This document shows, one piece after another, positions 1 to 64,000 of a stretch of DNA of 64,000 nt. The first letter of the stretch is position 1; each line of letters starts with the position of its first letter. The notes under the pieces are model-generated. The model had not been told where the DNA came from. It saw nothing but the letters and a program-made list of their open reading frames with translations, and did no database searches. The position numbers and the translations under genes were made by a program. The stretch is from Patescibacteria group bacterium (GTDB lineage Bacteria; Patescibacteriota; Patescibacteriia; JAQUQO01), in contig JAQUQO010000001.1 of NCBI GenBank assembly GCA_028716045.1, positions 452,096 to 516,095 on the forward strand, written 5' to 3'.

Positions 1-535
1 CTTTCTTAATAATCGCCTCCAGTATTTCCGTCACGCCTTCACCCGTCTTACCCGAAGCTAAGTAAATATCCTCCTTCTTGCAGCCCATCAGTCCGATTAT
101 TTCCTGGCTCACTTCTTCCACGCGCGCTGCGGGCAAATCAATTTTATTAACCACCGGAATAATAGTAAGGTTCTGCTCTAATGCCAGATACAAATTGCCG
201 ATGGTCTGCGCCTGCACTCCCTGAGTGGCGTCAACTAACAGCAAAGCTCCTTCCACGGCGGCGAGCGAGCGGGAAACTTCGTAATTAAAATCAACGTGAC
301 CCGGGGTATCAATCAGGTTTAATTCATACCCCCGCCACTCCATTCTCGCCGGCGTCAGCTTGATGGTAATGCCCCTTTCCTGCTCCAAATCCATTTGGTC
401 TAAAATTTGTTCGCGCATTTCGCGTTTACTCACGGTTCCCGTGATTTCCAAAAGCCGGTCCGCCAGCGTGGATTTCCCATGGTCTATATGCGCAATGATG
501 CAAAAATTGCGGATTTTATTATCCGAATTATCCAT
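1..535 (-). CDS. lepA: Elongation factor 4 (LepA), N-terminal part; gene continues beyond window start
   Basis: Reverse-complement translation from the ATG at 533-535 gives [30 protein letters not shown]...[16 protein letters not shown]. This is the translational GTPase G1-G3 motif set with the LepA-typical N-terminus. The ORF runs open to position 1. Confidence 0.85.
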
Positions 536-699
536 ATTAGATTAAGATTAACACAAAAAATCAAGGCAAACAAGGGAAAATAAAACAACTGATTCCTCTG
601 AAAATTCAAAAAACATACTAAAATCCAGCCTCTTACAAAATTTTTATATTCCAAAAGGGGGAAATGGCCGTAGTCGGTAAGCTGTTGTCAATAAGCGTC

Positions 700-728
700 T
701 TGACAACCCCGTAGAAATATGATATACT
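700..728 (+). promoter_or_regulatory. Near-consensus sigma70 promoter (TTGACA-N17-TATACT) driving the small + strand ORF
   Basis: TTGACA at 700-705, a 17-nt spacer, then TATACT at 723-728. It sits about 50 nt upstream of a perfect SD (AAAGGAGGA) and the ATG at 778. Confidence 0.5.
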
Positions 729-777
729 TTTTATATTGAAAAAATACTAAAAATAAACCAAAAGGAGGAACCAAAGA

Positions 778-1047
778 ATGAAATGGTTAATAATCTTGGC
801 GGCGCTAGTGGGAATAATTTTGGGGGCAGGAGAAGAAAAAGAACAAAAAATTAATAACGAACAACCCCCTATCGTCTGTCGCGATAATTTCGCGATAATA
901 CCGGAACAACCGGTAATTGTTTCTCCAACGTCGAGCAGCAAAGATAAAAGGAGTAGAGATGGAAGGAGTAATAGCTTGCGCAATGGCCCTCCCAGCGCTG
1001 GTAATATTTGTCGTCATCTGCGTTGGCGCGATATTTATCCGGCCTAA
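778..1047 (+). CDS. Small (89 aa) predicted secreted/membrane-anchored protein, unknown function
   Basis: Only + strand gene in the region. Strong SD AAAGGAGGA 7 nt upstream. Hydrophobic N-terminus (MKWLIILAALVGIILGAG). It has its own promoter upstream and a hairpin plus T-run downstream. No recognisable domain. Confidence 0.45.
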   Translation: MKWLIILAALVGIILGAGEEKEQKINNEQPPIVCRDNFAIIPEQPVIVSPTSSSKDKRSRDGRSNSLRNGPPSAGNICRHLRWRDIYPA

Positions 1048-1072
1048 GGCCCAGTAATAATCAAAACAACAA

Positions 1073-1105
1073 ACCCGCGGGGTAAATCCCGTGGGTATTT
1101 TATTT
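1073..1105. terminator. Rho-independent-like hairpin (ACCCGCGG...CCGTGGGT) flanked by T/A runs; plausibly bidirectional (small ORF on +, murJ on -)
   Basis: Inverted repeat with one mismatch followed by ATTTTATTT on the + strand. The reverse complement is followed by TTTGTTGTTTT. Confidence 0.4.
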
Positions 1106-1178
1106 AATGTTATTTGAATTAGCTTTTACCTTCTTAATTTTACTTTTTTTCAATTTTAATTTTGAATTTTGATTTTAT

Positions 1179-2807
1179 TTATATCCCCCTGCTCTCATCA
1201 GCGCTGGACGGCGGCAATTTTGATTTAAATAATTTACGAACTAAAGAATCTTTAAAAGAAATCATCTCCGGAGATTTAACAACTAGACAAATTCCAAGAT
1301 AAATTATAAGCCCGCCCGCACCCGCGATAAATCCTTGTGAAAATATTCCCCAAAATTTATCCATATTGACGAACGGAGCCACGACAAATTTGGCTGACTG
1401 CACAACTACCGCCATAGCCAAGGCGGCGGCGCTGATTTTTACCAAAGAATATAAGATATTGATTTCGTCCAAATTGCCGACTTTAATGCGCAAAGCCACC
1501 CACAAAAGAACAAAATTAAAGATATTGGCCACGGAAAAGGCCATGGCCAGACCGGCCACGCCATACTGGGGCGCGAGCAGCAAACTCGCGAAGATATTTA
1601 AAACCGCGCTCATCAGACCGATGACAAAAGGATAAAAAGTATTTTCAAAAGCGTAAAAAACGCGCGCCAAAAGCGGGATTATCGCTTGGGCAAATAAACT
1701 GAAACTGAAAAAAGCCAAAGTGTCAGCAGTACTGATGGTGTCATTCCAGTCAAATTGTCCGCTGCCCAAAATTACACGGACGATCTGGGCACGCAAAAGC
1801 AAAAACAAAACAGACGCCGGTACCACAAAAAATATTATCTGGCGCAAAGCGGAAGAAAAACTTTTAACCAATTCTTCTTTTTTATCTTTAACCGCGTATT
1901 CGGAAAGAAAAGGAAAAACAGCAATGGCATAAGAAATGCCGAAAATGCCAATGGGAAAACTTTGTAAATTATTGGCTAAATTAAATACCGTCAAACTCCC
2001 CTCTTCCAAAGTGGAAGCGATAATAGTAATGATGACTAAATTAATTTGCGTAACGGCCAACGCTAAAGTCCGCGGTATCATTAATTTGCCAAGGAGGCGC
2101 ACGCCGGAATGATAGATGTCAAAAGCCCATCGATAACTCCAGCCCAGCGAAGCCACCGCTGGGATTTGGATGATAAAATGCAAGCCCGCGCCCAACACCA
2201 CACCCCAAGCCAAGCCGCTAATCCCTAATTTGGGCACGAAGAATAAAGCGCCAAAAATAATTCCGATATTATACATTATCGGCGCCAAAGAATAGATAAA
2301 AAACCGGCGAAAACTTTGTAAAATACCACCTAAAATACTTGACAGCCCCAAAAAAATCGGCGAAAGAAACATAATGCGAGTGAGAGCAATGGTGAACTCA
2401 AGTTTTTCTCCGGAGAATCCCGGGGTTATCCAAGGGACAATCCGGGAAGAAAAAATCACCAACAAAGAACAAATGAATATCAGCGCAACGGAAACTATGT
2501 TAAAAAGAGAATTAATAAAATGCCCAGCCTCCCCGCTTATTTTTTCTCTCCTCTCGCTAAACCACCCTAAATACTTAGTAAAAACGGGAATAAAACCGGC
2601 GGAAAGCGCGCCCAAAACAAGCAGATTATAAATTAAATCCGGGATGCGAAAAGCGGCATAATAAATATCTAAAGTATCCCCTGCTCCGAATTGTCCGGCT
2701 AAAATATGGTCGCGAAAAATGCCGAGAAATCTGCTGAGCAGTCCGGAGACACCAACAATAATCGCCGCCACCGTGACATTATTTGCTTTGCCGTTAAAAT
2801 TAAACAT
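1179..2807 (-). CDS. murJ: Lipid II flippase MurJ (MviN family)
   Basis: 542 aa polytopic protein. N-terminus ...LSRFLGIFRDHILAGQFGAGDTLDIYYAAFRIPDLIYNLL... matches the conserved MurJ/MviN signature. Confidence 0.9.
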   Translation of the reverse strand: MFNFNGKANNVTVAAIIVGVSGLLSRFLGIFRDHILAGQFGAGDTLDIYYAAFRIPDLIYNLLVLGALSAGFIPVFTKYLGWFSERREKISGEAGHFINSLFNIVSVALIFICSLLVIFSSRIVPWITPGFSGEKLEFTIALTRIMFLSPIFLGLSSILGGILQSFRRFFIYSLAPIMYNIGIIFGALFFVPKLGISGLAWGVVLGAGLHFIIQIPAVASLGWSYRWAFDIYHSGVRLLGKLMIPRTLALAVTQINLVIITIIASTLEEGSLTVFNLANNLQSFPIGIFGISYAIAVFPFLSEYAVKDKKEELVKSFSSALRQIIFFVVPASVLFLLLRAQIVRVILGSGQFDWNDTISTADTLAFFSFSLFAQAIIPLLARVFYAFENTFYPFVIGLMSAVLNIFASLLLAPQYGVAGLAMAFSVANIFNFVLLWVALRIKVGNLDEINILYSLVKISAAALAMAVVVQSAKFVVAPFVNMDKFWGIFSQGFIAGAGGLIIYLGICLVVKSPEMISFKDSLVRKLFKSKLPPSSADESRGI

Positions 2808-2863
2808 CTGTTTATATAAGAAAAAGCTAAGCCGAAAATTCTTTCCGATTTAGCTTTCCCATT

Positions 2864-3202
2864 TTATTTGCGTTTCTCGTTTTTATTTTTAACGCGATGG
2901 GGGGCCCTGTCATTAAGTTTTCTTAACTGAATAATTAGCTTGTCCAGCGCCAAATCAATAACTTCAGTAATAGTATGGTCATCCTCCGATGAACGTAAAT
3001 GATCTTTGGGGAGATTAAGCTCTAAAATCAGGTTATAGGCCGCCTTTTTGGAAAATTTTTCCGCTGCCACCCGCAATTTTGCTTCATTGCTTTCAAACCC
3101 CCCTAACCACTCTTCTAAACGCGGTAATTTTTCATTAAAATATTTTTCAAACCTCTCTTTTTCTTCGGGAGTAAAATTCTTATAGCGAAAATTAATCACC
3201 AT
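2864..3202 (-). CDS. hpf: Ribosome hibernation promoting factor / ribosome-associated inhibitor (S30AE family)
   Basis: 112 aa. NFTPEEKERFEKYFNEKL...VAAEKF...ITEVIDLALDKLIIQLRKL resembles the YfiA/HPF fold signature. Small basic C-terminus. Confidence 0.55.
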   Translation of the reverse strand: MVINFRYKNFTPEEKERFEKYFNEKLPRLEEWLGGFESNEAKLRVAAEKFSKKAAYNLILELNLPKDHLRSSEDDHTITEVIDLALDKLIIQLRKLNDRAPHRVKNKNEKRK

Positions 3203-3220
3203 AAAAAATATTTTTCTTTG

Positions 3221-3544
3221 TTATTTTTTAGAACCGCCCAGCTCTTTGCTGATATTTTTCCATTGCGACTTTAAATCCTGGCGCAACTCTTTGACCGTAT
3301 CGCGGGAAAGTTTTTTACTGGCCTGATATTCGCCTAACACCGCTTCCACCACTTTTTCATAATTGGCTTTACTGACGCTCTTCAAGAGATGCAATCTCTT
3401 TAAAATTTTTCCGGTAAGCTCGGTGACTGTTTTTTTGGCCCGGGCTTTTGTTTGCGGAGAAAGTTTTTTATTAACGACCATGGCCGTGCCGGCCGCGAGC
3501 GCCGCGCCCACTAGGGCGAGTTTTAAAAAATTTTTAGCTTTCAT
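3221..3544 (-). CDS. Hypothetical membrane-anchored helical protein (YtxH/DUF948-like)
   Basis: 107 aa. N-terminal hydrophobic helix (LKLALVGAALAAGTAMVV) followed by a charged helical region. Confidence 0.45.
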   Translation of the reverse strand: MKAKNFLKLALVGAALAAGTAMVVNKKLSPQTKARAKKTVTELTGKILKRLHLLKSVSKANYEKVVEAVLGEYQASKKLSRDTVKELRQDLKSQWKNISKELGGSKK

Positions 3545-3625
3545 AAACTTTGACGTTATTTATTACAATAATATTATAACCTATTTTAAGGGAATTTACA
3601 AAAGCCGCTGTGGGAGCGGCTTCGG

Positions 3626-3859
3626 CTATTCTTCCTGCCAAGCCGGCAGGGTGTTTATAAATTCCTCTGTCTTAGCGCGCGCTTCCTCTTCGGACAAACC
3701 AAGCGTTTCCATAAAATAATGGTTTTTTATCCCTTCAAAGGCTTGCTCCTTGGTAACCCCAAGTTCCTGCCCGGCCTCATCCTTAGCGCAATGTTCGCAG
3801 TAACGACGCGTCTCATCATCCATGGGCAGACCGCAGGCCTCGCAACGAATTCCAATCAT
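3626..3859 (-). CDS. Small zinc-ribbon protein (CxxC...CxxC), unknown function
   Basis: 77 aa with CEACG...CEHC cysteine pairs and an acidic C-terminus. Confidence 0.45.
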   Translation of the reverse strand: MIGIRCEACGLPMDDETRRYCEHCAKDEAGQELGVTKEQAFEGIKNHYFMETLGLSEEEARAKTEEFINTLPAWQEE

Positions 3860-3878
3860 AATAATTTAATTTTAATTA

Positions 3879-5234
3879 TTAAATGGCTAAGGGCGGCTCT
3901 TTTAAATTGTCGGTTTTTCTTAAAACCGTTTCCTCTACTTTATAAGCTCCGAGTTTGGGCGCGTCCGTAAAACCTTCCATCGCCGCCCTAGCCAACCAAC
4001 CGCTTTCAATCCAATCAAAGAGCCATTCATTGGCATAGCGAGGATTATTTTGCGTAATTCCCCCGCCGACGCTTTTAAGCCAAATTCTGTTGAAATCCTC
4101 CTGCGAACCGACCGACGGAGCCATAATAATCGGCAAGCCGAGACCAGTATAGAATGAAAGCTCCGACGGCTTTGTCCACAGAACATCAGTGCTCCGCAAG
4201 GACTCGTTGAATTTCTGAAAATATTTAAATTTATCCACGTCAAAAATAATGTCCACGCATTCCCCAAAACATTTTTCCAAACCGCAGGAAGCAATCGCCT
4301 TTTTAAAATAAAGAAAAACTTCGTTGCGGATGCCCGCCACTAGATTTACCTTAACTCTTTCTTTTTTTATGTCATTTTTCAAACTGTCTAAAATTTCCGC
4401 ACCCAATTCGCGCTGAGCGCCAGCGCCGCCGACGGCAAAGGTAACGGTCAACGGATGCGAGGATTTTTGGGGAAAATTATCCTCGCCTAAATGAAATTTT
4501 ATAGTATGGCGAAACTGGCTGACATATCTTTTTTGGGGGTCCAGATTATAGATGCGATAACCAATGTCTTCTTTAAGCGTCGCCAGCCCCGGACCGCCGA
4601 TATTTTCCTTGGGCAAAGGAAAACCCGTGAGATGAATTTGTTCTTCTTTTACTCCGTAGAGTTTTAATCTCTCCACCACTCTTCGATTTGGCGCCAGGTA
4701 ATTTATTCGGCTCTTTTGCGGATAAAGCGGCGCCCAATTGCGGCTGATGTCCGCGTCGCAAATCTGGCAATAAATATCTCCGCCGTAATTAAAGTATTCG
4801 GCCATAAAAGCCACCACAAAAAAAGTAGTAATCAGCGGCCGGCTGCCGTTTTCCCTGTTTAATAATTTAATCAAATCCTCACCCCATTTTTTTCGGCGAA
4901 TCAGAGAATATGTTTGTTTGGTCTGGAAATTCGCAGCTGACAAATCCCGTCTGGGATAAAATGGCGGGATGGACTGCCATTTATCAAATAAGCTGAAAGC
5001 ATATTCCCCCACTATGGGCACATGTCGGAAACGGGAAATGAACTCATAAAATTTCCGGCTTTCCCGCCAAATCTTTTCGTCTTTTTTAGGGATACCCTTG
5101 TAATTGTTGGCAATAATAATTCCGCCACGGGCAAAATCCTTGAGAGGATAAGCGGCCCGGTCATGACCATAACCCATATTAACCGAAACCACCCAGGCAT
5201 CGTCAAATAATTTTTGTTCTTTGGCTGGCGCCAT
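3879..5234 (-). CDS. Putative GT-B fold glycosyltransferase (MurG / MGDG-synthase-like, GT28-type motifs)
   Basis: 451 aa. The N-terminal VSVNMGYGHDRAA motif is G-x-GH as in GT28. FAVGGAGAQ and GLPIIMAPSVGSQEDFN resemble the MurG C-terminal donor-binding motifs. Assignment is by motif only. Confidence 0.45.
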   Translation of the reverse strand: MAPAKEQKLFDDAWVVSVNMGYGHDRAAYPLKDFARGGIIIANNYKGIPKKDEKIWRESRKFYEFISRFRHVPIVGEYAFSLFDKWQSIPPFYPRRDLSAANFQTKQTYSLIRRKKWGEDLIKLLNRENGSRPLITTFFVVAFMAEYFNYGGDIYCQICDADISRNWAPLYPQKSRINYLAPNRRVVERLKLYGVKEEQIHLTGFPLPKENIGGPGLATLKEDIGYRIYNLDPQKRYVSQFRHTIKFHLGEDNFPQKSSHPLTVTFAVGGAGAQRELGAEILDSLKNDIKKERVKVNLVAGIRNEVFLYFKKAIASCGLEKCFGECVDIIFDVDKFKYFQKFNESLRSTDVLWTKPSELSFYTGLGLPIIMAPSVGSQEDFNRIWLKSVGGGITQNNPRYANEWLFDWIESGWLARAAMEGFTDAPKLGAYKVEETVLRKTDNLKEPPLAI

Positions 5235-5323
5235 AATTCAACTAAATTCTCTTTATTAAAATTCTGTCTCTACGTAAATTATAACACAGAAATAGCTCCG
5301 ATAAAACCCCAAGTAAAGCGCCC

Positions 5324-5653
5324 TTATCTATCATCTCCATCGCCCCCCAAGGTTCCTCTCTCTTTTCTGGATGATAATTTTTGGATATTATCCTCGGCGA
5401 TTTTTCCCAAATCCAGTCCCATTTCCGTGGCCACCTGCGCCATATACCATAAGATATCTCCCAGCTCTTTTTCAATTTCCCGGCGGCGATTATCATCAAG
5501 GACTCCGCCATTGTCACGAAAAATTTTTTTAACCTTTTCAGCCACTTCACCGGTTTCCCCGCAAAGCCCTAACGTCGGGTAAACAAAATTCTCGCCGACT
5601 TTAGGATAAAAAGCCGTGGCTCTTGATTTTTTCTGATATTCTTGAAAATCCAT
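5324..5653 (-). CDS. MazG-like nucleotide pyrophosphohydrolase domain protein
   Basis: 109 aa. GLCGETGEVAEKVKK...ELGDILWYMAQVATEMGLDLGKIAEDNIQKL is the all-alpha NTP-PPase (MazG) signature. Confidence 0.7.
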   Translation of the reverse strand: MDFQEYQKKSRATAFYPKVGENFVYPTLGLCGETGEVAEKVKKIFRDNGGVLDDNRRREIEKELGDILWYMAQVATEMGLDLGKIAEDNIQKLSSRKERGTLGGDGDDR

Positions 5654-5657
5654 AATT

Positions 5658-6677
5658 TTATTTTAATTTATTGTTTAATTTTTTTATTGCCAATTGTCCG
5701 CAAGCGGCGTCAATCTCCCGGCCGAAACGCCATCGCTCGGTGACTGCCACCCCGCTCTTTTCCAAAATTTCGCGAAATTTTCTAATCCTTTCTTTAGTCG
5801 GCGGTTTAAACATTCCTGTCTTATTACAAGGGATAAGATTAACGAGATGTAAAGGTTTTTTTATAAGCGCCGCAAGCTCGCGCGCTTCTTTGGGGGAATC
5901 ATTCACCCCGGCTAAAAGAATATACTCAAACATCACTCGCCGGTTAGTCTTTTTGATATACGCGTCAACCTCTCTTAAAATTTCTTTAAGCGGATATTTT
6001 TTATTGGCTGGAATAATTTTTGAACGCAAAAAATCATTAGGAGCATGAAGCGAAATGGCCAAATTAACCTGCAAATTCTCTTTGGATAATTTTTTAATGC
6101 CTTCGATGACTCCAACGGTGGAAAGGGAAATCCGCCGCGCGCCGATGTTTAGTCCATCCTTATCATTGAGGATTCTCACGGCCGCTAAAACATTGTCATA
6201 ATTCAAAAACGGCTCGCCCATACCCATAAAAACCACGTTGGTAATTTTGGAAAGGGAACTTTTTAACTGGCGCGCAAAAAACAAAACCTGTCCCACTATT
6301 TCCCAAGAATTTAAATTTCTTTTAAACCCCATCTGTCCGGTGGCGCAAAAAAGGCAGCCCAGCGGACAACCGACAGCCGAAGAAACGCACACCGTGTTTC
6401 GCCCGTCTTTATGCTTCATTAAAACCGATTCAACTTTCAGCCCATCGTCAAGCGCAATCAGCGCCTTGGCTGAATTTTGGTCTTTGGCCCAGATTATTTC
6501 TCCTTTTATGTCTAACGGGCACTGGGCTTGAAGCGAAATTCTTAATGGCTTAGAAAGCACCGTGGCCTTGCCCCAATCATCAATCAAATCTAAAAATACC
6601 GCCCGTTTTGCCTGTTTTTGGCGGTATGGCGGCTCTTCTCTAAAAACTTTGGCAAGACAATCAAGATTCATAATCAC
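5658..6677 (-). CDS. rlmN: 23S rRNA m2A2503 / tRNA m2A37 methyltransferase RlmN (radical SAM)
   Basis: 339 aa. CPLGCLFCATGQMGFKRNL radical-SAM CxxxCxxC, MGMGEPFLNYDNV and a C-terminal ...CGQL motif typical of the RlmN/Cfr family. Confidence 0.85.
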   Translation of the reverse strand: MIMNLDCLAKVFREEPPYRQKQAKRAVFLDLIDDWGKATVLSKPLRISLQAQCPLDIKGEIIWAKDQNSAKALIALDDGLKVESVLMKHKDGRNTVCVSSAVGCPLGCLFCATGQMGFKRNLNSWEIVGQVLFFARQLKSSLSKITNVVFMGMGEPFLNYDNVLAAVRILNDKDGLNIGARRISLSTVGVIEGIKKLSKENLQVNLAISLHAPNDFLRSKIIPANKKYPLKEILREVDAYIKKTNRRVMFEYILLAGVNDSPKEARELAALIKKPLHLVNLIPCNKTGMFKPPTKERIRKFREILEKSGVAVTERWRFGREIDAACGQLAIKKLNNKLK

Positions 6678-6764
6678 CCGTTTTTTAAATGTTATTTAAT
6701 AATTCTATCATCTTGACAAACGGGCGTCAAAAAATAATTTTAACACTGATTTAGGATATTGGGC

Positions 6765-7799
6765 TTAAATTTTTTTAATTTTATTTCTCTCCAACGCCGC
6801 GTTAATGATGCTTTTTAAAACATCTTCGTAGCTCATGCCGGAAGTTCTGGCGATTAAAGGGAAATAAGAAGTGGCGGAAATTTTCGGCGGCATAAGTCCT
6901 GCCGGGGAATTAATGTCTAAAATATAAGGATTGCCCGCCCGGTCGCAGCGCACATCCATCCGGCACCAGTCTAAAATATCCAAAACCTCCCAGGCCTTAA
7001 GACAAATTTCTGCTATTTTATCTTTTAACTTTTTATCAATGTTCGCCGGGCATATAAGATGGTTCGCCCGTGAACTATCTTCCTCTAAAACCCATTTGAC
7101 CTCCAAAGAATCAAGCGGCTGATAACCGGCCGGCAAGCTCCCGTGGTCGGATTCCAAAATCGGCAAAATCCGCGGCGGATTGCCGAGCAGGGCCACGGAA
7201 AATTCGCGGCCGGTGAGAAACGGCTCCACAAGCGCCGGTTCCTTAAAAGTTGAGATTATAAAATTAATTTGCTTCTTAAGCTCGCGGCGATTCAAAACTA
7301 CGCTCTGATTAGTGATGCCCGCCGACGAACCTTGCGCCACCGGTTTGACGATTAACGGGAATTCCAATCCCTCCCTTAAATCTTTTCTGGAATTTTTAAA
7401 AATTTGGAACGGCAAAGTCGAAATTTTATTGGCTAAAAGAATTTGTTTGAATCTCGCTTTGTATAAAATCAGCGCCTGCGTGAGCGGACCGGAACCGGTG
7501 TAAGGAAGACGCAACATTTCCAGTATCGCCGGCAAATGGGCATAACGGTCTCTACCGTAAATTCCCAAAGAATAATTAAAGACCAAATCTATTTTTCTCC
7601 TATTTTTTAATAATTCGTCATAAGCATACTCATCGGCTTCAATAGGTAAAACCTTAAACCCGCACTTTTTCAAATGGACAATCATCGTTTTAATAGTTTC
7701 GGGGTCATCAAAATCCGCCTCCAGTTGGGTGGCGGGATTTTGGGGGTCAGGATAAGAATGCCTGACGTTATAAAGAAAAGCGACGTTCAATTTTTTCAT
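6765..7799 (-). CDS. ddl: ATP-grasp ligase, D-alanine--D-alanine ligase-like
   Basis: 344 aa. Central ...LIVKPVAQGSSAGIT... and C-terminal EPFLTGREFSVALLGN...PYILDINSPAGL resemble the Ddl ATP-grasp motifs. Peptidoglycan context (murJ nearby). Confidence 0.6.
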   Translation of the reverse strand: MKKLNVAFLYNVRHSYPDPQNPATQLEADFDDPETIKTMIVHLKKCGFKVLPIEADEYAYDELLKNRRKIDLVFNYSLGIYGRDRYAHLPAILEMLRLPYTGSGPLTQALILYKARFKQILLANKISTLPFQIFKNSRKDLREGLEFPLIVKPVAQGSSAGITNQSVVLNRRELKKQINFIISTFKEPALVEPFLTGREFSVALLGNPPRILPILESDHGSLPAGYQPLDSLEVKWVLEEDSSRANHLICPANIDKKLKDKIAEICLKAWEVLDILDWCRMDVRCDRAGNPYILDINSPAGLMPPKISATSYFPLIARTSGMSYEDVLKSIINAALERNKIKKI

Positions 7800-9331
7800 T
7801 ACTTCCTTAAACTTAGAATTTCTTTTTTTGTCTGTTCCAGGGACTCCCTGAAAATTTTATCAATCTTTTCTTTCCACTGCGGCGGGGTAATATGTTCTTC
7901 GTGAATAAAAAAATATTTCAGAAAGAGTTCCTCAAATCTGTCCTCCGCTTCTTTTTTCGCGGAAGAAACGGCAAACTTTTCCACCAAAGGGTCGCGATTA
8001 CCCCTTAAATAAGTAAGATAAAAAGCTAAAAGCTGCTCATCCCTGTTGGTGCCAAAAGCGTCAAAACCCGTACCCACGGCCGGACGACCGAAAATGTTAA
8101 ACAGTTTTTCTCTGTCACTAGCAAAAAGATTGTCTTTAAACCCCGCTTCTTCGGGGTCTATGCCATTAGCGCTTAAATAAAGATAAATTCTGGCGCATTT
8201 AGAACAATCGGCGCACCATCTCTTGTCCTTAGCGGCCTCGGTTTCCGCCCAGCAAGACATGAGATATTTTAAACTGGAATGATAGCGATTTTTTAAAATT
8301 GAAATAATAGCTAAATCATGGACTCCCTGCAAAAAAGTGGTAGTGTAGACTTCTCCTTCCGATAATGATTGAGTCAAAATGGATAATTCCTCCGTAGCTT
8401 GCCCCGACTGTTCGTAATCGGGAATAACTTTAAGATTTTCATCGTCATAAAAAAAGTCATTGCATGTCGCTTCATTGGAAAAAATAATATAACCAGCCTT
8501 TTTAGCGTAAGCAAAGGGCAAGGAAAGCAACGCCCAGGAAGTGAGCGCCAGCTCCCAGCCAAACCATCCCTCCCCGTATTCGCGGAGTTTTCCCAGGGGG
8601 TTATCTAAATAATAAATTTTTTCTCCCGTATCGGCGCTAAATTGTTTTGAAAGTTCCAATTTATGTTTTCTTGAGTATTCCTCCGATGGTTCGTCAAAAT
8701 AAACCAGGGTCGGTTTAAGGCCGATTTCTTTAGCAAGATTATAAGTTAAAAAACTGTCTTTCCCAAAAGTAAAAGGGATGACGACATTTTCGTCAATGGA
8801 AACGGGAAACCTGGGAGGAACATCTTTGGTATCGGAAAAATTAGCACGGGAATTAAGCATGGTTTTAAGAATCGGAAAAACACCTGTTCCTCTTCTCCCG
8901 CGGTATAAATACCAATAAGCTGGCAGAAATCTTATAAAACATTGAGTAGCCCACGAATATGAGTGTGGATATCCAGTATTATATTCCATCCGGATATTAC
9001 CCTTCAAAAGAAAAGGTAAATGCGCGGTAAAAATATAAGTGATATTGTCCACGAGTTTAACCCTGTTTTCCTCCGGATAATCTTTCCAGATGGAATTAGG
9101 ATAATCAAGGCGAAGTTCGGAAGAAAGAAGCTTGGAATTAATTTTTACTTTAACGCCGCTATCCGTGGCCGAACCTTCAATCTGAACCGGCGTTTCGCGC
9201 TCATGCCAGTCCCTCCATTTATGGGGTCTGCCGGATGGCGGAGAAATCAAACTTTCTCCGCTACGGCTTGGCTCGGAGAGCGGATTACTTAAAGGGGGCT
9301 CGGCGGACTGACTACTATTTTCTTCTGCCAT
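7799..9331 (-). CDS. PP-loop (adenine nucleotide alpha-hydrolase) family ATP pyrophosphatase-like protein with disordered N-terminus and C-terminal Cys cluster
   Basis: 510 aa. VVIPFTFGKDSFLTYNLAKEIGLKPTLVYF is a degenerate SGGKDS P-loop, like Dph6/MJ0570-type N-type ATPases. C-terminal CADCSKC. Its stop overlaps the start of the ATP-grasp gene, which suggests translational coupling. Confidence 0.5.
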   Translation of the reverse strand: MAEENSSQSAEPPLSNPLSEPSRSGESLISPPSGRPHKWRDWHERETPVQIEGSATDSGVKVKINSKLLSSELRLDYPNSIWKDYPEENRVKLVDNITYIFTAHLPFLLKGNIRMEYNTGYPHSYSWATQCFIRFLPAYWYLYRGRRGTGVFPILKTMLNSRANFSDTKDVPPRFPVSIDENVVIPFTFGKDSFLTYNLAKEIGLKPTLVYFDEPSEEYSRKHKLELSKQFSADTGEKIYYLDNPLGKLREYGEGWFGWELALTSWALLSLPFAYAKKAGYIIFSNEATCNDFFYDDENLKVIPDYEQSGQATEELSILTQSLSEGEVYTTTFLQGVHDLAIISILKNRYHSSLKYLMSCWAETEAAKDKRWCADCSKCARIYLYLSANGIDPEEAGFKDNLFASDREKLFNIFGRPAVGTGFDAFGTNRDEQLLAFYLTYLRGNRDPLVEKFAVSSAKKEAEDRFEELFLKYFFIHEEHITPPQWKEKIDKIFRESLEQTKKEILSLRK

Positions 9332-9430
9332 GGCAATTTGATTTAAAAAATAAATTAAAGATATTTATCAATTATCGCTCTTTCTGCTAAAAAGTCAAAC
9401 AATCATGTGGATAAGGTTTCTCAAAATAAA

Positions 9431-9470
9431 AGAGCGCCCCGATGTTATGTCGGGGGCTCTTTTATTTTTC
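9431..9470. terminator. Rho-independent terminator hairpin downstream of the giant surface-protein gene
   Basis: AGAGCGCCCCGA-tgttatg-TCGGGGGCTCT followed by TTTTATTTTT. The reverse complement is also T-run flanked. Confidence 0.6.
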
Positions 9471-9477
9471 TAAAGCT

Positions 9478-12400
9478 CTATTCTATAACTCCGGTATAAG
9501 CAATGGCTCTGATCGCCGCCCAATCAAGAGGAGATTTGGGAAGGCGCCAAAAGATTGCCTTAAATTTGACAATGGCCGTTTTTTCCTTACTAAGTTCGCG
9601 GCTAAAACGGATGCGATACATCATGGTATTCCAAGCTAAATCCTCCTTGGCATCTTGGAAATTCGGTTCGTGCCCGACAATCTTTTTAAACATTTTCAAT
9701 ACCGTCCCCACCTGCGCTCTTTCTTTAGTGAGATTGCGTCCCACCGGCTTGGCGCCGATAGCCATTTTCTGGATATCTTCCCAGCTAACCGCCCCGCGAC
9801 CAACTGTCTCCAAATAATCGCGAATAACCGCCCGACGTTCTCCGGCACCGAGATTCTTAGTCTCTGTTGAAATACCATAACTGACGAAATTAGTGATGGC
9901 TGTCTCCTGCGCTTCCGTCAGACCAACTTTGAAAGCAATGGCGTCGGATTTGATGAGCGGCAGGTATTTGGCTTCGTCCGATTGTTTGCGAATCAAACTA
10001 AGCCCGGAAAGTATTTCCTCCACTTGGGAGGGGTCCTTAATAAGCACCGCCACCGGCGCGGGAGTCGCGACCGGAGCCGGCGTAATGGTTACTGCCTCAG
10101 GAGTTGTGGTCGGGGTCGGCGTACCGCCGCCACCGCCGGGCGACTGGCTCGGCGTCGGAACGTTCGCGGTGATACTCACTTCGCTGCTATCGGTATAGTT
10201 GGCATTTATATCCACCGTACGAATGGCATATTTATAGAAAGTTCCGGTAGTGACTGACCGGTCGGTGAAAGTTTTAACGCCATCCTGAACAACGGCATAA
10301 GACGAAGGGTTGACTAAAGAATTGCCTCCGTTATTTCTTAAAATTTCAATGTAATCAAAATCCGCGTCAGTCGGGTCGGTCCAAGTGAGGGTGACGCTGG
10401 TGCCATCCGTGGAAATGCCGATATTCTCCGCGATTCCCGGCGGAACCGGGTCCCCGTTGCGGCCAGAGGAAGAACCGCTGACAGAACCCAAAACACCGAA
10501 GGATGAAAAGTGGCTCACTTGGCAAGTAATGGAATTGTTTTCCGTATCCACGGTGGTTGGGAAAGTCTCCCAGGTCTGGGAAGAAACATTAAACGTCCCG
10601 CACATAAGTTTGGATTCATCTACGCCTGCGGCCGTCACGTCAGCGGCAGTATAAGGCAAAGTTAAGGTGACAGCATCGCCGCTTAAGGACTTACCAAGCG
10701 CGTTACCGCTGGAATCTTTGGGGGCAATATCATAACCGCTGGCTCCGACAAAATTCATATCCGTGCCCGGGTCAACGGCAATGGTGGGGTCTTTGGTAAT
10801 ATCAATTTTACCGGTGTTGGAATCGGTAGTGGAAAGTGTTGAGCTTGGGATATTAATCTCTAACCCCGCTATTTGATCTGATTTAATAAGACCGCCGGTG
10901 GAAGGGACTAAGGTTCCCGTGTCACTACCCGAAGTGAATCCCGTAATATCAGTGTCAAGGGATAAGGTCGCTGTGGAACCGCCCTGCACCACGCCGCCGG
11001 AAATCACTACTGAACCGGCGGAGGATTTCTTGCCGTTATCGCCATAAGCCTCCACGCTCCAAGTACCGTTGGTCAAATTAAGAGTGGCATTGCCGGTTGT
11101 CTTGTCATTTTCTGCCACAATAACCTTGCCATCTTTAGTGGCGATAACTTTAGCATTGCCAGTATAAGCAGCTCCGCTCAATTGCACGGCAATCGTATGG
11201 CCGGTGCCATTGGCGCCGCTGGCCTTGGTCAAGGTAATAGGCGTAGACATTGTCAGGTTGCCTCCGGAAACTACAGCGGTAGTTGTTGCTGGCTCATAAC
11301 CAGGTTTAAACACTCTGACATTATAAGTGCCTTCCGGTACATTAGTTAAACTAAAATTATTATCCGGATCTGATTGGGCGGTTGACATAACGTCAAAGAA
11401 TCGACCGCTATTGGCATTGGAAAAAATAATTCTGGCTCCGAAAATATTACTTGAACCGTCATAAACACGCCCGGTGACAGTGCGCAAATTAGCCGGCGGA
11501 GTACAAGTGACAGCGTGCGTACCGCCAGCTGTCACGGTTACTGTCTGGCCAGCGCAGAGTTCTCCATATTTCGGACCGCCGCCACGCACCGTATAAGTAC
11601 CGGGTGGAACTTTTACGATATAGGCTCCGCTACTATTCTGGCTGATACCAGCTCCGCGGCCATTGCTGTCGCGAATGTCCACAAAAGCATCAGCAATGCC
11701 GGTGATAGTAACCGTGACTGTCCCCGGGTTGCCCATAGAAAGATCAACAGTTACTGCCCCGCCGGAAGACACAGTCACTCCGGTTACCGGAGTCAAAGGA
11801 CCAGCTCCATATATAAATCCGTCGCAAGTATAATTTGAACCGGCCTTTACTTTTATCGAGTAAGTACCGTCATTACCAGATTGAGTATTATTACCTCCGC
11901 TGGAACTATGGCAAGCCACAAAAGCTCCGCCGGTTGCCACGTTATTTTTCTTAACCGTGCCGGAAATCGTGCCATAACTCGCCGCAGTAGCGGCAATATT
12001 TTGTCCAGTAGCGGAAGTGGTGCCAGAAATCACTACCACTTTATTACCCACTTCTCCATATGACGGAGCATAGGCGCGCACACACCAAGTTCCGGCAGAA
12101 ACATACAAAGTATAATTGCCGGATTGGTCGGTTGGCGAATCGGCATGGCCGCCGGTAGGTGTAAAACTTTCGCAAGTGCCTCCCGAAGCAATTTTCTCCG
12201 CGCCTACATTAGCATATTTTATGCCATTGCCGGCTTCATCTAAAACCTGCCCGGAAATTGTGGTGGAACTCTTTACCATTTTTATGGTGATAGAAGCCAC
12301 GCCCGTACCGTTTTGAGTTAAGGAACCGCTTTTATCAACTGTCACTTCCTGCTCTTCGGACATCGGCATGCCCGGAGCGTCAGCGCCCACGATGTAAGTA

Positions 12401-15400
12401 CCCGGTGAAACTTTTACGGAAAAACTGCCATCGGATTTACTTTGACTAAACCCGCCGAAACACTCCATACCCTCACCGGTAGTGGCATCAAAACAACCGA
12501 TTGGCGCCGCGTGCACATAAACATTGGCAATTCCATTATTACTGCCGTCTTTAACAAAACCAGTAATAGTATTGCCGGCGACTACTAAATCAAAAGTGAT
12601 GGCCGAGGGGTTGGAATCTGTGGGAACCACGACATCAACCGGCTTGGGCGGCATAAAATCAAAATCCGGCATTGGCGGAGGTCCGCCATTACCCATGGAT
12701 GTCGTCGGCATATGCGGACCGGCGCCGCAAGTATAGGTATTGCCGGGTTGAAGTTTAACCGTCGTCGTTCCCGCCCCAGCCCCATCCAAAGTTATGGTCT
12801 TCATAGTCGGCGTGGAAAACTGGTAATCCGAACCCCCGGAATGACAGAAAACATCAATGCTTTTGCCGCTCATCGCCGCCGAACTGGCAATTGTCACACC
12901 GAGCGATTTGCCGGTAGCGGACAAGTCGGCAAATTTAAAATCAGCATCAGTCTTGGAAGCATCAGATAAAGTAATATTCTGGAAACCTCCGCCGCCGCCA
13001 CCGACGTTAGCTAAACACCCCTGACCCGTAGGCAAACCACAACCGTATTGACCGGCTGACAATCCCGAAATAGACCAGTCGCCGGAAGCATCAGTAGAGG
13101 TTTCCAGATGACCAGCCGTCACACCGGTACCATAACCGCCCATGGAATCGCAGAAAACTCTGGCCCCCACAACCGCGCTATCTTCTCCGCCGCAAGTGCC
13201 GCCGGAAGCCGAGCCCTTACAAACCGTTCCTGAAATAGTCAAACTTCCGGCAGCGCTAACAGAGAACGGCGATGCCTGTAAAGTTTGGCCAAGTTTAACT
13301 CCGGTATTATCTTTAATAACAATAGGAACTCTTTGATTATCTGCTGGGGTGGAAGGATTTTTAAGACCTTGTAATTCAAAGTGAATTTGGTCACCGGAAG
13401 CAATAGCGGCCGTACCGGTAGTAACCGTAATAGTCAGAGCCACACTATCTATGGCTGCCGAAGCGATAGTCGGCGCGTTAGCGGCTGGGCCATTAATATC
13501 CCGATTTAACCAGGAATCCTGCTCGGTCGGCACGCCGATACTAGTCAAAACAAAACCAGTGGGCATAGTTAAAATAAATTGCGAGCCCGAGGGTAATGCC
13601 GCCGGAGCGGGAAATTCACAATCTAAATTGCCTGTCTTATCAGTCAGAGAATTTACTGGCTGACACCTTACGGGGTTCATCCAAAAAGTAGCAAAGTTGG
13701 TACCTGACTGAAAATCCTGAGTATTACCCGTACCAAGCATTCCGCCGGTGGTGGCTGAATTAAGAACCTTGAAATTAGCTATGTTATTTGAACTGTCCGT
13801 ATCCATGACATTACCGGCTAAATCGCGAACTCCTGTGCTAACAGTCAAACGGCAACTTTGGTCAGTCTGTAAACCTAAGGCGCGAATTTCCAATTCTTTA
13901 GTGTCTGGACGCCAAGAAGCATCTTTGCCGGCAAGATTAACTGTCACCCCTACCGGGCATTCAAAAGTAAGATTAGTGGTGTTAGGATTACTGCCGCTCA
14001 AAATATCAGGGACTTGTAGCGCCTCTGAGAAATGAGCCACTAATTTAAAATTATCCGCGTCAGCAAAAAGCAACTTGGGCTTAGTGGTATCTGAGTCATT
14101 GGCCGTCGTAAAACATTGATTGGCCGAAGCGGTCAAGGCATTACCCGCCATATCTTCAATAGCATTAGTCACTTGAAAACAATATTTTGTGTTACCTGCC
14201 AGCGCTGATTTCAAACCCATACGGACGGTCATACTCGCCGGGTCATAAAACATTGAGAGATCATCTGACCCCAACAATGTTTCTCCACCGTCCCTTGCGT
14301 TATTACTATTGGCATCGGCGTATAAACCGATATTGGTTCCCAGGGAAAAAGTAGTGGAATCAAGGGCTTCGGAAAAATAAATGCCTACTTCCGGCACATA
14401 ACGGGAAACGCCAGTAGCTTCGTTGGCGGGAGAAGTGGGATTAGTAGTTCTGATTGTCGGAGCGGTAGTATCAGTCTCAGTGCCGGTGATGAATCTCGCT
14501 ATATAAGGCGGATTCACCGCTACGCCGGCGCTATTGGTCATTGTTGCTTCCACCCTCAATTCATATTCAGTACTAACGGTTAAGGCCGTTGCCGGTTCAA
14601 CCGTTAAAGTTCTGTTAGTGGAATTATAGGTTAAAGTACAATCGGCTCCGCAAAGGTCATCGCCCGACGGGATACCAGAACTCAAGGCCTTAAACGTGAT
14701 GTTGGCATGATTATCAACGGCACCAGCGCCGGAAGTTATCATATCCCCTTCCGGGCCCTGAGAAAAAGTTAAAGTCATTTTTGTATTGGTCGGCACCAAG
14801 GTAGTACCGGGCATGGGAGTACTGTTCATTACGCGGGGCATTGTACTATTATCTCCGCCGCTAAAAGAACTGGTAGTAAACATTCCTTCAAAAGCCAAAC
14901 CGGACGGCACTCCGCCAGCGCAAACCTCTATTGGGCAGTCACCGGCCGCGTTGCCTGCCACATCAGTCACGCTATTGGTGATAAAAAATCTATATCCTCC
15001 CGTGGCCCGTACCGGCAAAGCATCGTGATTACAAATAATTCGATTATTGTTGCTAAGAGTAGTGGAAGTGCAAAGATTCGTTGTCCCGAAAACATCCCCC
15101 GGGTCAACGGTTACCAATCTTACTGTGTCATTATCAAGGCTGCCGCCGTCAGCTGTGACAGTGTTAGGATTTAAGTTTTCCGAAAATTGCCGATCTAATA
15201 AGGCATCCACCGGAACATTGCCCTGACCGGTCGGAGGACCACCCGTGGTTGTCGCTACTGGAGCAATGGCATCATCGGTGATAGTAATTATATTAGACGT
15301 CTTGGCAGTGATGGTCGGCGAAGAACCCGAAGTAACTATGCCGTCAGCGGCAATACCCACGGTAAAAGCATGACCGACCGTAGGCGCATCAGAAATTTCC

Positions 15401-15924
15401 GCCATGACAATAAAAGTAGTTGAGGTGGCCGGGATGGCATTATCAAGAATAGTCATTGATTCTGTCCAAGGGCTACCCCCGCTTAAGCCATCTGACATTG
15501 CGGCATAAACATCTTCAAGGGGGTCATAAGTACCATTGCCATTAGCATCTCTTACCACCCATAAGGGAGCGTTGCCACCGCCAGCCGAAGCCAAATCGCC
15601 AGAAGCAAACCCGCTTGAACCGGTAATTGTAAATGTTAGACTGGTAATTGTTTCTCCGCTACTGGCGGCTAAATTAAATTTTAATACCTGCACAAATGAT
15701 GGGGCTGTGCCATATACGCTAGCCTTAGCTTTTTGTCCGGAAAAAGTCATATCCGTGGCTCCGCTGGCGGTTACTGCCGCTAAAGCAAAGCCCGGGAAAA
15801 GAATAACGATTGAAGCTCCTACTGACCACAAAATAGTCGTAAAAACGATAAAAAGCGTGCCGAGCCGGTTCACGCTTTCCCTTAATTTGCGATGCCATTT
15901 CTTATTTTTTGAACATCTTTTCAT
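9478..15924 (-). CDS. Giant (2148 aa) cell-surface protein
   Basis: Uninterrupted 6.4-kb ORF with SD AAGAGG upstream. N-terminal signal anchor. Gly/Thr/Ser-rich with many predicted beta-sandwich (Ig-like, carboxypeptidase-regulatory-like) repeats and a recognisable FN3-like segment (VTLTWTDPTDADFDYIEIL). A Pro/Thr linker precedes a unique ~200-aa C-terminal domain. Confidence 0.85.
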   Translation of the reverse strand: MKRCSKNKKWHRKLRESVNRLGTLFIVFTTILWSVGASIVILFPGFALAAVTASGATDMTFSGQKAKASVYGTAPSFVQVLKFNLAASSGETITSLTFTITGSSGFASGDLASAGGGNAPLWVVRDANGNGTYDPLEDVYAAMSDGLSGGSPWTESMTILDNAIPATSTTFIVMAEISDAPTVGHAFTVGIAADGIVTSGSSPTITAKTSNIITITDDAIAPVATTTGGPPTGQGNVPVDALLDRQFSENLNPNTVTADGGSLDNDTVRLVTVDPGDVFGTTNLCTSTTLSNNNRIICNHDALPVRATGGYRFFITNSVTDVAGNAAGDCPIEVCAGGVPSGLAFEGMFTTSSFSGGDNSTMPRVMNSTPMPGTTLVPTNTKMTLTFSQGPEGDMITSGAGAVDNHANITFKALSSGIPSGDDLCGADCTLTYNSTNRTLTVEPATALTVSTEYELRVEATMTNSAGVAVNPPYIARFITGTETDTTAPTIRTTNPTSPANEATGVSRYVPEVGIYFSEALDSTTFSLGTNIGLYADANSNNARDGGETLLGSDDLSMFYDPASMTVRMGLKSALAGNTKYCFQVTNAIEDMAGNALTASANQCFTTANDSDTTKPKLLFADADNFKLVAHFSEALQVPDILSGSNPNTTNLTFECPVGVTVNLAGKDASWRPDTKELEIRALGLQTDQSCRLTVSTGVRDLAGNVMDTDSSNNIANFKVLNSATTGGMLGTGNTQDFQSGTNFATFWMNPVRCQPVNSLTDKTGNLDCEFPAPAALPSGSQFILTMPTGFVLTSIGVPTEQDSWLNRDINGPAANAPTIASAAIDSVALTITVTTGTAAIASGDQIHFELQGLKNPSTPADNQRVPIVIKDNTGVKLGQTLQASPFSVSAAGSLTISGTVCKGSASGGTCGGEDSAVVGARVFCDSMGGYGTGVTAGHLETSTDASGDWSISGLSAGQYGCGLPTGQGCLANVGGGGGGFQNITLSDASKTDADFKFADLSATGKSLGVTIASSAAMSGKSIDVFCHSGGSDYQFSTPTMKTITLDGAGAGTTTVKLQPGNTYTCGAGPHMPTTSMGNGGPPPMPDFDFMPPKPVDVVVPTDSNPSAITFDLVVAGNTITGFVKDGSNNGIANVYVHAAPIGCFDATTGEGMECFGGFSQSKSDGSFSVKVSPGTYIVGADAPGMPMSEEQEVTVDKSGSLTQNGTGVASITIKMVKSSTTISGQVLDEAGNGIKYANVGAEKIASGGTCESFTPTGGHADSPTDQSGNYTLYVSAGTWCVRAYAPSYGEVGNKVVVISGTTSATGQNIAATAASYGTISGTVKKNNVATGGAFVACHSSSGGNNTQSGNDGTYSIKVKAGSNYTCDGFIYGAGPLTPVTGVTVSSGGAVTVDLSMGNPGTVTVTITGIADAFVDIRDSNGRGAGISQNSSGAYIVKVPPGTYTVRGGGPKYGELCAGQTVTVTAGGTHAVTCTPPANLRTVTGRVYDGSSNIFGARIIFSNANSGRFFDVMSTAQSDPDNNFSLTNVPEGTYNVRVFKPGYEPATTTAVVSGGNLTMSTPITLTKASGANGTGHTIAVQLSGAAYTGNAKVIATKDGKVIVAENDKTTGNATLNLTNGTWSVEAYGDNGKKSSAGSVVISGGVVQGGSTATLSLDTDITGFTSGSDTGTLVPSTGGLIKSDQIAGLEINIPSSTLSTTDSNTGKIDITKDPTIAVDPGTDMNFVGASGYDIAPKDSSGNALGKSLSGDAVTLTLPYTAADVTAAGVDESKLMCGTFNVSSQTWETFPTTVDTENNSITCQVSHFSSFGVLGSVSGSSSGRNGDPVPPGIAENIGISTDGTSVTLTWTDPTDADFDYIEILRNNGGNSLVNPSSYAVVQDGVKTFTDRSVTTGTFYKYAIRTVDINANYTDSSEVSITANVPTPSQSPGGGGGTPTPTTTPEAVTITPAPVATPAPVAVLIKDPSQVEEILSGLSLIRKQSDEAKYLPLIKSDAIAFKVGLTEAQETAITNFVSYGISTETKNLGAGERRAVIRDYLETVGRGAVSWEDIQKMAIGAKPVGRNLTKERAQVGTVLKMFKKIVGHEPNFQDAKEDLAWNTMMYRIRFSRELSKEKTAIVKFKAIFWRLPKSPLDWAAIRAIAYTGVIE

Positions 15925-16130
15925 AAAACCTCTTAAATTTTAAGTTTATTAAAAATATATAAAAAATTAAAATTTAACCCTCCTTTTGGACTAATATAAA
16001 AATTTGTTCCTCTTGTACTAAAGAGTTATCCACAAGCACTTTTTCTCACTTTTCTGTATTAAATTATACCAAAAATTAAACCGTCAAGCAATTAAAAAGG
16101 GTGGAGGGGGTGGTTAAAACAATACTCGGT

Positions 16131-16180
16131 GGTCCGTAAGCTGTAAGCCATAAGCCAATTACAGACTATCCCCTACCCCA
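16131..16180. repeat. Copy A of a ~45-nt conserved intergenic motif (GGTCCGTAAGCYGTARKCCRTRAGC...AGACT...C-rich)
   Basis: ggtccgtaagctgtaagccataagccaattacagactatcccctacccc. A closely related sequence occurs again at 56836-56878. G-rich tract just upstream, C-rich tract downstream. Confidence 0.4.
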
Positions 16181-16214
16181 GTCATTCGATTAGATAGGGC
16201 TTGGGGAACTAACT

Positions 16215-16994
16215 TTATAATTCCGGGGAATTTTTGTTATTCGCGTATAAAAATCCCATATTTTTTTCAAATTTTGACGGGAAAATTTGCGTTCCAAATC
16301 CTTTTTCTCGCAACATACCCTCTAATTCTTTATGCGACCGATTATTAAAATTATGATATTCCAAGATAATGGCTTTGATTCTCTCCCATTCCCCTTCTGC
16401 CAAACCCTTAAAAACCTCAAATTCTCCTCCTTCTATATCCATTTTAAGAAGGGGGATTTTCTTTATCTTCTCTAAACGAAGTAAATCCCCTAAGCTCACT
16501 ACTGACACTTTAACGAAATCAGAACATTCTCCCCCCTCTTCCGCCAAGCGATGGTTGTGACTGTCCGCAGAAAGACAAAGACGCCCTTCACCGGACTTGC
16601 CGCCCAAAGCAACGGGCAAAACTTTCACTCCCGAAATTTCATTTTCCGTAAGATGTTTTTTTAACATTTCGCGATTCTTGGCTTCCGGTTCCAGCGCGAA
16701 TATCTTCACCCGGTCATTAAAGCTGCGGGCGTATAACGTAAAAAATCCGGCGTGCGCGCCGACATCTATAATCGGCTCGCTCGCCGACTTAATCGCCTCT
16801 TCGGCCGCGCGATATTCTCTCAATTTAAAAATTTCCGCGACCACGCTGCGGTCCGCTTCGTCTCGCGGATAAATTTTATAAACCCGGCCGTTAAATTTTA
16901 TAACTTCCTGCTGCATATATATTTTATCGATCGCGCTACGCTTCTTTAAAATTATACGCTGGGACTCCGCTTTCGCAATACGATGGTAAACCAT
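16215..16994 (-). CDS. FkbM-family SAM-dependent methyltransferase
   Basis: 259 aa. DVGAHAGFFTLYA ... KMDIEGGEFEV are hallmark FkbM-domain motifs. Confidence 0.75.
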   Translation of the reverse strand: MVYHRIAKAESQRIILKKRSAIDKIYMQQEVIKFNGRVYKIYPRDEADRSVVAEIFKLREYRAAEEAIKSASEPIIDVGAHAGFFTLYARSFNDRVKIFALEPEAKNREMLKKHLTENEISGVKVLPVALGGKSGEGRLCLSADSHNHRLAEEGGECSDFVKVSVVSLGDLLRLEKIKKIPLLKMDIEGGEFEVFKGLAEGEWERIKAIILEYHNFNNRSHKELEGMLREKGFGTQIFPSKFEKNMGFLYANNKNSPEL

Positions 16995-17902
16995 TTCCGC
17001 CCGCGAAGATCCTGATTATCCTCATAGAGGACTCCAAATCCGTCGCCCGCCAACCTCTTAATATCATCGGGGGTATAAAAATAAAAGGTTCTGGGGCCAA
17101 ATTCATCAATTTTTGTTTCTTCTTTATAATCGCCAAATTTTAAAGAAATGTAAAAAATCCCCCCATCATTAAGGGCCACTTGGGCTTTCTCCAAAATCCG
17201 CTTAACGGAGCTTTTATCGGAATGTAATAATGAAGCAAAAGCGAAGATTATATCTAAACCAAGGGGAAATCGGAAATCTTCAAAATCGGCGATTTTAAAA
17301 ACGGTTCCGGGGACATTCGTTCTGGCAAGCGCTATCATTTCCGGAGAAACGTCTATGCCTAAATAATTATTGGTATATTTTATTATTTCTTTGGCATCGC
17401 GGCCGTTGCCGCAACCAAGTTCTAAAATTTTTGGATCTTTCTTGCCGACAAAAGAGAAGGCCCTTTCTATGTCTTTTATTCTCGTCCCCACAGCGTCAAA
17501 CGTACCTGCTAATTTAATCGCTTCCTTTCGGTAAGTATTCATTGTCCTTTGCTTATTATCAATCAGAATTCTACTACCGCCGCGCCAATATCTCGCCCCC
17601 AAAAAGCCGAAGAAACCTAAAAAACCGAAAAACCCCGTGGATAAATCCGGGATTAAACCCAAAAGCCCCACCAACCCCAAAAAACCGATTTTCCATAAAT
17701 CTTTTGGCTCACCTCTTCTGAAGTAAATAAAGGTATTATAAAAAATTGAAGTAATAAAACTTAAAACAAAAACAAAAAATAAAATAAAATAAAAAAATAC
17801 GCCTTCTTCAATTTTAAAAAGACCGTAAAAAGCATTGCGTAAAATGACGGCTAGTATAGACAGCCCGAATAAAATATAGGTTATCTTGGTCTGTTTTTCC
17901 AT
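16952..17902 (-). CDS. Membrane-anchored class I SAM-dependent methyltransferase
   Basis: 316 aa. About 4 N-terminal TM helices, then ILELGCGNGRDAKEI (motif I). Overlaps the downstream FkbM gene by about 40 nt. Confidence 0.65.
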   Translation of the reverse strand: MEKQTKITYILFGLSILAVILRNAFYGLFKIEEGVFFYFILFFVFVLSFITSIFYNTFIYFRRGEPKDLWKIGFLGLVGLLGLIPDLSTGFFGFLGFFGFLGARYWRGGSRILIDNKQRTMNTYRKEAIKLAGTFDAVGTRIKDIERAFSFVGKKDPKILELGCGNGRDAKEIIKYTNNYLGIDVSPEMIALARTNVPGTVFKIADFEDFRFPLGLDIIFAFASLLHSDKSSVKRILEKAQVALNDGGIFYISLKFGDYKEETKIDEFGPRTFYFYTPDDIKRLAGDGFGVLYEDNQDLRGRKWFTIVLRKRSPSV

Positions 17903-17910
17903 ATTCTCAT

Positions 17911-17953
17911 TCTATCAAAAAATCGCCCCTTGATAAACTCGGGGCGATTTTTT
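17911..17953. terminator. Bidirectional rho-independent terminator (AAAAAATCGCCCC...GGGGCGATTTTTT), directly abutting the start of the membrane MTase gene
   Basis: Perfect 10-bp GC-rich stem with an A-run on one side and a T-run on the other. On the minus strand it is followed by TGATAGAAT-N6-ATG. Confidence 0.6.
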
Positions 17954-18041
17954 GCCGCTAAAAAGAAAAGGAGGCAAACCTATGGATAGAAATATATTAA
18001 AGAACATCAGCGGCTTGTCTTGTTTGGAGTGAGCGCTACGG

Positions 18042-18479
18042 CTATTTCGGCGTTTCCGGCCTGATTTGGATTGTCTGCGCCGTGATACTACCATCGTCAT
18101 TCTTTTTCCCGCTGACCGTGACTGTCTTACCGATTTCCAAGTCGCTCGTCGCGCCACTCACAAATTTGTTAACCTCCGTGCTTTCCCCGAAAAAAATAAT
18201 TTTAGAACCGCCGTCAGAAAGTTTGACGGTAATACTTTTATCGTCTTTGGAAATGATTTCTCCGGCGATAAATCCTCCGCCCGCTTTCAGGTCTTTCCCC
18301 TCTCCCCCGCCAAACCCCAATTGTCCGGAAGGAGCTTGCCGCCCCGCTGATGGCCAATCGGCAAAATTCACATCGCCTCTCCCGAATTTTTTATGTTGGC
18401 CGTACTTCAGGCCGGCATAGAATGCCCCGCCGCCGGCGACGATAGCCACGATGAGAATGACTAACAATGTTTTCTTCAT
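18042..18479 (-). CDS. Small membrane-anchored secreted protein, Gly-rich linker + beta-rich C-terminal domain (DUF5666-like); paralog of 22269-22778
   Basis: 145 aa. N-terminal TM/signal, GFGGGEGKDLKAGGG linker, then ITVKLSDGGSKIIFFGESTEV...TVTVSGKKNDDGSITAQTIQIRP. This aligns by eye with the C-terminal domain of the 169-aa protein. Confidence 0.55.
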   Translation of the reverse strand: MKKTLLVILIVAIVAGGGAFYAGLKYGQHKKFGRGDVNFADWPSAGRQAPSGQLGFGGGEGKDLKAGGGFIAGEIISKDDKSITVKLSDGGSKIIFFGESTEVNKFVSGATSDLEIGKTVTVSGKKNDDGSITAQTIQIRPETPK

Positions 18480-18509
18480 ATATTTAATTAGTTTTGAATT
18501 TTTTACTTA

Positions 18510-19730
18510 TTATTCAAATCTCAACGCTTGGATGGGGTTTAGCCCCGCCGCCCGCCGCGCCGGATAGTAGCCGAAAATAATGCCGATGGCCGCCGACACG
18601 CCAAAAGCCAAAATAATTGAAAGTGAAGATACTTCGGTGGTAGTGCCAAACTTGGAAATTATAAAAGAAGCCAGCCAGCCGATAAAAATTCCAACCAACC
18701 CGCCGATGAAAGTAAGCATCACCGCTTCAGCCAAAAATTGCCGGCCAATATCTTTCTTTTTGGCTCCAATCGCTTTGCGCAAACCGATTTCGCGCGTTCT
18801 TTCAGTGACAGTGGTTAGCATCATATTCATAATGCCGATACCGCCGACCACCAGAGAAATGCCGGCGATTGACCCGAGTAAAATCGTTAAAGTATTGGTA
18901 ATGGAAGAAGCGCTGGAAATTATATCTGATTGGTTCATGGTGGAAAAATCAGCGCTCTGCGCGTCGGCAATGTTATGACGAAGCAATAACAACGAGGTAA
19001 TTTCTTCCTGCGTCACTGACATGGAACTTTGGTCAACGGCTTCCACGTTGATAGTGGTGAGATATTCATTGCCCGCCAAAAACCGTTGGGCCGTGGACAG
19101 AGGAATAAAAATCCGGTCGTCCTGGTTGGAAAATCCCGTACCGCCCTTGGAAACCGTCAGGCCGATAACCTTAAACTCCGCGCCCTTAATACGAATCGTC
19201 TGCCCGACAGGATTGACATCTTCGCCAAACAGGTCGTCTCTGACTGTCGGACCCAAAACGGCCACTTTGGAAGTGTTACTCACGTTTTGGTCGGAAATAA
19301 AAACACCCTCTCCGACTTCCAGATTCTTGACGGCGGGATAAGCCGCGGTGGTGCCGATAACCTGCGTATTGGTATTTGAGCCTTTGGCTGTCACTTGATA
19401 ACGACCCGCCACCTCCGACGCAACGGCCTGCACGGTGTTAATCTCATCGGCAATCGCTTCGGCATCGGCCAGCGTTAACGATTGCGCCGCCCCCCACCCT
19501 GACCTGACTTGAGAACCAACTGTCCTTTGCATGCCCGGAGTCACCATAATTAAATTGGAACCCAGCGCCTGGATGCTGGATTCAATAGTGCCGGTCGCTC
19601 CCTGCCCCACGGAAATCATTGCTATTACCGAACCGATACCAATGACAATACCTAAAATCGTGAGTCCGGAACGGGCTTTATTCATGAGCAAGGCCGAAAA
19701 TGTTTCTTTAAATAGATCCGCTGAAAGCAT
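18510..19730 (-). CDS. ABC transporter permease, MacB/FtsX family
   Basis: 406 aa. N-terminal TM, large periplasmic domain, and three C-terminal TM helices with an FtsX-like signature (AIGAKKKDIGRQFLAEA...). Confidence 0.85.
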   Translation of the reverse strand: MLSADLFKETFSALLMNKARSGLTILGIVIGIGSVIAMISVGQGATGTIESSIQALGSNLIMVTPGMQRTVGSQVRSGWGAAQSLTLADAEAIADEINTVQAVASEVAGRYQVTAKGSNTNTQVIGTTAAYPAVKNLEVGEGVFISDQNVSNTSKVAVLGPTVRDDLFGEDVNPVGQTIRIKGAEFKVIGLTVSKGGTGFSNQDDRIFIPLSTAQRFLAGNEYLTTINVEAVDQSSMSVTQEEITSLLLLRHNIADAQSADFSTMNQSDIISSASSITNTLTILLGSIAGISLVVGGIGIMNMMLTTVTERTREIGLRKAIGAKKKDIGRQFLAEAVMLTFIGGLVGIFIGWLASFIISKFGTTTEVSSLSIILAFGVSAAIGIIFGYYPARRAAGLNPIQALRFE

Positions 19731-19738
19731 AAAATTTT

Positions 19739-20455
19739 CTATTCTTTGATTTGCTGGGTTATTTTGTCTTTGGTCCAGGAACTGACGCTATCATCAACAA
19801 TTTCTCCGTCTTTAATGGCGATTACTCTTCGGGCATGTTCGGCTATATACTTTTCATGAGTGATAAGAATAATGGTGCGGCCCTGTTTGTTTAAATCCTG
19901 AAAGGTCTCCAAAACAATCTCGCCGGTTTTGCTGTCTAGATTACCAGTAGGTTCGTCGGCAAATATAATCTTGGGATTATTAATAAGCGCGCGCGCAATC
20001 GCCACTCTCTGCATTTGCCCGCCGGAAAGCTGATTGGAGAGATGGTAAAAATGCGACTCGTCAAGTCCGGCGTTCTTAAGCGCCTCCTTGGCTTTTTTTT
20101 CTCTCTCCTCCAGCGGCACTTCCATATAGATTAACGGCAAAATTACGTTTTTAAGAACCGTGGCTCGCGGCAAAAGATTAAATGACTGAAAAACGAAACC
20201 GATTTTGTTTTTTCTGATATCCGCCAGCTCGTCATCGGATAATTTTGACACGTCCTGGCCGTCTAAAAAATATTCGCCGCTTGTCGGCGTATCCAAACAG
20301 CCCAAGATATGCATCAGGGTTGACTTGCCCGAACCGGACGGCCCGACAATGGCCGTAAATTCGCCATCCTGAATCGTCAGAGAAACCTCTTTAAGCACTG
20401 TCGTTTCCAATTCTCCGGCTTTATATATTTTTGTGATATTTTTACATTCAATCAT
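19739..20455 (-). CDS. ABC transporter ATP-binding protein (MacB/LolD-type)
   Basis: 238 aa. Walker [13 protein letters not shown] signature [15 protein letters not shown] and Walker [13 protein letters not shown]. Confidence 0.9.
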
Positions 20456-20465
20456 ATAGTTCGAA

Positions 20466-22241
20466 TTATCTCATGCCCGGCCCGCCGCCGGATATGCCAA
20501 AAACGGAAGCGTTCGTTTTATTCCCGCCGGAAGAAGTTGTTGACGTTGAATTTTTTTGAATAGTTCTGACGATGATGATATCGCCCTCGGACAGGCCGCT
20601 TAAAACTTCGGTATATTCATCATTGGAAATTCCCGCTTCTATCTGCCGGCGCTCCGGAGAATTCTTTAAAATAATTCCGCCGGAAACGGCCGCGGCCGTG
20701 ACGTCGGTTTCCGCCGCGCCGGGCGCCTCCACATAACTTACGTCGTTCTGCTGTTTGACCGCCGCGTTAGGCACGGACAAAGTATCCAGCTTGACCTCCG
20801 TAACGATGGAGGCGGAAACGCTCATGCCGGGCTTAACCCGTTCGTCCTGCGTATCAAAAACTATTTTAACGTTATAAGTCACCACACCTTGGCTGACCGT
20901 GCCGATGGCGTCAATTTCCGCCACCTCTCCGGCAATACTCAACTCTTCTACGGCGTCAAAAGTGAGTGTCGCTTTCTGGCCGGTTTTCACTTTGGCGGCA
21001 TCCACTTCATTCAAAGAAATTTCGGCGATTTTCTGCTTGGTAATCAGCGTTCCCAAAACGGTTGCGGAAGAAACCGTGTCGCCCTTTTTGGCATCCACCG
21101 CTACCATCACGCCGTCAAAAGGAGCGCGCACGTAATAATCCGCGTATTTTTCCTTGGCATCCAACAACGCGTTCTCTTTCTGCTTGATGGTTAATTCCGA
21201 TGATTTAATATCAAGTTCGTCAGCTCCGGCTTTGAGGTCGGCCAGCGAGCCGGTTTTTTCGGCAATGGTTCTGTCGGCGTTAATAATAGTTTCTTTATCA
21301 GTTTGTATCGTCCGTTCTATGGCCAGAAGATTGGAAAGATGGTTATTCGTCTGCCCCGTATAAGTGTTTAAATCTGATAAATAAGTGGTGGCCAGCGTTT
21401 CGGGCGTAAAATTATGTTCAATCAGCTGGTCGGCATAAAATTGGATGAGATTATTGGCGTCCTTGACGGCTTCCGCGATATTCTTGGTGGTTTCGTAAGT
21501 TTCATCAATCAATGATTCAATCACGTCGTCAGTTGAAAATCGGCTGGTGGCTTTGTAATCATTAAAATTTTCATCGTAAGCCGTCCGGGCGGTTTCATAC
21601 GATTCTTTGGCGCTGTTTTTGTAGATTAAAACCTTGCCGTCATAACCCTCCACTCTGTCGGAAAAATAATCTAAATTATCCTGATTCTTGTTAAAAGTGT
21701 TGCCGAATAAAATATCGTTGAGACCGGACATCACTGTTGGCAAATCCAGAAAAACATTGGCGACATCGTTGAAACCGTCCTCATACGCTTTGACAAGGTC
21801 ATCATCCGCTTTTTGTTTGGATTCTTTGGCTTGAGCTAAAGAATTTTCGGCCTGAAGAATTGACAGTTCGTCCGCCGGCTTCTTTAATTTTTCCAATGAC
21901 AACTTCGCCGATTCCAGCGCGGATTCGGCGTCGCGAACCGATTTTTGCGCTTCCTTGGAATCTAACTGTCCGATCAGCGTGCCAGTTTTCACTTCCTCGC
22001 CCGTTTTCACTCCGACATAAACAAGGTCGCCGGAGATTTTCGGCGTAATGTCTATTTGATTGGATGCCGAGATTTGTCCGCTACCGAAAACGGAAGTGAT
22101 AAGCGTTCCCTTGGTCACGGCTGCCAAAACATAGCGGACTTCGGCCGTGTCGCCCCAGTACGCTTTATATCCGAAATAACCGCCGACCGCGGCCAGCGCG
22201 ACAATCAGGACGATGATAATTTTTCGCTTGGCTAAAAACAT
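20466..22241 (-). CDS. HlyD/MacA-family periplasmic adaptor (membrane fusion protein) with long coiled-coil
   Basis: 591 aa. N-terminal TM, biotinyl/lipoyl-like and beta-barrel segments flanking an extended coiled-coil. Operon position upstream of the ABC ATPase and permease. Confidence 0.7.
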   Translation of the reverse strand: MFLAKRKIIIVLIVALAAVGGYFGYKAYWGDTAEVRYVLAAVTKGTLITSVFGSGQISASNQIDITPKISGDLVYVGVKTGEEVKTGTLIGQLDSKEAQKSVRDAESALESAKLSLEKLKKPADELSILQAENSLAQAKESKQKADDDLVKAYEDGFNDVANVFLDLPTVMSGLNDILFGNTFNKNQDNLDYFSDRVEGYDGKVLIYKNSAKESYETARTAYDENFNDYKATSRFSTDDVIESLIDETYETTKNIAEAVKDANNLIQFYADQLIEHNFTPETLATTYLSDLNTYTGQTNNHLSNLLAIERTIQTDKETIINADRTIAEKTGSLADLKAGADELDIKSSELTIKQKENALLDAKEKYADYYVRAPFDGVMVAVDAKKGDTVSSATVLGTLITKQKIAEISLNEVDAAKVKTGQKATLTFDAVEELSIAGEVAEIDAIGTVSQGVVTYNVKIVFDTQDERVKPGMSVSASIVTEVKLDTLSVPNAAVKQQNDVSYVEAPGAAETDVTAAAVSGGIILKNSPERRQIEAGISNDEYTEVLSGLSEGDIIIVRTIQKNSTSTTSSGGNKTNASVFGISGGGPGMR

Positions 22242-22268
22242 AAAAAATTTCTGCGTTATTGAAAATAA

Positions 22269-22778
22269 TTATTTCTTATTGGGAAAAATATCCAACGGGC
22301 GTTCCGCCGGCGGCGTGGGCATAATTCTGATGAGCTTGGCCGCTATCTGCCCGGTGTCATTCGGCTCGCCGATGGCCACCAAAAAATCATTAATTTTAAG
22401 TTCGGCCGGCTGGATGGTTTCCTTTAAACTTTTTATCACCGTCTCACCGTTAATTAAAATTATTTTTTCAACGTCTCCGCGCCCCTTGATGACCAGCGTG
22501 GCTATTCGCTCCGGCTCTGTCCCCGCGTCAATTTTTATAATTTGCCCGAAGGTGCCATTGGCTTCGATAAAATCCTTGTCGCTCCAACCCATGCCAAACC
22601 CGCCCCGCGGGCCGCCGAAATTCTGGTGATAATTATCGCTCCAGCGGCAGAAAAAATCCGCTTTTCTGAAACCCACCATGGTGCCGGCTTTAAAAGCGGC
22701 CAGCAGAATTAACAGCGCCAGAATCGCGAAAAAAGAATACTGAAATGCCTTGGATTGGAAAAATTTATTGATATCCAT
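22269..22778 (-). CDS. Small membrane-anchored protein, Gly-rich linker + DUF5666-like C-terminal domain; paralog of 18042-18479
   Basis: 169 aa. TM helix, GGPRGGFGMGW linker, then ...IATLVIKGRGDVEKIILINGETV...NDFLVAIGEPNDTGQIAAKLIRIMP, alignable to the 145-aa protein. Confidence 0.55.
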   Translation of the reverse strand: MDINKFFQSKAFQYSFFAILALLILLAAFKAGTMVGFRKADFFCRWSDNYHQNFGGPRGGFGMGWSDKDFIEANGTFGQIIKIDAGTEPERIATLVIKGRGDVEKIILINGETVIKSLKETIQPAELKINDFLVAIGEPNDTGQIAAKLIRIMPTPPAERPLDIFPNKK

Positions 22779-22784
22779 AAAAAT

Positions 22785-23204
22785 TTAATTATGAATTAAT
22801 TGTTTTAAGACAAAAATGAATTTTAAATTTTTTACCGACAATTTGAGCAACTCCAAAAAAACCAACACTACCGCCAATAGTAAAATCAAGCTCATCGCCG
22901 GCAGAGTTTCCAAAAGGGACAAGGCAAAGTTCTGCCAATAAGCGGCGACAATGCCGGTATCGGAAATAATCAAGGATAAAAATTTTATAAACCCCGATTC
23001 CGCAAACCCCGCGTAAACCATTTTAAAAACCGGGACCAAAGCCACTATTGACCCCAAAAGGCCAACGGAGAAAAGGGCTAAGCGGCGTTTGACGGCCGCT
23101 AATTTACGCTCCTCCTCAAGGCGGAGCAGCGTTCTTTGGAAAAGCCCGGCCGGCGGTTCCGGAGACGGGAGGCGGGTGAATAATTTTTCGTAATTTTCGT
23201 TCAT
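22785..23204 (-). CDS. Putative membrane anti-sigma factor
   Basis: 139 aa. Short cytoplasmic N-terminus plus 3 TM helices. Immediately downstream of, and co-oriented with, the ECF sigma factor gene. Confidence 0.45.
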   Translation of the reverse strand: MNENYEKLFTRLPSPEPPAGLFQRTLLRLEEERKLAAVKRRLALFSVGLLGSIVALVPVFKMVYAGFAESGFIKFLSLIISDTGIVAAYWQNFALSLLETLPAMSLILLLAVVLVFLELLKLSVKNLKFIFVLKQLIHN

Positions 23205-23280
23205 AAAATCTGGGTTATTATTAATACGAATTAAAAACGCCTTTTGGTGCGTTTCTTAAAAATGGTCTGTTTTTATAGAG

Positions 23281-23850
23281 TTATTCAACGGTTTCCGTAA
23301 GAATTTTTTTGAGCGCCAACAACGCGCGGCGCTGGCGGCTTTTGACCGTGTTTAAGGGCTCGCCGAGTACGGCAGCGATTTCACGAAAGTTAAAACCATC
23401 TTTGTAATACAAAAATAAAACCGCACGATATTTGGCCGGCAGCTTGTCCATGGCGCGGGCTAGCATCTGCTCTATATCCGCCCGTTCTAAAATTTCATCG
23501 GGCAAAGGAGCGGGGTCAACCAGTGTGTCTAAAATAGAGTTGCTATCGGCTTCGTCAGAGAGTTCGGAAAACAGCAGGGCTTTTTTCTTTTTTAAAAAAT
23601 CTATGGCCGTATTTTTGGCAATGCTGAAAATCCAGGTTTTAAAACTTTTCCGTTGGTCAAATTTTTTAATATGTTTCCACGCTTTGACAAAAACATCCTG
23701 GGTAATGTCTTCCGCGTCCGAAGCAGTGCCGGCGTAATAATAAACAAAGCCGTAAATCGGCTTTAGATATCGCTGAATTAAAACTTCCAGCGATTTCTCA
23801 TCGCCCTTGAGATACTGGCTGACAAGTTTTTCGTCGCTAATTTCCAGCAT
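23281..23850 (-). CDS. ECF-type RNA polymerase sigma-70 factor
   Basis: 189 aa. Region 2 DITQDVFVKAWKHIKKFD...FKTWIFSIAKNTAIDFLKKKK and region 4 FREIAAVLGEPLNTVKSRQRRALLALKKIL. Confidence 0.85.
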   Translation of the reverse strand: MLEISDEKLVSQYLKGDEKSLEVLIQRYLKPIYGFVYYYAGTASDAEDITQDVFVKAWKHIKKFDQRKSFKTWIFSIAKNTAIDFLKKKKALLFSELSDEADSNSILDTLVDPAPLPDEILERADIEQMLARAMDKLPAKYRAVLFLYYKDGFNFREIAAVLGEPLNTVKSRQRRALLALKKILTETVE

Positions 23851-23875
23851 ACCCAGTAGTATAGCATATTATACC

Positions 23876-23912
23876 AAAAATCGTCCTGAGTTTATCGAGG
23901 GACGATTTTTTG
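23876..23912. terminator. Bidirectional terminator hairpin (AATCGTCC...GGACGATT + T6) between the cupin gene and the ECF sigma promoter
   Basis: 8-bp stem, 13-nt loop, T6 on both strands. TATAAT and TATACT boxes follow on the minus strand before the ECF sigma ATG. Confidence 0.5.
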
Positions 23913-23933
23913 AAATGGAAAATTAAATTATTA

Positions 23934-24335
23934 CTATTCTGTGGTCTGACCGTCAAACTCGGGCGAACTGGCCACGGCCTCTTCTTTGGTGGCGCGAACC
24001 ACACCATCTTGATGATGCGCCGGGGAATAAATGGTGTAAAGTTTTAACGGCGCGGTAGCGGAAACATTAATGATGTTATGTTCGGCGCCGGCGGGGATAA
24101 CCACCGCGTCGCCATCCGTGACGTCATATTCATTGCCGTCAATCATTACCTTGCCCTGACCGGATTCAAAACGAAAAAACTGGTCATTGTCGGAATGGAT
24201 TTCCATGCCAATCTCTTCGTTGGGGGCAAGAGACATTAAAACCAATTGGCTGTGCGGGCCGGTATAAAGCACCCGGCGGAAATTTTCATTGGCCACGGTT
24301 AATTTCTCAATGTTGTCTTTGAAACCTTTTTTCAT
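23934..24335 (-). CDS. Cupin-domain protein
   Basis: 133 aa. ...IGMEIHSDNDQFFRFESGQGKVMIDGNEYDVTDGDAVVIPAGAEHNI... matches cupin conserved motifs 1 and 2. Confidence 0.7.
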   Translation of the reverse strand: MKKGFKDNIEKLTVANENFRRVLYTGPHSQLVLMSLAPNEEIGMEIHSDNDQFFRFESGQGKVMIDGNEYDVTDGDAVVIPAGAEHNIINVSATAPLKLYTIYSPAHHQDGVVRATKEEAVASSPEFDGQTTE

Positions 24336-24402
24336 AAGCGTGTTGTTAATTGGTTAATTTTTGTTATTTAAAAAACACTCATAGGGTTTGCTTTTGCAAA
24401 AT

Positions 24403-24828
24403 TTATTTTTGCTTTAACGAAGAATCCAAAAAAACAATCTTCCTTAAAATACGTTTGGGATTCCGCTTTATCTCGTGCTCCCAAAATCTCAACACTTTCC
24501 ACTCGTCTCGGATAAGTTGTTTCTTGACCTTTTTGTCTCTTTCCTGATTAGCGGCAATTTTTGTTTTCCAAAACTTTGCATTGGTCTGCGGATAAGTCCG
24601 ACATTTGGGGCAACCGTGCCAAAAACAGCCGTCAACAAAAACTGCTACTTTATTTTTTGGAAAGATAAAATCCGGAGTTCCAAAAATATGTCGGCCTCGA
24701 CGACGCCAACCCCTAATTTTATTTGCACGAAAAAGCGTTATCAGGGCGAGTTCGGTACTTTTATTGTTCCGGCCCCTGATAGCTGCCATATTTTTTGATC
24801 TTTGTGCTTTCGTGTGAACATCTACCAT
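24403..24828 (-). CDS. vsr: Very-short-patch repair endonuclease Vsr
   Basis: 141 aa. KAQRSKNMAAIRGRNNKSTEL...DGCFWHGCP... is the diagnostic Vsr signature. Sits at the tail of a C5-MTase operon. Confidence 0.9.
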   Translation of the reverse strand: MVDVHTKAQRSKNMAAIRGRNNKSTELALITLFRANKIRGWRRRGRHIFGTPDFIFPKNKVAVFVDGCFWHGCPKCRTYPQTNAKFWKTKIAANQERDKKVKKQLIRDEWKVLRFWEHEIKRNPKRILRKIVFLDSSLKQK

Positions 24829-24830
24829 TT

Positions 24831-24995
24831 TTACCCGGTTGATTTTCTACCTTTGCGCGAACATTCTGCCGAGCAAAACCTGCTAGTTGTCTGATAACCA
24901 TTTTTGCGCGGATGATAAGCTATTCCGCAAACATCACATATTTTAGTTATGCTCAAATCACGAACTTCCTTTGCTGTTTTCTTTTTAGCGGTCAT
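24831..24995 (-). CDS. Small (54 aa) Zn-ribbon-like ORF between the restriction endonuclease and vsr (not in ORF track)
   Basis: MTAKKKTAKEVRDLSITKICDVCGIAYHPRKNGYQTTSRFCSAECSRKGRKSTG. It has a CxxC...CxxxC arrangement and exactly fills the gap between the two genes. Read by manual translation. Confidence 0.3.
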   Translation of the reverse strand: MTAKKKTAKEVRDLSITKICDVCGIAYHPRKNGYQTTSRFCSAECSRKGRKSTG

Positions 24996-24997
24996 AA

Positions 24998-25993
24998 CTA
25001 TCTTTTGAAAATATTATCTCTGTGGTAATTAAGATATAAACACCTTTTGTCACTGGGCGGAATATTATATTTTCTTCCTTTTGCGAGATGAAGTTTTTTA
25101 AGGTTCAGGGGTGATATGTATGGCGAGAGAAGAATTGTTCCATCGTCTTCAAACGAAATAAATCCCTGATCAAACAACCGATCATATGTTGGTGTAAGTG
25201 CGAGTCCGTTATTATGGTCTATTTTCTCCGTCTCACTTGATACGCTCCATGGTTTTATGTGGCTTGCAATTAAAATCCTTTCATCGTTAACTCTCGTTAT
25301 TATACATTCTGACGATTCTTCCATCAATTTTTGTCGGTAAGCGCCTTGTCCGATTCTTGCATCTCTTAATTGTTCCTTTTTCTCCTCTGTCAATTTTGGG
25401 TCTTGCTCAATGGCTTTTTCAACTTCCTCAACCTTAGCGGGATGATAGTAAGGGTTAAAATTATAGCTTAATGCCGGTCTAAAAAAGAATTTTATATTTC
25501 CTTTGGCATCTTTTAATTTTAAAATTGAGATATAAGAAATAATCGGAAGCGCGATATTTCTGAAAAAATCAAAAACATTGTCATCTGATTTAATGTAAAA
25601 CCGTGATCTATCTTGCGGTACGGCATGGCTTATACTGAACTCTTCGTAATCAGAAAGCTCTTGTAATTTTTGGTGATATTCTTCCCATTTGCCGGAAATA
25701 TCCTGCCTATATTTTTGTTCCTGTTGTTCGTACTCAAATTTGGCGTCTCCTAAATAATCCTCAAAATCTTTTTTCAGAAAAAATCCTTTTCCACTAAAGT
25801 CGCCAAAAAAATCACCGAAATCTTTTTTCTTCTGAGCACCGACATACAATTTTGCCTCTCCGTGTCCTGTTGTACCTTGGAGTTTATTGCTTTTAACAAA
25901 AGAATCAGCCAGCGGAATATTATCCACTTCATCGAGCAATTCAAGCTGTTCTCCCTTAATTTCTATGTAGTTTTCTTCGTTATTATTTGGCAT
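24998..25993 (-). CDS. Type II restriction endonuclease, HNH family (HNH_2-like C-terminal nuclease domain)
   Basis: 331 aa. C-terminal ...GQGAYRQKLMEESSECIITR...ASHIKPWSVSS...DHNNGLALTPTYDRLFDQGFISF matches the HNH nuclease of type II REases. Contiguous with the MTase. Confidence 0.65.
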   Translation of the reverse strand: MPNNNEENYIEIKGEQLELLDEVDNIPLADSFVKSNKLQGTTGHGEAKLYVGAQKKKDFGDFFGDFSGKGFFLKKDFEDYLGDAKFEYEQQEQKYRQDISGKWEEYHQKLQELSDYEEFSISHAVPQDRSRFYIKSDDNVFDFFRNIALPIISYISILKLKDAKGNIKFFFRPALSYNFNPYYHPAKVEEVEKAIEQDPKLTEEKKEQLRDARIGQGAYRQKLMEESSECIITRVNDERILIASHIKPWSVSSETEKIDHNNGLALTPTYDRLFDQGFISFEDDGTILLSPYISPLNLKKLHLAKGRKYNIPPSDKRCLYLNYHRDNIFKR

Positions 25994-25994
25994 A

Positions 25995-27083
25995 TTACAA
26001 ATTTATTTTTGTTGAGCTAACACCCATATTCTGTAAAATAGCCATGAGTACATTAACGACAATGCTGTTGCCCGCCTGTTTATACATTTGAGTATCACTT
26101 ACAACTATGTTGAAACTATCATCAAAACCCATTAACCGCAAACATTCGCGCGGAGATAATTTTCTTATTCTTCCGCTACGCGTAATATAGTTATCCACTC
26201 CGGCACGATGCATTTTTGCCATTGTCGCAAGCAACGGGCGGGCAACAGCAAGGTCAGTCTCGGGTTTACTGTAAAAATTTTTTGTTCCGCTTGCCAAAAC
26301 ATATTTAGCAACTTTATCCGAAAGAAAATATTTTTCATCTACTCGCCCTGCCGGTTCAAAAACAAAATCTCCGTGCCAATTGAATTGCTGATTTGCTTTT
26401 TGGCAAAGCGCAACCTGTCCGTTAATTTGGGTATATTTCTTGTCTAGATTTTTCTGACTGGTTACAAATTTTATTCCTTTTTCAGGAAGATAATATTTAT
26501 TCTCCGCTGTATCATCAAGTAAATCATGCATTGTGATTTTTAATTCAACGGGATCAGGAAACTTAAATTTTTTTTTGTTTCTGAAACCGACAACAAAAAG
26601 ACGCTCACGGTTTTGTGGTATTCCATAATCTTTTGCGTTTAATACCTTCGGAAAATAGCTATAGCCAAGTTTCTTAAATGTATTTTGTATAACTTCCCAT
26701 GTTTTACCGCTATCATGACTTAATAATCCTTTCACATTTTCAAAAATAAACGCCTTCGGTTTTATTTCATTAACAAGACGGGCAAATTCATAAAATAATG
26801 TTCCGCGAGCGTCTTTGAATCCTCGTCTTTTTCCAACCATTGAAAATGACTGACATGGCGTTCCGCCGACAAGCAGATCAACTTTACCCTTGAATTTTTT
26901 GCCGTCTATGTTTTGAACAAGATCAAACCAACACGAATCGTCAACATCATAGTTGGCAAAAAAACTTTCTTTTACATGCGGATCATTGTCGCAGGCAAAA
27001 ACCAGCTTATGCTTAACCCGCATACGCTTTAACGCATGTTCTATTGCTCCTATTCCGCTAAATGCTGTTGCTAATTTCAACAT
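25995..27083 (-). CDS. dcm: DNA (cytosine-5)-methyltransferase (Dcm-type)
   Basis: 362 aa. Motif I LATAFSGIGAIEHAL, motif IV GGTPCQSFSMVGKRRG, motif VI ENVKGL and the C-terminal QAGNSIVVNV motif. Confidence 0.9.
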   Translation of the reverse strand: MLKLATAFSGIGAIEHALKRMRVKHKLVFACDNDPHVKESFFANYDVDDSCWFDLVQNIDGKKFKGKVDLLVGGTPCQSFSMVGKRRGFKDARGTLFYEFARLVNEIKPKAFIFENVKGLLSHDSGKTWEVIQNTFKKLGYSYFPKVLNAKDYGIPQNRERLFVVGFRNKKKFKFPDPVELKITMHDLLDDTAENKYYLPEKGIKFVTSQKNLDKKYTQINGQVALCQKANQQFNWHGDFVFEPAGRVDEKYFLSDKVAKYVLASGTKNFYSKPETDLAVARPLLATMAKMHRAGVDNYITRSGRIRKLSPRECLRLMGFDDSFNIVVSDTQMYKQAGNSIVVNVLMAILQNMGVSSTKINL

Positions 27084-27342
27084 ATACTTATCTCTTAATT
27101 ATATTATATCAGCTACAGAAAATTCTTGCCAGACCTCTGCTATTTTATTGATTCTGCCATGTGTCTTGGCGGGGGGCAAAAAATGGAGGGGATCAAGGGG
27201 GGAATTTTTGCCCGCGAGCAGTGCCGGGTCAATCTTCGCTTCTTGGATTTACGGATTAAATTAGGCAAAACAATTTCAAAAGCTTGTTGGGGTTTTAATT
27301 TAGGAGCCAATAAGAAAAAATCCCTTTCGGGATTTTTTTATA

Positions 27343-27483
27343 CTAAATAAAATTATATAGCTTAAAATAATTCCCGGCGTTTAGTAATTTGCTTCGCCGG
27401 CGGGATACGCCACTCCCGATGAAAATTAAGGAAATAAAAGCGACAGTGATTGTTAAAATCATATAAAGTGGCAATTTATCCAT
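27343..27483 (-). pseudogene. Diverged ~140-nt duplicate of the 3' half of the membrane-protein gene at 29168-29575; encodes only a 46-aa hydrophobic fragment
   Basis: About 75% nt identity to 29250-29385 on by-eye alignment. Fragment MDKLPLYMILTITVAFISLIFIGSG... versus the parent ...[23 protein letters not shown].... Followed by a terminator hairpin at 27313-27338. Confidence 0.4.
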
Positions 27484-27523
27484 TGACTTATGAAATCAAA
27501 ATACCGGCAAAAAACAGAAAATA

Positions 27524-27558
27524 AAAAAGCCTCCGTTTGATGCTATCTCCGGGAGGCA
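27524..27558 (-). terminator. Rho-independent terminator downstream of the 336-aa gene
   Basis: Minus-strand GCCTCC...GGAGGC stem followed by TTTTTT. Confidence 0.5.
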
Positions 27559-27601
27559 AAATTCTTAGACAATCTTGCGACAGACCTATTTCGCGAGCTT
27601 T

Positions 27602-28612
27602 TTAGCCCTTTGTTGCGAGCTCTTCAGCTCTCTCTTCCAGCGCTTTCTTTTCGTTATTTATTCTTACAATCTCTTCCCGACGCCTTTGCTCTTTATAGGC
27701 ACGCTCGGACTTCTCAAGTTTAGTATCAATTCGCCTTTTCTCGCGTTGTCGAATTCTATATAGCACGATAATCACCGCCGCGACTGAACCGCCGAGTACT
27801 GCCTCTTCCAAACTTTTAGGGATTCTATAAGTGTCGTTGTCTTCCACTGAAATTTTCGGCAAGTGACATCTTCGTCCAAGAGCCAGCTCGGTAAGTTTCT
27901 TTATTGAAGCTGGGTCAAGTTCTTGACCATTTAGACAATGGAGTTCCCCCAATGTATCAAGAATCTCAATAAACTGCGGTCTAGTCGCAATCATCCGTTT
28001 CTCCGTCTCCTCCTCTGGCGGCAAAAGCCATCTGTCGCTATACTTTTGGACAAACTGCCGGTATTCCCAACCAAGCCAGCTAAAATCCTGCAAGAACTTT
28101 TTAAATATTTCTTGCGAATGATTGAGGCGGTAAAGACGACCGAGATACTGGCAGTTTTTCCGGTCCGGTGCGAGAAACCAAAGAACCTTTTCAAACAATC
28201 TCTCATCACTCACCATCCACCACCATAAAGGTTCCCCGTAATTTTTTTCACTACCCTTGAAAAAATTCAGACACAGAACGTCAAAGGCTTTTTCTGCGAT
28301 TGCCCGCCGGTTAACAGAGTTTTTTTCGCCGTTTCCATATCCATATAATCCCTCCTCGCGACAATAAAAGTTACTGTCATTGTTATACCCATCTGCGACT
28401 TCCAAAAGAAATAATACTAATTGATGGCGGTCTTTTATCGGCCATCCTTCTCCCACTAAAAGGCCATGTAAGAGGCCAAGCTTTTCGGCAAGGTAAGTAG
28501 TCTGTTCCCACCTTTTCAGCCATTCCTCAAAACTGTGCCACACCCTTGGTACAAACTTCAACAAAGGATGAACCGGTTTCTCTTTCTCTTCTTTTTTTAA
28601 CTCTTCGTTCAT
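27602..28612 (-). CDS. Hypothetical tail-anchored protein (soluble ~270-aa N-domain, single C-terminal TM, charged coiled-coil tail)
   Basis: 336 aa. No recognisable motifs. Trp-rich (WLKRWEQ, LWWWMV). TM helix AVLGGSVAAVIIVLYRI, then an RREKRRIDTKLEKSERAYKEQRRREE tail. Has its own terminator and lies within the AT-rich RM island. Confidence 0.55.
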   Translation of the reverse strand: MNEELKKEEKEKPVHPLLKFVPRVWHSFEEWLKRWEQTTYLAEKLGLLHGLLVGEGWPIKDRHQLVLFLLEVADGYNNDSNFYCREEGLYGYGNGEKNSVNRRAIAEKAFDVLCLNFFKGSEKNYGEPLWWWMVSDERLFEKVLWFLAPDRKNCQYLGRLYRLNHSQEIFKKFLQDFSWLGWEYRQFVQKYSDRWLLPPEEETEKRMIATRPQFIEILDTLGELHCLNGQELDPASIKKLTELALGRRCHLPKISVEDNDTYRIPKSLEEAVLGGSVAAVIIVLYRIRQREKRRIDTKLEKSERAYKEQRRREEIVRINNEKKALEERAEELATKG

Positions 28613-28765
28613 GACTTTTCTCCTTATTTATGCCCAGTTATTTAGGGCGGTTGTCAAATACCTATTTTATAAATTACGCCTTTCTATAAATTTGTCAACC
28701 CGACACCTCTCCTGCGGGCTAATTCACCCGGCGAGACGCCGACTATAAGCCAGGTTCCCCGTAAC

Positions 28766-28790
28766 TAAAAAGCCGTCATCCAAACGGCTT
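28766..28790 (-). terminator. Rho-independent terminator on minus strand (AAGCCGT-ttggatg-ACGGCTT + T5)
   Basis: Perfect 7-bp stem. The reverse complement is followed by TTTTT. Lies about 200 nt downstream of the XRE gene stop. Confidence 0.45.
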
Positions 28791-28989
28791 GAAATTATAT
28801 CAATTTAAATTGGAGTATTGGTAATTATTAATACCATCTGCCTGTCTCTCCTGAACAAAATCCGACCTGTCCGTCCGAAGCTTCAGCGTAGGCGGGACTT
28901 TTTTCCGCGAAAATTCCGACGCTGAATTTTGATCCCATAAATACGAGATGGGCGAGGTTAAAAAAATAAATTTTACAAAGTTGAAATTA

Positions 28990-29196
28990 TTATTTTTGAT
29001 ACTGAAAAACATTTTCAATCGTTTCATCAAAAACCCTGGAGATTTTAAACGCCAATCCCAGCGACGGGACATATTTGTTTTTTTCAATCGCGATAATAGT
29101 CTGGCGGGTAACGCCAACTTTGTCGGCCAATTCTTCTTGCGTCATATCGCGCATCGCCCGATAAACTTTAATCTTGTTCGTCGTCTGTTTCTCCAT
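28990..29196 (-). CDS. XRE-family helix-turn-helix transcriptional regulator
   Basis: 68 aa. [44 protein letters not shown] is a canonical Cro/C1-type HTH. Confidence 0.85.
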
Positions 29197-29575
29197 ATTT
29201 TTTGCTGAAGTATTTATAAAAAAGAGAATAGAAGGCCAAACTGAATAAGGTTATATAGCTTAAAATAATCCCCAGCATTTCGTAATTTGCTTCTCCGAGC
29301 CGTCTGCCGATTATAATGAAAACCAGGGAAAGAAAAGCGATGGTAATCGTTAAAATTGTGTAAGTCAAACGGGCCGCACGGCCACCGATGTTTTGAATCC
29401 TCTCGTCCACTAAAACCGCCTTTGTCTTTCTTCTGACCAAGAAAAGGAAAAGCAGGCCGATTAATACTCCGGCCAAAGCTAAAACGATGTTGTTATAAAC
29501 AACCGCTATGGCCACTGTGGCCGAGACAAAAGAAGCGGTCAGCACTTTCATTCTTTTAAATTGTTGGTAATTCAT
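29168..29575 (-). CDS. Small 3-4 TM membrane protein co-transcribed with, and overlapping, the XRE regulator (DUF2178-like arrangement)
   Basis: 135 aa, hydrophobic, with a short acidic tail. Its 3' end overlaps the XRE start by 29 nt. A TTGACC-N17-TACTAT promoter lies about 35 nt upstream. Confidence 0.65.
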
Positions 29576-29738
29576 AGGGTTTAATTAAGTTAAGTTTATA
29601 TTACTAATAGTAAAGTAAACCTTACATTAGGTCAAGCCGATTATCCACAGATAAAAATTATAAAAAATACATCCCCTTTTAGAGATGTATTTTTATATAT
29701 TGTAAGGCAAAATGCCTCAAAACTTTTAAGCCCGCTTT

Positions 29739-30794
29739 CTACTTTTTCCAAATGTATTTAACGAGTTGCCAGCCGTATTTGGCGATAACCAATAAAATCA
29801 ATAAGTAAATGACGAACTGCAGCACGTGGAGAAGAAGCGCGACAAGGTTAACCGTAATATCTTGAGCGACCTGATTGCAATCGCGTACGAATTCTTTGAT
29901 GGCTGCTTTCCATGAATCTTTTAAGCTTTCTAAATCAACAAATTTGCTCTCAAAAATATCAACGCGGAAATAAGTGTATTCCAACCGGTCGAGCTGCTCT
30001 GCTTTTGACCGTTCAATTTGCTCAAGCTGAGAATTAATATTAATCCGCTCCTGCGTCAACCGCTCAATAATATTTATCTTGCTATCAATAATTTTAGCCA
30101 AACTTTCAACGTCTTGGACCCGGGTGGCCAGCGCGCTGATGTCGTCATACGCGCTGACGGCCTTTTTCAAAGTTTCGTCAATGGACGCTAATTTCTTTTC
30201 TAATATCTCCACCTCGCTCGTAAAATCATCAATCAATTTTTTTATCGTGTAAGTATTTTCCGAAAGCTCTTTTGGGTCAAGCCCTTTGATAATGGCCAAA
30301 ACTTCATTGGCTTTGTCCCGCTTGGCCTTAAAAACATAGCCGCACCCATGGTCATATTCGCTGGCATTTTCAAAAATTACATCCTCCCGCGCTTTTAGGC
30401 CGGCAACCGTTGCGCAGGTTTCCTCCAGCTGGCGCGTTTCAATTGTCGCGTTATATTTGGTTACTTCAAATTCCTCGGCTTCATCCCCCGTTGCCCCGCC
30501 GTTTCCATAAATCGGCGCGGCGCTTGGAGTCGTGCCGACGTTTCTCACTGATAAACCGACTGAACCCTCTTCGCTATACTCATATTTTTTAGCAACCTCG
30601 GAGTCACTGGCATAATCATATGACGGCGCGCTTTGAGGCAAAATACTATTGGTTCGGGGTTTCCCAACTATTGAGTTAAACGATGAGCCGACCAAACGAA
30701 AAGCAATGACGATAATAATAATGGCTAAAAGCGCTAATCCGGCTATTTTTAAAACACTGGAAATTTTAAGATTAAATTTTGTTAAAAAATCCAT
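29739..30794 (-). CDS. Hypothetical membrane protein with N- and C-terminal TM helices and a central coiled-coil (DUF4349-like architecture)
   Basis: 351 aa. TM at 15-35 and a C-terminal TM (LVALLLHVLQFVIYLLILLVIA). Long heptad-like region (EVEILEKKLASIDETLKK...). Confidence 0.55.
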   Translation of the reverse strand: MDFLTKFNLKISSVLKIAGLALLAIIIIVIAFRLVGSSFNSIVGKPRTNSILPQSAPSYDYASDSEVAKKYEYSEEGSVGLSVRNVGTTPSAAPIYGNGGATGDEAEEFEVTKYNATIETRQLEETCATVAGLKAREDVIFENASEYDHGCGYVFKAKRDKANEVLAIIKGLDPKELSENTYTIKKLIDDFTSEVEILEKKLASIDETLKKAVSAYDDISALATRVQDVESLAKIIDSKINIIERLTQERININSQLEQIERSKAEQLDRLEYTYFRVDIFESKFVDLESLKDSWKAAIKEFVRDCNQVAQDITVNLVALLLHVLQFVIYLLILLVIAKYGWQLVKYIWKK

Positions 30795-31004
30795 AGAACT
30801 TTTATTTATTTTTAAATTTTTACTAATCGCCTGTTTCTATTATACCAGTAATATCTTGACCAAACAATATCACGAGAGAACTTCACCCCATCCTTGCCCG
30901 TCCGCAGCTTTTTTGCCCGACGAAGCTTAAGCGAAGGCGGAAGCGGAGGAGGATGAGCTGGACGCGGCTGGGGATATACTGGACGGCAAAATGCCGTTGA
31001 ATTA

Positions 31005-32102
31005 TTAATTGGCTTGGGTAAAAGTCCGGCCGTCAGGCGTAGCGCATTGGGGCGGGTTTGATTTCATTATAGAAAAGCCGGCCATCACGCAGGAATCAAA
31101 ATCGATTACCTGCTTTAAAAGCTCTGCGCACTTTTCCCGGCTGGCCGTATCGCTCCTTGGCAGGCATTTGGCAAGCTGACCGGCAAGGGTGTTGTCCGTC
31201 GGCGATAAATCCCATTTGACAGTCTGAACGATACGATCCACCGTTGCGTCAAGGTCAAAAGCTTCACGCTCATTAGCACAAACCTGATTTTGTTCTTTGC
31301 CATAATTACCACAATTGGGATAGCACAAAACGAAATTCACTGAAATTAGTTTGCCATTTTTGGGTGTGGTATAAACATATGAAGAATAAACGCTTCCTGC
31401 CGCGCCTTCGTTTTTAACGTCAACGCAATAAATTCTGTCATCAACCATTCTTTGCGTGATTATCTTGGTTAAACTGCTTACCTCCAGCGGTGTTTCCGTG
31501 CAAGAATAAGTTCCTGATTCTACTTTTACTACCGGCGGCCATTCTTGGGTAAAAATATATTGAGTGGTTAAGTTCTCCGGATATTGAAATAAAATACCTT
31601 CGCCGCTATATTCTTTCCAAAGTTCATTCTCTCCCGAAGAAAGGACCGTAATTCCGGTTATGAGCCAGCGATTGCCAAATTTTACTACGCCAATCTCAAT
31701 CGGTCGCGACCCAGCCATGCCGGTGCTTGTCATGTCTATGATCTTTCCGCTGACGTCATAAGCGCCTGACCCGAATTGCCTGATATCCGCGATTGTAATT
31801 TCATCCGGCCAGGGGCTGGAAGTCAGACGGCCGATGGCTTTAGTTGAATCAGCTTTCCATTGTGCCAGTAAAGCCGGGTCAAGAAAGTTTTTATAATTTG
31901 TTTCAATGTCCTGGCTGGCAGTAGGAGAAAGTAAAAAAACATTCTTCAATGAATGGCCAAAATCCTCAACTAAAGACCGCACAGCTGTTTCATCGGCTTG
32001 CTGATTTTTCTCCATGCTAAATTGGTGCCAGAAATAAACGCCTATCCTCGCTACGGCAACCAAGATGATAATTAGCAATATTAATCTAATTTTCTTATAC
32101 AT
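31005..32102 (-). CDS. Hypothetical secreted/anchored protein
   Basis: 365 aa. N-terminal signal anchor. The Cys-rich C-terminal half has eight paired cysteines. No recognisable motif. Confidence 0.55.
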   Translation of the reverse strand: MYKKIRLILLIIILVAVARIGVYFWHQFSMEKNQQADETAVRSLVEDFGHSLKNVFLLSPTASQDIETNYKNFLDPALLAQWKADSTKAIGRLTSSPWPDEITIADIRQFGSGAYDVSGKIIDMTSTGMAGSRPIEIGVVKFGNRWLITGITVLSSGENELWKEYSGEGILFQYPENLTTQYIFTQEWPPVVKVESGTYSCTETPLEVSSLTKIITQRMVDDRIYCVDVKNEGAAGSVYSSYVYTTPKNGKLISVNFVLCYPNCGNYGKEQNQVCANEREAFDLDATVDRIVQTVKWDLSPTDNTLAGQLAKCLPRSDTASREKCAELLKQVIDFDSCVMAGFSIMKSNPPQCATPDGRTFTQAN

Positions 32103-32255
32103 GTTTTTATTTTATCAAAAAATCGCCCTACTGGCGACTTCTTGATGTAAACTCCTGTCAACTCATCCAATTCTTCAAAATTGTATTTCAGCTTTATTTT
32201 CTTCTTAAACTCAATCTGAATTCAATTTATCTCTGTCAACTTTTGTAAACTTATG

Positions 32256-32327
32256 CTCCGGGGGTGGGGCTCGAACCCACGACCAATTGATTAACAGTCA
32301 ACTGCTCTACCGCTGAGCTACCCCGGA
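32256..32327 (-). tRNA. tRNA-Asn (anticodon GTT)
   Basis: 72 nt. Acceptor stem UCCGGGG/CCCCGGA, D-arm GCUC-AGCGGUA-GAGC, anticodon loop CUGUUAA, T-arm GUGGG-UUCGAGC-CCCAC, discriminator G. CCA is not encoded. Confidence 0.9.
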
Positions 32328-32349
32328 ATAAATAATTTCAAATTTTAAA

Positions 32350-33582
32350 TTAATAATCCCTTAACTTTTCAATGCCTTTGAAGGTTTCTATTTTTTCCAA
32401 CGCTTTAGCTTCAATTTGGCGGATGCGCTCGCGCGTGACATCAAACTCCTGCCCCACTTCCTCCAAAGTGTGCGCCACACCGTCTTCCAAACCAAAACGC
32501 ATTTCCAAAATCTTCTGCTCGCGCGGCGCTAAATCTTTAATAACATCTTTAACATAATCCCGAAGAAGCTGCAAGGCGGCGGCGCGGTCCGGCGTGACAT
32601 TTTTAACATCTTCAATAAAATCCTCCAGCGTGCTATCCTCGTCGCTTTCCCCGACCGAAGTTTCCAAAGAAATGGTATCCTGTGATATTTTAATAATCTG
32701 CCTTACCTTATCAATCTCCTCGCTCATCTCCGCGGCAATTTCCTCGGGCAAGGGCTCGCGGCCCAAATCCTGAATCAGCTGGCGCTCCACTTGCTGAAAA
32801 CGGTTGATGGTTTCCACCATATGTACTGGAATGCGGATGGTGCGCGACTGGTCGGCCAAAGCGCGCGTAATCGCCTGCCGAATCCACCAGGTGGCGTAAG
32901 TGGAAAATTTATATCCTTTCTGCGGGTCAAATTTTTCCACGGCTCTGAACAATCCGATATTGCCCTCCTGAATCAAATCCAAAAGCGACAAACTCTTGCC
33001 CACAAATTTTTTGGCAATAGAAACCACTAAGCGCAAATTAGCTTCAATCAATCTTTTGACTGCTTCTAAATCTCCTTTATCCTTGCGCCGCGCCAAAGAC
33101 AATTCTTCCTCGGTGGTAAGCAACGGTACCTTGCCGATTTCGCGCAGATACATCTGGATGGAGTCCGAGGATATTTCCGACAAATCAAAATTCTTTACTT
33201 CTTTTTCTTTGGAAGGTTTGCCTAAGGTGGACAAAATTTCTCTCCGCGACTCCCTCTGCCCCAAAATTCCGCCCTTGGGTTCTACTACGGAAACAAGCGA
33301 GTCCTCCATCTTATCCAAAAATTCCTCATACTGTTCAACGTATTCCTCCAAATCCGGAAAGGCATACAAAAGCTCGGTCTCCGTCAGAAAACCTCTGGAC
33401 CTCCCTTTTTGTAATAATTTATTCAAGACCTCCTCCGGTACCCGGGCAACCGGTTTTCTGGCAATCACTCTTTTCCCTCCGGCCCTGGCTCCGCCCTTTC
33501 TTTTTTTGGCGAATTTTTTGCGCGCCAAAACTCTGCCCCTTGGTTTTTTTGAATATTTTGCCTTGAATTTTTTCTTGGGCAT
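32350..33582 (-). CDS. rpoD: RNA polymerase primary sigma factor RpoD (sigma-70)
   Basis: 410 aa. Region 2.4 [14 protein letters not shown], region 3 and region 4.2 ([24 protein letters not shown]). Classic dnaG-rpoD linkage. Confidence 0.9.
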
Positions 33583-33669
33583 AAATAATTAAAATAGCAA
33601 AAAACACCAATCTCTTATTGGCGACAACTCTTAATTATCCGCTGATTGGTTTAATGTCTATATTAAAAA

Positions 33670-35466
33670 TCAATTAATTTTTCTCCATTCTTCGTTCAAT
33701 CTTTGAAGTTCTTCCGTCAGTTCGCTCATCTTGGCCGCGTCTCCCCCCTTCTCCGCCAGCTTTATCTCTTCCGCTGTGGCCTTTTTTAAATTGGCCAGAT
33801 AGTTCATCCGACAATGTTTTAAAAGAAGTTCCAGCTCGGCTTCCACTTTGCCGCTTTCCGCATCGGAAAAATCTTTATCGGCTAAAAGGAGCAAACGTTC
33901 AATAAAATCGTCCTGTTCCGCCAAGTTTTTGCGGAAATCATCCAGGTCAAAACCCGTGTATTTATTATAATAGGACACCATCTCTTTGTAAATATCCCTA
34001 AGCTGTGGATTGTTAAACATCTCCGGCAAAATCACTTTTACCACTTTGGGCAAAAAACGGCTATGGCGCAGGGTTAAGCCCAAAAGCTCCTCTCCCAAAA
34101 GCGCGTTCTTGTCTATGGAAAGAAAGGCCTTGGCGTCCACTATCGGCTTGCCGACTGTCTTGGTTTTGGGGAAGCTGGAACGAAGGATATTTTCCGGGAC
34201 GCTTAGCAGTTCGGCTAATCTTTGGAGCCAATGCGTCTGCTCCACCTGATTGGGAATTTTAACGATTTTAGCCAGCAGTATCTCGGCGATTTTCTTTTTG
34301 CCCTCCACTTTGGATTTGTCGTATTTTTTAAAAGTTTTTTGGAAATAATATTCCATGATGGATTCGGAATTTTTAATCGCCTCGCGCCACTGCTCCGCGC
34401 CAGCCGGTTTTGACCGCACCAGTTCGTCCGGGTCTTTGAACCCTGCCGGCAAAGTGATGACTTTTATATTTAACCCTTCGGCCAAGGCCAAATCAATGCC
34501 GCGTTCGGCCGCGCCTTCGCCCGCCGGGTCGCTGTCAAAAGCCAGCGCCAGATTATTAGTGTAACGTTTTAAAAGTTTGATTTGCTCCACGGTCAAAGCC
34601 GTGCCCGAGGAAGCAACGGCATTGGCCACTCCCCCGTCATGAGAAGCAATGACATCCATATTGCCTTCCACGAGAATCGCTAAATCATTTTTCCTGATTT
34701 CTTGTTTGGCAAAATTAAGTCCGTAAATCACCCGGCTCTTGTTATATAACATGGTTTCCGGAGTATTGACGTATTTGCCCACGCCTTCTTTCTCCGGCCC
34801 GAGAATGCGTCCCGTGAAACCGACGACGTTATTATTGGCATCCCAAATCGGAAACATCAGCCGCCCGCGGAAGCGGTCGTAAAATCCGAAATTCTTTCCG
34901 GTGCGCAGCGAAGCGGACGGGTCTTTTTTGACCGTGAGCCCGGCTAAAAAAATTTCTTCCTCGCTAAAACCTTTTTTGAGTAAAGCTTTCCCTAAACTAT
35001 CCCAATTGTCCGGCGCATAACCCAGACGAAATTGTTCAATCATCTCCGCGCTCACCTGGCGCTTAGCCAGATAATCGCGGGCGATTTTCCCCGCGTCGGA
35101 ATTAAGCAGGACGGCGTGGAAAAAACGCGAAGCGGCTTCGGCGACTTCCACCAATTTGGATTTTTTATCGCTCACTTCTGGATTATATCTGGTGAGTTTC
35201 ACTCCGGCTTTTTCCGCCAGCAGGCGCAGGGCTTCGGGGAATTCCACGCCTTCAATTTTTTGAATGAATTTAAAAACATCGCCGCCTTCGGCGCAACCGA
35301 AACAATGCCAAATCTGCTTGTCTTTGCTGACCATAAAAGACGGCGTCTTCTCGTTATGAAACGGGCAACACGCCTTCCAATTGCTCCCCGCCTGTTTGAG
35401 TTGGACATATTCGCGGACTACCTCCACGATATCCAACCGATTTTTAATATCTTCAATGTCGGACAT
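33670..35466 (-). CDS. dnaG: DNA primase DnaG
   Basis: 598 aa. Zinc-ribbon CCPFHNEKTPSFMV...WHCFGC. TOPRIM (EGNMDVIA...DSDPAGEGAA). Confidence 0.9.
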   Translation of the reverse strand: MSDIEDIKNRLDIVEVVREYVQLKQAGSNWKACCPFHNEKTPSFMVSKDKQIWHCFGCAEGGDVFKFIQKIEGVEFPEALRLLAEKAGVKLTRYNPEVSDKKSKLVEVAEAASRFFHAVLLNSDAGKIARDYLAKRQVSAEMIEQFRLGYAPDNWDSLGKALLKKGFSEEEIFLAGLTVKKDPSASLRTGKNFGFYDRFRGRLMFPIWDANNNVVGFTGRILGPEKEGVGKYVNTPETMLYNKSRVIYGLNFAKQEIRKNDLAILVEGNMDVIASHDGGVANAVASSGTALTVEQIKLLKRYTNNLALAFDSDPAGEGAAERGIDLALAEGLNIKVITLPAGFKDPDELVRSKPAGAEQWREAIKNSESIMEYYFQKTFKKYDKSKVEGKKKIAEILLAKIVKIPNQVEQTHWLQRLAELLSVPENILRSSFPKTKTVGKPIVDAKAFLSIDKNALLGEELLGLTLRHSRFLPKVVKVILPEMFNNPQLRDIYKEMVSYYNKYTGFDLDDFRKNLAEQDDFIERLLLLADKDFSDAESGKVEAELELLLKHCRMNYLANLKKATAEEIKLAEKGGDAAKMSELTEELQRLNEEWRKIN

Positions 35467-35469
35467 GGA

Positions 35470-35736
35470 TTAGTGTTTTAATAATTTCCTGCCCAAATAA
35501 ACTAAAAAATAAACAATAATTGTTAATATCAGTATATCTACGCTTAAATAAAACGGAGAACCTGGCTGATAAATTACACACATCAAAGTACACATCCCAT
35601 CCTCTATTCCTAACGGATTTAATAAACTGGGTTCAGTGCATTCGCTACCACATTTAGTAGGAACAAAATATAAAATAACAATAGCAATTACTTCTACAAA
35701 AATAATGAGAAAAAAAATTTTATTAAACTTTTTCAT
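35470..35736 (-). CDS. Small membrane protein (2 TM), unknown; immediately upstream of dnaG
   Basis: 88 aa. Two hydrophobic helices. Ends 3 nt before the dnaG start. Confidence 0.4.
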   Translation of the reverse strand: MKKFNKIFFLIIFVEVIAIVILYFVPTKCGSECTEPSLLNPLGIEDGMCTLMCVIYQPGSPFYLSVDILILTIIVYFLVYLGRKLLKH

Positions 35737-35768
35737 ACCATGTCGTTTATTTTAAATAATTTAATGGT

Positions 35769-36092
35769 CTATTCGTATCTTTTGTTAATTTTTTCCATCT
35801 TCTCCTCCAGCGCCTTGGCTATATCAACGTCCATTAACTTGGCTAAAAGCAAAGTGGTGATGATGACATCGGCAAATTCGGTTTCTAATTCCTCTTTTTT
35901 GTAATTATCCAGTTTATCTTTTCTTTGCAAGGAATTATAAGAAAGCACCGCCTCGCTTAGCTCGCCCAACTCTTCGGCGAGTTTTACGGTTCTGGCGAGA
36001 ATTCTTTTTTCTTTGTCCATTTCTTCGCCGTATTTCTTTTTCAACCGCTCATCTTCAATATCAATAAATTTTAATAATTCTTGGAAATCCAT
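35769..36092 (-). CDS. MazG-like NTP pyrophosphohydrolase domain protein (second copy in window)
   Basis: 107 aa. KLAEELGELSEAV...EFADVIITTLLLAKLMDVDIAKALEEKMEKINKR. Confidence 0.6.
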   Translation of the reverse strand: MDFQELLKFIDIEDERLKKKYGEEMDKEKRILARTVKLAEELGELSEAVLSYNSLQRKDKLDNYKKEELETEFADVIITTLLLAKLMDVDIAKALEEKMEKINKRYE

Positions 36093-36258
36093 AATTTAAT
36101 TAGTTATTTGATAAGCACAGTAAACCAATTAAACCTGTTTTTTAACTCTGCTTAGGCATGAAAATAGCTTATTTATTCACCCCCAGCTTACCAAATTTTT
36201 CTTAATATAGCAATAACAAAAGGGCGCCCTTGCCGGAACGCCCTTTTGCGAATATCTT

Positions 36259-36804
36259 CTACTTTACATCTTCCAAATAATAGCCGGTGCCGACCACCCA
36301 ATCAAACGGTTCAAAATACAAACTGTAAGTTCTTTTGGCGAGCATTTCCTCCCCGCCCATTTTGGTGTAAAAATAATCTGTGAACCCGCCGCCGGCCTGC
36401 ATCCCGTTTTTAATGATTTCTTTCACGTAATAAACGCCGTTGGCGTTGGCCTCATATCTGTTCTTGCCCTCCACGTCTTTGTTGCCGTATAAAACCACAT
36501 TCACGCCGTCTTTGGTATCCGCCCAAAAATATCCGTCCTGCCCATAGCGCAATTCGCGGAGCAAATTCGCTCCCAGCTCCTGCGCCTTGGCTACGGAAAT
36601 CTCACCGGCTTTTTGCTGGTCGGAAAGGGCTTGGAGCATACTGACTGCCGTTTCCACCTGCCCCTTGATAAACGCGTCGGCGCTTTGTTTTTCCGCGAGA
36701 GCGAGAAGTTCCCGGGTCTTGGCGCAATTCTGCGCCAACATATATCCCAAAATCCCTCCAACGATTAAAGCGGTTAAAACCACCGCTGTCACTATTTTGG
36801 CCAT
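36259..36804 (-). CDS. Membrane-anchored single Cache (sCache_2-like) sensor domain protein without output domain
   Basis: 181 aa. N-terminal TM, then YGQDGYFWADTKDGVNVVLYGN...GVYYVKEI...GGGFTDYFYTKMGG...FDWVVGTGYY, typical Cache ligand-binding motifs. Confidence 0.55.
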   Translation of the reverse strand: MAKIVTAVVLTALIVGGILGYMLAQNCAKTRELLALAEKQSADAFIKGQVETAVSMLQALSDQQKAGEISVAKAQELGANLLRELRYGQDGYFWADTKDGVNVVLYGNKDVEGKNRYEANANGVYYVKEIIKNGMQAGGGFTDYFYTKMGGEEMLAKRTYSLYFEPFDWVVGTGYYLEDVK

Positions 36805-36823
36805 AGTGTTATTTTAAAATTTA

Positions 36824-37438
36824 TTAAATAAACGGCACAAAAACAAAACCAAAAAATTTTTCCTCTCTAAATTTATTCTTGCTGACGCGGCTGATTTTTC
36901 TTATATACCCGTCGCTCGTCGGGGCCACTAAAATTCCCCCGATATTAAGAGCTTCTTTCAGGTCTTCGGGAATCTCGCCAAAAGCGGCGCCGCTATGAAT
37001 CCGGTCATAGGGAGCATTTTTCTCCCAAGACGTGGCCGCATCAGTTATAAAATAATGAACATTTTTCAATCCGCTTTTCTTAACATTCTGCTCTCCCATC
37101 TTCCCTACGGTTTTATTTATTTCGTAAGCATAAACTTTCCCTTTTTCTCCCGTCAGCTCCCCCAAAAGACAGCTAACCCACCCGCTACCCGCGCCAATAT
37201 CCAAAACTTTCTGCCCGGAGCTTATCTCCAATTTCTCCAACATAAACACCACGGTCGTCGGCTGGGAAATAGTTTGCCCTTCGGCCAAGGACAAGGCCTC
37301 GTCGCTATAAGCAAGGTTTTGTTTATCTGCCGGAACAAAATTTTTTCGGTCAACTTTACGCAAAGTTTCTTTAAGAGCTTCTGACCTTAAAACTCCTTTG
37401 GCTGACAAATGTTCAATCAAAGTTTCAAGGGAAGACAT
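36824..37438 (-). CDS. pcm: Protein-L-isoaspartate O-methyltransferase
   Basis: 204 aa. QTISQPTTVVFMLEKL, VLDIGAGSGW and ...IGGILVAPT are PCMT signature motifs. Confidence 0.8.
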   Translation of the reverse strand: MSSLETLIEHLSAKGVLRSEALKETLRKVDRKNFVPADKQNLAYSDEALSLAEGQTISQPTTVVFMLEKLEISSGQKVLDIGAGSGWVSCLLGELTGEKGKVYAYEINKTVGKMGEQNVKKSGLKNVHYFITDAATSWEKNAPYDRIHSGAAFGEIPEDLKEALNIGGILVAPTSDGYIRKISRVSKNKFREEKFFGFVFVPFI

Positions 37439-37484
37439 AAAAATAAGTCACTTCATCAAAGTTTTAAATATCTAAAAACGATTA

Positions 37485-38441
37485 TTATTTAAACGGTTCA
37501 CTTTTGGTAAAATCCGGCTTAAAGACCTCGCTGCTTTCCAAATCCTGCGCCCAGCCATTTTTAAAACCCAATTGTTCGGTTTCATTTTTTACTTTTTCGT
37601 ACTCCGCGGAATTTATCCGGCGATTTAGCTCCGGATATTCGCCGGCGCGATGGCAGGGCGAATACTGCGCCATTAAACTTAGATATATTTGAGGCGATAA
37701 GCCCGCGAGAAAATTTAAACTCGCGGAACTGCCCGCCAAATCTTCCGGCAGAACCAGATGGCGGACAATAAGACCTTTTTTAGCGATGCCATTTTTATCA
37801 AGCTTCAAATCACCGACCTGCCGATACATTTCCGTAATGGCCGCGCGATTGGCTTCAACGTAATTATACGCCCGCGAGTACTTTCCGGCAACGGCATTAT
37901 CGCTGTATTTTATATCCGGCAAATAAATATCTACGACGCCGGCCAAAAGTTTTAATGAATCCAAATTATCATAGCCGTTGGTGTTGTAAACGATGGGTAA
38001 ATTAAAACCGCACTCAACCGCACAAACCAAACTCTCCAGTATTTGCGGAATGTAATGCGCGGGTGAAACAAAATTGATATTATGAGCTCCTTGTTTTTGA
38101 AGTAATAAAATTTTTTCTGCTAAATCCTTCGCGGACATAAATTCTTTATCTCCCGTTTCGGCTTGGTCTTTATGGCTAATCTGCCAATTCTGACAATAGG
38201 GGCAACGGAGATTGCAATGTGAGAAAAAAATAGCGCCGGACCCGCGACTGCCGGAAAGCGGGGGCTCTTCGCCGCGGTGCAGTCCGATGTAAGCGATTTC
38301 CATTTCCGCTCCCGCGCGGCAAAAACCCGTTTCCCCCGCCCAACGATTGACGCCGCATTTCCGCGGGCACAAATCGCAAGCGCTTAAATGTTTTTTAGCC
38401 AGCTCCGCCCTCTGTTTTAATTCTTGTAAATCAATTTTCAT
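37485..38441 (-). CDS. Radical SAM enzyme, PflX / AmmeMemoRadiSam-system-type (TIGR04337-like)
   Basis: 318 aa. N-terminal CDLCPRKCGVNRWAGETGFCR plus HRGEEPPLSGSRGSGAIFFSHCNLRCPYCQNWQIS. This is the characteristic two-cluster arrangement of this rSAM subfamily. Confidence 0.7.
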   Translation of the reverse strand: MKIDLQELKQRAELAKKHLSACDLCPRKCGVNRWAGETGFCRAGAEMEIAYIGLHRGEEPPLSGSRGSGAIFFSHCNLRCPYCQNWQISHKDQAETGDKEFMSAKDLAEKILLLQKQGAHNINFVSPAHYIPQILESLVCAVECGFNLPIVYNTNGYDNLDSLKLLAGVVDIYLPDIKYSDNAVAGKYSRAYNYVEANRAAITEMYRQVGDLKLDKNGIAKKGLIVRHLVLPEDLAGSSASLNFLAGLSPQIYLSLMAQYSPCHRAGEYPELNRRINSAEYEKVKNETEQLGFKNGWAQDLESSEVFKPDFTKSEPFK

Positions 38442-39041
38442 TTAGGCACTGATTATTCCCGCTTTGACCAAAGCCGCGTAATGTTCCGGTTTTTTACGCC
38501 AGAGATATTCTAAAACCTTGCCCCGCACTTCGGCAATTTTTAATTTTTTCTCCGCGGCAAACCGTATAATTTTTTCCGTGGCCGCGGCGGCGGCAGATTC
38601 TTCGCCGACTAAAAGTTCAATCTCCGCGATGGTATAAATAAAGTCCGCGAACTGGACGGAATTTAAATCAATGGTAAAATCGCCGTTTTTATATTTGCGA
38701 CGAATTGTCCGGCACTCGCAAAACGGCGCGTAGCCGAGCGCGGCTAAACCCTCGCCTAAGGATTCCCTTGTCTCCAGACCAAGCGCTTCGCGAATGGCCC
38801 CTTCGGTTTCTATTTCCCGATATTTATCAATACTCTTTTGACTATCTCTTTTACCCAACGGCAATTTTAATTCCCAACGCCCGTTGCGGGAACGCAGCCA
38901 GATGTCACGAGTGGTTAAAAAATAATCAGGTGTATCAAAATAGGCATCATCTAAAATTTTTTCACCCAAAAACTCCGCGCCTTCCAAAAGCCGCTTTTCA
39001 TCTTCCTCGCTTAAAATAAATTTCTTTTCTATTTCTATCAT
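38442..39041 (-). CDS. CYTH-domain protein (triphosphate tunnel metalloenzyme; class IV adenylyl cyclase / ThTPase-like)
   Basis: 199 aa. N-terminal EIEKKFIL (ExExK). Its stop abuts the rSAM start. Confidence 0.7.
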   Translation of the reverse strand: MIEIEKKFILSEEDEKRLLEGAEFLGEKILDDAYFDTPDYFLTTRDIWLRSRNGRWELKLPLGKRDSQKSIDKYREIETEGAIREALGLETRESLGEGLAALGYAPFCECRTIRRKYKNGDFTIDLNSVQFADFIYTIAEIELLVGEESAAAAATEKIIRFAAEKKLKIAEVRGKVLEYLWRKKPEHYAALVKAGIISA

Positions 39042-39273
39042 AAAAACGCAATCCTTAAATCCTCAGGACAAACCAATACCATAACTAAATTTCTATTTCC
39101 GGCAATAAATTCTTCTTTAGAAAAAATAAGGATTACACCATTAAGATACAATCCTTATTAAAACCTCTTTTCCATATTTTAGTTTTTTGGTTGTCTTACG
39201 TAATCTACCGGAATCGGCAATTAAAGTCAAGGGGGTATTATAGCCCTTATCTCCGTGAACAATAACAAATTTA

Positions 39274-40323
39274 TTATTTTTTCTTGAATCCGTTTAATTC
39301 AACGTAGGCCTTGCCAATGTTTTTGCCACTAGAATCCTTTACTGTACAAGCACCTTCCCAATAATCAGGCCCAACCCAGAAGTGATGCTGGGCTCTTAAT
39401 TCCTGGTCCTTAACCATGGGCTCAACAATCCATTCTTCTCCGGCGACATTTAATTTCCAGCCGCTCGGATAAAGAATGCCCGTGTGCGGACTTTTCCAAT
39501 GGTCAAGTATAGTTACTGTAAAATCATTCTGGTGAAGGTCTTTTGTTTCACCGGTTGCGTCAGTAATAGATACGTAGCTTTCTATACGGTCCTTCGCGCC
39601 GTTAATATCGTAAAGCATAATTTGCCGATTATCATCTAGTTCAATAGCAAACCACTGCCACCCTTTCTGAATTGCCTGATAAAGTTCTCCGTACTGCCTG
39701 TCAAACCAGCTTGTGCCTGTCACATTATAAGTTTTGCCGTTAACGGATATTGTTCCCGCGGTTTCCATGCCTACGCGCGAGTAATAATAAGTAAATCCTC
39801 CGGAACGGTATACGTGAGGCCCGCCTTCATAATGAACGACATCTGATTTAGTTGGTTCAAGTTTTAAATCAAGAACATAACCATCAACTTCGCTATGAAG
39901 AGTATCGTATCCACCGCTGCCGCTGGCCGTTACTTTATTACCTTTCCCGGAGCTCAAATCAAACTTGCTGGGTAATTCCTCCGGCAGACTGAAAGTCCTG
40001 ACATATTCTTTAAAATGAAATGAATTATCATCAACATCGGTAATGGCCGCCTGGATTAGCTGGTCTTTAAAAACAAAAAGCGAATCAAAGGTAAAAAAAC
40101 ATATCTCAAAACCGAATTTTTTGCCTTCTTCAGTTTGTAAATGCCCAGTCCAATACCACCACTGGACATCTTCCTCGGGTAAAAACGAGTCGTCTTGCGG
40201 AAGTTCAACCGGGCCGATTATTCCTCTGACCGGCGCAAACAACATATACGCGGTTAATGAAATTAATAATAACCAGGGCAGCCAGCAACTTATAAATACT
40301 TTTTTAAAAAAAGTTTTGAACAT
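39274..40323 (-). CDS. Lipocalin-like hydratase domain protein (CrtC / AttH family)
   Basis: 349 aa. Signal anchor, then the DVQWWYWTGHL motif typical of hydroxyneurosporene-synthase/AttH-like proteins. Confidence 0.6.
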   Translation of the reverse strand: MFKTFFKKVFISCWLPWLLLISLTAYMLFAPVRGIIGPVELPQDDSFLPEEDVQWWYWTGHLQTEEGKKFGFEICFFTFDSLFVFKDQLIQAAITDVDDNSFHFKEYVRTFSLPEELPSKFDLSSGKGNKVTASGSGGYDTLHSEVDGYVLDLKLEPTKSDVVHYEGGPHVYRSGGFTYYYSRVGMETAGTISVNGKTYNVTGTSWFDRQYGELYQAIQKGWQWFAIELDDNRQIMLYDINGAKDRIESYVSITDATGETKDLHQNDFTVTILDHWKSPHTGILYPSGWKLNVAGEEWIVEPMVKDQELRAQHHFWVGPDYWEGACTVKDSSGKNIGKAYVELNGFKKK

Positions 40324-40325
40324 AC

Positions 40326-41222
40326 CTAACCTCCTTTATTTAAATTATTTTTTATTAACAAACGATCAAGACTCGGCCACAAATAACCAAGTAAGCCGAT
40401 GATAATAACAAGTGGTATGACGATGACTAACGCCTGATTTTCTAAATAGAGTTTGGTTGTGAAAAAACCAACGAGCGCCCAAAAAAATATGTATAAGGGA
40501 ACCGCTAAGATTACCCAATCTATTTTATTAAATTTGTCCATTTTTGGTATGGCGCGAATTATGGGTATGGCGCAGATTATAAAAATCATCATAGTTAAAA
40601 GCGCTTCATTGAGCCAGCTAAACCCCAAACCAATCAGCCAAAAATAACCCAGTATGGATGCCATAAAAAGAGCAAATGAGGGGATAACGGCGAAAAGGGA
40701 GATTATCGCGTCGCGCCAAGTATGGCGGCCGGTTGGGAAAAAACGGGTGAGTAATTCAAGAATAAAAAGGAATATAACAACGATGAGAAACCAGCCCACG
40801 TAATTGCTCCACGGAATTCCAAACCAGGCTTCGGGATGCGGCGGGGTCCACTGCCATAAATCCATTTTGACATACGGGGGGTCTTCCGCAAAATCAATAA
40901 TCACCGCTAAAAAACCCGCAGCCAGCGGACGCAACCACCATTTTACTTTCAATTTAATAGCCGTTAGCATGGCGGCGTAGATAATAATCCCCCACCCCAG
41001 ACAGATATTAAGCGGCACCGGGCCAGGCAGAGCAATCAAAGCATGAGGATAATAATATGGCTGCGGGATTTTGCTTACCGCGGAATATTCCGCCAAAAAA
41101 CCAAAAATTATTGCGGCCAATATCACAAAGGCATAATAAGGTTTCTTTTTCCAAGCGTGAATAAAAATGATCGCGGTTAAAATATAAGTGCCGAGTTCTA
41201 TCAAAGTAATAATTATGTTCAT
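40326..41222 (-). CDS. Polytopic integral membrane protein, possibly carotenoid-associated DUF422-like; partner of the CrtC-like gene
   Basis: 298 aa, about 8 TM helices. Starts 3 nt after the upstream gene. Function is inferred only from linkage. Confidence 0.5.
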   Translation of the reverse strand: MNIIITLIELGTYILTAIIFIHAWKKKPYYAFVILAAIIFGFLAEYSAVSKIPQPYYYPHALIALPGPVPLNICLGWGIIIYAAMLTAIKLKVKWWLRPLAAGFLAVIIDFAEDPPYVKMDLWQWTPPHPEAWFGIPWSNYVGWFLIVVIFLFILELLTRFFPTGRHTWRDAIISLFAVIPSFALFMASILGYFWLIGLGFSWLNEALLTMMIFIICAIPIIRAIPKMDKFNKIDWVILAVPLYIFFWALVGFFTTKLYLENQALVIVIPLVIIIGLLGYLWPSLDRLLIKNNLNKGG

Positions 41223-41627
41223 ATTATTCCCTTTATTTTAATTCGTTAGAGAAAATTGGCGGGCACGATGCCCGCAAGTTAGAACCAAGAAAGTGGTTTA
41301 GATTAGCAGATATTGAAAGAAGTATACAGAAATTAAAAGTGATACTCAAAATTCATCCAGAATGGTTTGAGACGCCTCTTCCAGAGTCTAACAGTGGTAA
41401 AAATGAGTGGATTATGCTGTTTTGTAATATTGACCAAAAAATAAAAAAGGCGTAAATTATAGTCACTAGCTCCTTGAAAAGCTGGCGGGATACCTCTGGG
41501 ACCTTTTTGTGATTATTAGGTTAAGCCGCCTTTACCTCTCCTCCCTAGGAACTTTTAGTTTTTAGGGTGGGGAGTAAGCGTAAAGGTCGACCCCCTATTA
41601 ATTAATCAAAAGTAACGGAGTAAATCT

Positions 41628-41813
41628 ATGGTCAATCCAAGATTTGTGATTTACAAAGATCGAGTTGGTTATTATCGGTGGTACCTTCAAGCTTTAAACG
41701 GCGAGAAGGTCGCTGCTAGTGAGGGTTATTCCTCAAAGCAAGTCGCTATTAACTCTGCTCATCGCGTAAAGCAAATTGCTTACTCGGCTGATATTGTGGA
41801 CTCCACAAATTAG
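41628..41813 (+). CDS. DUF1508 (YegP/UPF0339) domain protein
   Basis: 61 aa. FVIYKDRVGYYRWYLQALNGEKVAASEGYSSKQVAINSAHRVKQ matches the YegP repeat consensus. SD GGAG 8 nt upstream. One of only two + strand genes. Confidence 0.65.
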   Translation: MVNPRFVIYKDRVGYYRWYLQALNGEKVAASEGYSSKQVAINSAHRVKQIAYSADIVDSTN

Positions 41814-41932
41814 TTGATTGAGCTTTTCCCGTCAGCTTTTCAGGGAGTTTTTGTTTAAGATATTTGGAATATAACAACCTTTTATATAATTTTCTACAAA
41901 CTCCCACTTGGAGGGCTTTAGAGTCGATTGGA

Positions 41933-42706
41933 TTATACTAAGATCGTATTTATAATTTGCAAAATATCATGTCTATGGCTCTTGGACAGAATGCCGAACA
42001 TTTTTAGCATTTCCAAAAATACTTTGATGTTGTTTCCTGAGATTTCAAAATAGGCAGTTTCTTTTGTTTCAGCACATCGTCCGATTAAATTATTTTTTGT
42101 TTTTAATTCCGTGATTGGAAAACACAAATACAGCATCGGTTGCGTACCGACTGCGTATTGTTTTTCGGTAATTTTTATTTCGGTAATTATTTCGTATCCA
42201 TTAAATTTGTAAATTAAAAGAGGGTATTTAACCTGAGTATATTCAAAATCAAATCCATTTATAATTTTTCCAATCGGATGACTACGATCAATTTGTAACT
42301 CAGAATTATTATCGATCAAATCATGATCTTGTATTGAATTAAGATAAGTAATAACACTTTCCAATTCTTCTCTGGCGATAACATTCCATTTATAGAAATA
42401 CCAAATATATTCTGATAATTCATAAAGCGCTTTGACCTTTCCATTTGCCCCAATAAACTCGGTTTCAGGTAGCGATGATTCTGCGAGCTTTTCCGTTTCC
42501 TTTTTAACCACATCATAGCCGATTTGCCATTCAACGTAATTACTTAAAGCAAATCCGTCACGTTTAACCGCAACCGGCGTTCCATATTCATTCAAGATTG
42601 ATCGATTTTTAATGCGAATCTTTCCACTAACGGCGGTCAATAAAATTGGTATTTCTATTGTGTGTTCGTGTTTTTTAATTAAAATTTGTGGCATATTTTT
42701 TCCCAA
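41933..42706 (-). CDS. Putative type II restriction endonuclease (partner of the adjacent N6-adenine MTase)
   Basis: 257 aa, no known motif. Possible PD-ExK-like EIITEIKITEK. Its 5' end overlaps the MTase 3' end by 32 nt. Very AT-rich. Confidence 0.4.
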   Translation of the reverse strand: MGKNMPQILIKKHEHTIEIPILLTAVSGKIRIKNRSILNEYGTPVAVKRDGFALSNYVEWQIGYDVVKKETEKLAESSLPETEFIGANGKVKALYELSEYIWYFYKWNVIAREELESVITYLNSIQDHDLIDNNSELQIDRSHPIGKIINGFDFEYTQVKYPLLIYKFNGYEIITEIKITEKQYAVGTQPMLYLCFPITELKTKNNLIGRCAETKETAYFEISGNNIKVFLEMLKMFGILSKSHRHDILQIINTILV

Positions 42707-43847
42707 ATTTATTTCCTAACAATTCTCTAAAATAGTTATCTATTTTTAGTTTAGCGTCAGGAATTTCTCTAAATTTAAATTTACTTTTTAAAATTGGATT
42801 TGTGTGAATACTCTGAGCAATAAAGCATTCTTTTATTTCATTAAATTTTTTATTATCAATTATCACATCGCAGTTCCCAATAAAATATGGCATTTTGTCT
42901 GTGTATTGCTTGAAGACGTCAATATAACAATAATAAGGAAGCTTTTCCATTAATACATACACTGTGTTATAGGTATCCGAATCGATAAAAGTTCGATTTC
43001 GCTTTAGGGCGTTTATATCTCTTAAGGTCCAAAATTTTGCGACTGGCCTATCATTTTTATTTAAACATTTTTTATTGGGATACTTTTGAACATAGTTAAC
43101 TATAGTATCAAAATCTCTTAAGCGAAAAAGCCCATCGTCTTTTACTTTAAATTGATAATCTTGAATATAATTGTAGGTCATTCCATTTTGGTCTTTTTTG
43201 TAAAGAGCTATCAAGATTGGGAAAGCCATTCCGCGAGAAGTATCAGAAAATTCATGACTGCTTATGATTACTCCGTCAATTAATTTATAGTTTTGGGAAA
43301 ATTTTGAGAGTAAGGCAAAATTGGCTTTCTTAATCAAATAAGACAAGGGGTGTAAGACGCAAACATAATCCGCCTGAAGTTTATCGTAAGAAAGCAAAAA
43401 TGACATCCCTAGGTCCCTGGTTTTTATATCAGAATCAATTTTATCTTGAACAGAAACATCTTTTATGGAATTACGAATTATAGATGTAGTATCATTGTAT
43501 GGTGGATTGCCTATAGCTATAAGTTTTTCTTCGTTTTTGATAATTAAATTCTTACGGCTAACATTTAAGAGAGAATTTTGACAGATGAAATCTACATTAC
43601 CGATCCTTTTTTTTGCTTCGGCGATAGCTTTTTTATCAACATCAACACCAACTAATCTCTTTGCAATACCATTTTTTGCTAAAAATGAGCCATAACCACA
43701 TGACGAATCCAAAATTGTAAAGTCTTTAATGTTGGTAATATTTTTCTGCAAAATAGAATAAGCCAAATCAACAATAATCTCCGGCGTATAATAAGAGCCG
43801 AGATTGACAGTGTCTATATAATTTAGATGTTTTTGATTCCTATTCAT
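42675..43847 (-). CDS. N6-adenine-specific DNA methyltransferase (type II; start reassigned to an internal ATG)
   Basis: Motif I DSSCGYGSFL and motif IV NPPY. The track ORF start at 44024 runs into tRNA-Ser, so a start at 43847 (TATAAT 8 nt upstream) or 43901 is more plausible. Confidence 0.75.
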   Translation of the reverse strand: MNRNQKHLNYIDTVNLGSYYTPEIIVDLAYSILQKNITNIKDFTILDSSCGYGSFLAKNGIAKRLVGVDVDKKAIAEAKKRIGNVDFICQNSLLNVSRKNLIIKNEEKLIAIGNPPYNDTTSIIRNSIKDVSVQDKIDSDIKTRDLGMSFLLSYDKLQADYVCVLHPLSYLIKKANFALLSKFSQNYKLIDGVIISSHEFSDTSRGMAFPILIALYKKDQNGMTYNYIQDYQFKVKDDGLFRLRDFDTIVNYVQKYPNKKCLNKNDRPVAKFWTLRDINALKRNRTFIDSDTYNTVYVLMEKLPYYCYIDVFKQYTDKMPYFIGNCDVIIDNKKFNEIKECFIAQSIHTNPILKSKFKFREIPDAKLKIDNYFRELLGNKFGKKYATNFN

Positions 43848-43889
43848 GGTTTTATTATACCAGCTTTTTCTAATATTGATAAGTTTTAG

Positions 43890-43917
43890 AAAAACCGGCA
43901 TCTTTGGTGGATACCGG
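43890..43917 (-). terminator. Rho-independent terminator immediately downstream of tRNA-Ser
   Basis: Minus-strand CCGGUAUC-caccaaa-GAUGCCGG (one G-U pair) followed by UUUUU. Confidence 0.5.
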
Positions 43918-43950
43918 CTTTCAAGCGTCAAAAATCCTAATTCTGAAACT

Positions 43951-44038
43951 TGGCGGAGAGGGAGGGATTTGAACCCTCGATACCTTGCGGCATACTCGCT
44001 TTCCAAGCGAGCGCACTCGACCACTATGCGACCTCTCC
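43951..44038 (-). tRNA. tRNA-Ser (anticodon GGA), CCA encoded
   Basis: 88 nt. Acceptor GGAGAGG/CCUCUCC, anticodon loop UUGGAAA, long variable arm, T-arm AGGGUUCAAAUCCCU, 3' GCCA. Confidence 0.9.
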
Positions 44039-44139
44039 AAAAAAATACTAAAATATCCTAAAACCAAACGTAAAAAATAAATAAGGATAAGTGTAAAACT
44101 TATCCTTATTTTAATATCTTATTTAAAATTAGTCAAACC

Positions 44140-44895
44140 TTATAGCTTACTGTCAATTATGGATTTTAACGTTTCATACGGAACCGCGCCGGAAACCAGC
44201 TCACCATTGATGAAGCTCGCCGGAGTGCCCTTTACGCCAGCGGTGGCGCCGGCTTCCATCTGGTCATTAACCTTTTGGGTGTATTTCCCGACGGCCAAAC
44301 AATCATTAAATTTTTTGGCATCAAGTTTTAAATCACTGACTAACTGGGTATAGAGCGTGTCGCCCAAAGTGTCTTGCTTAGCGAATAAGCCATCGGCATA
44401 CTCCCAAAATTTTCCCTGCTCCGCGGCGCATTCCGAGGCCTCGGCTGACTTTTGAGCATGCTCATGAAAAGACAGCGGGAAATGGCGGAAAACGAAACGA
44501 ACTCTGTCTTTATATTCCTCGCGCGCCTTGATGAGCGACTGCTGAAAACGCCCGCAGAAAGGGCATTCAAAATCGTCATAAGTGATAACCGTCACCTTGG
44601 CGTTGGCCGGACCTTGAATATGGTCAGCGGCGGAAACTTCCGGAACCGGAGCATTTTGAACCTCTTCTTCTTCGCTCGGAGGAGCAGTCGGAGCCTGATT
44701 ATCATCGGCCGCGGCTACTTTGTCAGAATCTGCCGAAGAATCGGCTGGCGAGGCCTTAACCCCGCTATTCCACATAAAAACCAAAACCGCTACAAAAGCG
44801 ATAAAGGAAATCGCGGCAATGCCGATAAAAAGGCCCAAGAGAAAACTGTGTTTCGGCCCAGACCCTTCAAAAAAATCTTTTTTATCTTCTGACAT
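44140..44895 (-). CDS. DsbA-family thiol:disulfide oxidoreductase, membrane-anchored
   Basis: 251 aa. N-terminal TM. Thioredoxin-fold active site FECPFCGRF. Confidence 0.8.
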   Translation of the reverse strand: MSEDKKDFFEGSGPKHSFLLGLFIGIAAISFIAFVAVLVFMWNSGVKASPADSSADSDKVAAADDNQAPTAPPSEEEEVQNAPVPEVSAADHIQGPANAKVTVITYDDFECPFCGRFQQSLIKAREEYKDRVRFVFRHFPLSFHEHAQKSAEASECAAEQGKFWEYADGLFAKQDTLGDTLYTQLVSDLKLDAKKFNDCLAVGKYTQKVNDQMEAGATAGVKGTPASFINGELVSGAVPYETLKSIIDSKL

Positions 44896-45012
44896 ATTTT
44901 TAATAGTTTATTAATTATTATAAAGAATAATTAGTTCTTTTTATTCTAACACTTTAAAAAGATTTGTCAAGACCCGTCAGTCGCGACTAACGGGTCAAGG
45001 CCCGTCGAGTCG

Positions 45013-46305
45013 TTATTTTTTGAAAAACAATTTGATATTATTCCAGATATTTTTTACTTTCCTGTTATCCAAGAAAACAAACCCCGCTCCGGCGGCGGCC
45101 AACGCCAGCAGTACCGCCAAAATGACCCACAGTTTCCAATTGGCAAAATTGAAAAAACTGACACTTACCTCTATTTTACTCGTCGCCGTTCTTCCTTCAG
45201 AATCAGCAACTGTCAAAGTCACAGTGTAATCGCCGTGTCCCGGAAATGAGTGTCTGGCAATCTTTTCCGTGGAAACTTTTCCGTCACCAAAATTCCATTC
45301 ATAACCCATTTCTTCCGCCTCGCCGATATTCAAGTAGGGAGAAAATTCAAAAGTGCGCCAGTTTATTTCCTTTACGCTGATATCAGCTTCGGCCAAAGAA
45401 AAATTCTCCAAAGGATGAAGCTCACCCGAGGTTGCCGATTCTTCGCCACTGATATTCTCCGCGCCACCTTCATTCCCGGCCGCGGACGCCGCATTTTCAT
45501 TGCCGGCATCTTCCGATTCTTCTTCGGTTAAAGCCGGTGGCGGAATAGGAGTATTATCTGCCGGCGGTGAAACGGGAAGAGTCGGCGGAGAAGGCGGACG
45601 ATTATTGGGGTCCAAAGGATACGGGTCCACATTATCATTCAAACCATCGCCGTCGCTGTCGGGATTAGTCGGACTTGTGCCTCCCCCGCCCTCCTGATTA
45701 TCCGGCACTCCGTCATTATCATCATCGGCATCGCAGGCATCACCCAAACCGTCATGGTCATTATCCGCCTGATTGGCATTGCCAACCGTGGGACAATTAT
45801 CGCTGGTATCGGAGATTCCATCGCCGTCGGTATCTAGCAACGGTTCAAATAATCCGGAAATGGCCGTGTCGTTGCTCGAATTTTCATCGCGAGGGGCCTG
45901 ACCTTGGATAGTGGCACGGATATTGAATTTGCCGGTAGGCACCACCCAGTCCACGTAAACTTCATCGCTTAAACCTTCGGCCCTGACTGATACTACCTGC
46001 GAATCGCCGATAAGTTTGTCGCCGGCATAAAAAGTCACATAACCCGAAACATCCTCCGCCCCGTAATTATGAATAACGGCGTATAAACGAATCGACTCTC
46101 CGGAAATTATCTCCTTTTTTGAAAAAAATATATCGGGACTGTTAAGGCCGACGTCGTAAGTATAATCGGCGGCCGAAAGAACACCCGAAAAAAATAGACA
46201 TCCCGAGATTAGCAAGCCAAGACCTAAAAACAAACTAAAACTTTTAAAAAGTTTAATGTTTGATTTCATAATTTTATAATTTATTACCATTTTATTATAC
46301 CACAA
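45013..46305 (-). CDS. Secreted protein with thrombospondin type-3 Ca-binding repeats and a C-terminal PKD-like domain plus TM anchor
   Basis: 430 aa. Signal peptide. [15 protein letters not shown]...[25 protein letters not shown]3 repeats. A WNFGDG...TVTL PKD-like motif. C-terminal hydrophobic helix. Confidence 0.7.
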
Positions 46306-46339
46306 AAGGAGCGTAAAATCACAAAATTTGGAAAAGTTT

Positions 46340-47101
46340 TTATAATTTCTTCCTTTTGTAAAAGAAATACAGGCCGAGAAAAATCATCACTAGGCTCAAA
46401 TACTGCGCGGGAGTGAGATAATGCCAACGGAAATCGCTCCCGGGTAAATCCCAAGCCCGCAAAAAATCCGATAAAAATCGCACCGCGCCGAACCAAATAA
46501 AAAATACCGAAAGATAAAAACCCCGGGAACGTTCACGCCTCCGCAAAAACAAAAAAAATAAAAATAAAATCAGATTGCTAAGCGCCAAGATGAGCCCCAA
46601 ATCATAGCGCGCGCCGACGGGATACGCCACCCCCAAAAATGAATCGGTTAAAATACCCGGGTGGTCATGAATAAAGAAACAGCCAATCCGACCGAAAAAA
46701 AGACCAAGCGGCAGAAAAAAAATAAAAATATCCGCCCATTCCCAAAAATTCAAATTGTGACGGCGGATAAAAATAATGGCGACGGCGAAAGCGCCGGCTA
46801 AGCCGCCGAAAAGTGACATCCCTCCCTGCCAAATTTTTAAAATATCCCAGAGGTTTTTACTGTAATAACCCCATTCGTAAAAAACGATATGGAAAATTCT
46901 GCCGCCGATTAAAGCGGCGACCACTACCCAAAAAAATAAATCCCAAAATTTTTTCAAAGACAATGATTTACTCTTGGCCTCTCGGTACGCGCCAAATCCG
47001 GCGATAACAATTCCCAGCGCCGCCAGCAAACCCCAAAATTGTATTTCTACCGGCCAAAAATTTATCGTAGTAATTTTTATGTAAGGAAGCATAGATGGCA
47101 A
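46340..47101 (-). CDS. lgt: Prolipoprotein diacylglyceryl transferase
   Basis: 253 aa. [23 protein letters not shown] and GRIGCFF are Lgt signature motifs. Confidence 0.85.
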
Positions 47102-47142
47102 ACGGCTTACCGCTTATTGTTGATAGCTGATAGTGATAAGAG

Positions 47143-47610
47143 TTAAAGAGCGCCGAGAACTTCTAACGCCTTTCTAAATTCTTTTAACGCCCTGTCCGCG
47201 GTGCGATGATCTAAGTGAAATGAGGACTCGTGCGCCAGCTGATTGCGAATCTTATGAGCAAACCAGACATCTTTTATTTTGGGATATTTATAGGAAGCGA
47301 ATTTTAACCGCTCTCCCATAGTGCTCCCGGGAAGATAAAGCATTCTAAAAACATCGTCCAAAAGCTTATCCGCTTCCATTACCGCAATTTTGGCGCTCAT
47401 TTCCCCCATTTGCCCGGCTAGCGTTTCTATTTCTTTCCACCGCGCCGCGATTTTCTCGTGGCTAAGTCCCTCGCGGCCAAAACGCAAACGGTTAAAATAC
47501 CTTTGGATGTTTTTATAAGCGAGATAGCAAAAAAGAATAAACACAATCGCGCCGATTATGCCGGCGACAATTTTTATAATGAAAAATGTCTGACTTAGGG
47601 TTTCCATAAA
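47143..47610 (-). CDS. Hypothetical membrane-anchored protein with a possible HEPN-like Rx4HxxE motif (start moved to the internal ATG)
   Basis: The track ORF overlaps gatA by 56 nt. Starting at METLSQ (47610) gives a 1-2 nt overlap and a 155-aa protein with an N-terminal TM and a C-terminal AHKIRNQLAHES motif. Confidence 0.45.
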   Translation of the reverse strand, partial: FMETLSQTFFIIKIVAGIIGAIVFILFCYLAYKNIQRYFNRLRFGREGLSHEKIAARWKEIETLAGQMGEMSAKIAVMEADKLLDDVFRMLYLPGSTMGERLKFASYKYPKIKDVWFAHKIRNQLAHESSFHLDHRTADRALKEFRKALEVLGAL

Positions 47611-47611
47611 A

Positions 47612-49075
47612 TTAAAATGGTTTCTTTTTATGATAATCCGTCGCCTGCTCAAAATTATAGGCGACATTTAAAATTCTTTCCTCGCCAAGCCGCGGGCCGA
47701 TGATTTGGATGCCGATAGGCAGACTATCAGAACTAAATCCCGCCGGAACGGAAATGGCGCACATCCCCGCCACGCTGGCCGGAGAAACAAAGACATCGGC
47801 AAGATACATGGCCAGCGGGTCAGTAATTTTTTCGCCGATGGTAAAGGGCGGCGTGGGCGCGGTGGGCGTTAAAAGCACATCCACGTCTAAAAATGTTTTC
47901 TCAAAATCTTGTTTGATTAAAGTGCGCACTTTTTGCGCTTTGAGATAATAGGCATCATAATATCCGGCGGACAAAGCGTAAGTGCCGATCATAATGCGGC
48001 GTTTTACTTCAGCCGGCAGGCCGGCGGCTCGGGAAAGAGTGTAAATTTCTTCCAAGTCCCCCGCTTTGGGAGAGCGAACTCCGTAACGGACGCCGTCAAA
48101 TCGCGCCAAATTAGTGCTGTCTTCCGAAGGTACAACGATATAGTAAACCGGCACCGCGTATTCAGTATGCGGCAAAGATACCTCTTTGATTTTAGCTCCC
48201 AGCTCTTCAAATTGTTTCACCGCCTGTTCCAAAACTCTTTTCACTTCTTTATCCATATCATAATCAAGGTATTCTTTGGGTAAACCGATTTTTATTCCCT
48301 TAAGCCCATCCTCCTTTAAAAATTTTGTGTAATCAGGAACTTTGTCCGGCACTGTGGTGGAGTCGGCCGGGTCAATGCCTGCCATGGCTTCCAACACGGC
48401 CGCTGCGTCAAAAACATTTTTAGTGATAGGACCGACCGTATCCAGCGAAGAAGCCATAGGCATAATGCCATAACGGGAATTTCGGCCATAACTTACTTTT
48501 AAACCCACAGTATTGCAAAAAGAAGACGGCTGACGGATGGAACCGCCCGTGTCTTCGCCAATGGAATAAATAGCCATCTCCGCCGCCACGGCCGCCGCCG
48601 AGCCGCCGGAAGAACCCCCGGCCACACGCGTCGGCTTCCAGGGATTGCGTACCGGACCATAGTCGGAATTTTCATTGGACGCGCCATGACCAAAAGCGTC
48701 GCAATTATTTTTACCAATGATAATCCCGCCCCGCTCTTTCAGGCGATTGATGACCGTGGCGTCAAAAGGAGGAATATAATTATCTAAAATTTTGGCGGCG
48801 GCGGTGGAGCGGATTCCCTTGGTGCAAATGGCGTCTTTGACGGCAAAAGGAATACCGGAGAGTAAATCAATTTTCTCGCCGGCTTTTATTTTCTTATCAA
48901 TTTCTTCCGCGTCCGCTAAGGCCTCCTTTTCGGCCACGGTAATAAAAGAATTAATTTCTTTATCGTGTTTTTTTATCTGCCCCAAACACGCCCGAACCAA
49001 TTCTTCCGAAGAAAAGTCTTTTTTCTTTAATCCCTCGTGCGCTTCTTTAATTGTAAGTTGGTTTAATTTCACCAT
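47612..49075 (-). CDS. gatA: Glutamyl-tRNA(Gln)/Asp-tRNA(Asn) amidotransferase subunit A
   Basis: 487 aa amidase-signature enzyme (GGSSGGSAAAVA; catalytic Ser-cisSer-Lys context). Confidence 0.9.
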   Translation of the reverse strand: MVKLNQLTIKEAHEGLKKKDFSSEELVRACLGQIKKHDKEINSFITVAEKEALADAEEIDKKIKAGEKIDLLSGIPFAVKDAICTKGIRSTAAAKILDNYIPPFDATVINRLKERGGIIIGKNNCDAFGHGASNENSDYGPVRNPWKPTRVAGGSSGGSAAAVAAEMAIYSIGEDTGGSIRQPSSFCNTVGLKVSYGRNSRYGIMPMASSLDTVGPITKNVFDAAAVLEAMAGIDPADSTTVPDKVPDYTKFLKEDGLKGIKIGLPKEYLDYDMDKEVKRVLEQAVKQFEELGAKIKEVSLPHTEYAVPVYYIVVPSEDSTNLARFDGVRYGVRSPKAGDLEEIYTLSRAAGLPAEVKRRIMIGTYALSAGYYDAYYLKAQKVRTLIKQDFEKTFLDVDVLLTPTAPTPPFTIGEKITDPLAMYLADVFVSPASVAGMCAISVPAGFSSDSLPIGIQIIGPRLGEERILNVAYNFEQATDYHKKKPF

Positions 49076-49091
49076 AGCTAAAAGCTACCCG

Positions 49092-49454
49092 TTAACCCAG
49101 TTTTATTATTTGGGAAACTGTTATTAATATCGCGCCCTTGGCCGGCAATCCCTTATTCTCGGGCATCTCTTCCACGAATTTTTTCCACTTACCACTGACA
49201 TAATATCTGGCCCGACCGACTAATTTGTAACCTTGCCATTTTTTATTCCAAACAGCGAGACAAACGTTTTTATTTATCGCTAAATTTTTCTTTGTTTGTT
49301 TCATAAAATTATCGGTAATCAAAACCGTATTTTCGCCTACTACTTTTATAAAAGCCACTCCGATAACATTCGGCCGGCTGAACCTATCAACCGTGCCAAA
49401 AGCCACTGGATTATTTTCTATTATCTTTTTGGCTTCTCTGGTAATTTTTGACAT
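49092..49454 (-). CDS. Pyridoxamine 5'-phosphate oxidase-like (FMN-binding split-barrel) family protein inserted between gatC and gatA
   Basis: 120 aa. NPVAFGTVDRFSRPNVIGVAFIKVV...TVLITDNFMKQTKKNL is consistent with the PNPOx-like split barrel. Confidence 0.55.
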   Translation of the reverse strand: MSKITREAKKIIENNPVAFGTVDRFSRPNVIGVAFIKVVGENTVLITDNFMKQTKKNLAINKNVCLAVWNKKWQGYKLVGRARYYVSGKWKKFVEEMPENKGLPAKGAILITVSQIIKLG

Positions 49455-49479
49455 AAAAAAATATAAAAATCTAAAGCAA

Positions 49480-49788
49480 TTATTTTTTATTCCTTTCTTT
49501 AAACACCGCCGGGACTTTTAAATAATTATTCTGCCGTTCCGGCATATTGCTTAAAATTCCCTCGCGAACGTTTTTGCCGCAGTCAATTTCCGCATCTTCC
49601 CGCCAGACATCGCGCAGACCCGTCACCTGATAAGTTGGCTCCACGTCCTTTGTATCCACTTCATTCAACTTCCCGATATATGTCAAAATAGAGGAGAGTT
49701 CCTTCTGAAATCTCTTCTTCTCCGCGTCGGTTAAATCAATTTTGGCCAAACCGGCTATTTTTTCTACTTCTAACTTGGTTAATTTCAT
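49480..49788 (-). CDS. gatC: Glutamyl-tRNA(Gln)/Asp-tRNA(Asn) amidotransferase subunit C
   Basis: 102 aa. VEKIAGLAKIDLTDAEKKRFQKELSSILTYIGKLNEVDT is the GatC signature. Confidence 0.85.
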   Translation of the reverse strand: MKLTKLEVEKIAGLAKIDLTDAEKKRFQKELSSILTYIGKLNEVDTKDVEPTYQVTGLRDVWREDAEIDCGKNVREGILSNMPERQNNYLKVPAVFKERNKK

Positions 49789-49933
49789 AAAACCGTCTAA
49801 ATTGAATTTAATTTAACAAATTTCTAACGTCTTGACAAATAAAATTTCGTGTGGTTTACTATAGATGCATTGTTGCTCCCGGCCCATGGTTTCCCGCTGA
49901 CCCACTCGGCGTTAAAGAAACCCTGGGCCTCTT

Positions 49934-52812
<2,879 letters not shown>

Positions 52813-52823
<11 letters not shown>

Positions 52824-53538
52824 AATTTTTTGTGGAAACGGTCGTTTCTAAAGCCACTAACGGCTGTTCGCCGTAAATGGCGCCGGCTGATTGAGAAACA
52901 AATTTAATAGTCACCCACGGCTGGGTATTGGCGTTGGCGCAAATGTGTACGCCGCCGGCGCTGGTGGCCAGACACTCTTCATCCGGGAAACAGTCAGCCG
53001 CTTCCTCACATAAGCAGACATTATTTTGAGCATCATAATTTCCACTGAAACAATCCGCCTCTTCAGTAGGTAACGACTTAAAGGGGTCGGATTGCGGCCG
53101 GATATAAAATTTTAAATCAAGAAGTTTGCTCCCGCGGCTCGTGACGTCCGCCGCCTGACCATCAATGCTTACTTTCAGACAATTTTTTTGAGTGTCATTA
53201 AAACAGACGCCGGCATAAAAAACAATGGCGCGGCCCTCGCTGTCGCGCAGAGCCAACTCGCCAGTTTCATCGCCGATAACTCCGTTTAAATAATGCCCGT
53301 AATCAATTTTGCCGGCGCGAATTTCCCGGGTCATCATCTCCATGGCCAAACGGGCGTCGCTTTGAACTTTTTCTATCTCTGCCGACTTATTTTGCGCCCG
53401 GCCAGCCAACACAAAAATGTTGGAAATAATAACCAGGGCTGTGGAAAAAATAGCCAAAGTCACCAGCATTTCCATCAGGGTAAAACCAGCGGCGGATAAA
53501 TTACGTCTGGATTTTAATTGTTTCTTAAAAAATTCCAT
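52813..53538 (-). CDS. Type IV minor pilin (prepilin-type N-terminal cleavage/methylation domain)
   Basis: 241 aa. AGFTLMEMLVTLAIFS class III signal peptide. Confidence 0.7.
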
Positions 53539-53630
53539 AGCATAAATAATTCAACACTGGATGTTCAAAATTAAAATTTTGAATTTTAAATTGTAATTTT
53601 GCCTTTTGAATTTTAAATTTTGAATTATTT

Positions 53631-54224
53631 TTATCTCCAATTATACAATCTATCTTCGGCCACCAAACTATGCGGACGTCCGCGGTCAGTCCATTTAATT
53701 TCAGCCAAAACCCGCAAGCCGATTTTTTCTTCGCAAGAACTGCCGCTTTCTTCCGTGAGAATGGTATAATCCGAACAAATTTCATCAATAGTCACCAGCC
53801 GCGAAAAATTGGTTGACTCACCCGCCTCGCTATTATATAGATATTCCTCCAATTTTAATCCCGCCGCTGAATCGTTGATATTATCCGGACCGAAATCTAA
53901 AATCCAGTTTCTCGCTTCCCCTTCGCTTACCATTTTAACAATAGCTGAATGATCGCCTGGGGGGTCGTCGGCAAAATACAAACCATCATCCCAGGGTTTG
54001 CTCCCGAGCCAATTGGAATCTCTTTTATTTCTTATAACCTCCACCGCTTCGCGCGCCAAATTGCCGGCAATAATTCTTTGGCCGCTGTCACTGCTGCTGG
54101 CTAAATTAGCGACCGCTAAACTTAAAGCGCCCACGAGTCCCGTGACAATAATACTTAGGGCGATAACGGTTTCCAAAAGCCCCTGACCGCGTTCTCTGTT
54201 ATTTTTATATTTTAATCCAGCCAT
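53631..54224 (-). CDS. Type IV minor pilin-like protein (PilV-like)
   Basis: 197 aa. GQGLLETVIALSIIVTGLVG N-terminal pilin-like helix. Confidence 0.6.
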   Translation of the reverse strand: MAGLKYKNNRERGQGLLETVIALSIIVTGLVGALSLAVANLASSSDSGQRIIAGNLAREAVEVIRNKRDSNWLGSKPWDDGLYFADDPPGDHSAIVKMVSEGEARNWILDFGPDNINDSAAGLKLEEYLYNSEAGESTNFSRLVTIDEICSDYTILTEESGSSCEEKIGLRVLAEIKWTDRGRPHSLVAEDRLYNWR

Positions 54225-54225
54225 A

Positions 54226-54762
54226 TTATTCTAGGTCAATCTTACCCGAAACAGAATTAATGATTATTTTTTTAACCGCCTCCGGCAAATCTTGATGCTT
54301 AATCATAACTTCTGATTCTGCCTCAATATCGCTGCCGTTAAAATAAATTTTGGGACGGGGCGGGTCAAAAACCACGCTTAAATTTTCGGAGTTAATAACC
54401 ACGCCCTTAGGCAATGGGTATTCCGCAATAACCCCATCAACTGCCGTATAATTAAAATTCCCGTCTAAATCCGCAAAGTAAAGATAGCTGGTGGAGTCGG
54501 ACGCAAAATAAAGACCATATCCGCCCTTGGGCACAACTCCCTCAATAAGTTCGCCCGCCACGGCCGCCGTCTGCGCCTTTTTTAAATTATTGGAAATTTC
54601 TTCCGCTCCTAAATTTAAAAAATCCTGCTTCTGACCGGCACGGAAATTAACCACCACAAACATGGTCATTAAAGCAAAAATAGTAATGGAAACTAAAAGT
54701 TCAACCAGGGTAAATCCGGAACGGTTTGGGAAATAGTTTAATTTTTTATATCTTTTTAACAT
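54226..54762 (-). CDS. Type IV minor pilin (FimT/GspH-like)
   Basis: 178 aa. SGFTLVELLVSITIFALM prepilin motif. Confidence 0.7.
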   Translation of the reverse strand: MLKRYKKLNYFPNRSGFTLVELLVSITIFALMTMFVVVNFRAGQKQDFLNLGAEEISNNLKKAQTAAVAGELIEGVVPKGGYGLYFASDSTSYLYFADLDGNFNYTAVDGVIAEYPLPKGVVINSENLSVVFDPPRPKIYFNGSDIEAESEVMIKHQDLPEAVKKIIINSVSGKIDLE

Positions 54763-54828
54763 GAAAAATAATTAGAAATTCAAAGCTTAAAAATTTAAAT
54801 CAGCTGCCCCGAATTAAAATTTTGACTC

Positions 54829-55626
54829 CTATCTGATCAACTCCAGATACCAGATTATAATTTTTTCTCCGTAAAGCAGAGTTATGGCCGTCGCCACGGA
54901 CAAAAATGTCCCAAAGGGGACAGCGCTTTTCAATGTTTTTATTTTACTGATTATAAGAATCAGACCAACTGCTCCTCCAATCACGTAAGCTAAAAATAAA
55001 GCCAAAAGAATCCCCGGCCAGCCAAGCATCAAGCCCATAAGAATCCCCAAACGAATATCCCCGCCGCCGATCCAGCGTCGGCGCGAAACAACGTATTGCA
55101 GCCAGAAGAATCCTCCGCCGACAACAGCCCCCAAAAGTAATTGCCACCAAAGAACGCCCATTATCAAATTTAAAATAATTGCCGCCACCATCGCGGGAAT
55201 CGTAACTTTGTCTATAATCAGATAATATCTTAAATCATAGACAAAAATAATTATCAAAAAGGATACAAAAATCCACCCGCGCAAAATTCCTAACCAATGG
55301 CTAATGGCTAATAGCCAATGGCCATTTACTAATACACCGCTCTGATATGCTATTAATACAAATAAAATCCCCGTCGCCAACTCTACCAATGGATATTGCC
55401 AAGATATTTTATTTTTACAAAACCGGCAGTGGCCACGGAGAAAAATAAAGCTCAAAAGAGGAACTAAATCCCTCGCGCCTAAAGTATGCCCACACTTTAC
55501 GCAATAAGAACGAACCTTGGTTACCAATGATTCCTTCTTATAAAACCGCCAAATTACGGCATTCAAAAAACTGCCGATTATCAGACCAAAAATAAAAACA
55601 AAAGTATAAAAAATGATTATTCCCAT
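54829..55626 (-). CDS. pilD: Prepilin peptidase (A24 family)
   Basis: 265 aa. Zn-binding C..C...C..C (YCVKCGH...CRFCK) and polytopic peptidase domain with conserved Asp residues. Confidence 0.85.
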   Translation of the reverse strand: MGIIIFYTFVFIFGLIIGSFLNAVIWRFYKKESLVTKVRSYCVKCGHTLGARDLVPLLSFIFLRGHCRFCKNKISWQYPLVELATGILFVLIAYQSGVLVNGHWLLAISHWLGILRGWIFVSFLIIIFVYDLRYYLIIDKVTIPAMVAAIILNLIMGVLWWQLLLGAVVGGGFFWLQYVVSRRRWIGGGDIRLGILMGLMLGWPGILLALFLAYVIGGAVGLILIISKIKTLKSAVPFGTFLSVATAITLLYGEKIIIWYLELIR

Positions 55627-55719
55627 GCTTTTATTTTAGCATAATTTTCGCTTAAAACCAAAGCCCCCGACCTCGAGTATTCGGGATCAGGGGCTGTTTT
55701 AATCGGCAAAAATAAATTT

Positions 55720-56214
55720 TTACTCAACAGCGCATTCTTTAATGCCTTCGGGCGTGGAACAAACCGCCACGCCGGCCGATAAGCCCTGCGTCGGACTTTC
55801 CAAGGTAAACCTGATTTCATAATTATCACACTTCGCGCCTTCGGTATCGCAAGTCAGAGCTTGATAAGTGTAGGCATTATCCTGGGGAGGAGTAGGAGCT
55901 GGCTGTACTGATTTAATGTAAATTTGCGCGCCAGAGCAAGTATCCGTCCCCCAACCGGCGTTATCTAAGCATTTAAAATCAGCCCCCAGTTTTTTGGCCC
56001 CGTCTGATTCTTTCCCCGGGTAATATCCCCAATCAGCGTAAAAAATCTCCAGCGCCGTCTGATACTGTTTTACGTCCGCAATACGGCGTGCGTCGCGGCC
56101 TTTGGCACGGGCAGAACCCAAAGCCACTACCGCCAAGGTGGAAAGAAGGCCAATGATGGCTATAACCACCAAAAGCTCGATCAAAGTAAAGCCTTTTTTG
56201 GATTTGTTAGTCAT
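55720..56214 (-). CDS. pilA: Type IV major pilin (PilA-like)
   Basis: 164 aa. KGFTLIELLVVIAIIGLLSTLAVV prepilin leader, then ...RDARRIADVKQ. Paired C-terminal cysteines. Confidence 0.85.
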   Translation of the reverse strand: MTNKSKKGFTLIELLVVIAIIGLLSTLAVVALGSARAKGRDARRIADVKQYQTALEIFYADWGYYPGKESDGAKKLGADFKCLDNAGWGTDTCSGAQIYIKSVQPAPTPPQDNAYTYQALTCDTEGAKCDNYEIRFTLESPTQGLSAGVAVCSTPEGIKECAVE

Positions 56215-56295
56215 ACCTTTAAGTTAACTTAATATTTAAAATATTTTACACATTCTGGTATTATAGCATAAAAAGGGATAATAACCAAAGAGGAA

Positions 56296-56778
56296 TTACT
56301 TTATCTCTCCAAATCTGGCGGCGTGAACTCCGGCCTTAAGCCCGCCAACTGTTTTCCCGAGACAAAAATCAATCTGATAATTTTTTCCATCCTCGCTGTG
56401 ATAAGTAAAGGCGTTAAGCTCGGCCGTGCATCTGCCGTCAGCCGGAACCGGAGCAACCGGAATATAATTGAGATAAATTCTGCCATCGCAACTATCGCCG
56501 AAACCATTGGCGTCAAGACAAAGGGCTTTCCCTGAACCCAAGGCCAAACTGCGATAAATCGGGTAAGCGTTAAAATCATTAAAGTACATTTCTAATCCCG
56601 CCTGGATTTCTTTGAGATAGGCCACGCGCGCTACGTCTCTTGCCTTAACGCGCTCCGCCACCACAAACCACACAACTAAAAAAACAATTAGGCCGAGCGC
56701 CAAGATCGCCAGAAGCCATTGCACTACAGTTATTTTCTTTTTTTCTTCCACTTTCTGCTGCTCTTTTTCTATAAACAT
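56296..56778 (-). CDS. Pilin-like protein lacking a canonical G-F-T-L-E cleavage motif
   Basis: 160 aa. Charged N-terminus plus TM, then a pilin-like ARDVARVAYLKEIQ helix and a C-terminal disulfide region. Confidence 0.5.
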   Translation of the reverse strand: MFIEKEQQKVEEKKKITVVQWLLAILALGLIVFLVVWFVVAERVKARDVARVAYLKEIQAGLEMYFNDFNAYPIYRSLALGSGKALCLDANGFGDSCDGRIYLNYIPVAPVPADGRCTAELNAFTYHSEDGKNYQIDFCLGKTVGGLKAGVHAARFGEIK

Positions 56779-56835
56779 AGAACACGAATTAAAACGAATT
56801 AAATGCGCATTGAAATTTTTGGTCCCCTAGCCCCT

Positions 56836-56878
56836 GGTCCGTAAGCCGTAGTCCGTGAGCAATAGACTGCAGCCCCCC
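56836..56878. repeat. Copy B of the ~45-nt conserved intergenic motif (see 16131-16180)
   Basis: ggtccgtaagccgtagtccgtgagcaatagactgcagcccccc in the pilC-to-pilin intergenic region. Shares a GGTCCGTAAGC core, an AAT.AGACT block and a C-rich end with copy A. Confidence 0.4.
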
Positions 56879-58090
56879 TTACAATTGCCCGGATAAATTA
56901 TACATCGGCATAATTATCGCCGCCACCATCACGCCCACTGCTAAACCGATTATCACCATAATAATCGGTTCAATCAGGGTGACTAAACTCTGCACGGAAT
57001 TATCAACCTCGCGCGTGTAAAAATTGGTTAATTTTTCTAAAACCTCGGCCGATTTGCCGCTTTGTTCTCCGATAGCCAGCATCTGCGGCAACATCGCCGG
57101 GATCATATCCGTATTTTCCAAAAAAATTTTAGACACGGGATTGCCGTCTTCCACGGACTTAGCTGTTTTAATAACCAAATCTCTATAAACGGCATTGCCC
57201 ACCACCTCGGCTACAATCTTTAAAGCCGCCACTATTTCCACATTGCCGATAAAAAGGGTATATAAACTTCTTGTAAAACGCACTAAATATAATTTCTGAA
57301 AAATGGGACCGAAAATGGGTATTCTTAATTTTAAATAATCCCACTTATATCTGCCAGGTTCCGTGGCGGTATAAATCCTGAACCCGGCAACCAGCGCCGC
57401 CAGCGCAAACAAAAGAGCCCACCAATAGCTTCTTATAAAATCGCTCGTGCCGATTAAAAGCCGCGTAGATAACGGCAGTTCGGTTCCGGTTTCTTCTAAA
57501 ACCCCGGTCAATTGCGGAATAACAAAAACCATCATCACTATGCCGACGATAATCAAGCCACCAACAATAAAACTCGGATAAGTCATCGCTCCTTTAATGC
57601 GATGTCGTAAATCGTAATCCTTCTCCTGCTGATCGGCTAAATAATTTAAAACCTCCGCCAGCCGGCCGGTGGTTTCTCCCGATTTGACAATGCCAATAAA
57701 AAAATTGTCAAAAACCCGCGGATACTTGCGCATCGCTTCAGAAAGTTTTGCTCCACCCTCCACTTCATCGGCAATATCCTTAATAATAGAACTAAAACGC
57801 TCATTTGAGGTTTGACCAATAAGAGTCCGCAGGGCCTGCACCTCTCTGACACCGGCGGAAATCATTACCGCTAGCTGGCGGGAAAAAATCACTAAATCCT
57901 TTATGGACACTCTGTCAAAAAAAGACAGGGAAGCCGACAAAACGCTTTCCTTTTTTCGCTCTTCAATAAAAAGTATGGTAAATCCCCTCTCGGCTAAAAG
58001 GTCCGAGGCTTCTTCCGGCGCAGCTGCCTCCACCACCCCGCTCACCGCTGCCCCATACTTATTTTTTACGCGATAATTATAAAGCGGCAT
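56879..58090 (-). CDS. pilC: Type IV pilus inner-membrane platform protein PilC (GspF family)
   Basis: 403 aa. Two GspF-type repeats with conserved TM topology. Confidence 0.9.
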   Translation of the reverse strand: MPLYNYRVKNKYGAAVSGVVEAAAPEEASDLLAERGFTILFIEERKKESVLSASLSFFDRVSIKDLVIFSRQLAVMISAGVREVQALRTLIGQTSNERFSSIIKDIADEVEGGAKLSEAMRKYPRVFDNFFIGIVKSGETTGRLAEVLNYLADQQEKDYDLRHRIKGAMTYPSFIVGGLIIVGIVMMVFVIPQLTGVLEETGTELPLSTRLLIGTSDFIRSYWWALLFALAALVAGFRIYTATEPGRYKWDYLKLRIPIFGPIFQKLYLVRFTRSLYTLFIGNVEIVAALKIVAEVVGNAVYRDLVIKTAKSVEDGNPVSKIFLENTDMIPAMLPQMLAIGEQSGKSAEVLEKLTNFYTREVDNSVQSLVTLIEPIIMVIIGLAVGVMVAAIIMPMYNLSGQL

Positions 58091-58102
58091 TTAAAATTTC
58101 TA

Positions 58103-59860
58103 TTAATCTTCTTGGGTTACCCGCAGAATCTCATCCACCGTGGTAACTCCTTCAAGCGCCTTAACTAAAGAGTCCTCATTCATGGTGATAATTTTTTGCC
58201 TTTTTGTCTCCTCCTTAACATCTGAAGTCTTATATCCCGAGACGATAATTTTCTGCATCTCCGGAGTTATTTCTAAAATTTCCGCGATGACGCTCCGGCC
58301 TTTATATCCCAAATTGCCGCACCGCGGGCAACCCTTGCCTTTATAAAACTTCAAAGGTTTTGATAAATCCACTCCTTTAGGCAAAGCTTCTTTGGGCAAT
58401 TCCTCTATTTTCTTTCTTAAATTCTTTTCCATGTCTGGAGGAATATCCGCTTCAATTTTGCAATGCTCGCAGATTTTTCTGACCAAGCGCTGCGCGACCA
58501 CCGCATTTAAAGTAGAAGCGATAAGAAATGGCTCCAATTTCATATCAATCAATCTGGGAATGACTCCGAAAGAATCCCGGGTATGGATGGTGGAAAACAC
58601 CAAGTGTCCGGTCAAACCGGCATGAATCGCCAACTCTCCCGTTTCCCCGTCGCGAATTTCTCCCACCATAATCACATTGGGGTCCTGGCGCAATAAAGCG
58701 CGGAGTCCGGTGGCGAAAGTAAATCCGACCTCAGGATTAATCTGCGACTGATTAACTCCTCTGATAAAATATTCCACCGGGTCTTCCAAAGTTGAGATAT
58801 TCACCTTCTCGTCATTAAGCATATTTAAAACCGTGTATAGAGTGGTGGATTTGCCTGACCCCGTAGGGCCGGTGATTAAAAACATCCCATTAGCTTTTTT
58901 AATATTACGTTCAATCACTTTGATTATCCACGGATGGAATCCTAGATCAGCTAACGCCAATGCTTTGGCTTTGGTTTCCAATATGCGCATCGCTATTTTT
59001 TCATTATCCACCACCGGAATACTGGAAACGCGGAAATCCACGTCGCGGTCATTAATGCGCAAACGGATTCTGCCGTCTTGCGGCACGCGCGTTTCATCTA
59101 AACGCAAATTGGCTAAAACTTTGATACGAGAAATAATTGCTTGGTGAAGGTAAATGGGCAACTTAAGATTAGTACGCAACATTCCGTCAATGCGGTAGCG
59201 CACCCGCGTTTCTTCTCTGCCCGGCTCGATGTGAATATCCGAAGCTCCCCCTTCTACCGCATGCCTAATGATAACTGAAACGATTTGAGCAACCGGCGCT
59301 TTTTTAATGACATCTTCTGACTCCAGACCCTCTGGGACCTCGTCCAACTGCTGTGTCCCCGGCGCCACTTCCGGACCAAATTTTTCCTTGGCCGCCCCCA
59401 AAACTTTTTCCACTTCCTTGCCAATGGAATCATATTTTTTAAAAGCCTCCTTAAAAGAAGAATCGGAGATAACGGCATATTCCACCTTGAGGTTGTTTTC
59501 TCCGGCCAAAAAATCCATGGCTTCTTGCGCCTCGAAACTCTTGGGATCAACCAGCCCCACTTTGACTTTGCCCTTCTCACGTTCAAAGGCAATCATTTTG
59601 TAATTCTCCGCAATGTTTTTGGGGACAATACTCAAAACCTCCGGCTTGATTTCTTTGCCAAGTAAACTTATGTAAGAAAAATTAAAAACAACCGCCTCCG
59701 CTTCCGCAAATTTTTCCTCTTCCACCAAACCCTGCCCCAAAAGCACCTCAACTAAGGTCTTCTCCTCGCTTTGGGACAAAACCTTTTCCTTCTGTTCCCT
59801 GGAAAGAAACCCTTTTTTTTCTAATTCTTCTAAAATTTTTATTTGACTATCGTCAAACAT
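58103..59860 (-). CDS. pilB: Type IV pilus assembly ATPase PilB (GspE family)
   Basis: 585 aa. Walker A GPTGSGKST, Asp box, His box, C-terminal tetracysteine (CEHC...CPRCG). Confidence 0.9.
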   Translation of the reverse strand: MFDDSQIKILEELEKKGFLSREQKEKVLSQSEEKTLVEVLLGQGLVEEEKFAEAEAVVFNFSYISLLGKEIKPEVLSIVPKNIAENYKMIAFEREKGKVKVGLVDPKSFEAQEAMDFLAGENNLKVEYAVISDSSFKEAFKKYDSIGKEVEKVLGAAKEKFGPEVAPGTQQLDEVPEGLESEDVIKKAPVAQIVSVIIRHAVEGGASDIHIEPGREETRVRYRIDGMLRTNLKLPIYLHQAIISRIKVLANLRLDETRVPQDGRIRLRINDRDVDFRVSSIPVVDNEKIAMRILETKAKALALADLGFHPWIIKVIERNIKKANGMFLITGPTGSGKSTTLYTVLNMLNDEKVNISTLEDPVEYFIRGVNQSQINPEVGFTFATGLRALLRQDPNVIMVGEIRDGETGELAIHAGLTGHLVFSTIHTRDSFGVIPRLIDMKLEPFLIASTLNAVVAQRLVRKICEHCKIEADIPPDMEKNLRKKIEELPKEALPKGVDLSKPLKFYKGKGCPRCGNLGYKGRSVIAEILEITPEMQKIIVSGYKTSDVKEETKRQKIITMNEDSLVKALEGVTTVDEILRVTQED

Positions 59861-59883
59861 AATATCTAAAAAATTTATCCGTC

Positions 59884-60174
59884 TTAGTCCACCGCTCTAA
59901 ATGGCTCCGGCTGACCCTTGGCTCCGGAACGCACCGGCAATCTCACTGATTCTTTGAGCGACTGGAATTTTGCGGAATCAAACAAATCTTTATCAAAAGA
60001 AGTTTCCAGCACCCGGCTTTTCTTGCCACTAAATACTCCGCCGGATGTTAAAGATATTCCGGAATCACTCCAAAAAATAATGTATACATAAATAAGGACT
60101 ACAATAAATAAAATCGCCAACACCGTAAGTAAAATAACATTTCTTCTTTTGTTACGTCCTTCTAAAAATTGCAT
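59884..60174 (-). CDS. Small single-TM protein in the pilus operon (possible PilP-like/accessory)
   Basis: 96 aa. TM helix LLTVLAILFIVVLIYVYIIFW. Position between pilO-like and pilB. Confidence 0.4.
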   Translation of the reverse strand: MQFLEGRNKRRNVILLTVLAILFIVVLIYVYIIFWSDSGISLTSGGVFSGKKSRVLETSFDKDLFDSAKFQSLKESVRLPVRSGAKGQPEPFRAVD

Positions 60175-60175
60175 A

Positions 60176-60763
60176 TTATTTATTCGCCAAATAATAGGTA
60201 GAGATATTTAAAGTGTATAAATCACTGCCGGAAGTAAAATTAATAGAGCGGACATCAAATAAGCGCAAATTTGATTCTACGACTGACAACATGTCTTTAA
60301 ATTTGGAATAATCTCCGCCGGCAATCGTGGCGACAACCAATAATTTTTTCACGTCTTCATCACCTTTATTTTTGAAAAGGTTTTTCGCCGGACTGATATT
60401 TAGGGACGATAAATTAAACCCGCTCCCTTGAACTATTTTCTCAAACTGCGCCATCAGCCCCGGGATATCCTCTTCGAGCGGCAAAATTCCTCTTATTTTA
60501 GCAATGTCGTCTTCCGAAATAGACCCGTAATTTTCCCGCAAAGAAATAAGCTGCTCCAAATATAATTTTTTAGCAGCCAGTTCTTCCTGCTTGGCTTCCA
60601 AATTTAAAGCGCCGCTTATCTTAACTTCATTGTACTTTGGTTTAAGAATAAAAAACAAGCCTAAAACTAAAATTAAAATAGCAACTAGCGGAGTTATAAT
60701 CTTAAAGTATTGTAATAAAAACAGCTTGAAAGGTGATAATTTTTGAGGTCTTTGATTCTCCAT
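60176..60763 (-). CDS. PilO-like pilus assembly protein
   Basis: 195 aa. N-terminal TM, coiled-coil, then a ferredoxin-like periplasmic domain. Position after pilM and pilN. Confidence 0.55.
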   Translation of the reverse strand: MENQRPQKLSPFKLFLLQYFKIITPLVAILILVLGLFFILKPKYNEVKISGALNLEAKQEELAAKKLYLEQLISLRENYGSISEDDIAKIRGILPLEEDIPGLMAQFEKIVQGSGFNLSSLNISPAKNLFKNKGDEDVKKLLVVATIAGGDYSKFKDMLSVVESNLRLFDVRSINFTSGSDLYTLNISTYYLANK

Positions 60764-60773
60764 ATTTTAGATA

Positions 60774-61871
60774 TTACTTTTTAAAAACCCCGTCAACCAG
60801 TTTCAAGTCTATATTAAAGTTAACGCCGCTAATTTGTCCCTCTTCTCCTTCTTGCGCCACCGCCGAACTCACTATTGCTTCCTTCACAAAATCTACGGCC
60901 TCGCGGAAAGCCACGAGCTGGGCCGCGATAGAGCTGTAACTATCGGCCGTGGCGGATAAAACTACTCCGCCTTCAATGTCCGCCGCCAAACTAAGATAAT
61001 AAACTCCGACCACGGTATTTTGTTCCAGCAAATCAAAAAACTTTGTCCAATAAACATGCTTGTCCAGCAGGTCTTTCACTAACTTAATTTCTTTCTGTAA
61101 TTCCTGTGATTCCGCTTTAATGCCATCATATTTTTTTATTTCCTGGTCCAGCGCGGCTATCTTTCCACCAAGATTGGCCGTTTCATTCGTTACTTTTGAT
61201 TCCTGCCAAACCATCCATAAAAATCCGGCGGCGATAACAAGGATTGAAAAAGCGATTACCAAAACAAAAGTTAAGAAACCATGACGGAAACGCTCCTCCG
61301 GCGGATTGGCGATGTCTTCGGGAATCAAACTCACTTTCATCCCCGGAATTGGCGGCTCGGCCTCGTGCTCCACTGGTCTCGGCTTCGGCTTTATGACAGT
61401 CGCTTTCTTTAATTCTTTTCTTTTTTCTTCTTCTCTTTTATTTCTTTCAATCCTCTCTCGAATTTTGGCTTCTTCCTCGGCTCGACGCACCGCTTCTTCT
61501 CTCAGACGTTCCGCTATATTTACTCCTGTCGGCTCTTCTCTCCTCACCCCTTGCTTCTCTCGTTCTTTCTGTTGTCGCGCCTCCTCTTTTTTTTGGTTTT
61601 CAATTTTTTCTTTTTTTTCTCTTTCTTCGAGTATTCTCTTTTTGGCCTCCGCCTTTTTCCTCCGCTCTTCCGCGGTACCGAAAAGCTTATCCCAAAAAGA
61701 AAATTTGGTCTTAGTTTCCAACGGTTGTGTCCATCCAGCCCCGTTTTTCCCTCCCTCGGGCACGTGTAATTTTATTTCAGTCACCGCCTTCTCTTTCCTC
61801 TGTCTCTCTTTTTCTTCTGCGCGGCGCATTTCTTCGGGGAGAAGGCTGATGTCTTTGTCTTTATCCTCCAT
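60774..61871 (-). CDS. PilN-like pilus assembly protein with a long Lys/Glu/Arg-rich cytoplasmic N-terminal extension
   Basis: 365 aa. About 190-aa low-complexity charged N-terminus, TM (FLTFVLVIAFSILVIAAGFLWMVW), coiled-coil and periplasmic domain. Confidence 0.5.
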   Translation of the reverse strand: MEDKDKDISLLPEEMRRAEEKERQRKEKAVTEIKLHVPEGGKNGAGWTQPLETKTKFSFWDKLFGTAEERRKKAEAKKRILEEREKKEKIENQKKEEARQQKEREKQGVRREEPTGVNIAERLREEAVRRAEEEAKIRERIERNKREEEKRKELKKATVIKPKPRPVEHEAEPPIPGMKVSLIPEDIANPPEERFRHGFLTFVLVIAFSILVIAAGFLWMVWQESKVTNETANLGGKIAALDQEIKKYDGIKAESQELQKEIKLVKDLLDKHVYWTKFFDLLEQNTVVGVYYLSLAADIEGGVVLSATADSYSSIAAQLVAFREAVDFVKEAIVSSAVAQEGEEGQISGVNFNIDLKLVDGVFKK

Positions 61872-61888
61872 ATTTTATTTTTTGAAAA

Positions 61889-63028
61889 TTAATAAATGTC
61901 TCTCATGGCCAGGCCGATGGGTACGGCAAATCTCGGCCCAATTTCCTCTAACAGTGGTTTTAGTTCTTCCGGATAAATCACTCTGGACCAGGGGTCACCT
62001 ATATAAATCCGCATGTTTAAAGCTCGGGAAAGATAACCGGGAAAATCGAACAACAACGACGAACCGCCGGCTAAAATAATCTTCTCTATATCTTTCGCTT
62101 TTTCTCCCTCCTGGCTTTTGTAGATGTTCAAAGAATAACGTATTTCGTTAATTAAGGGATTCAAAGTGGCGGCTATTGCTTCATAAATTTTTGGATCAAC
62201 CGCCCCTTGCGCTAAATCCAACTTAAATTGTTCGGCTTTCCCTAAATCAACGCCCAATTTTTGGCTTAGCGCCTTGGTAATCACCGCTCCGCCTATATCA
62301 ATGCTCCGATTTATAAAAGGGATTCCGTTATCCACTATGGAAAGATTTGACCGGCCGGCTCCGCTGTCTAAAATTATCATCGGAGATTTGTCCCTTCCGA
62401 CGAGCGAACGCACGAGGGCAAAGGCTTCGGTTTCCAAACTTAAAAGCTGCAGGCCGGCGGTTTTAAAAATAGCAATGTACTTCTCCACGAGTTTTCTCGG
62501 GGCGGCCGTAAGCAGAACCTGCACTCCGCTCAATTTTTCTTTAATGACCGGCTCCTCTTCAATGTTTTTATTGCTCTCCTTATTTTCCTCTTTTTCCGCT
62601 AACTTTCCTTTCACCCCGTTCTCATTTATAATTTTCCAATCCAAAATCATTTCTTCAAGCGGCAAAGGAATAATCTTCTTCGCCTCCCATTCCACCCTGC
62701 TCCCCAGCGCTTTTTTATTGCCCAATTCCTTAGCGGTAATGTCCGTTAAATTCAAAACTGAACTAAAAACCGAAAAAACCGGAATAGCGGCTATTGCTCG
62801 GGTGCTCCTTGTCTTTGCTCTGGCGCAAATTTTTTTAATTATTTCGCCGGTTTCTTTGGGGTAATCTATCAGGTCTTTTTCCGGAATTTCTTCAGTCTCC
62901 CGATTGACATATCCATAAGTCACAAGCCGGGCGCGTCCATTATCATTCAAGAGCTCCACAACTTTGATGCTGCCTTTGCCGATGTCAATTCCTAAATAAC
63001 TTTTTTCTTTGGAAGTAAATAAAGGCAT
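61889..63028 (-). CDS. pilM: Type IV pilus assembly protein PilM (actin-like ATPase fold)
   Basis: 379 aa. LGIDIGKGSIKVVEL phosphate-1 motif and ...ILDSGAGRSNLSIV... phosphate-2/adenosine motif. Confidence 0.8.
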   Translation of the reverse strand: MPLFTSKEKSYLGIDIGKGSIKVVELLNDNGRARLVTYGYVNRETEEIPEKDLIDYPKETGEIIKKICARAKTRSTRAIAAIPVFSVFSSVLNLTDITAKELGNKKALGSRVEWEAKKIIPLPLEEMILDWKIINENGVKGKLAEKEENKESNKNIEEEPVIKEKLSGVQVLLTAAPRKLVEKYIAIFKTAGLQLLSLETEAFALVRSLVGRDKSPMIILDSGAGRSNLSIVDNGIPFINRSIDIGGAVITKALSQKLGVDLGKAEQFKLDLAQGAVDPKIYEAIAATLNPLINEIRYSLNIYKSQEGEKAKDIEKIILAGGSSLLFDFPGYLSRALNMRIYIGDPWSRVIYPEELKPLLEEIGPRFAVPIGLAMRDIY

Positions 63029-63103
63029 GTTGATAAAAATAATCCTACTTCTTTAGTATATCACAAAAAAATGTAAGACGAAATGCGCTCCGCCGTCTGT
63101 CAC

Positions 63104-64000
63104 CTATCGGCCGGTTTTCACTATCGGCAGGGCTTTAGTAAGATCCACCAGACCCGGCGGAGGATTGGCTTGAGCGCGGCCGTCGTAGATAATGCTTTCT
63201 GCGCCGCGAGTCATGGAAGCGAATAACCTTTCAAATTTAAACTCACGCGCGAGCATTAAACCTTTGACCGTCAGAGGGTTAAAGCCGGAACCAGTACTGA
63301 CCGTGCCTTCCACGTAAAAAGTGCCGACTATTTCCGTGACCGAAGGGGCGATATTCAGATTACCAAGAACAATCCACCCCAGTGAAGCTAAATCAGAAAG
63401 TTTATTGGCTGGCACGTCATTATAGCTGATATTGCCCTCGATATTTAAATCACCATAAACGACGATCAGGCCCTTACCGCTGTCATTTTTGATTCTTAAC
63501 GTTTCCACGTCTAGCCCAGTCCTACTTATATAGATATTATTGCCCAAAGCGAAATCGGTCGGCAAAGAGTCAATTTGAAAAACTTTACCGTGCTGTCCGC
63601 TGTTAATTCCGTCTAAATCAATCTTACCTATAATATTGGTAAAGCGGTTAACAGACTGCGGATAATTAAACGGCTGATCCACGGATTCATAACAACCGGC
63701 AGCGCTGGTTAAATTAACCACTTCACCTTTAGCGCGGACGCAATAGGTGGCGTTGTAATATCCGGTCGGCGGAACAAATTCCGCTTTGGCCGAACCGCGA
63801 GTATAAATGCCTCCGAACTGCGTCTCTAACCACGGATAGCCGAGCGCGCCGCATTTTTCATTTTCGCCCGGACACTGGATATCGTCGGTGCAGATAAGCC
63901 CGGACTGGTCGCAAACGCCCCAGCTCTTCACGCAATCCTCGCCAAAATAGCAATACTCCCAACCAATAACATTTTTTTCTTCATCATAAATAAGCTTGAT
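63104..64000 (-). CDS. Secreted Cys-rich protein, N-terminus beyond window end
   Basis: The frame stays open from the GTG at 63931 through position 64000 with no stop (...IKLIYDEEKNVIGWEYCYFGEDCVKSWGVCDQ...). Cys-rich N-region, then a beta-rich region. Upstream of pilM. Confidence 0.55.
   Translation of the reverse strand: MKLIYDEEKNVIGWEYCYFGEDCVKSWGVCDQSGLICTDDIQCPGENEKCGALGYPWLETQFGGIYTRGSAKAEFVPPTGYYNATYCVRAKGEVVNLTSAAGCYESVDQPFNYPQSVNRFTNIIGKIDLDGINSGQHGKVFQIDSLPTDFALGNNIYISRTGLDVETLRIKNDSGKGLIVVYGDLNIEGNISYNDVPANKLSDLASLGWIVLGNLNIAPSVTEIVGTFYVEGTVSTGSGFNPLTVKGLMLAREFKFERLFASMTRGAESIIYDGRAQANPPPGLVDLTKALPIVKTGR

Follow-up and report, generated by a model that had tools for sequence, protein, structure and literature searches.

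The locus examined here raises the question of why two small, related proteins should be encoded at either end of a MacAB-type exporter in a patescibacterium, and what they contribute to it. The preliminary description left three options for this pair, exported cargo, accessory subunits, or stress sensors, and of these cargo appears the least likely. The reading that we favour, by a modest measure, is that of a self-contained, inducible and self-limiting envelope-defence pump module, in which the two proteins, designated A and B, act as extracytoplasmic accessory or sensor proteins with an OB-fold.

The window (the whole 64-kb stretch of DNA analysed) was found to contain the seven ORFs, all on the minus strand, with coordinates as first given; the gene content and family labels proposed earlier agree with Pfam and NCBIfam. 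The sigma gene (23281..23850, minus strand) encodes an ECF (group 4) sigma factor of 189 aa, SigW/RpoE-like, which matches Sigma70_r2 and Sigma70_r4_2 in Pfam and TIGR02937 in NCBIfam (124.5 bits vs a cut-off of 42.9), its nearest solved relative being SigW of B. subtilis (5wuq, 7.3e-27). It is followed by R (22785..23204, minus strand; 139 aa), A (22269..22778, minus strand; 169 aa) and the MacA-like adaptor, a membrane fusion protein (MFP) of 591 aa (20466..22241, minus strand). The latter matches HlyD_D23 in Pfam and TIGR01730 in NCBIfam (135 bits vs a cut-off of 94.9), and aligns to MacA (4dk0) in two stretches, 34-140 and 338-563; about 200 extra residues are located in the hairpin region, and the median length across the loci is 600 aa. 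The MacB/LolD-type ABC ATPase (19739..20455, minus strand; 238 aa) showed matches to ABC_tran (1.5e-35, Pfam) and to the MacB NBD (7.5e-78, NCBIfam). The MacB-type (type VII ABC) permease (18510..19730, minus strand; 406 aa), with an extracytoplasmic MacB_PCD domain, matched MacB_PCD (3.9e-47) and FtsX (7.3e-23) in Pfam, with MacB (5gko, 1e-58), Spr0695 (5xu1_M, 1.6e-37) and YknZ (5f9q, 1.8e-6) as solved relatives. The last gene, B (18042..18479, minus strand), encodes 145 aa.

At the 3' end of the cassette a strong two-way hairpin terminator lies between an A-run and a T-run (17919..17951, minus strand; -22.8 kcal/mol, z -4.98), as expected from the strong bidirectional terminator described earlier. 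A near-identical inverted copy of it constitutes the hairpin terminator of the upstream cupin gene (23877..23909, minus strand; -12.7 kcal/mol). The 33-nt pattern has two matches in the window vs 0.00 expected, and in the other loci compared the cassette is without a comparable bracketing pair.

Of the species-level Patescibacteria genomes that could be evaluated, 53 of 56 have the order sigma-R-A-adaptor-ATPase-permease-B, the loci coming from the 80 best among 271 species genomes encoding a relative of A. R always adjoins sigma in the compared loci, the intergenic gaps from R through B are short (medians 3-38 nt), and the genes beside the cassette are unrelated and vary from genome to genome. 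The seven-gene unit is real and strongly conserved across many ultra-small Patescibacteria. Two paralogs do bracket the pump genes, A after R and B after the permease, and the small ORFs are linked in 53 of the 56 relatives, where a loss of linkage would have spoken against this; the arrangement, which had been considered unusual, is the rule within the group. B was not seen in the available flanks of two genomes (L061 and L077) and adjoins A in a third (L055), so that it is not strictly needed at its usual place. Paralogous adaptor-ATPase-permease clusters without sigma and R (L013, L033 and L064) are also without A and B. The conserved neighbourhood was searched for a clue to the substrate and gave none.

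The sigma gene had been assigned to the same operon as the pump. Two overlapping extended -10 boxes, TGGTATAAT and TGCTATACT (23858..23876, minus strand), are read 16-26 nt 5' of its ATG and would represent a housekeeping-type promoter, giving a sigma mRNA that is leaderless or has a very short leader; TGnTAnnnT was present 12-30 nt 5' of the start in 21 of 74 sigma genes vs 0-1 for each of the other six genes. The terminator scan showed a hairpin with a T-run after sigma (23233..23256, minus strand; -8.1 kcal/mol), whose loop and 3' arm contain the -35 element of a putative ECF-type promoter (23224..23250, minus strand) composed of GCACC (-35), a 17-nt spacer and CGTAT (-10). This promoter precedes R and has the consensus tGCACCAAAA-N8-TTtTT-CGTATTA. 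The GCACC-N17-CGT dyad occurs in 65 of 74 sigma-R gaps vs a maximum of 7 in shuffles, which upholds the earlier claim that the ECF sigma factor controls the exporter. The promoter is the sole exact match in the window, and a stringent motif gave 63 matches in 1.04 Mb of related loci, every one at the sigma-R position; none was found upstream of sigma in the sigma loci scanned. An equivalent hairpin (MFE <= -5), differing in stem sequence, surrounds CACCAAAA in 48 of 73 loci, and the mean MFE was -8.6 vs -3.1 in shuffles. The hairpins surrounding the -35 element are covarying ones. Because sigma has its own promoter and terminator, with a sigma-dependent promoter between it and R, it is placed outside the operon, and R-A-MFP-ATPase-permease-B would be driven as a unit from the ECF-type promoter. 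As read from the DNA, the separate sigma transcription unit and the conserved ECF-type promoter inside the sigma terminator are newly recognised here.

R is a two-TM membrane protein (N-in, C-in), the positive-inside rule giving N-in from K+R counts of 5.7 in the N flank vs 1.0 in the C flank. Searches with R and its homologs gave neither a Pfam family nor a PDB relative, and a zinc-finger anti-sigma domain is absent; the sole similarity of R was a weak match to NF010501 (E 0.019, NCBIfam), and two of 26 homologs weakly matched DUF5345 (E 0.009). The family, with 1010 word-index hits and 2355 representative clusters, all of 120-185 aa, is unannotated, and has a conserved loop, ESGF..FFSLLFSD..YWQNF..LLETLP. 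The co-variation of genes was evaluated as the partial Mantel correlation; for R and sigma it was 0.46 (p 0.001), comparable to that of the ATPase-permease control (0.58). R is therefore a positional candidate for a minimal anti-sigma factor, a putative role which its co-evolution with sigma supports; the earlier label of membrane anti-sigma factor stands as to position and co-evolution, and the canonical anti-sigma domain is lacking.

The similarity of A and B, which had been noticed by eye, proved significant on formal alignment (BLASTP: 146 columns at 27% identity, E 1e-4; hhalign between families A and B: 97.6% probability, E 3.6e-12, 134 columns), and B was the only match of the family-A HMM in the window (4.6e-11). 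The guess that they might be DUF5666 was correct for both, B scoring 25.6 bits, slightly below the Pfam gathering score of 27. By sequence they are true paralogs, both DUF5666, and both are predicted to adopt an OB-fold. A is a signal-anchored protein with a conserved N-tail, MDINKIFQSK, assigned to the cytoplasm, and its most conserved segment is the invariant juxtamembrane motif ADFSCRWSDNYHxNFGGP; it shows no plausible signal cleavage site. In B an MKK n-region and a hydrophobic core of about 12 residues, with small residues at -3/-1 (GGGA/GGGS/GGAS) before the invariant Phe20, are followed by a disordered linker of about 40 aa. Its hydrophobic segment would serve either as an anchor or as a signal peptide that is cleaved off, and the membrane anchor formerly ascribed to both proteins is thereby in doubt for B. 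The TM-end motifs F..G(M)..G/Y..K are common to A and B.

For A the same correlation was 0.24 with R (p 0.002), 0.22 with the adaptor (p 0.003) and 0.25 with B (p 0.001). The method is weak, since the adaptor-permease pair, for which physical contact is expected, gave 0.09, which was not significant. Some of the co-variation could arise from gene adjacency, i.e. a shared recombination history; among the signals involving A or B, only A-B and sigma-B concern non-adjacent genes.

According to the preferred reading, the SigW-like sigma factor would be made constitutively from a short transcript running from the housekeeping extended -10 promoter to its own hairpin terminator, and a single transcript from the sigma-specific promoter, whose -35 element is embedded in that hairpin, would encode R, A, the enlarged-hairpin adaptor, the ATPase and permease, and B. 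At rest R, with a 40-residue cytoplasmic head, would keep sigma at the membrane; an envelope signal would inactivate R, and free sigma would induce the pump and more R, so that the response limits itself by negative feedback, without positive autoregulation. The pump would clear the outer face of the membrane of a toxin, be it a peptide, an antibiotic or a lipid, that is membrane-active or present in the wall space, and pass it through the adaptor tube, as MacB-type systems do elsewhere in single-membrane bacteria. The MacAB-like pumps of Gram-positives work from the external side of the membrane, and an extra membrane protein is possible in them (PMC5985334). A and B would cooperate with the pump, A being tethered near the membrane and linking R to the adaptor, and B, its partner, being carried on a long flexible linker or released. 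They may capture and hand over substrate, as CusF does to CusB, report the pump load to R, or both; these contacts and the kind of substrate are what we infer.

A possible, if rather doubtful, alternative is that A, and perhaps B, are not pump parts and belong to the signal input of the sigma switch, as extracytoplasmic OB-fold sensors or co-anti-sigma factors which bind the inducing ligand and set the stability or conformation of R. The outside loop of R itself, about 40 residues, would be too small for much sensing. A lies directly 3' of R (median gap 5 nt) and co-varies with it, its juxtamembrane motif would face the same membrane side as the conserved loop of R, and both A and B are confined to clusters also having sigma and R; some B homologs moreover show a weak resemblance to the N-terminal half of the CpxP/ZraP-like family PF13801 (23 bits vs a gathering score of 29.2). 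However, transcription of A and B starts at the sigma-dependent promoter, which would make them outputs of the switch, and a sensor produced only after induction is unusual, though feedback sensors exist. A co-varies with the adaptor as well, and B comes last, beyond the pump genes, in the 53 loci with the common order.

It is unlikely that A and B are stand-alone, stress-protective envelope proteins, chaperones or shields that are merely co-regulated and contact neither the pump nor R. Stress-induced periplasmic OB-fold proteins exist (YdeI/OmdA, YgiW), and the comparison with these BOF proteins, or with Spy/CpxP, is consistent with the generic nature of the OB-fold, with the absence or relocation of B in some genomes, and with the LTxxQ-like linker motif NLSPEERQQR of most B homologs beside the few sub-threshold PF13801 matches. 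The fixed slots of A (between R and the adaptor) and B (after the permease) in very divergent genomes nevertheless point to co-assembly, the shared TM-end motifs hint at helices packed against a partner, co-variation connects A to the adaptor and to R, and the BOF family of Pfam is matched by neither protein.

It is very improbable that B, and possibly A, are cargo, exported by Sec, freed of the signal peptide and passed through the adaptor tube to the cell surface. MacAB and Aat systems push small proteins in this way, and the N-terminus of B could accommodate cleavage by signal peptidase I; Sec-exported substrates of up to about 10 kDa are within the range of MacB-family pumps (PMC5985334). 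The mean pairwise distance of B across loci (0.95) is near those of the adaptor (0.96) and sigma (0.86), and the residues around its putative cleavage site are invariant, both atypical of surface cargo; in A a plausible cleavage site is lacking and the cytoplasmic tail is conserved, and a stress-induced, self-limiting sigma circuit would be an odd control for a secreted structural product. Least credible is a reversed topology, with cytoplasmic OB domains (N-out, C-in) acting on e.g. the ATPase, sigma or nucleic acid: the K+R counts on either side (A 2.7 vs 2.8; B 2.05 vs 2.7) leave the orientation undecided and do not favour N-in, and the closest matches by structure are OB folds that bind nucleic acid in the cytoplasm, but these match at fold level only (6-25% identity), both Lys-rich N-termini precede a hydrophobic segment as in signal anchors or signal peptides, the Pro/Gln/Asn/Thr-rich C-terminal tails are typical of wall-exposed segments, and DUF5666 proteins elsewhere, to our knowledge, carry signal peptides; A and B probably face outward.

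Among known systems, CusF of the E. coli copper/silver efflux operon cusCFBA is a small extracytoplasmic OB-fold protein that hands substrate to the adaptor. The likeness lies in an OB-fold protein encoded within an efflux-pump operon, with A co-varying with the adaptor here, and the CusF-like C-terminal domain of SilB (2l55) was among the Foldseek matches of B (TM 0.63, target-length normalised); the resemblance is at fold level only, and the Cus pump is an RND transporter of a cell with two membranes. CusF, a soluble protein, coordinates metal via His, Met and Trp, whereas conserved residues of this kind are absent from the A and B barrels. CcmE, which works with the CcmAB ABC complex in the different context of cytochrome c maturation, showed no sequence relation, and its heme-binding histidine motif is absent in A and B.

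In the sigY-yxlCDEFG cluster of B. subtilis the gene of an ECF sigma factor likewise precedes those of small membrane proteins, among which is a non-canonical anti-sigma factor, and of an ABC transporter. There, however, sigma is co-transcribed with the whole operon and autoregulates it, the transporter is of another type than MacB and works without an adaptor, and the small proteins lack an OB-fold; beyond the weak DUF5345 match of the R homologs, no sequence relation was detected.

The sigmaW/RsiW-yknWXYZ system of B. subtilis shares with the module a SigW-like ECF sigma factor and the -10 element CGTA, the sigmaW consensus being TGAAAC-N16-CGTA, while the -35 element is GCACC here. The Spr0693-0694-0695 operon of S. 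pneumoniae encodes adaptor, ATPase and permease in a cell with no outer membrane, is a solved MacAB-like pump (PMC5768738) with a homologous permease, and is induced by antimicrobial peptides (PMC5985334); it has no linked ECF sigma, no OB-fold accessory genes and a much shorter adaptor. The target yknWXYZ, a member of the core sigmaW regulon (PMC3498285), comprises a MacA-like adaptor and a MacB-type permease, with the ATPase as a protein of its own, in a cell with one membrane, accompanied by an extra co-transcribed membrane protein. It is a MacAB-like pump protecting against the SDP toxin. The sigmaW regulon is large and dispersed, whereas sigma, regulator and pump here form a compact single-promoter cassette; RsiW has a zinc-binding anti-sigma domain, which R lacks, and YknW is a four-TM Yip1-like protein in contrast to two OB-fold DUF5666 paralogs. 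The adaptor of the present module is about 200 residues longer, and its permease is nearer to Gram-negative MacB than to YknZ. The combination of sigma, R, pump and two OB-fold paralogs is apparently undescribed so far, and by analogy the module may be regarded as resembling sigmaW-YknWXYZ.

The seven genes of the unit at 18042-23850, here called the cassette, all lie on the minus strand and follow one another in the order sigma factor, R (139 aa), A (169 aa), adaptor (591 aa), ATPase (238 aa), permease (406 aa) and B (145 aa). The preliminary description had read them as one operon in which two paralogous small proteins, A and B, bracket a MacAB-type exporter, and which ends at a strong terminator; the seven reading frames, their coordinates and their family labels were confirmed, and the terminator was recovered as a hairpin of -22.8 kcal/mol between an A-run and a T-run. 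The NCBI product names are, in order, sigma factor, hypothetical protein, hypothetical protein, efflux RND adaptor, ABC ATP-binding protein, ABC permease and DUF5666 protein. The functions assigned to the cassette below are predictions from sequence. The sigma factor (189 aa) contains, among the sigma domains of Pfam, only Sigma70_r2 at residues 24-90 and Sigma70_r4_2 at 128-180, that is, the sigma-2 and sigma-4 regions without sigma-3 or sigma-1, as in the ECF factors (group 4), and it scored 124.5 bits against TIGR02937 (cut-off 42.9). Assignment as a SigW equivalog was rejected, the scores being 125.3 bits against a cut-off of 209 for NF007223 and 112.7 against 243 for TIGR02948; on these profiles the protein is SigW-like and not a SigW ortholog. 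No further DUF5666 paralog, ECF sigma factor or MacB-type gene turned up when the window was scanned for them.

The bracketed gene order proved to be conserved in related genomes. A pattern scan with one genome per species gave 271 genomes containing a relative of A, from which the best 80 loci were kept (numbered L001 and so on), and the seven proteins of the window served as queries against the reading frames called in them. The order sigma-R-A-adaptor-ATPase-permease-B was present in 53 of the 56 non-duplicate loci having enough flank; in L055 B adjoins A, and in L061 and L077 B was not found in the flanks examined. The kept loci came from many Parcubacteria/Paceibacteria and ABY1-type lineages, including Azam-, Gribaldo-, Komeili-, Kuenen-, Falkow-, Magasanik-, Buchanan-, Jackson-, Giovannoni-, Harrison- and Wolfebacteria, and the genes flanking the cassette differ from genome to genome. 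Those downstream are variable and some are envelope-related: L001 carries at 12724-14302 a protein with an MprF-like LPG_synthase_TM domain, and L077 has in the usual place of B (7182-9667) reading frames which by eye resemble the thiol-disulfide proteins VKOR/DsbB, thioredoxin and CcdA. Second adaptor-ATPase-permease clusters were seen close to the cassette in L013 (7998-10402), L033 (141-5005, with two permease genes) and L064 (10698-13383), and these contain neither sigma nor R, A or B.

In the window itself, two near-identical 33-nt hairpins in inverted orientation bracket the cassette exactly, at 17919-17951 (AAAATCGCCCCTTGATAAACTCGGGGCGATTTT) and 23877-23909 (AAAATCGTCCCTCGATAAACTCAGGACGATTTT); among their differences is a compensatory change in the stem, and the 64 kb holds no further copies. 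The pair scored 28 against a control maximum of 16 and occurs only in this genome, so that a general mobile-element bracket was rejected; it may possibly belong to a genome-wide terminator family or be a trace of cassette mobility. Downstream on the same strand are two methyltransferase genes (16215-17902) whose reading frames overlap by 43 nt, one of the FkbM type and the other a SAM methyltransferase with an N-terminal multi-TM region. The region 9478-15924, with a GC content of 0.49-0.51 in surroundings of about 0.42, encodes a protein of 2148 aa in which a hydrophobic segment at the N-terminus is combined with Big_5 Ig-like domains and CarboxypepD_reg repeats; it is probably a giant surface protein. 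On the other side, directly upstream of a cupin gene, the stretch 24403-27083 encodes a Vsr mismatch endonuclease, a 54-aa reading frame, an HNH_2 endonuclease and a C-5 cytosine DNA methylase, a set that is a restriction-modification system with a repair partner. The GC content also dips to 0.319 at 42001-44000, next to sequence of about 0.43.

The permease contains MacB_PCD (residues 21-246, 3.9e-47) and FtsX (287-399) and is closest to the Gram-negative MacB 5gko (residues 9-404, 1e-58), being less similar to the Gram-positive proteins Spr0695 (1.6e-37) and YknZ (1.8e-6). The ATPase matched the MacB nucleotide-binding domain at 7.5e-78 and is of the MacB/LolD type, so that the two proteins, encoded by separate genes, have the features of a MacB or type VII ABC transporter. 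The adaptor, with 135.3 bits against TIGR01730 (cut-off 94.9) and matches to HlyD_D23 and HlyD_3, is a MacA-like membrane fusion protein. Its alignment with MacA 4dk0 consists of two blocks, between which the adaptor has about 200 additional residues, and adaptors of about 600 aa were found consistently across the loci. The middle of the insert, about 170 residues at the hairpin tip (approximately 150-320), is rich in Asn, Asp, Tyr and Phe and by composition is not coiled-coil-like, and the protein ends in a Ser/Thr/Gly-rich tail (571-591). The insert could possibly serve as a cap, a wall contact or an extension of the tube. No OMF-type Pfam family occurs among the called genes listed for loci L001-L008, and no TolC-like partner of a tripartite pump was found there.

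An unbiased dyad count with shuffled controls was made on the intergenic regions, including 74 gaps between sigma and R. The usual ECF layout, in which sigma drives its own promoter, was rejected, there being no enriched dyad upstream of sigma and the motif lying downstream of it instead. GCACC-N17-CGT was present in 65 of the 74 sigma-R regions (shuffle maximum 7), with the consensus tGCACCAAAA-N8-TTtTT-CGTATTA and a fixed spacer. The stringent motif occurs in 63 copies in 1.04 Mb of loci (both strands), all in the same position and orientation; the window has one exact match, at 23225-23250, and no additional regulon promoters were found elsewhere in the 64 kb or in the 1.04 Mb of loci. A hairpin followed by a T-run takes up the -35 element, within its loop and 3' arm, in 48 of 73 loci, the stem sequence varying between genomes; the mean folding energy of these hairpins is -8.6 versus -3.1 for shuffles, and that of the window copy -8.1 kcal/mol. 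Judged by this structure, the hairpin is the intrinsic terminator of the sigma gene, overlapped by the ECF promoter.

Before sigma, an extended -10 box lies at 23858-23876 and ends 6-7 nt 5' of the ATG, a spacing which points to a leaderless or very short-leader sigma mRNA. Such a box, TGnTAnnnT, was found 12-30 nt upstream of the sigma start in 21 of the 74 loci and before each of the other six genes in 0-1 loci, and a leaderless or near-leaderless sigma mRNA is likewise suggested in L001, L015, L028, L030, L048, L056, L057, L059, L088 and others. The ATG of R follows the CGT at a median distance of 21.5 nt, SD-like sequences before R are rare (7 of 72 loci), and the gaps from R to B are short; in the window, no Shine-Dalgarno-like sequence could be seen by eye upstream of A, the adaptor or B. 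A housekeeping promoter would thus provide constitutive synthesis of sigma, and R, A, the pump and B would form a single sigma-dependent transcript, a layout suggesting negative feedback through R without positive autoregulation.

R stands next to sigma invariably in the evaluated loci. Its family comprises 1010 word-index matches and, in a profile search, 2355 representative clusters at 50% identity (1923 with E <= 1e-10), with a constant architecture of 120-185 aa: a Lys/Arg-rich head of about 41 residues, then two hydrophobic segments, and a conserved aromatic loop, ESGF..FFSLLFSD..YWQNF..LLETLP, which measures about 40 residues. By the positive-inside rule R is clearly N-in (K+R 5.7 versus 1.0). 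The members are mostly named hypothetical, a few JGI entries bearing generic ABC-permease labels, and no functional annotation, Pfam family or solved relative was found for the family. No zf-HC2, RskA or similar anti-sigma domain was detected in R, Pfam anti-sigma families matched 0 of 26 members, the PDB profile search gave no relative at E 10, and among the best 150 of the 2355 clusters (all 121-184 aa) none is long enough for a fusion with a known anti-sigma domain; the sole similarity of R is a weak match to NF010501 (E 0.019). On these results, and with a cytoplasmic head of about 41 residues versus a domain of about 80-90, a class I anti-sigma factor was rejected. As a canonical domain is lacking, R is a putative anti-sigma factor, a role inferred from where its gene lies, its N-in topology, its predicted transcription from the sigma-dependent promoter and the way it co-varies with sigma.

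The paralogy of A and B, which the preliminary description had aligned by eye, was borne out, and their assignment to DUF5666, guessed there, holds at the level of families, each window copy being individually below threshold. The pairwise BLASTP comparison gave E 1e-4, an HMM of family A found B in the window at 4.6e-11 and nothing else, and hhalign joined the two families with 97.6% probability (E 3.6e-12) over 134 columns, among them the last part of the hydrophobic segment, where both have the motif F..G(M)..G/Y..K. DUF5666 (PF18914) was matched at E <= 0.1 by 25 of 25 B members and 17 of 25 A members, several at 29.1-30.3 bits, the window's B reaching 25.6 bits against a gathering score of 27 and the window's A giving no match; A and R of the window belong to no Pfam family. 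In the AlphaFold2 models of A and B, a helix is joined by a Gly-rich linker of low confidence to a small, confidently modelled barrel, predicted to be the five-stranded closed beta-barrel of the OB fold, and Foldseek against the PDB returned nothing beyond generic OB-fold matches. A has a conserved, cytoplasmic-looking N-tail (MDINKIFQSK) and, next to the membrane, the nearly invariant motif ADFSCRWSDNYHxNFGGP. The linker of B is disordered and spans about 40 residues; in most homologs it contains the LTxxQ-like NLSPEERQQR.QQ; this is absent from the window's B, the linker of which has diverged (ADWPSAGRQAPSGQ). Classification of B as a CpxP/Spy/ZraP-like protein (PF13801, Metal_resist) was rejected, the best homolog reaching 23 bits versus a gathering score of 29.2; sub-threshold matches were given by 3 of 25 B members (e.g. 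P0114, residues 5-71) and not by the window's B.

The OB domains are taken to be extracytoplasmic, on the grounds of the signal-like N-termini, the C-tails rich in Pro, Gln, Asn and Thr, and the weak likeness of a few B homologs to the N-terminal half of periplasmic CpxP/ZraP-like proteins. The positive-inside rule, clear for the adaptor (K+R 3.3 versus 1.9), is neutral for A and B, and the reverse topology appears the least probable of all the readings considered here. In B, the invariant Phe20 is preceded by small residues at -3 and -1, which suggests possible cleavage and release of the protein; no such site is present in A.

Co-variation was examined by partial Mantel tests on 58 cassettes with 999 permutations. 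The expected partners ATPase and permease gave r 0.58 (p 0.001) and sigma-R a partial r of 0.46 (p 0.001), followed by A-B (0.25, p 0.001), R-A (0.24, p 0.002), A-adaptor (0.22, p 0.003), sigma-B (0.20, p 0.004) and permease-B (0.16, p 0.026), values to which a shared recombination history of adjacent genes may contribute. The pairs adaptor-ATPase (partial r 0.08) and adaptor-permease (0.09) were not significant in these cassettes, so the test missed an expected contact in the latter case.

In the preferred model, A and B would be accessory proteins of the induced pump, as suggested by their strict gene positions, the motifs shared at the ends of their TM segments, the fact that A co-varies with R, with the adaptor and with B, and the absence of both from the sigma-less paralogous pumps. 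A would bridge R and the adaptor, and B, long-tethered or released, would partner A; a likely role is substrate capture or hand-over, reporting of the pump load to R, or both. That A and B are purely sensors or co-anti-sigma factors seems unlikely. It is tempting to speculate that R, A and B constitute a hitherto unrecognised signalling device specific to Patescibacteria, in which a minimal anti-sigma factor is governed by two pump-associated OB-fold proteins, although we regard this as doubtful. A and B would then read substrate load or pump activity in a "flux-sensing" ECF circuit, analogous to BceAB-BceS with unrelated parts, and the promoter inside the terminator would keep the constitutive supply of sigma insulated from what is inducible. 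Independent stress-protective proteins, to which the CpxP/ZraP-like traces in a few B homologs might be referred, are improbable beside the strict gene positions. A role as export cargo is highly improbable.

Patescibacteria (CPR) have tiny genomes with very few regulators, and most are uncultured. An intact seven-gene unit across very divergent lineages with such genomes is therefore probably important near or on host cells, and the cassette may be the main envelope-stress or antimicrobial-defence response of these bacteria. Its precisely defined promoter motif could be searched for in metatranscriptomes, the compact and apparently orthogonal sigma/promoter pair might serve as a genetic part, and the R family offers a large unannotated pool of candidate minimal anti-sigma factors. 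DUF5666 gains a first functional context, that of an OB-fold which is tethered to the membrane and associated with a MacB-type pump, and if A and B are substrate-delivery or flux-sensing subunits they would be a new accessory class for such pumps. A literature search, which was not exhaustive, gave no paper on the cassette, on the R family or on a function for DUF5666, the mentions of which, in the papers checked, were data-table entries and nothing more, and none tying Patescibacteria to ECF factors and MacB; the main text of the ECF re-classification paper mentions neither Patescibacteria nor pump families.

A functional precedent for A and B is CusF, a small OB-fold protein which is encoded in cusCFBA and passes substrate on to its adaptor, CusB. 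SilB has a CusF-like C-terminal domain, and this was one of the fold matches; no conserved His/Met metal site, however, is present in the barrel of A or of B.

Among known systems the nearest working counterpart is sigmaW with yknWXYZ of B. subtilis, SigW (5wuq) being the closest solved relative of the sigma factor (7.3e-27). There, yknWXYZ is part of the core sigmaW regulon (PMC3498285), and YknWXYZ is MacAB-like, acts from outside the membrane and has an extra membrane protein with an enigmatic role (PMC5985334). Assignment of the cassette as such a four-component pump was rejected, since it contains no four-TM or Yip1-like gene, the extra proteins being R with two TM segments and the single-pass A and B. 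In contrast to sigmaW/yknWXYZ, the present system is a single-promoter cassette with a GCACC -35 element and a promoter-in-terminator design, its regulator R lacks an anti-sigma domain, the adaptor is much longer, and OB-fold accessory proteins take the place of YknW. What appears to be new, as far as the predicted functions go, is a regulator family, a class of accessory proteins and an unusual promoter layout on an ECF-controlled, MacAB-like putative defence pump.
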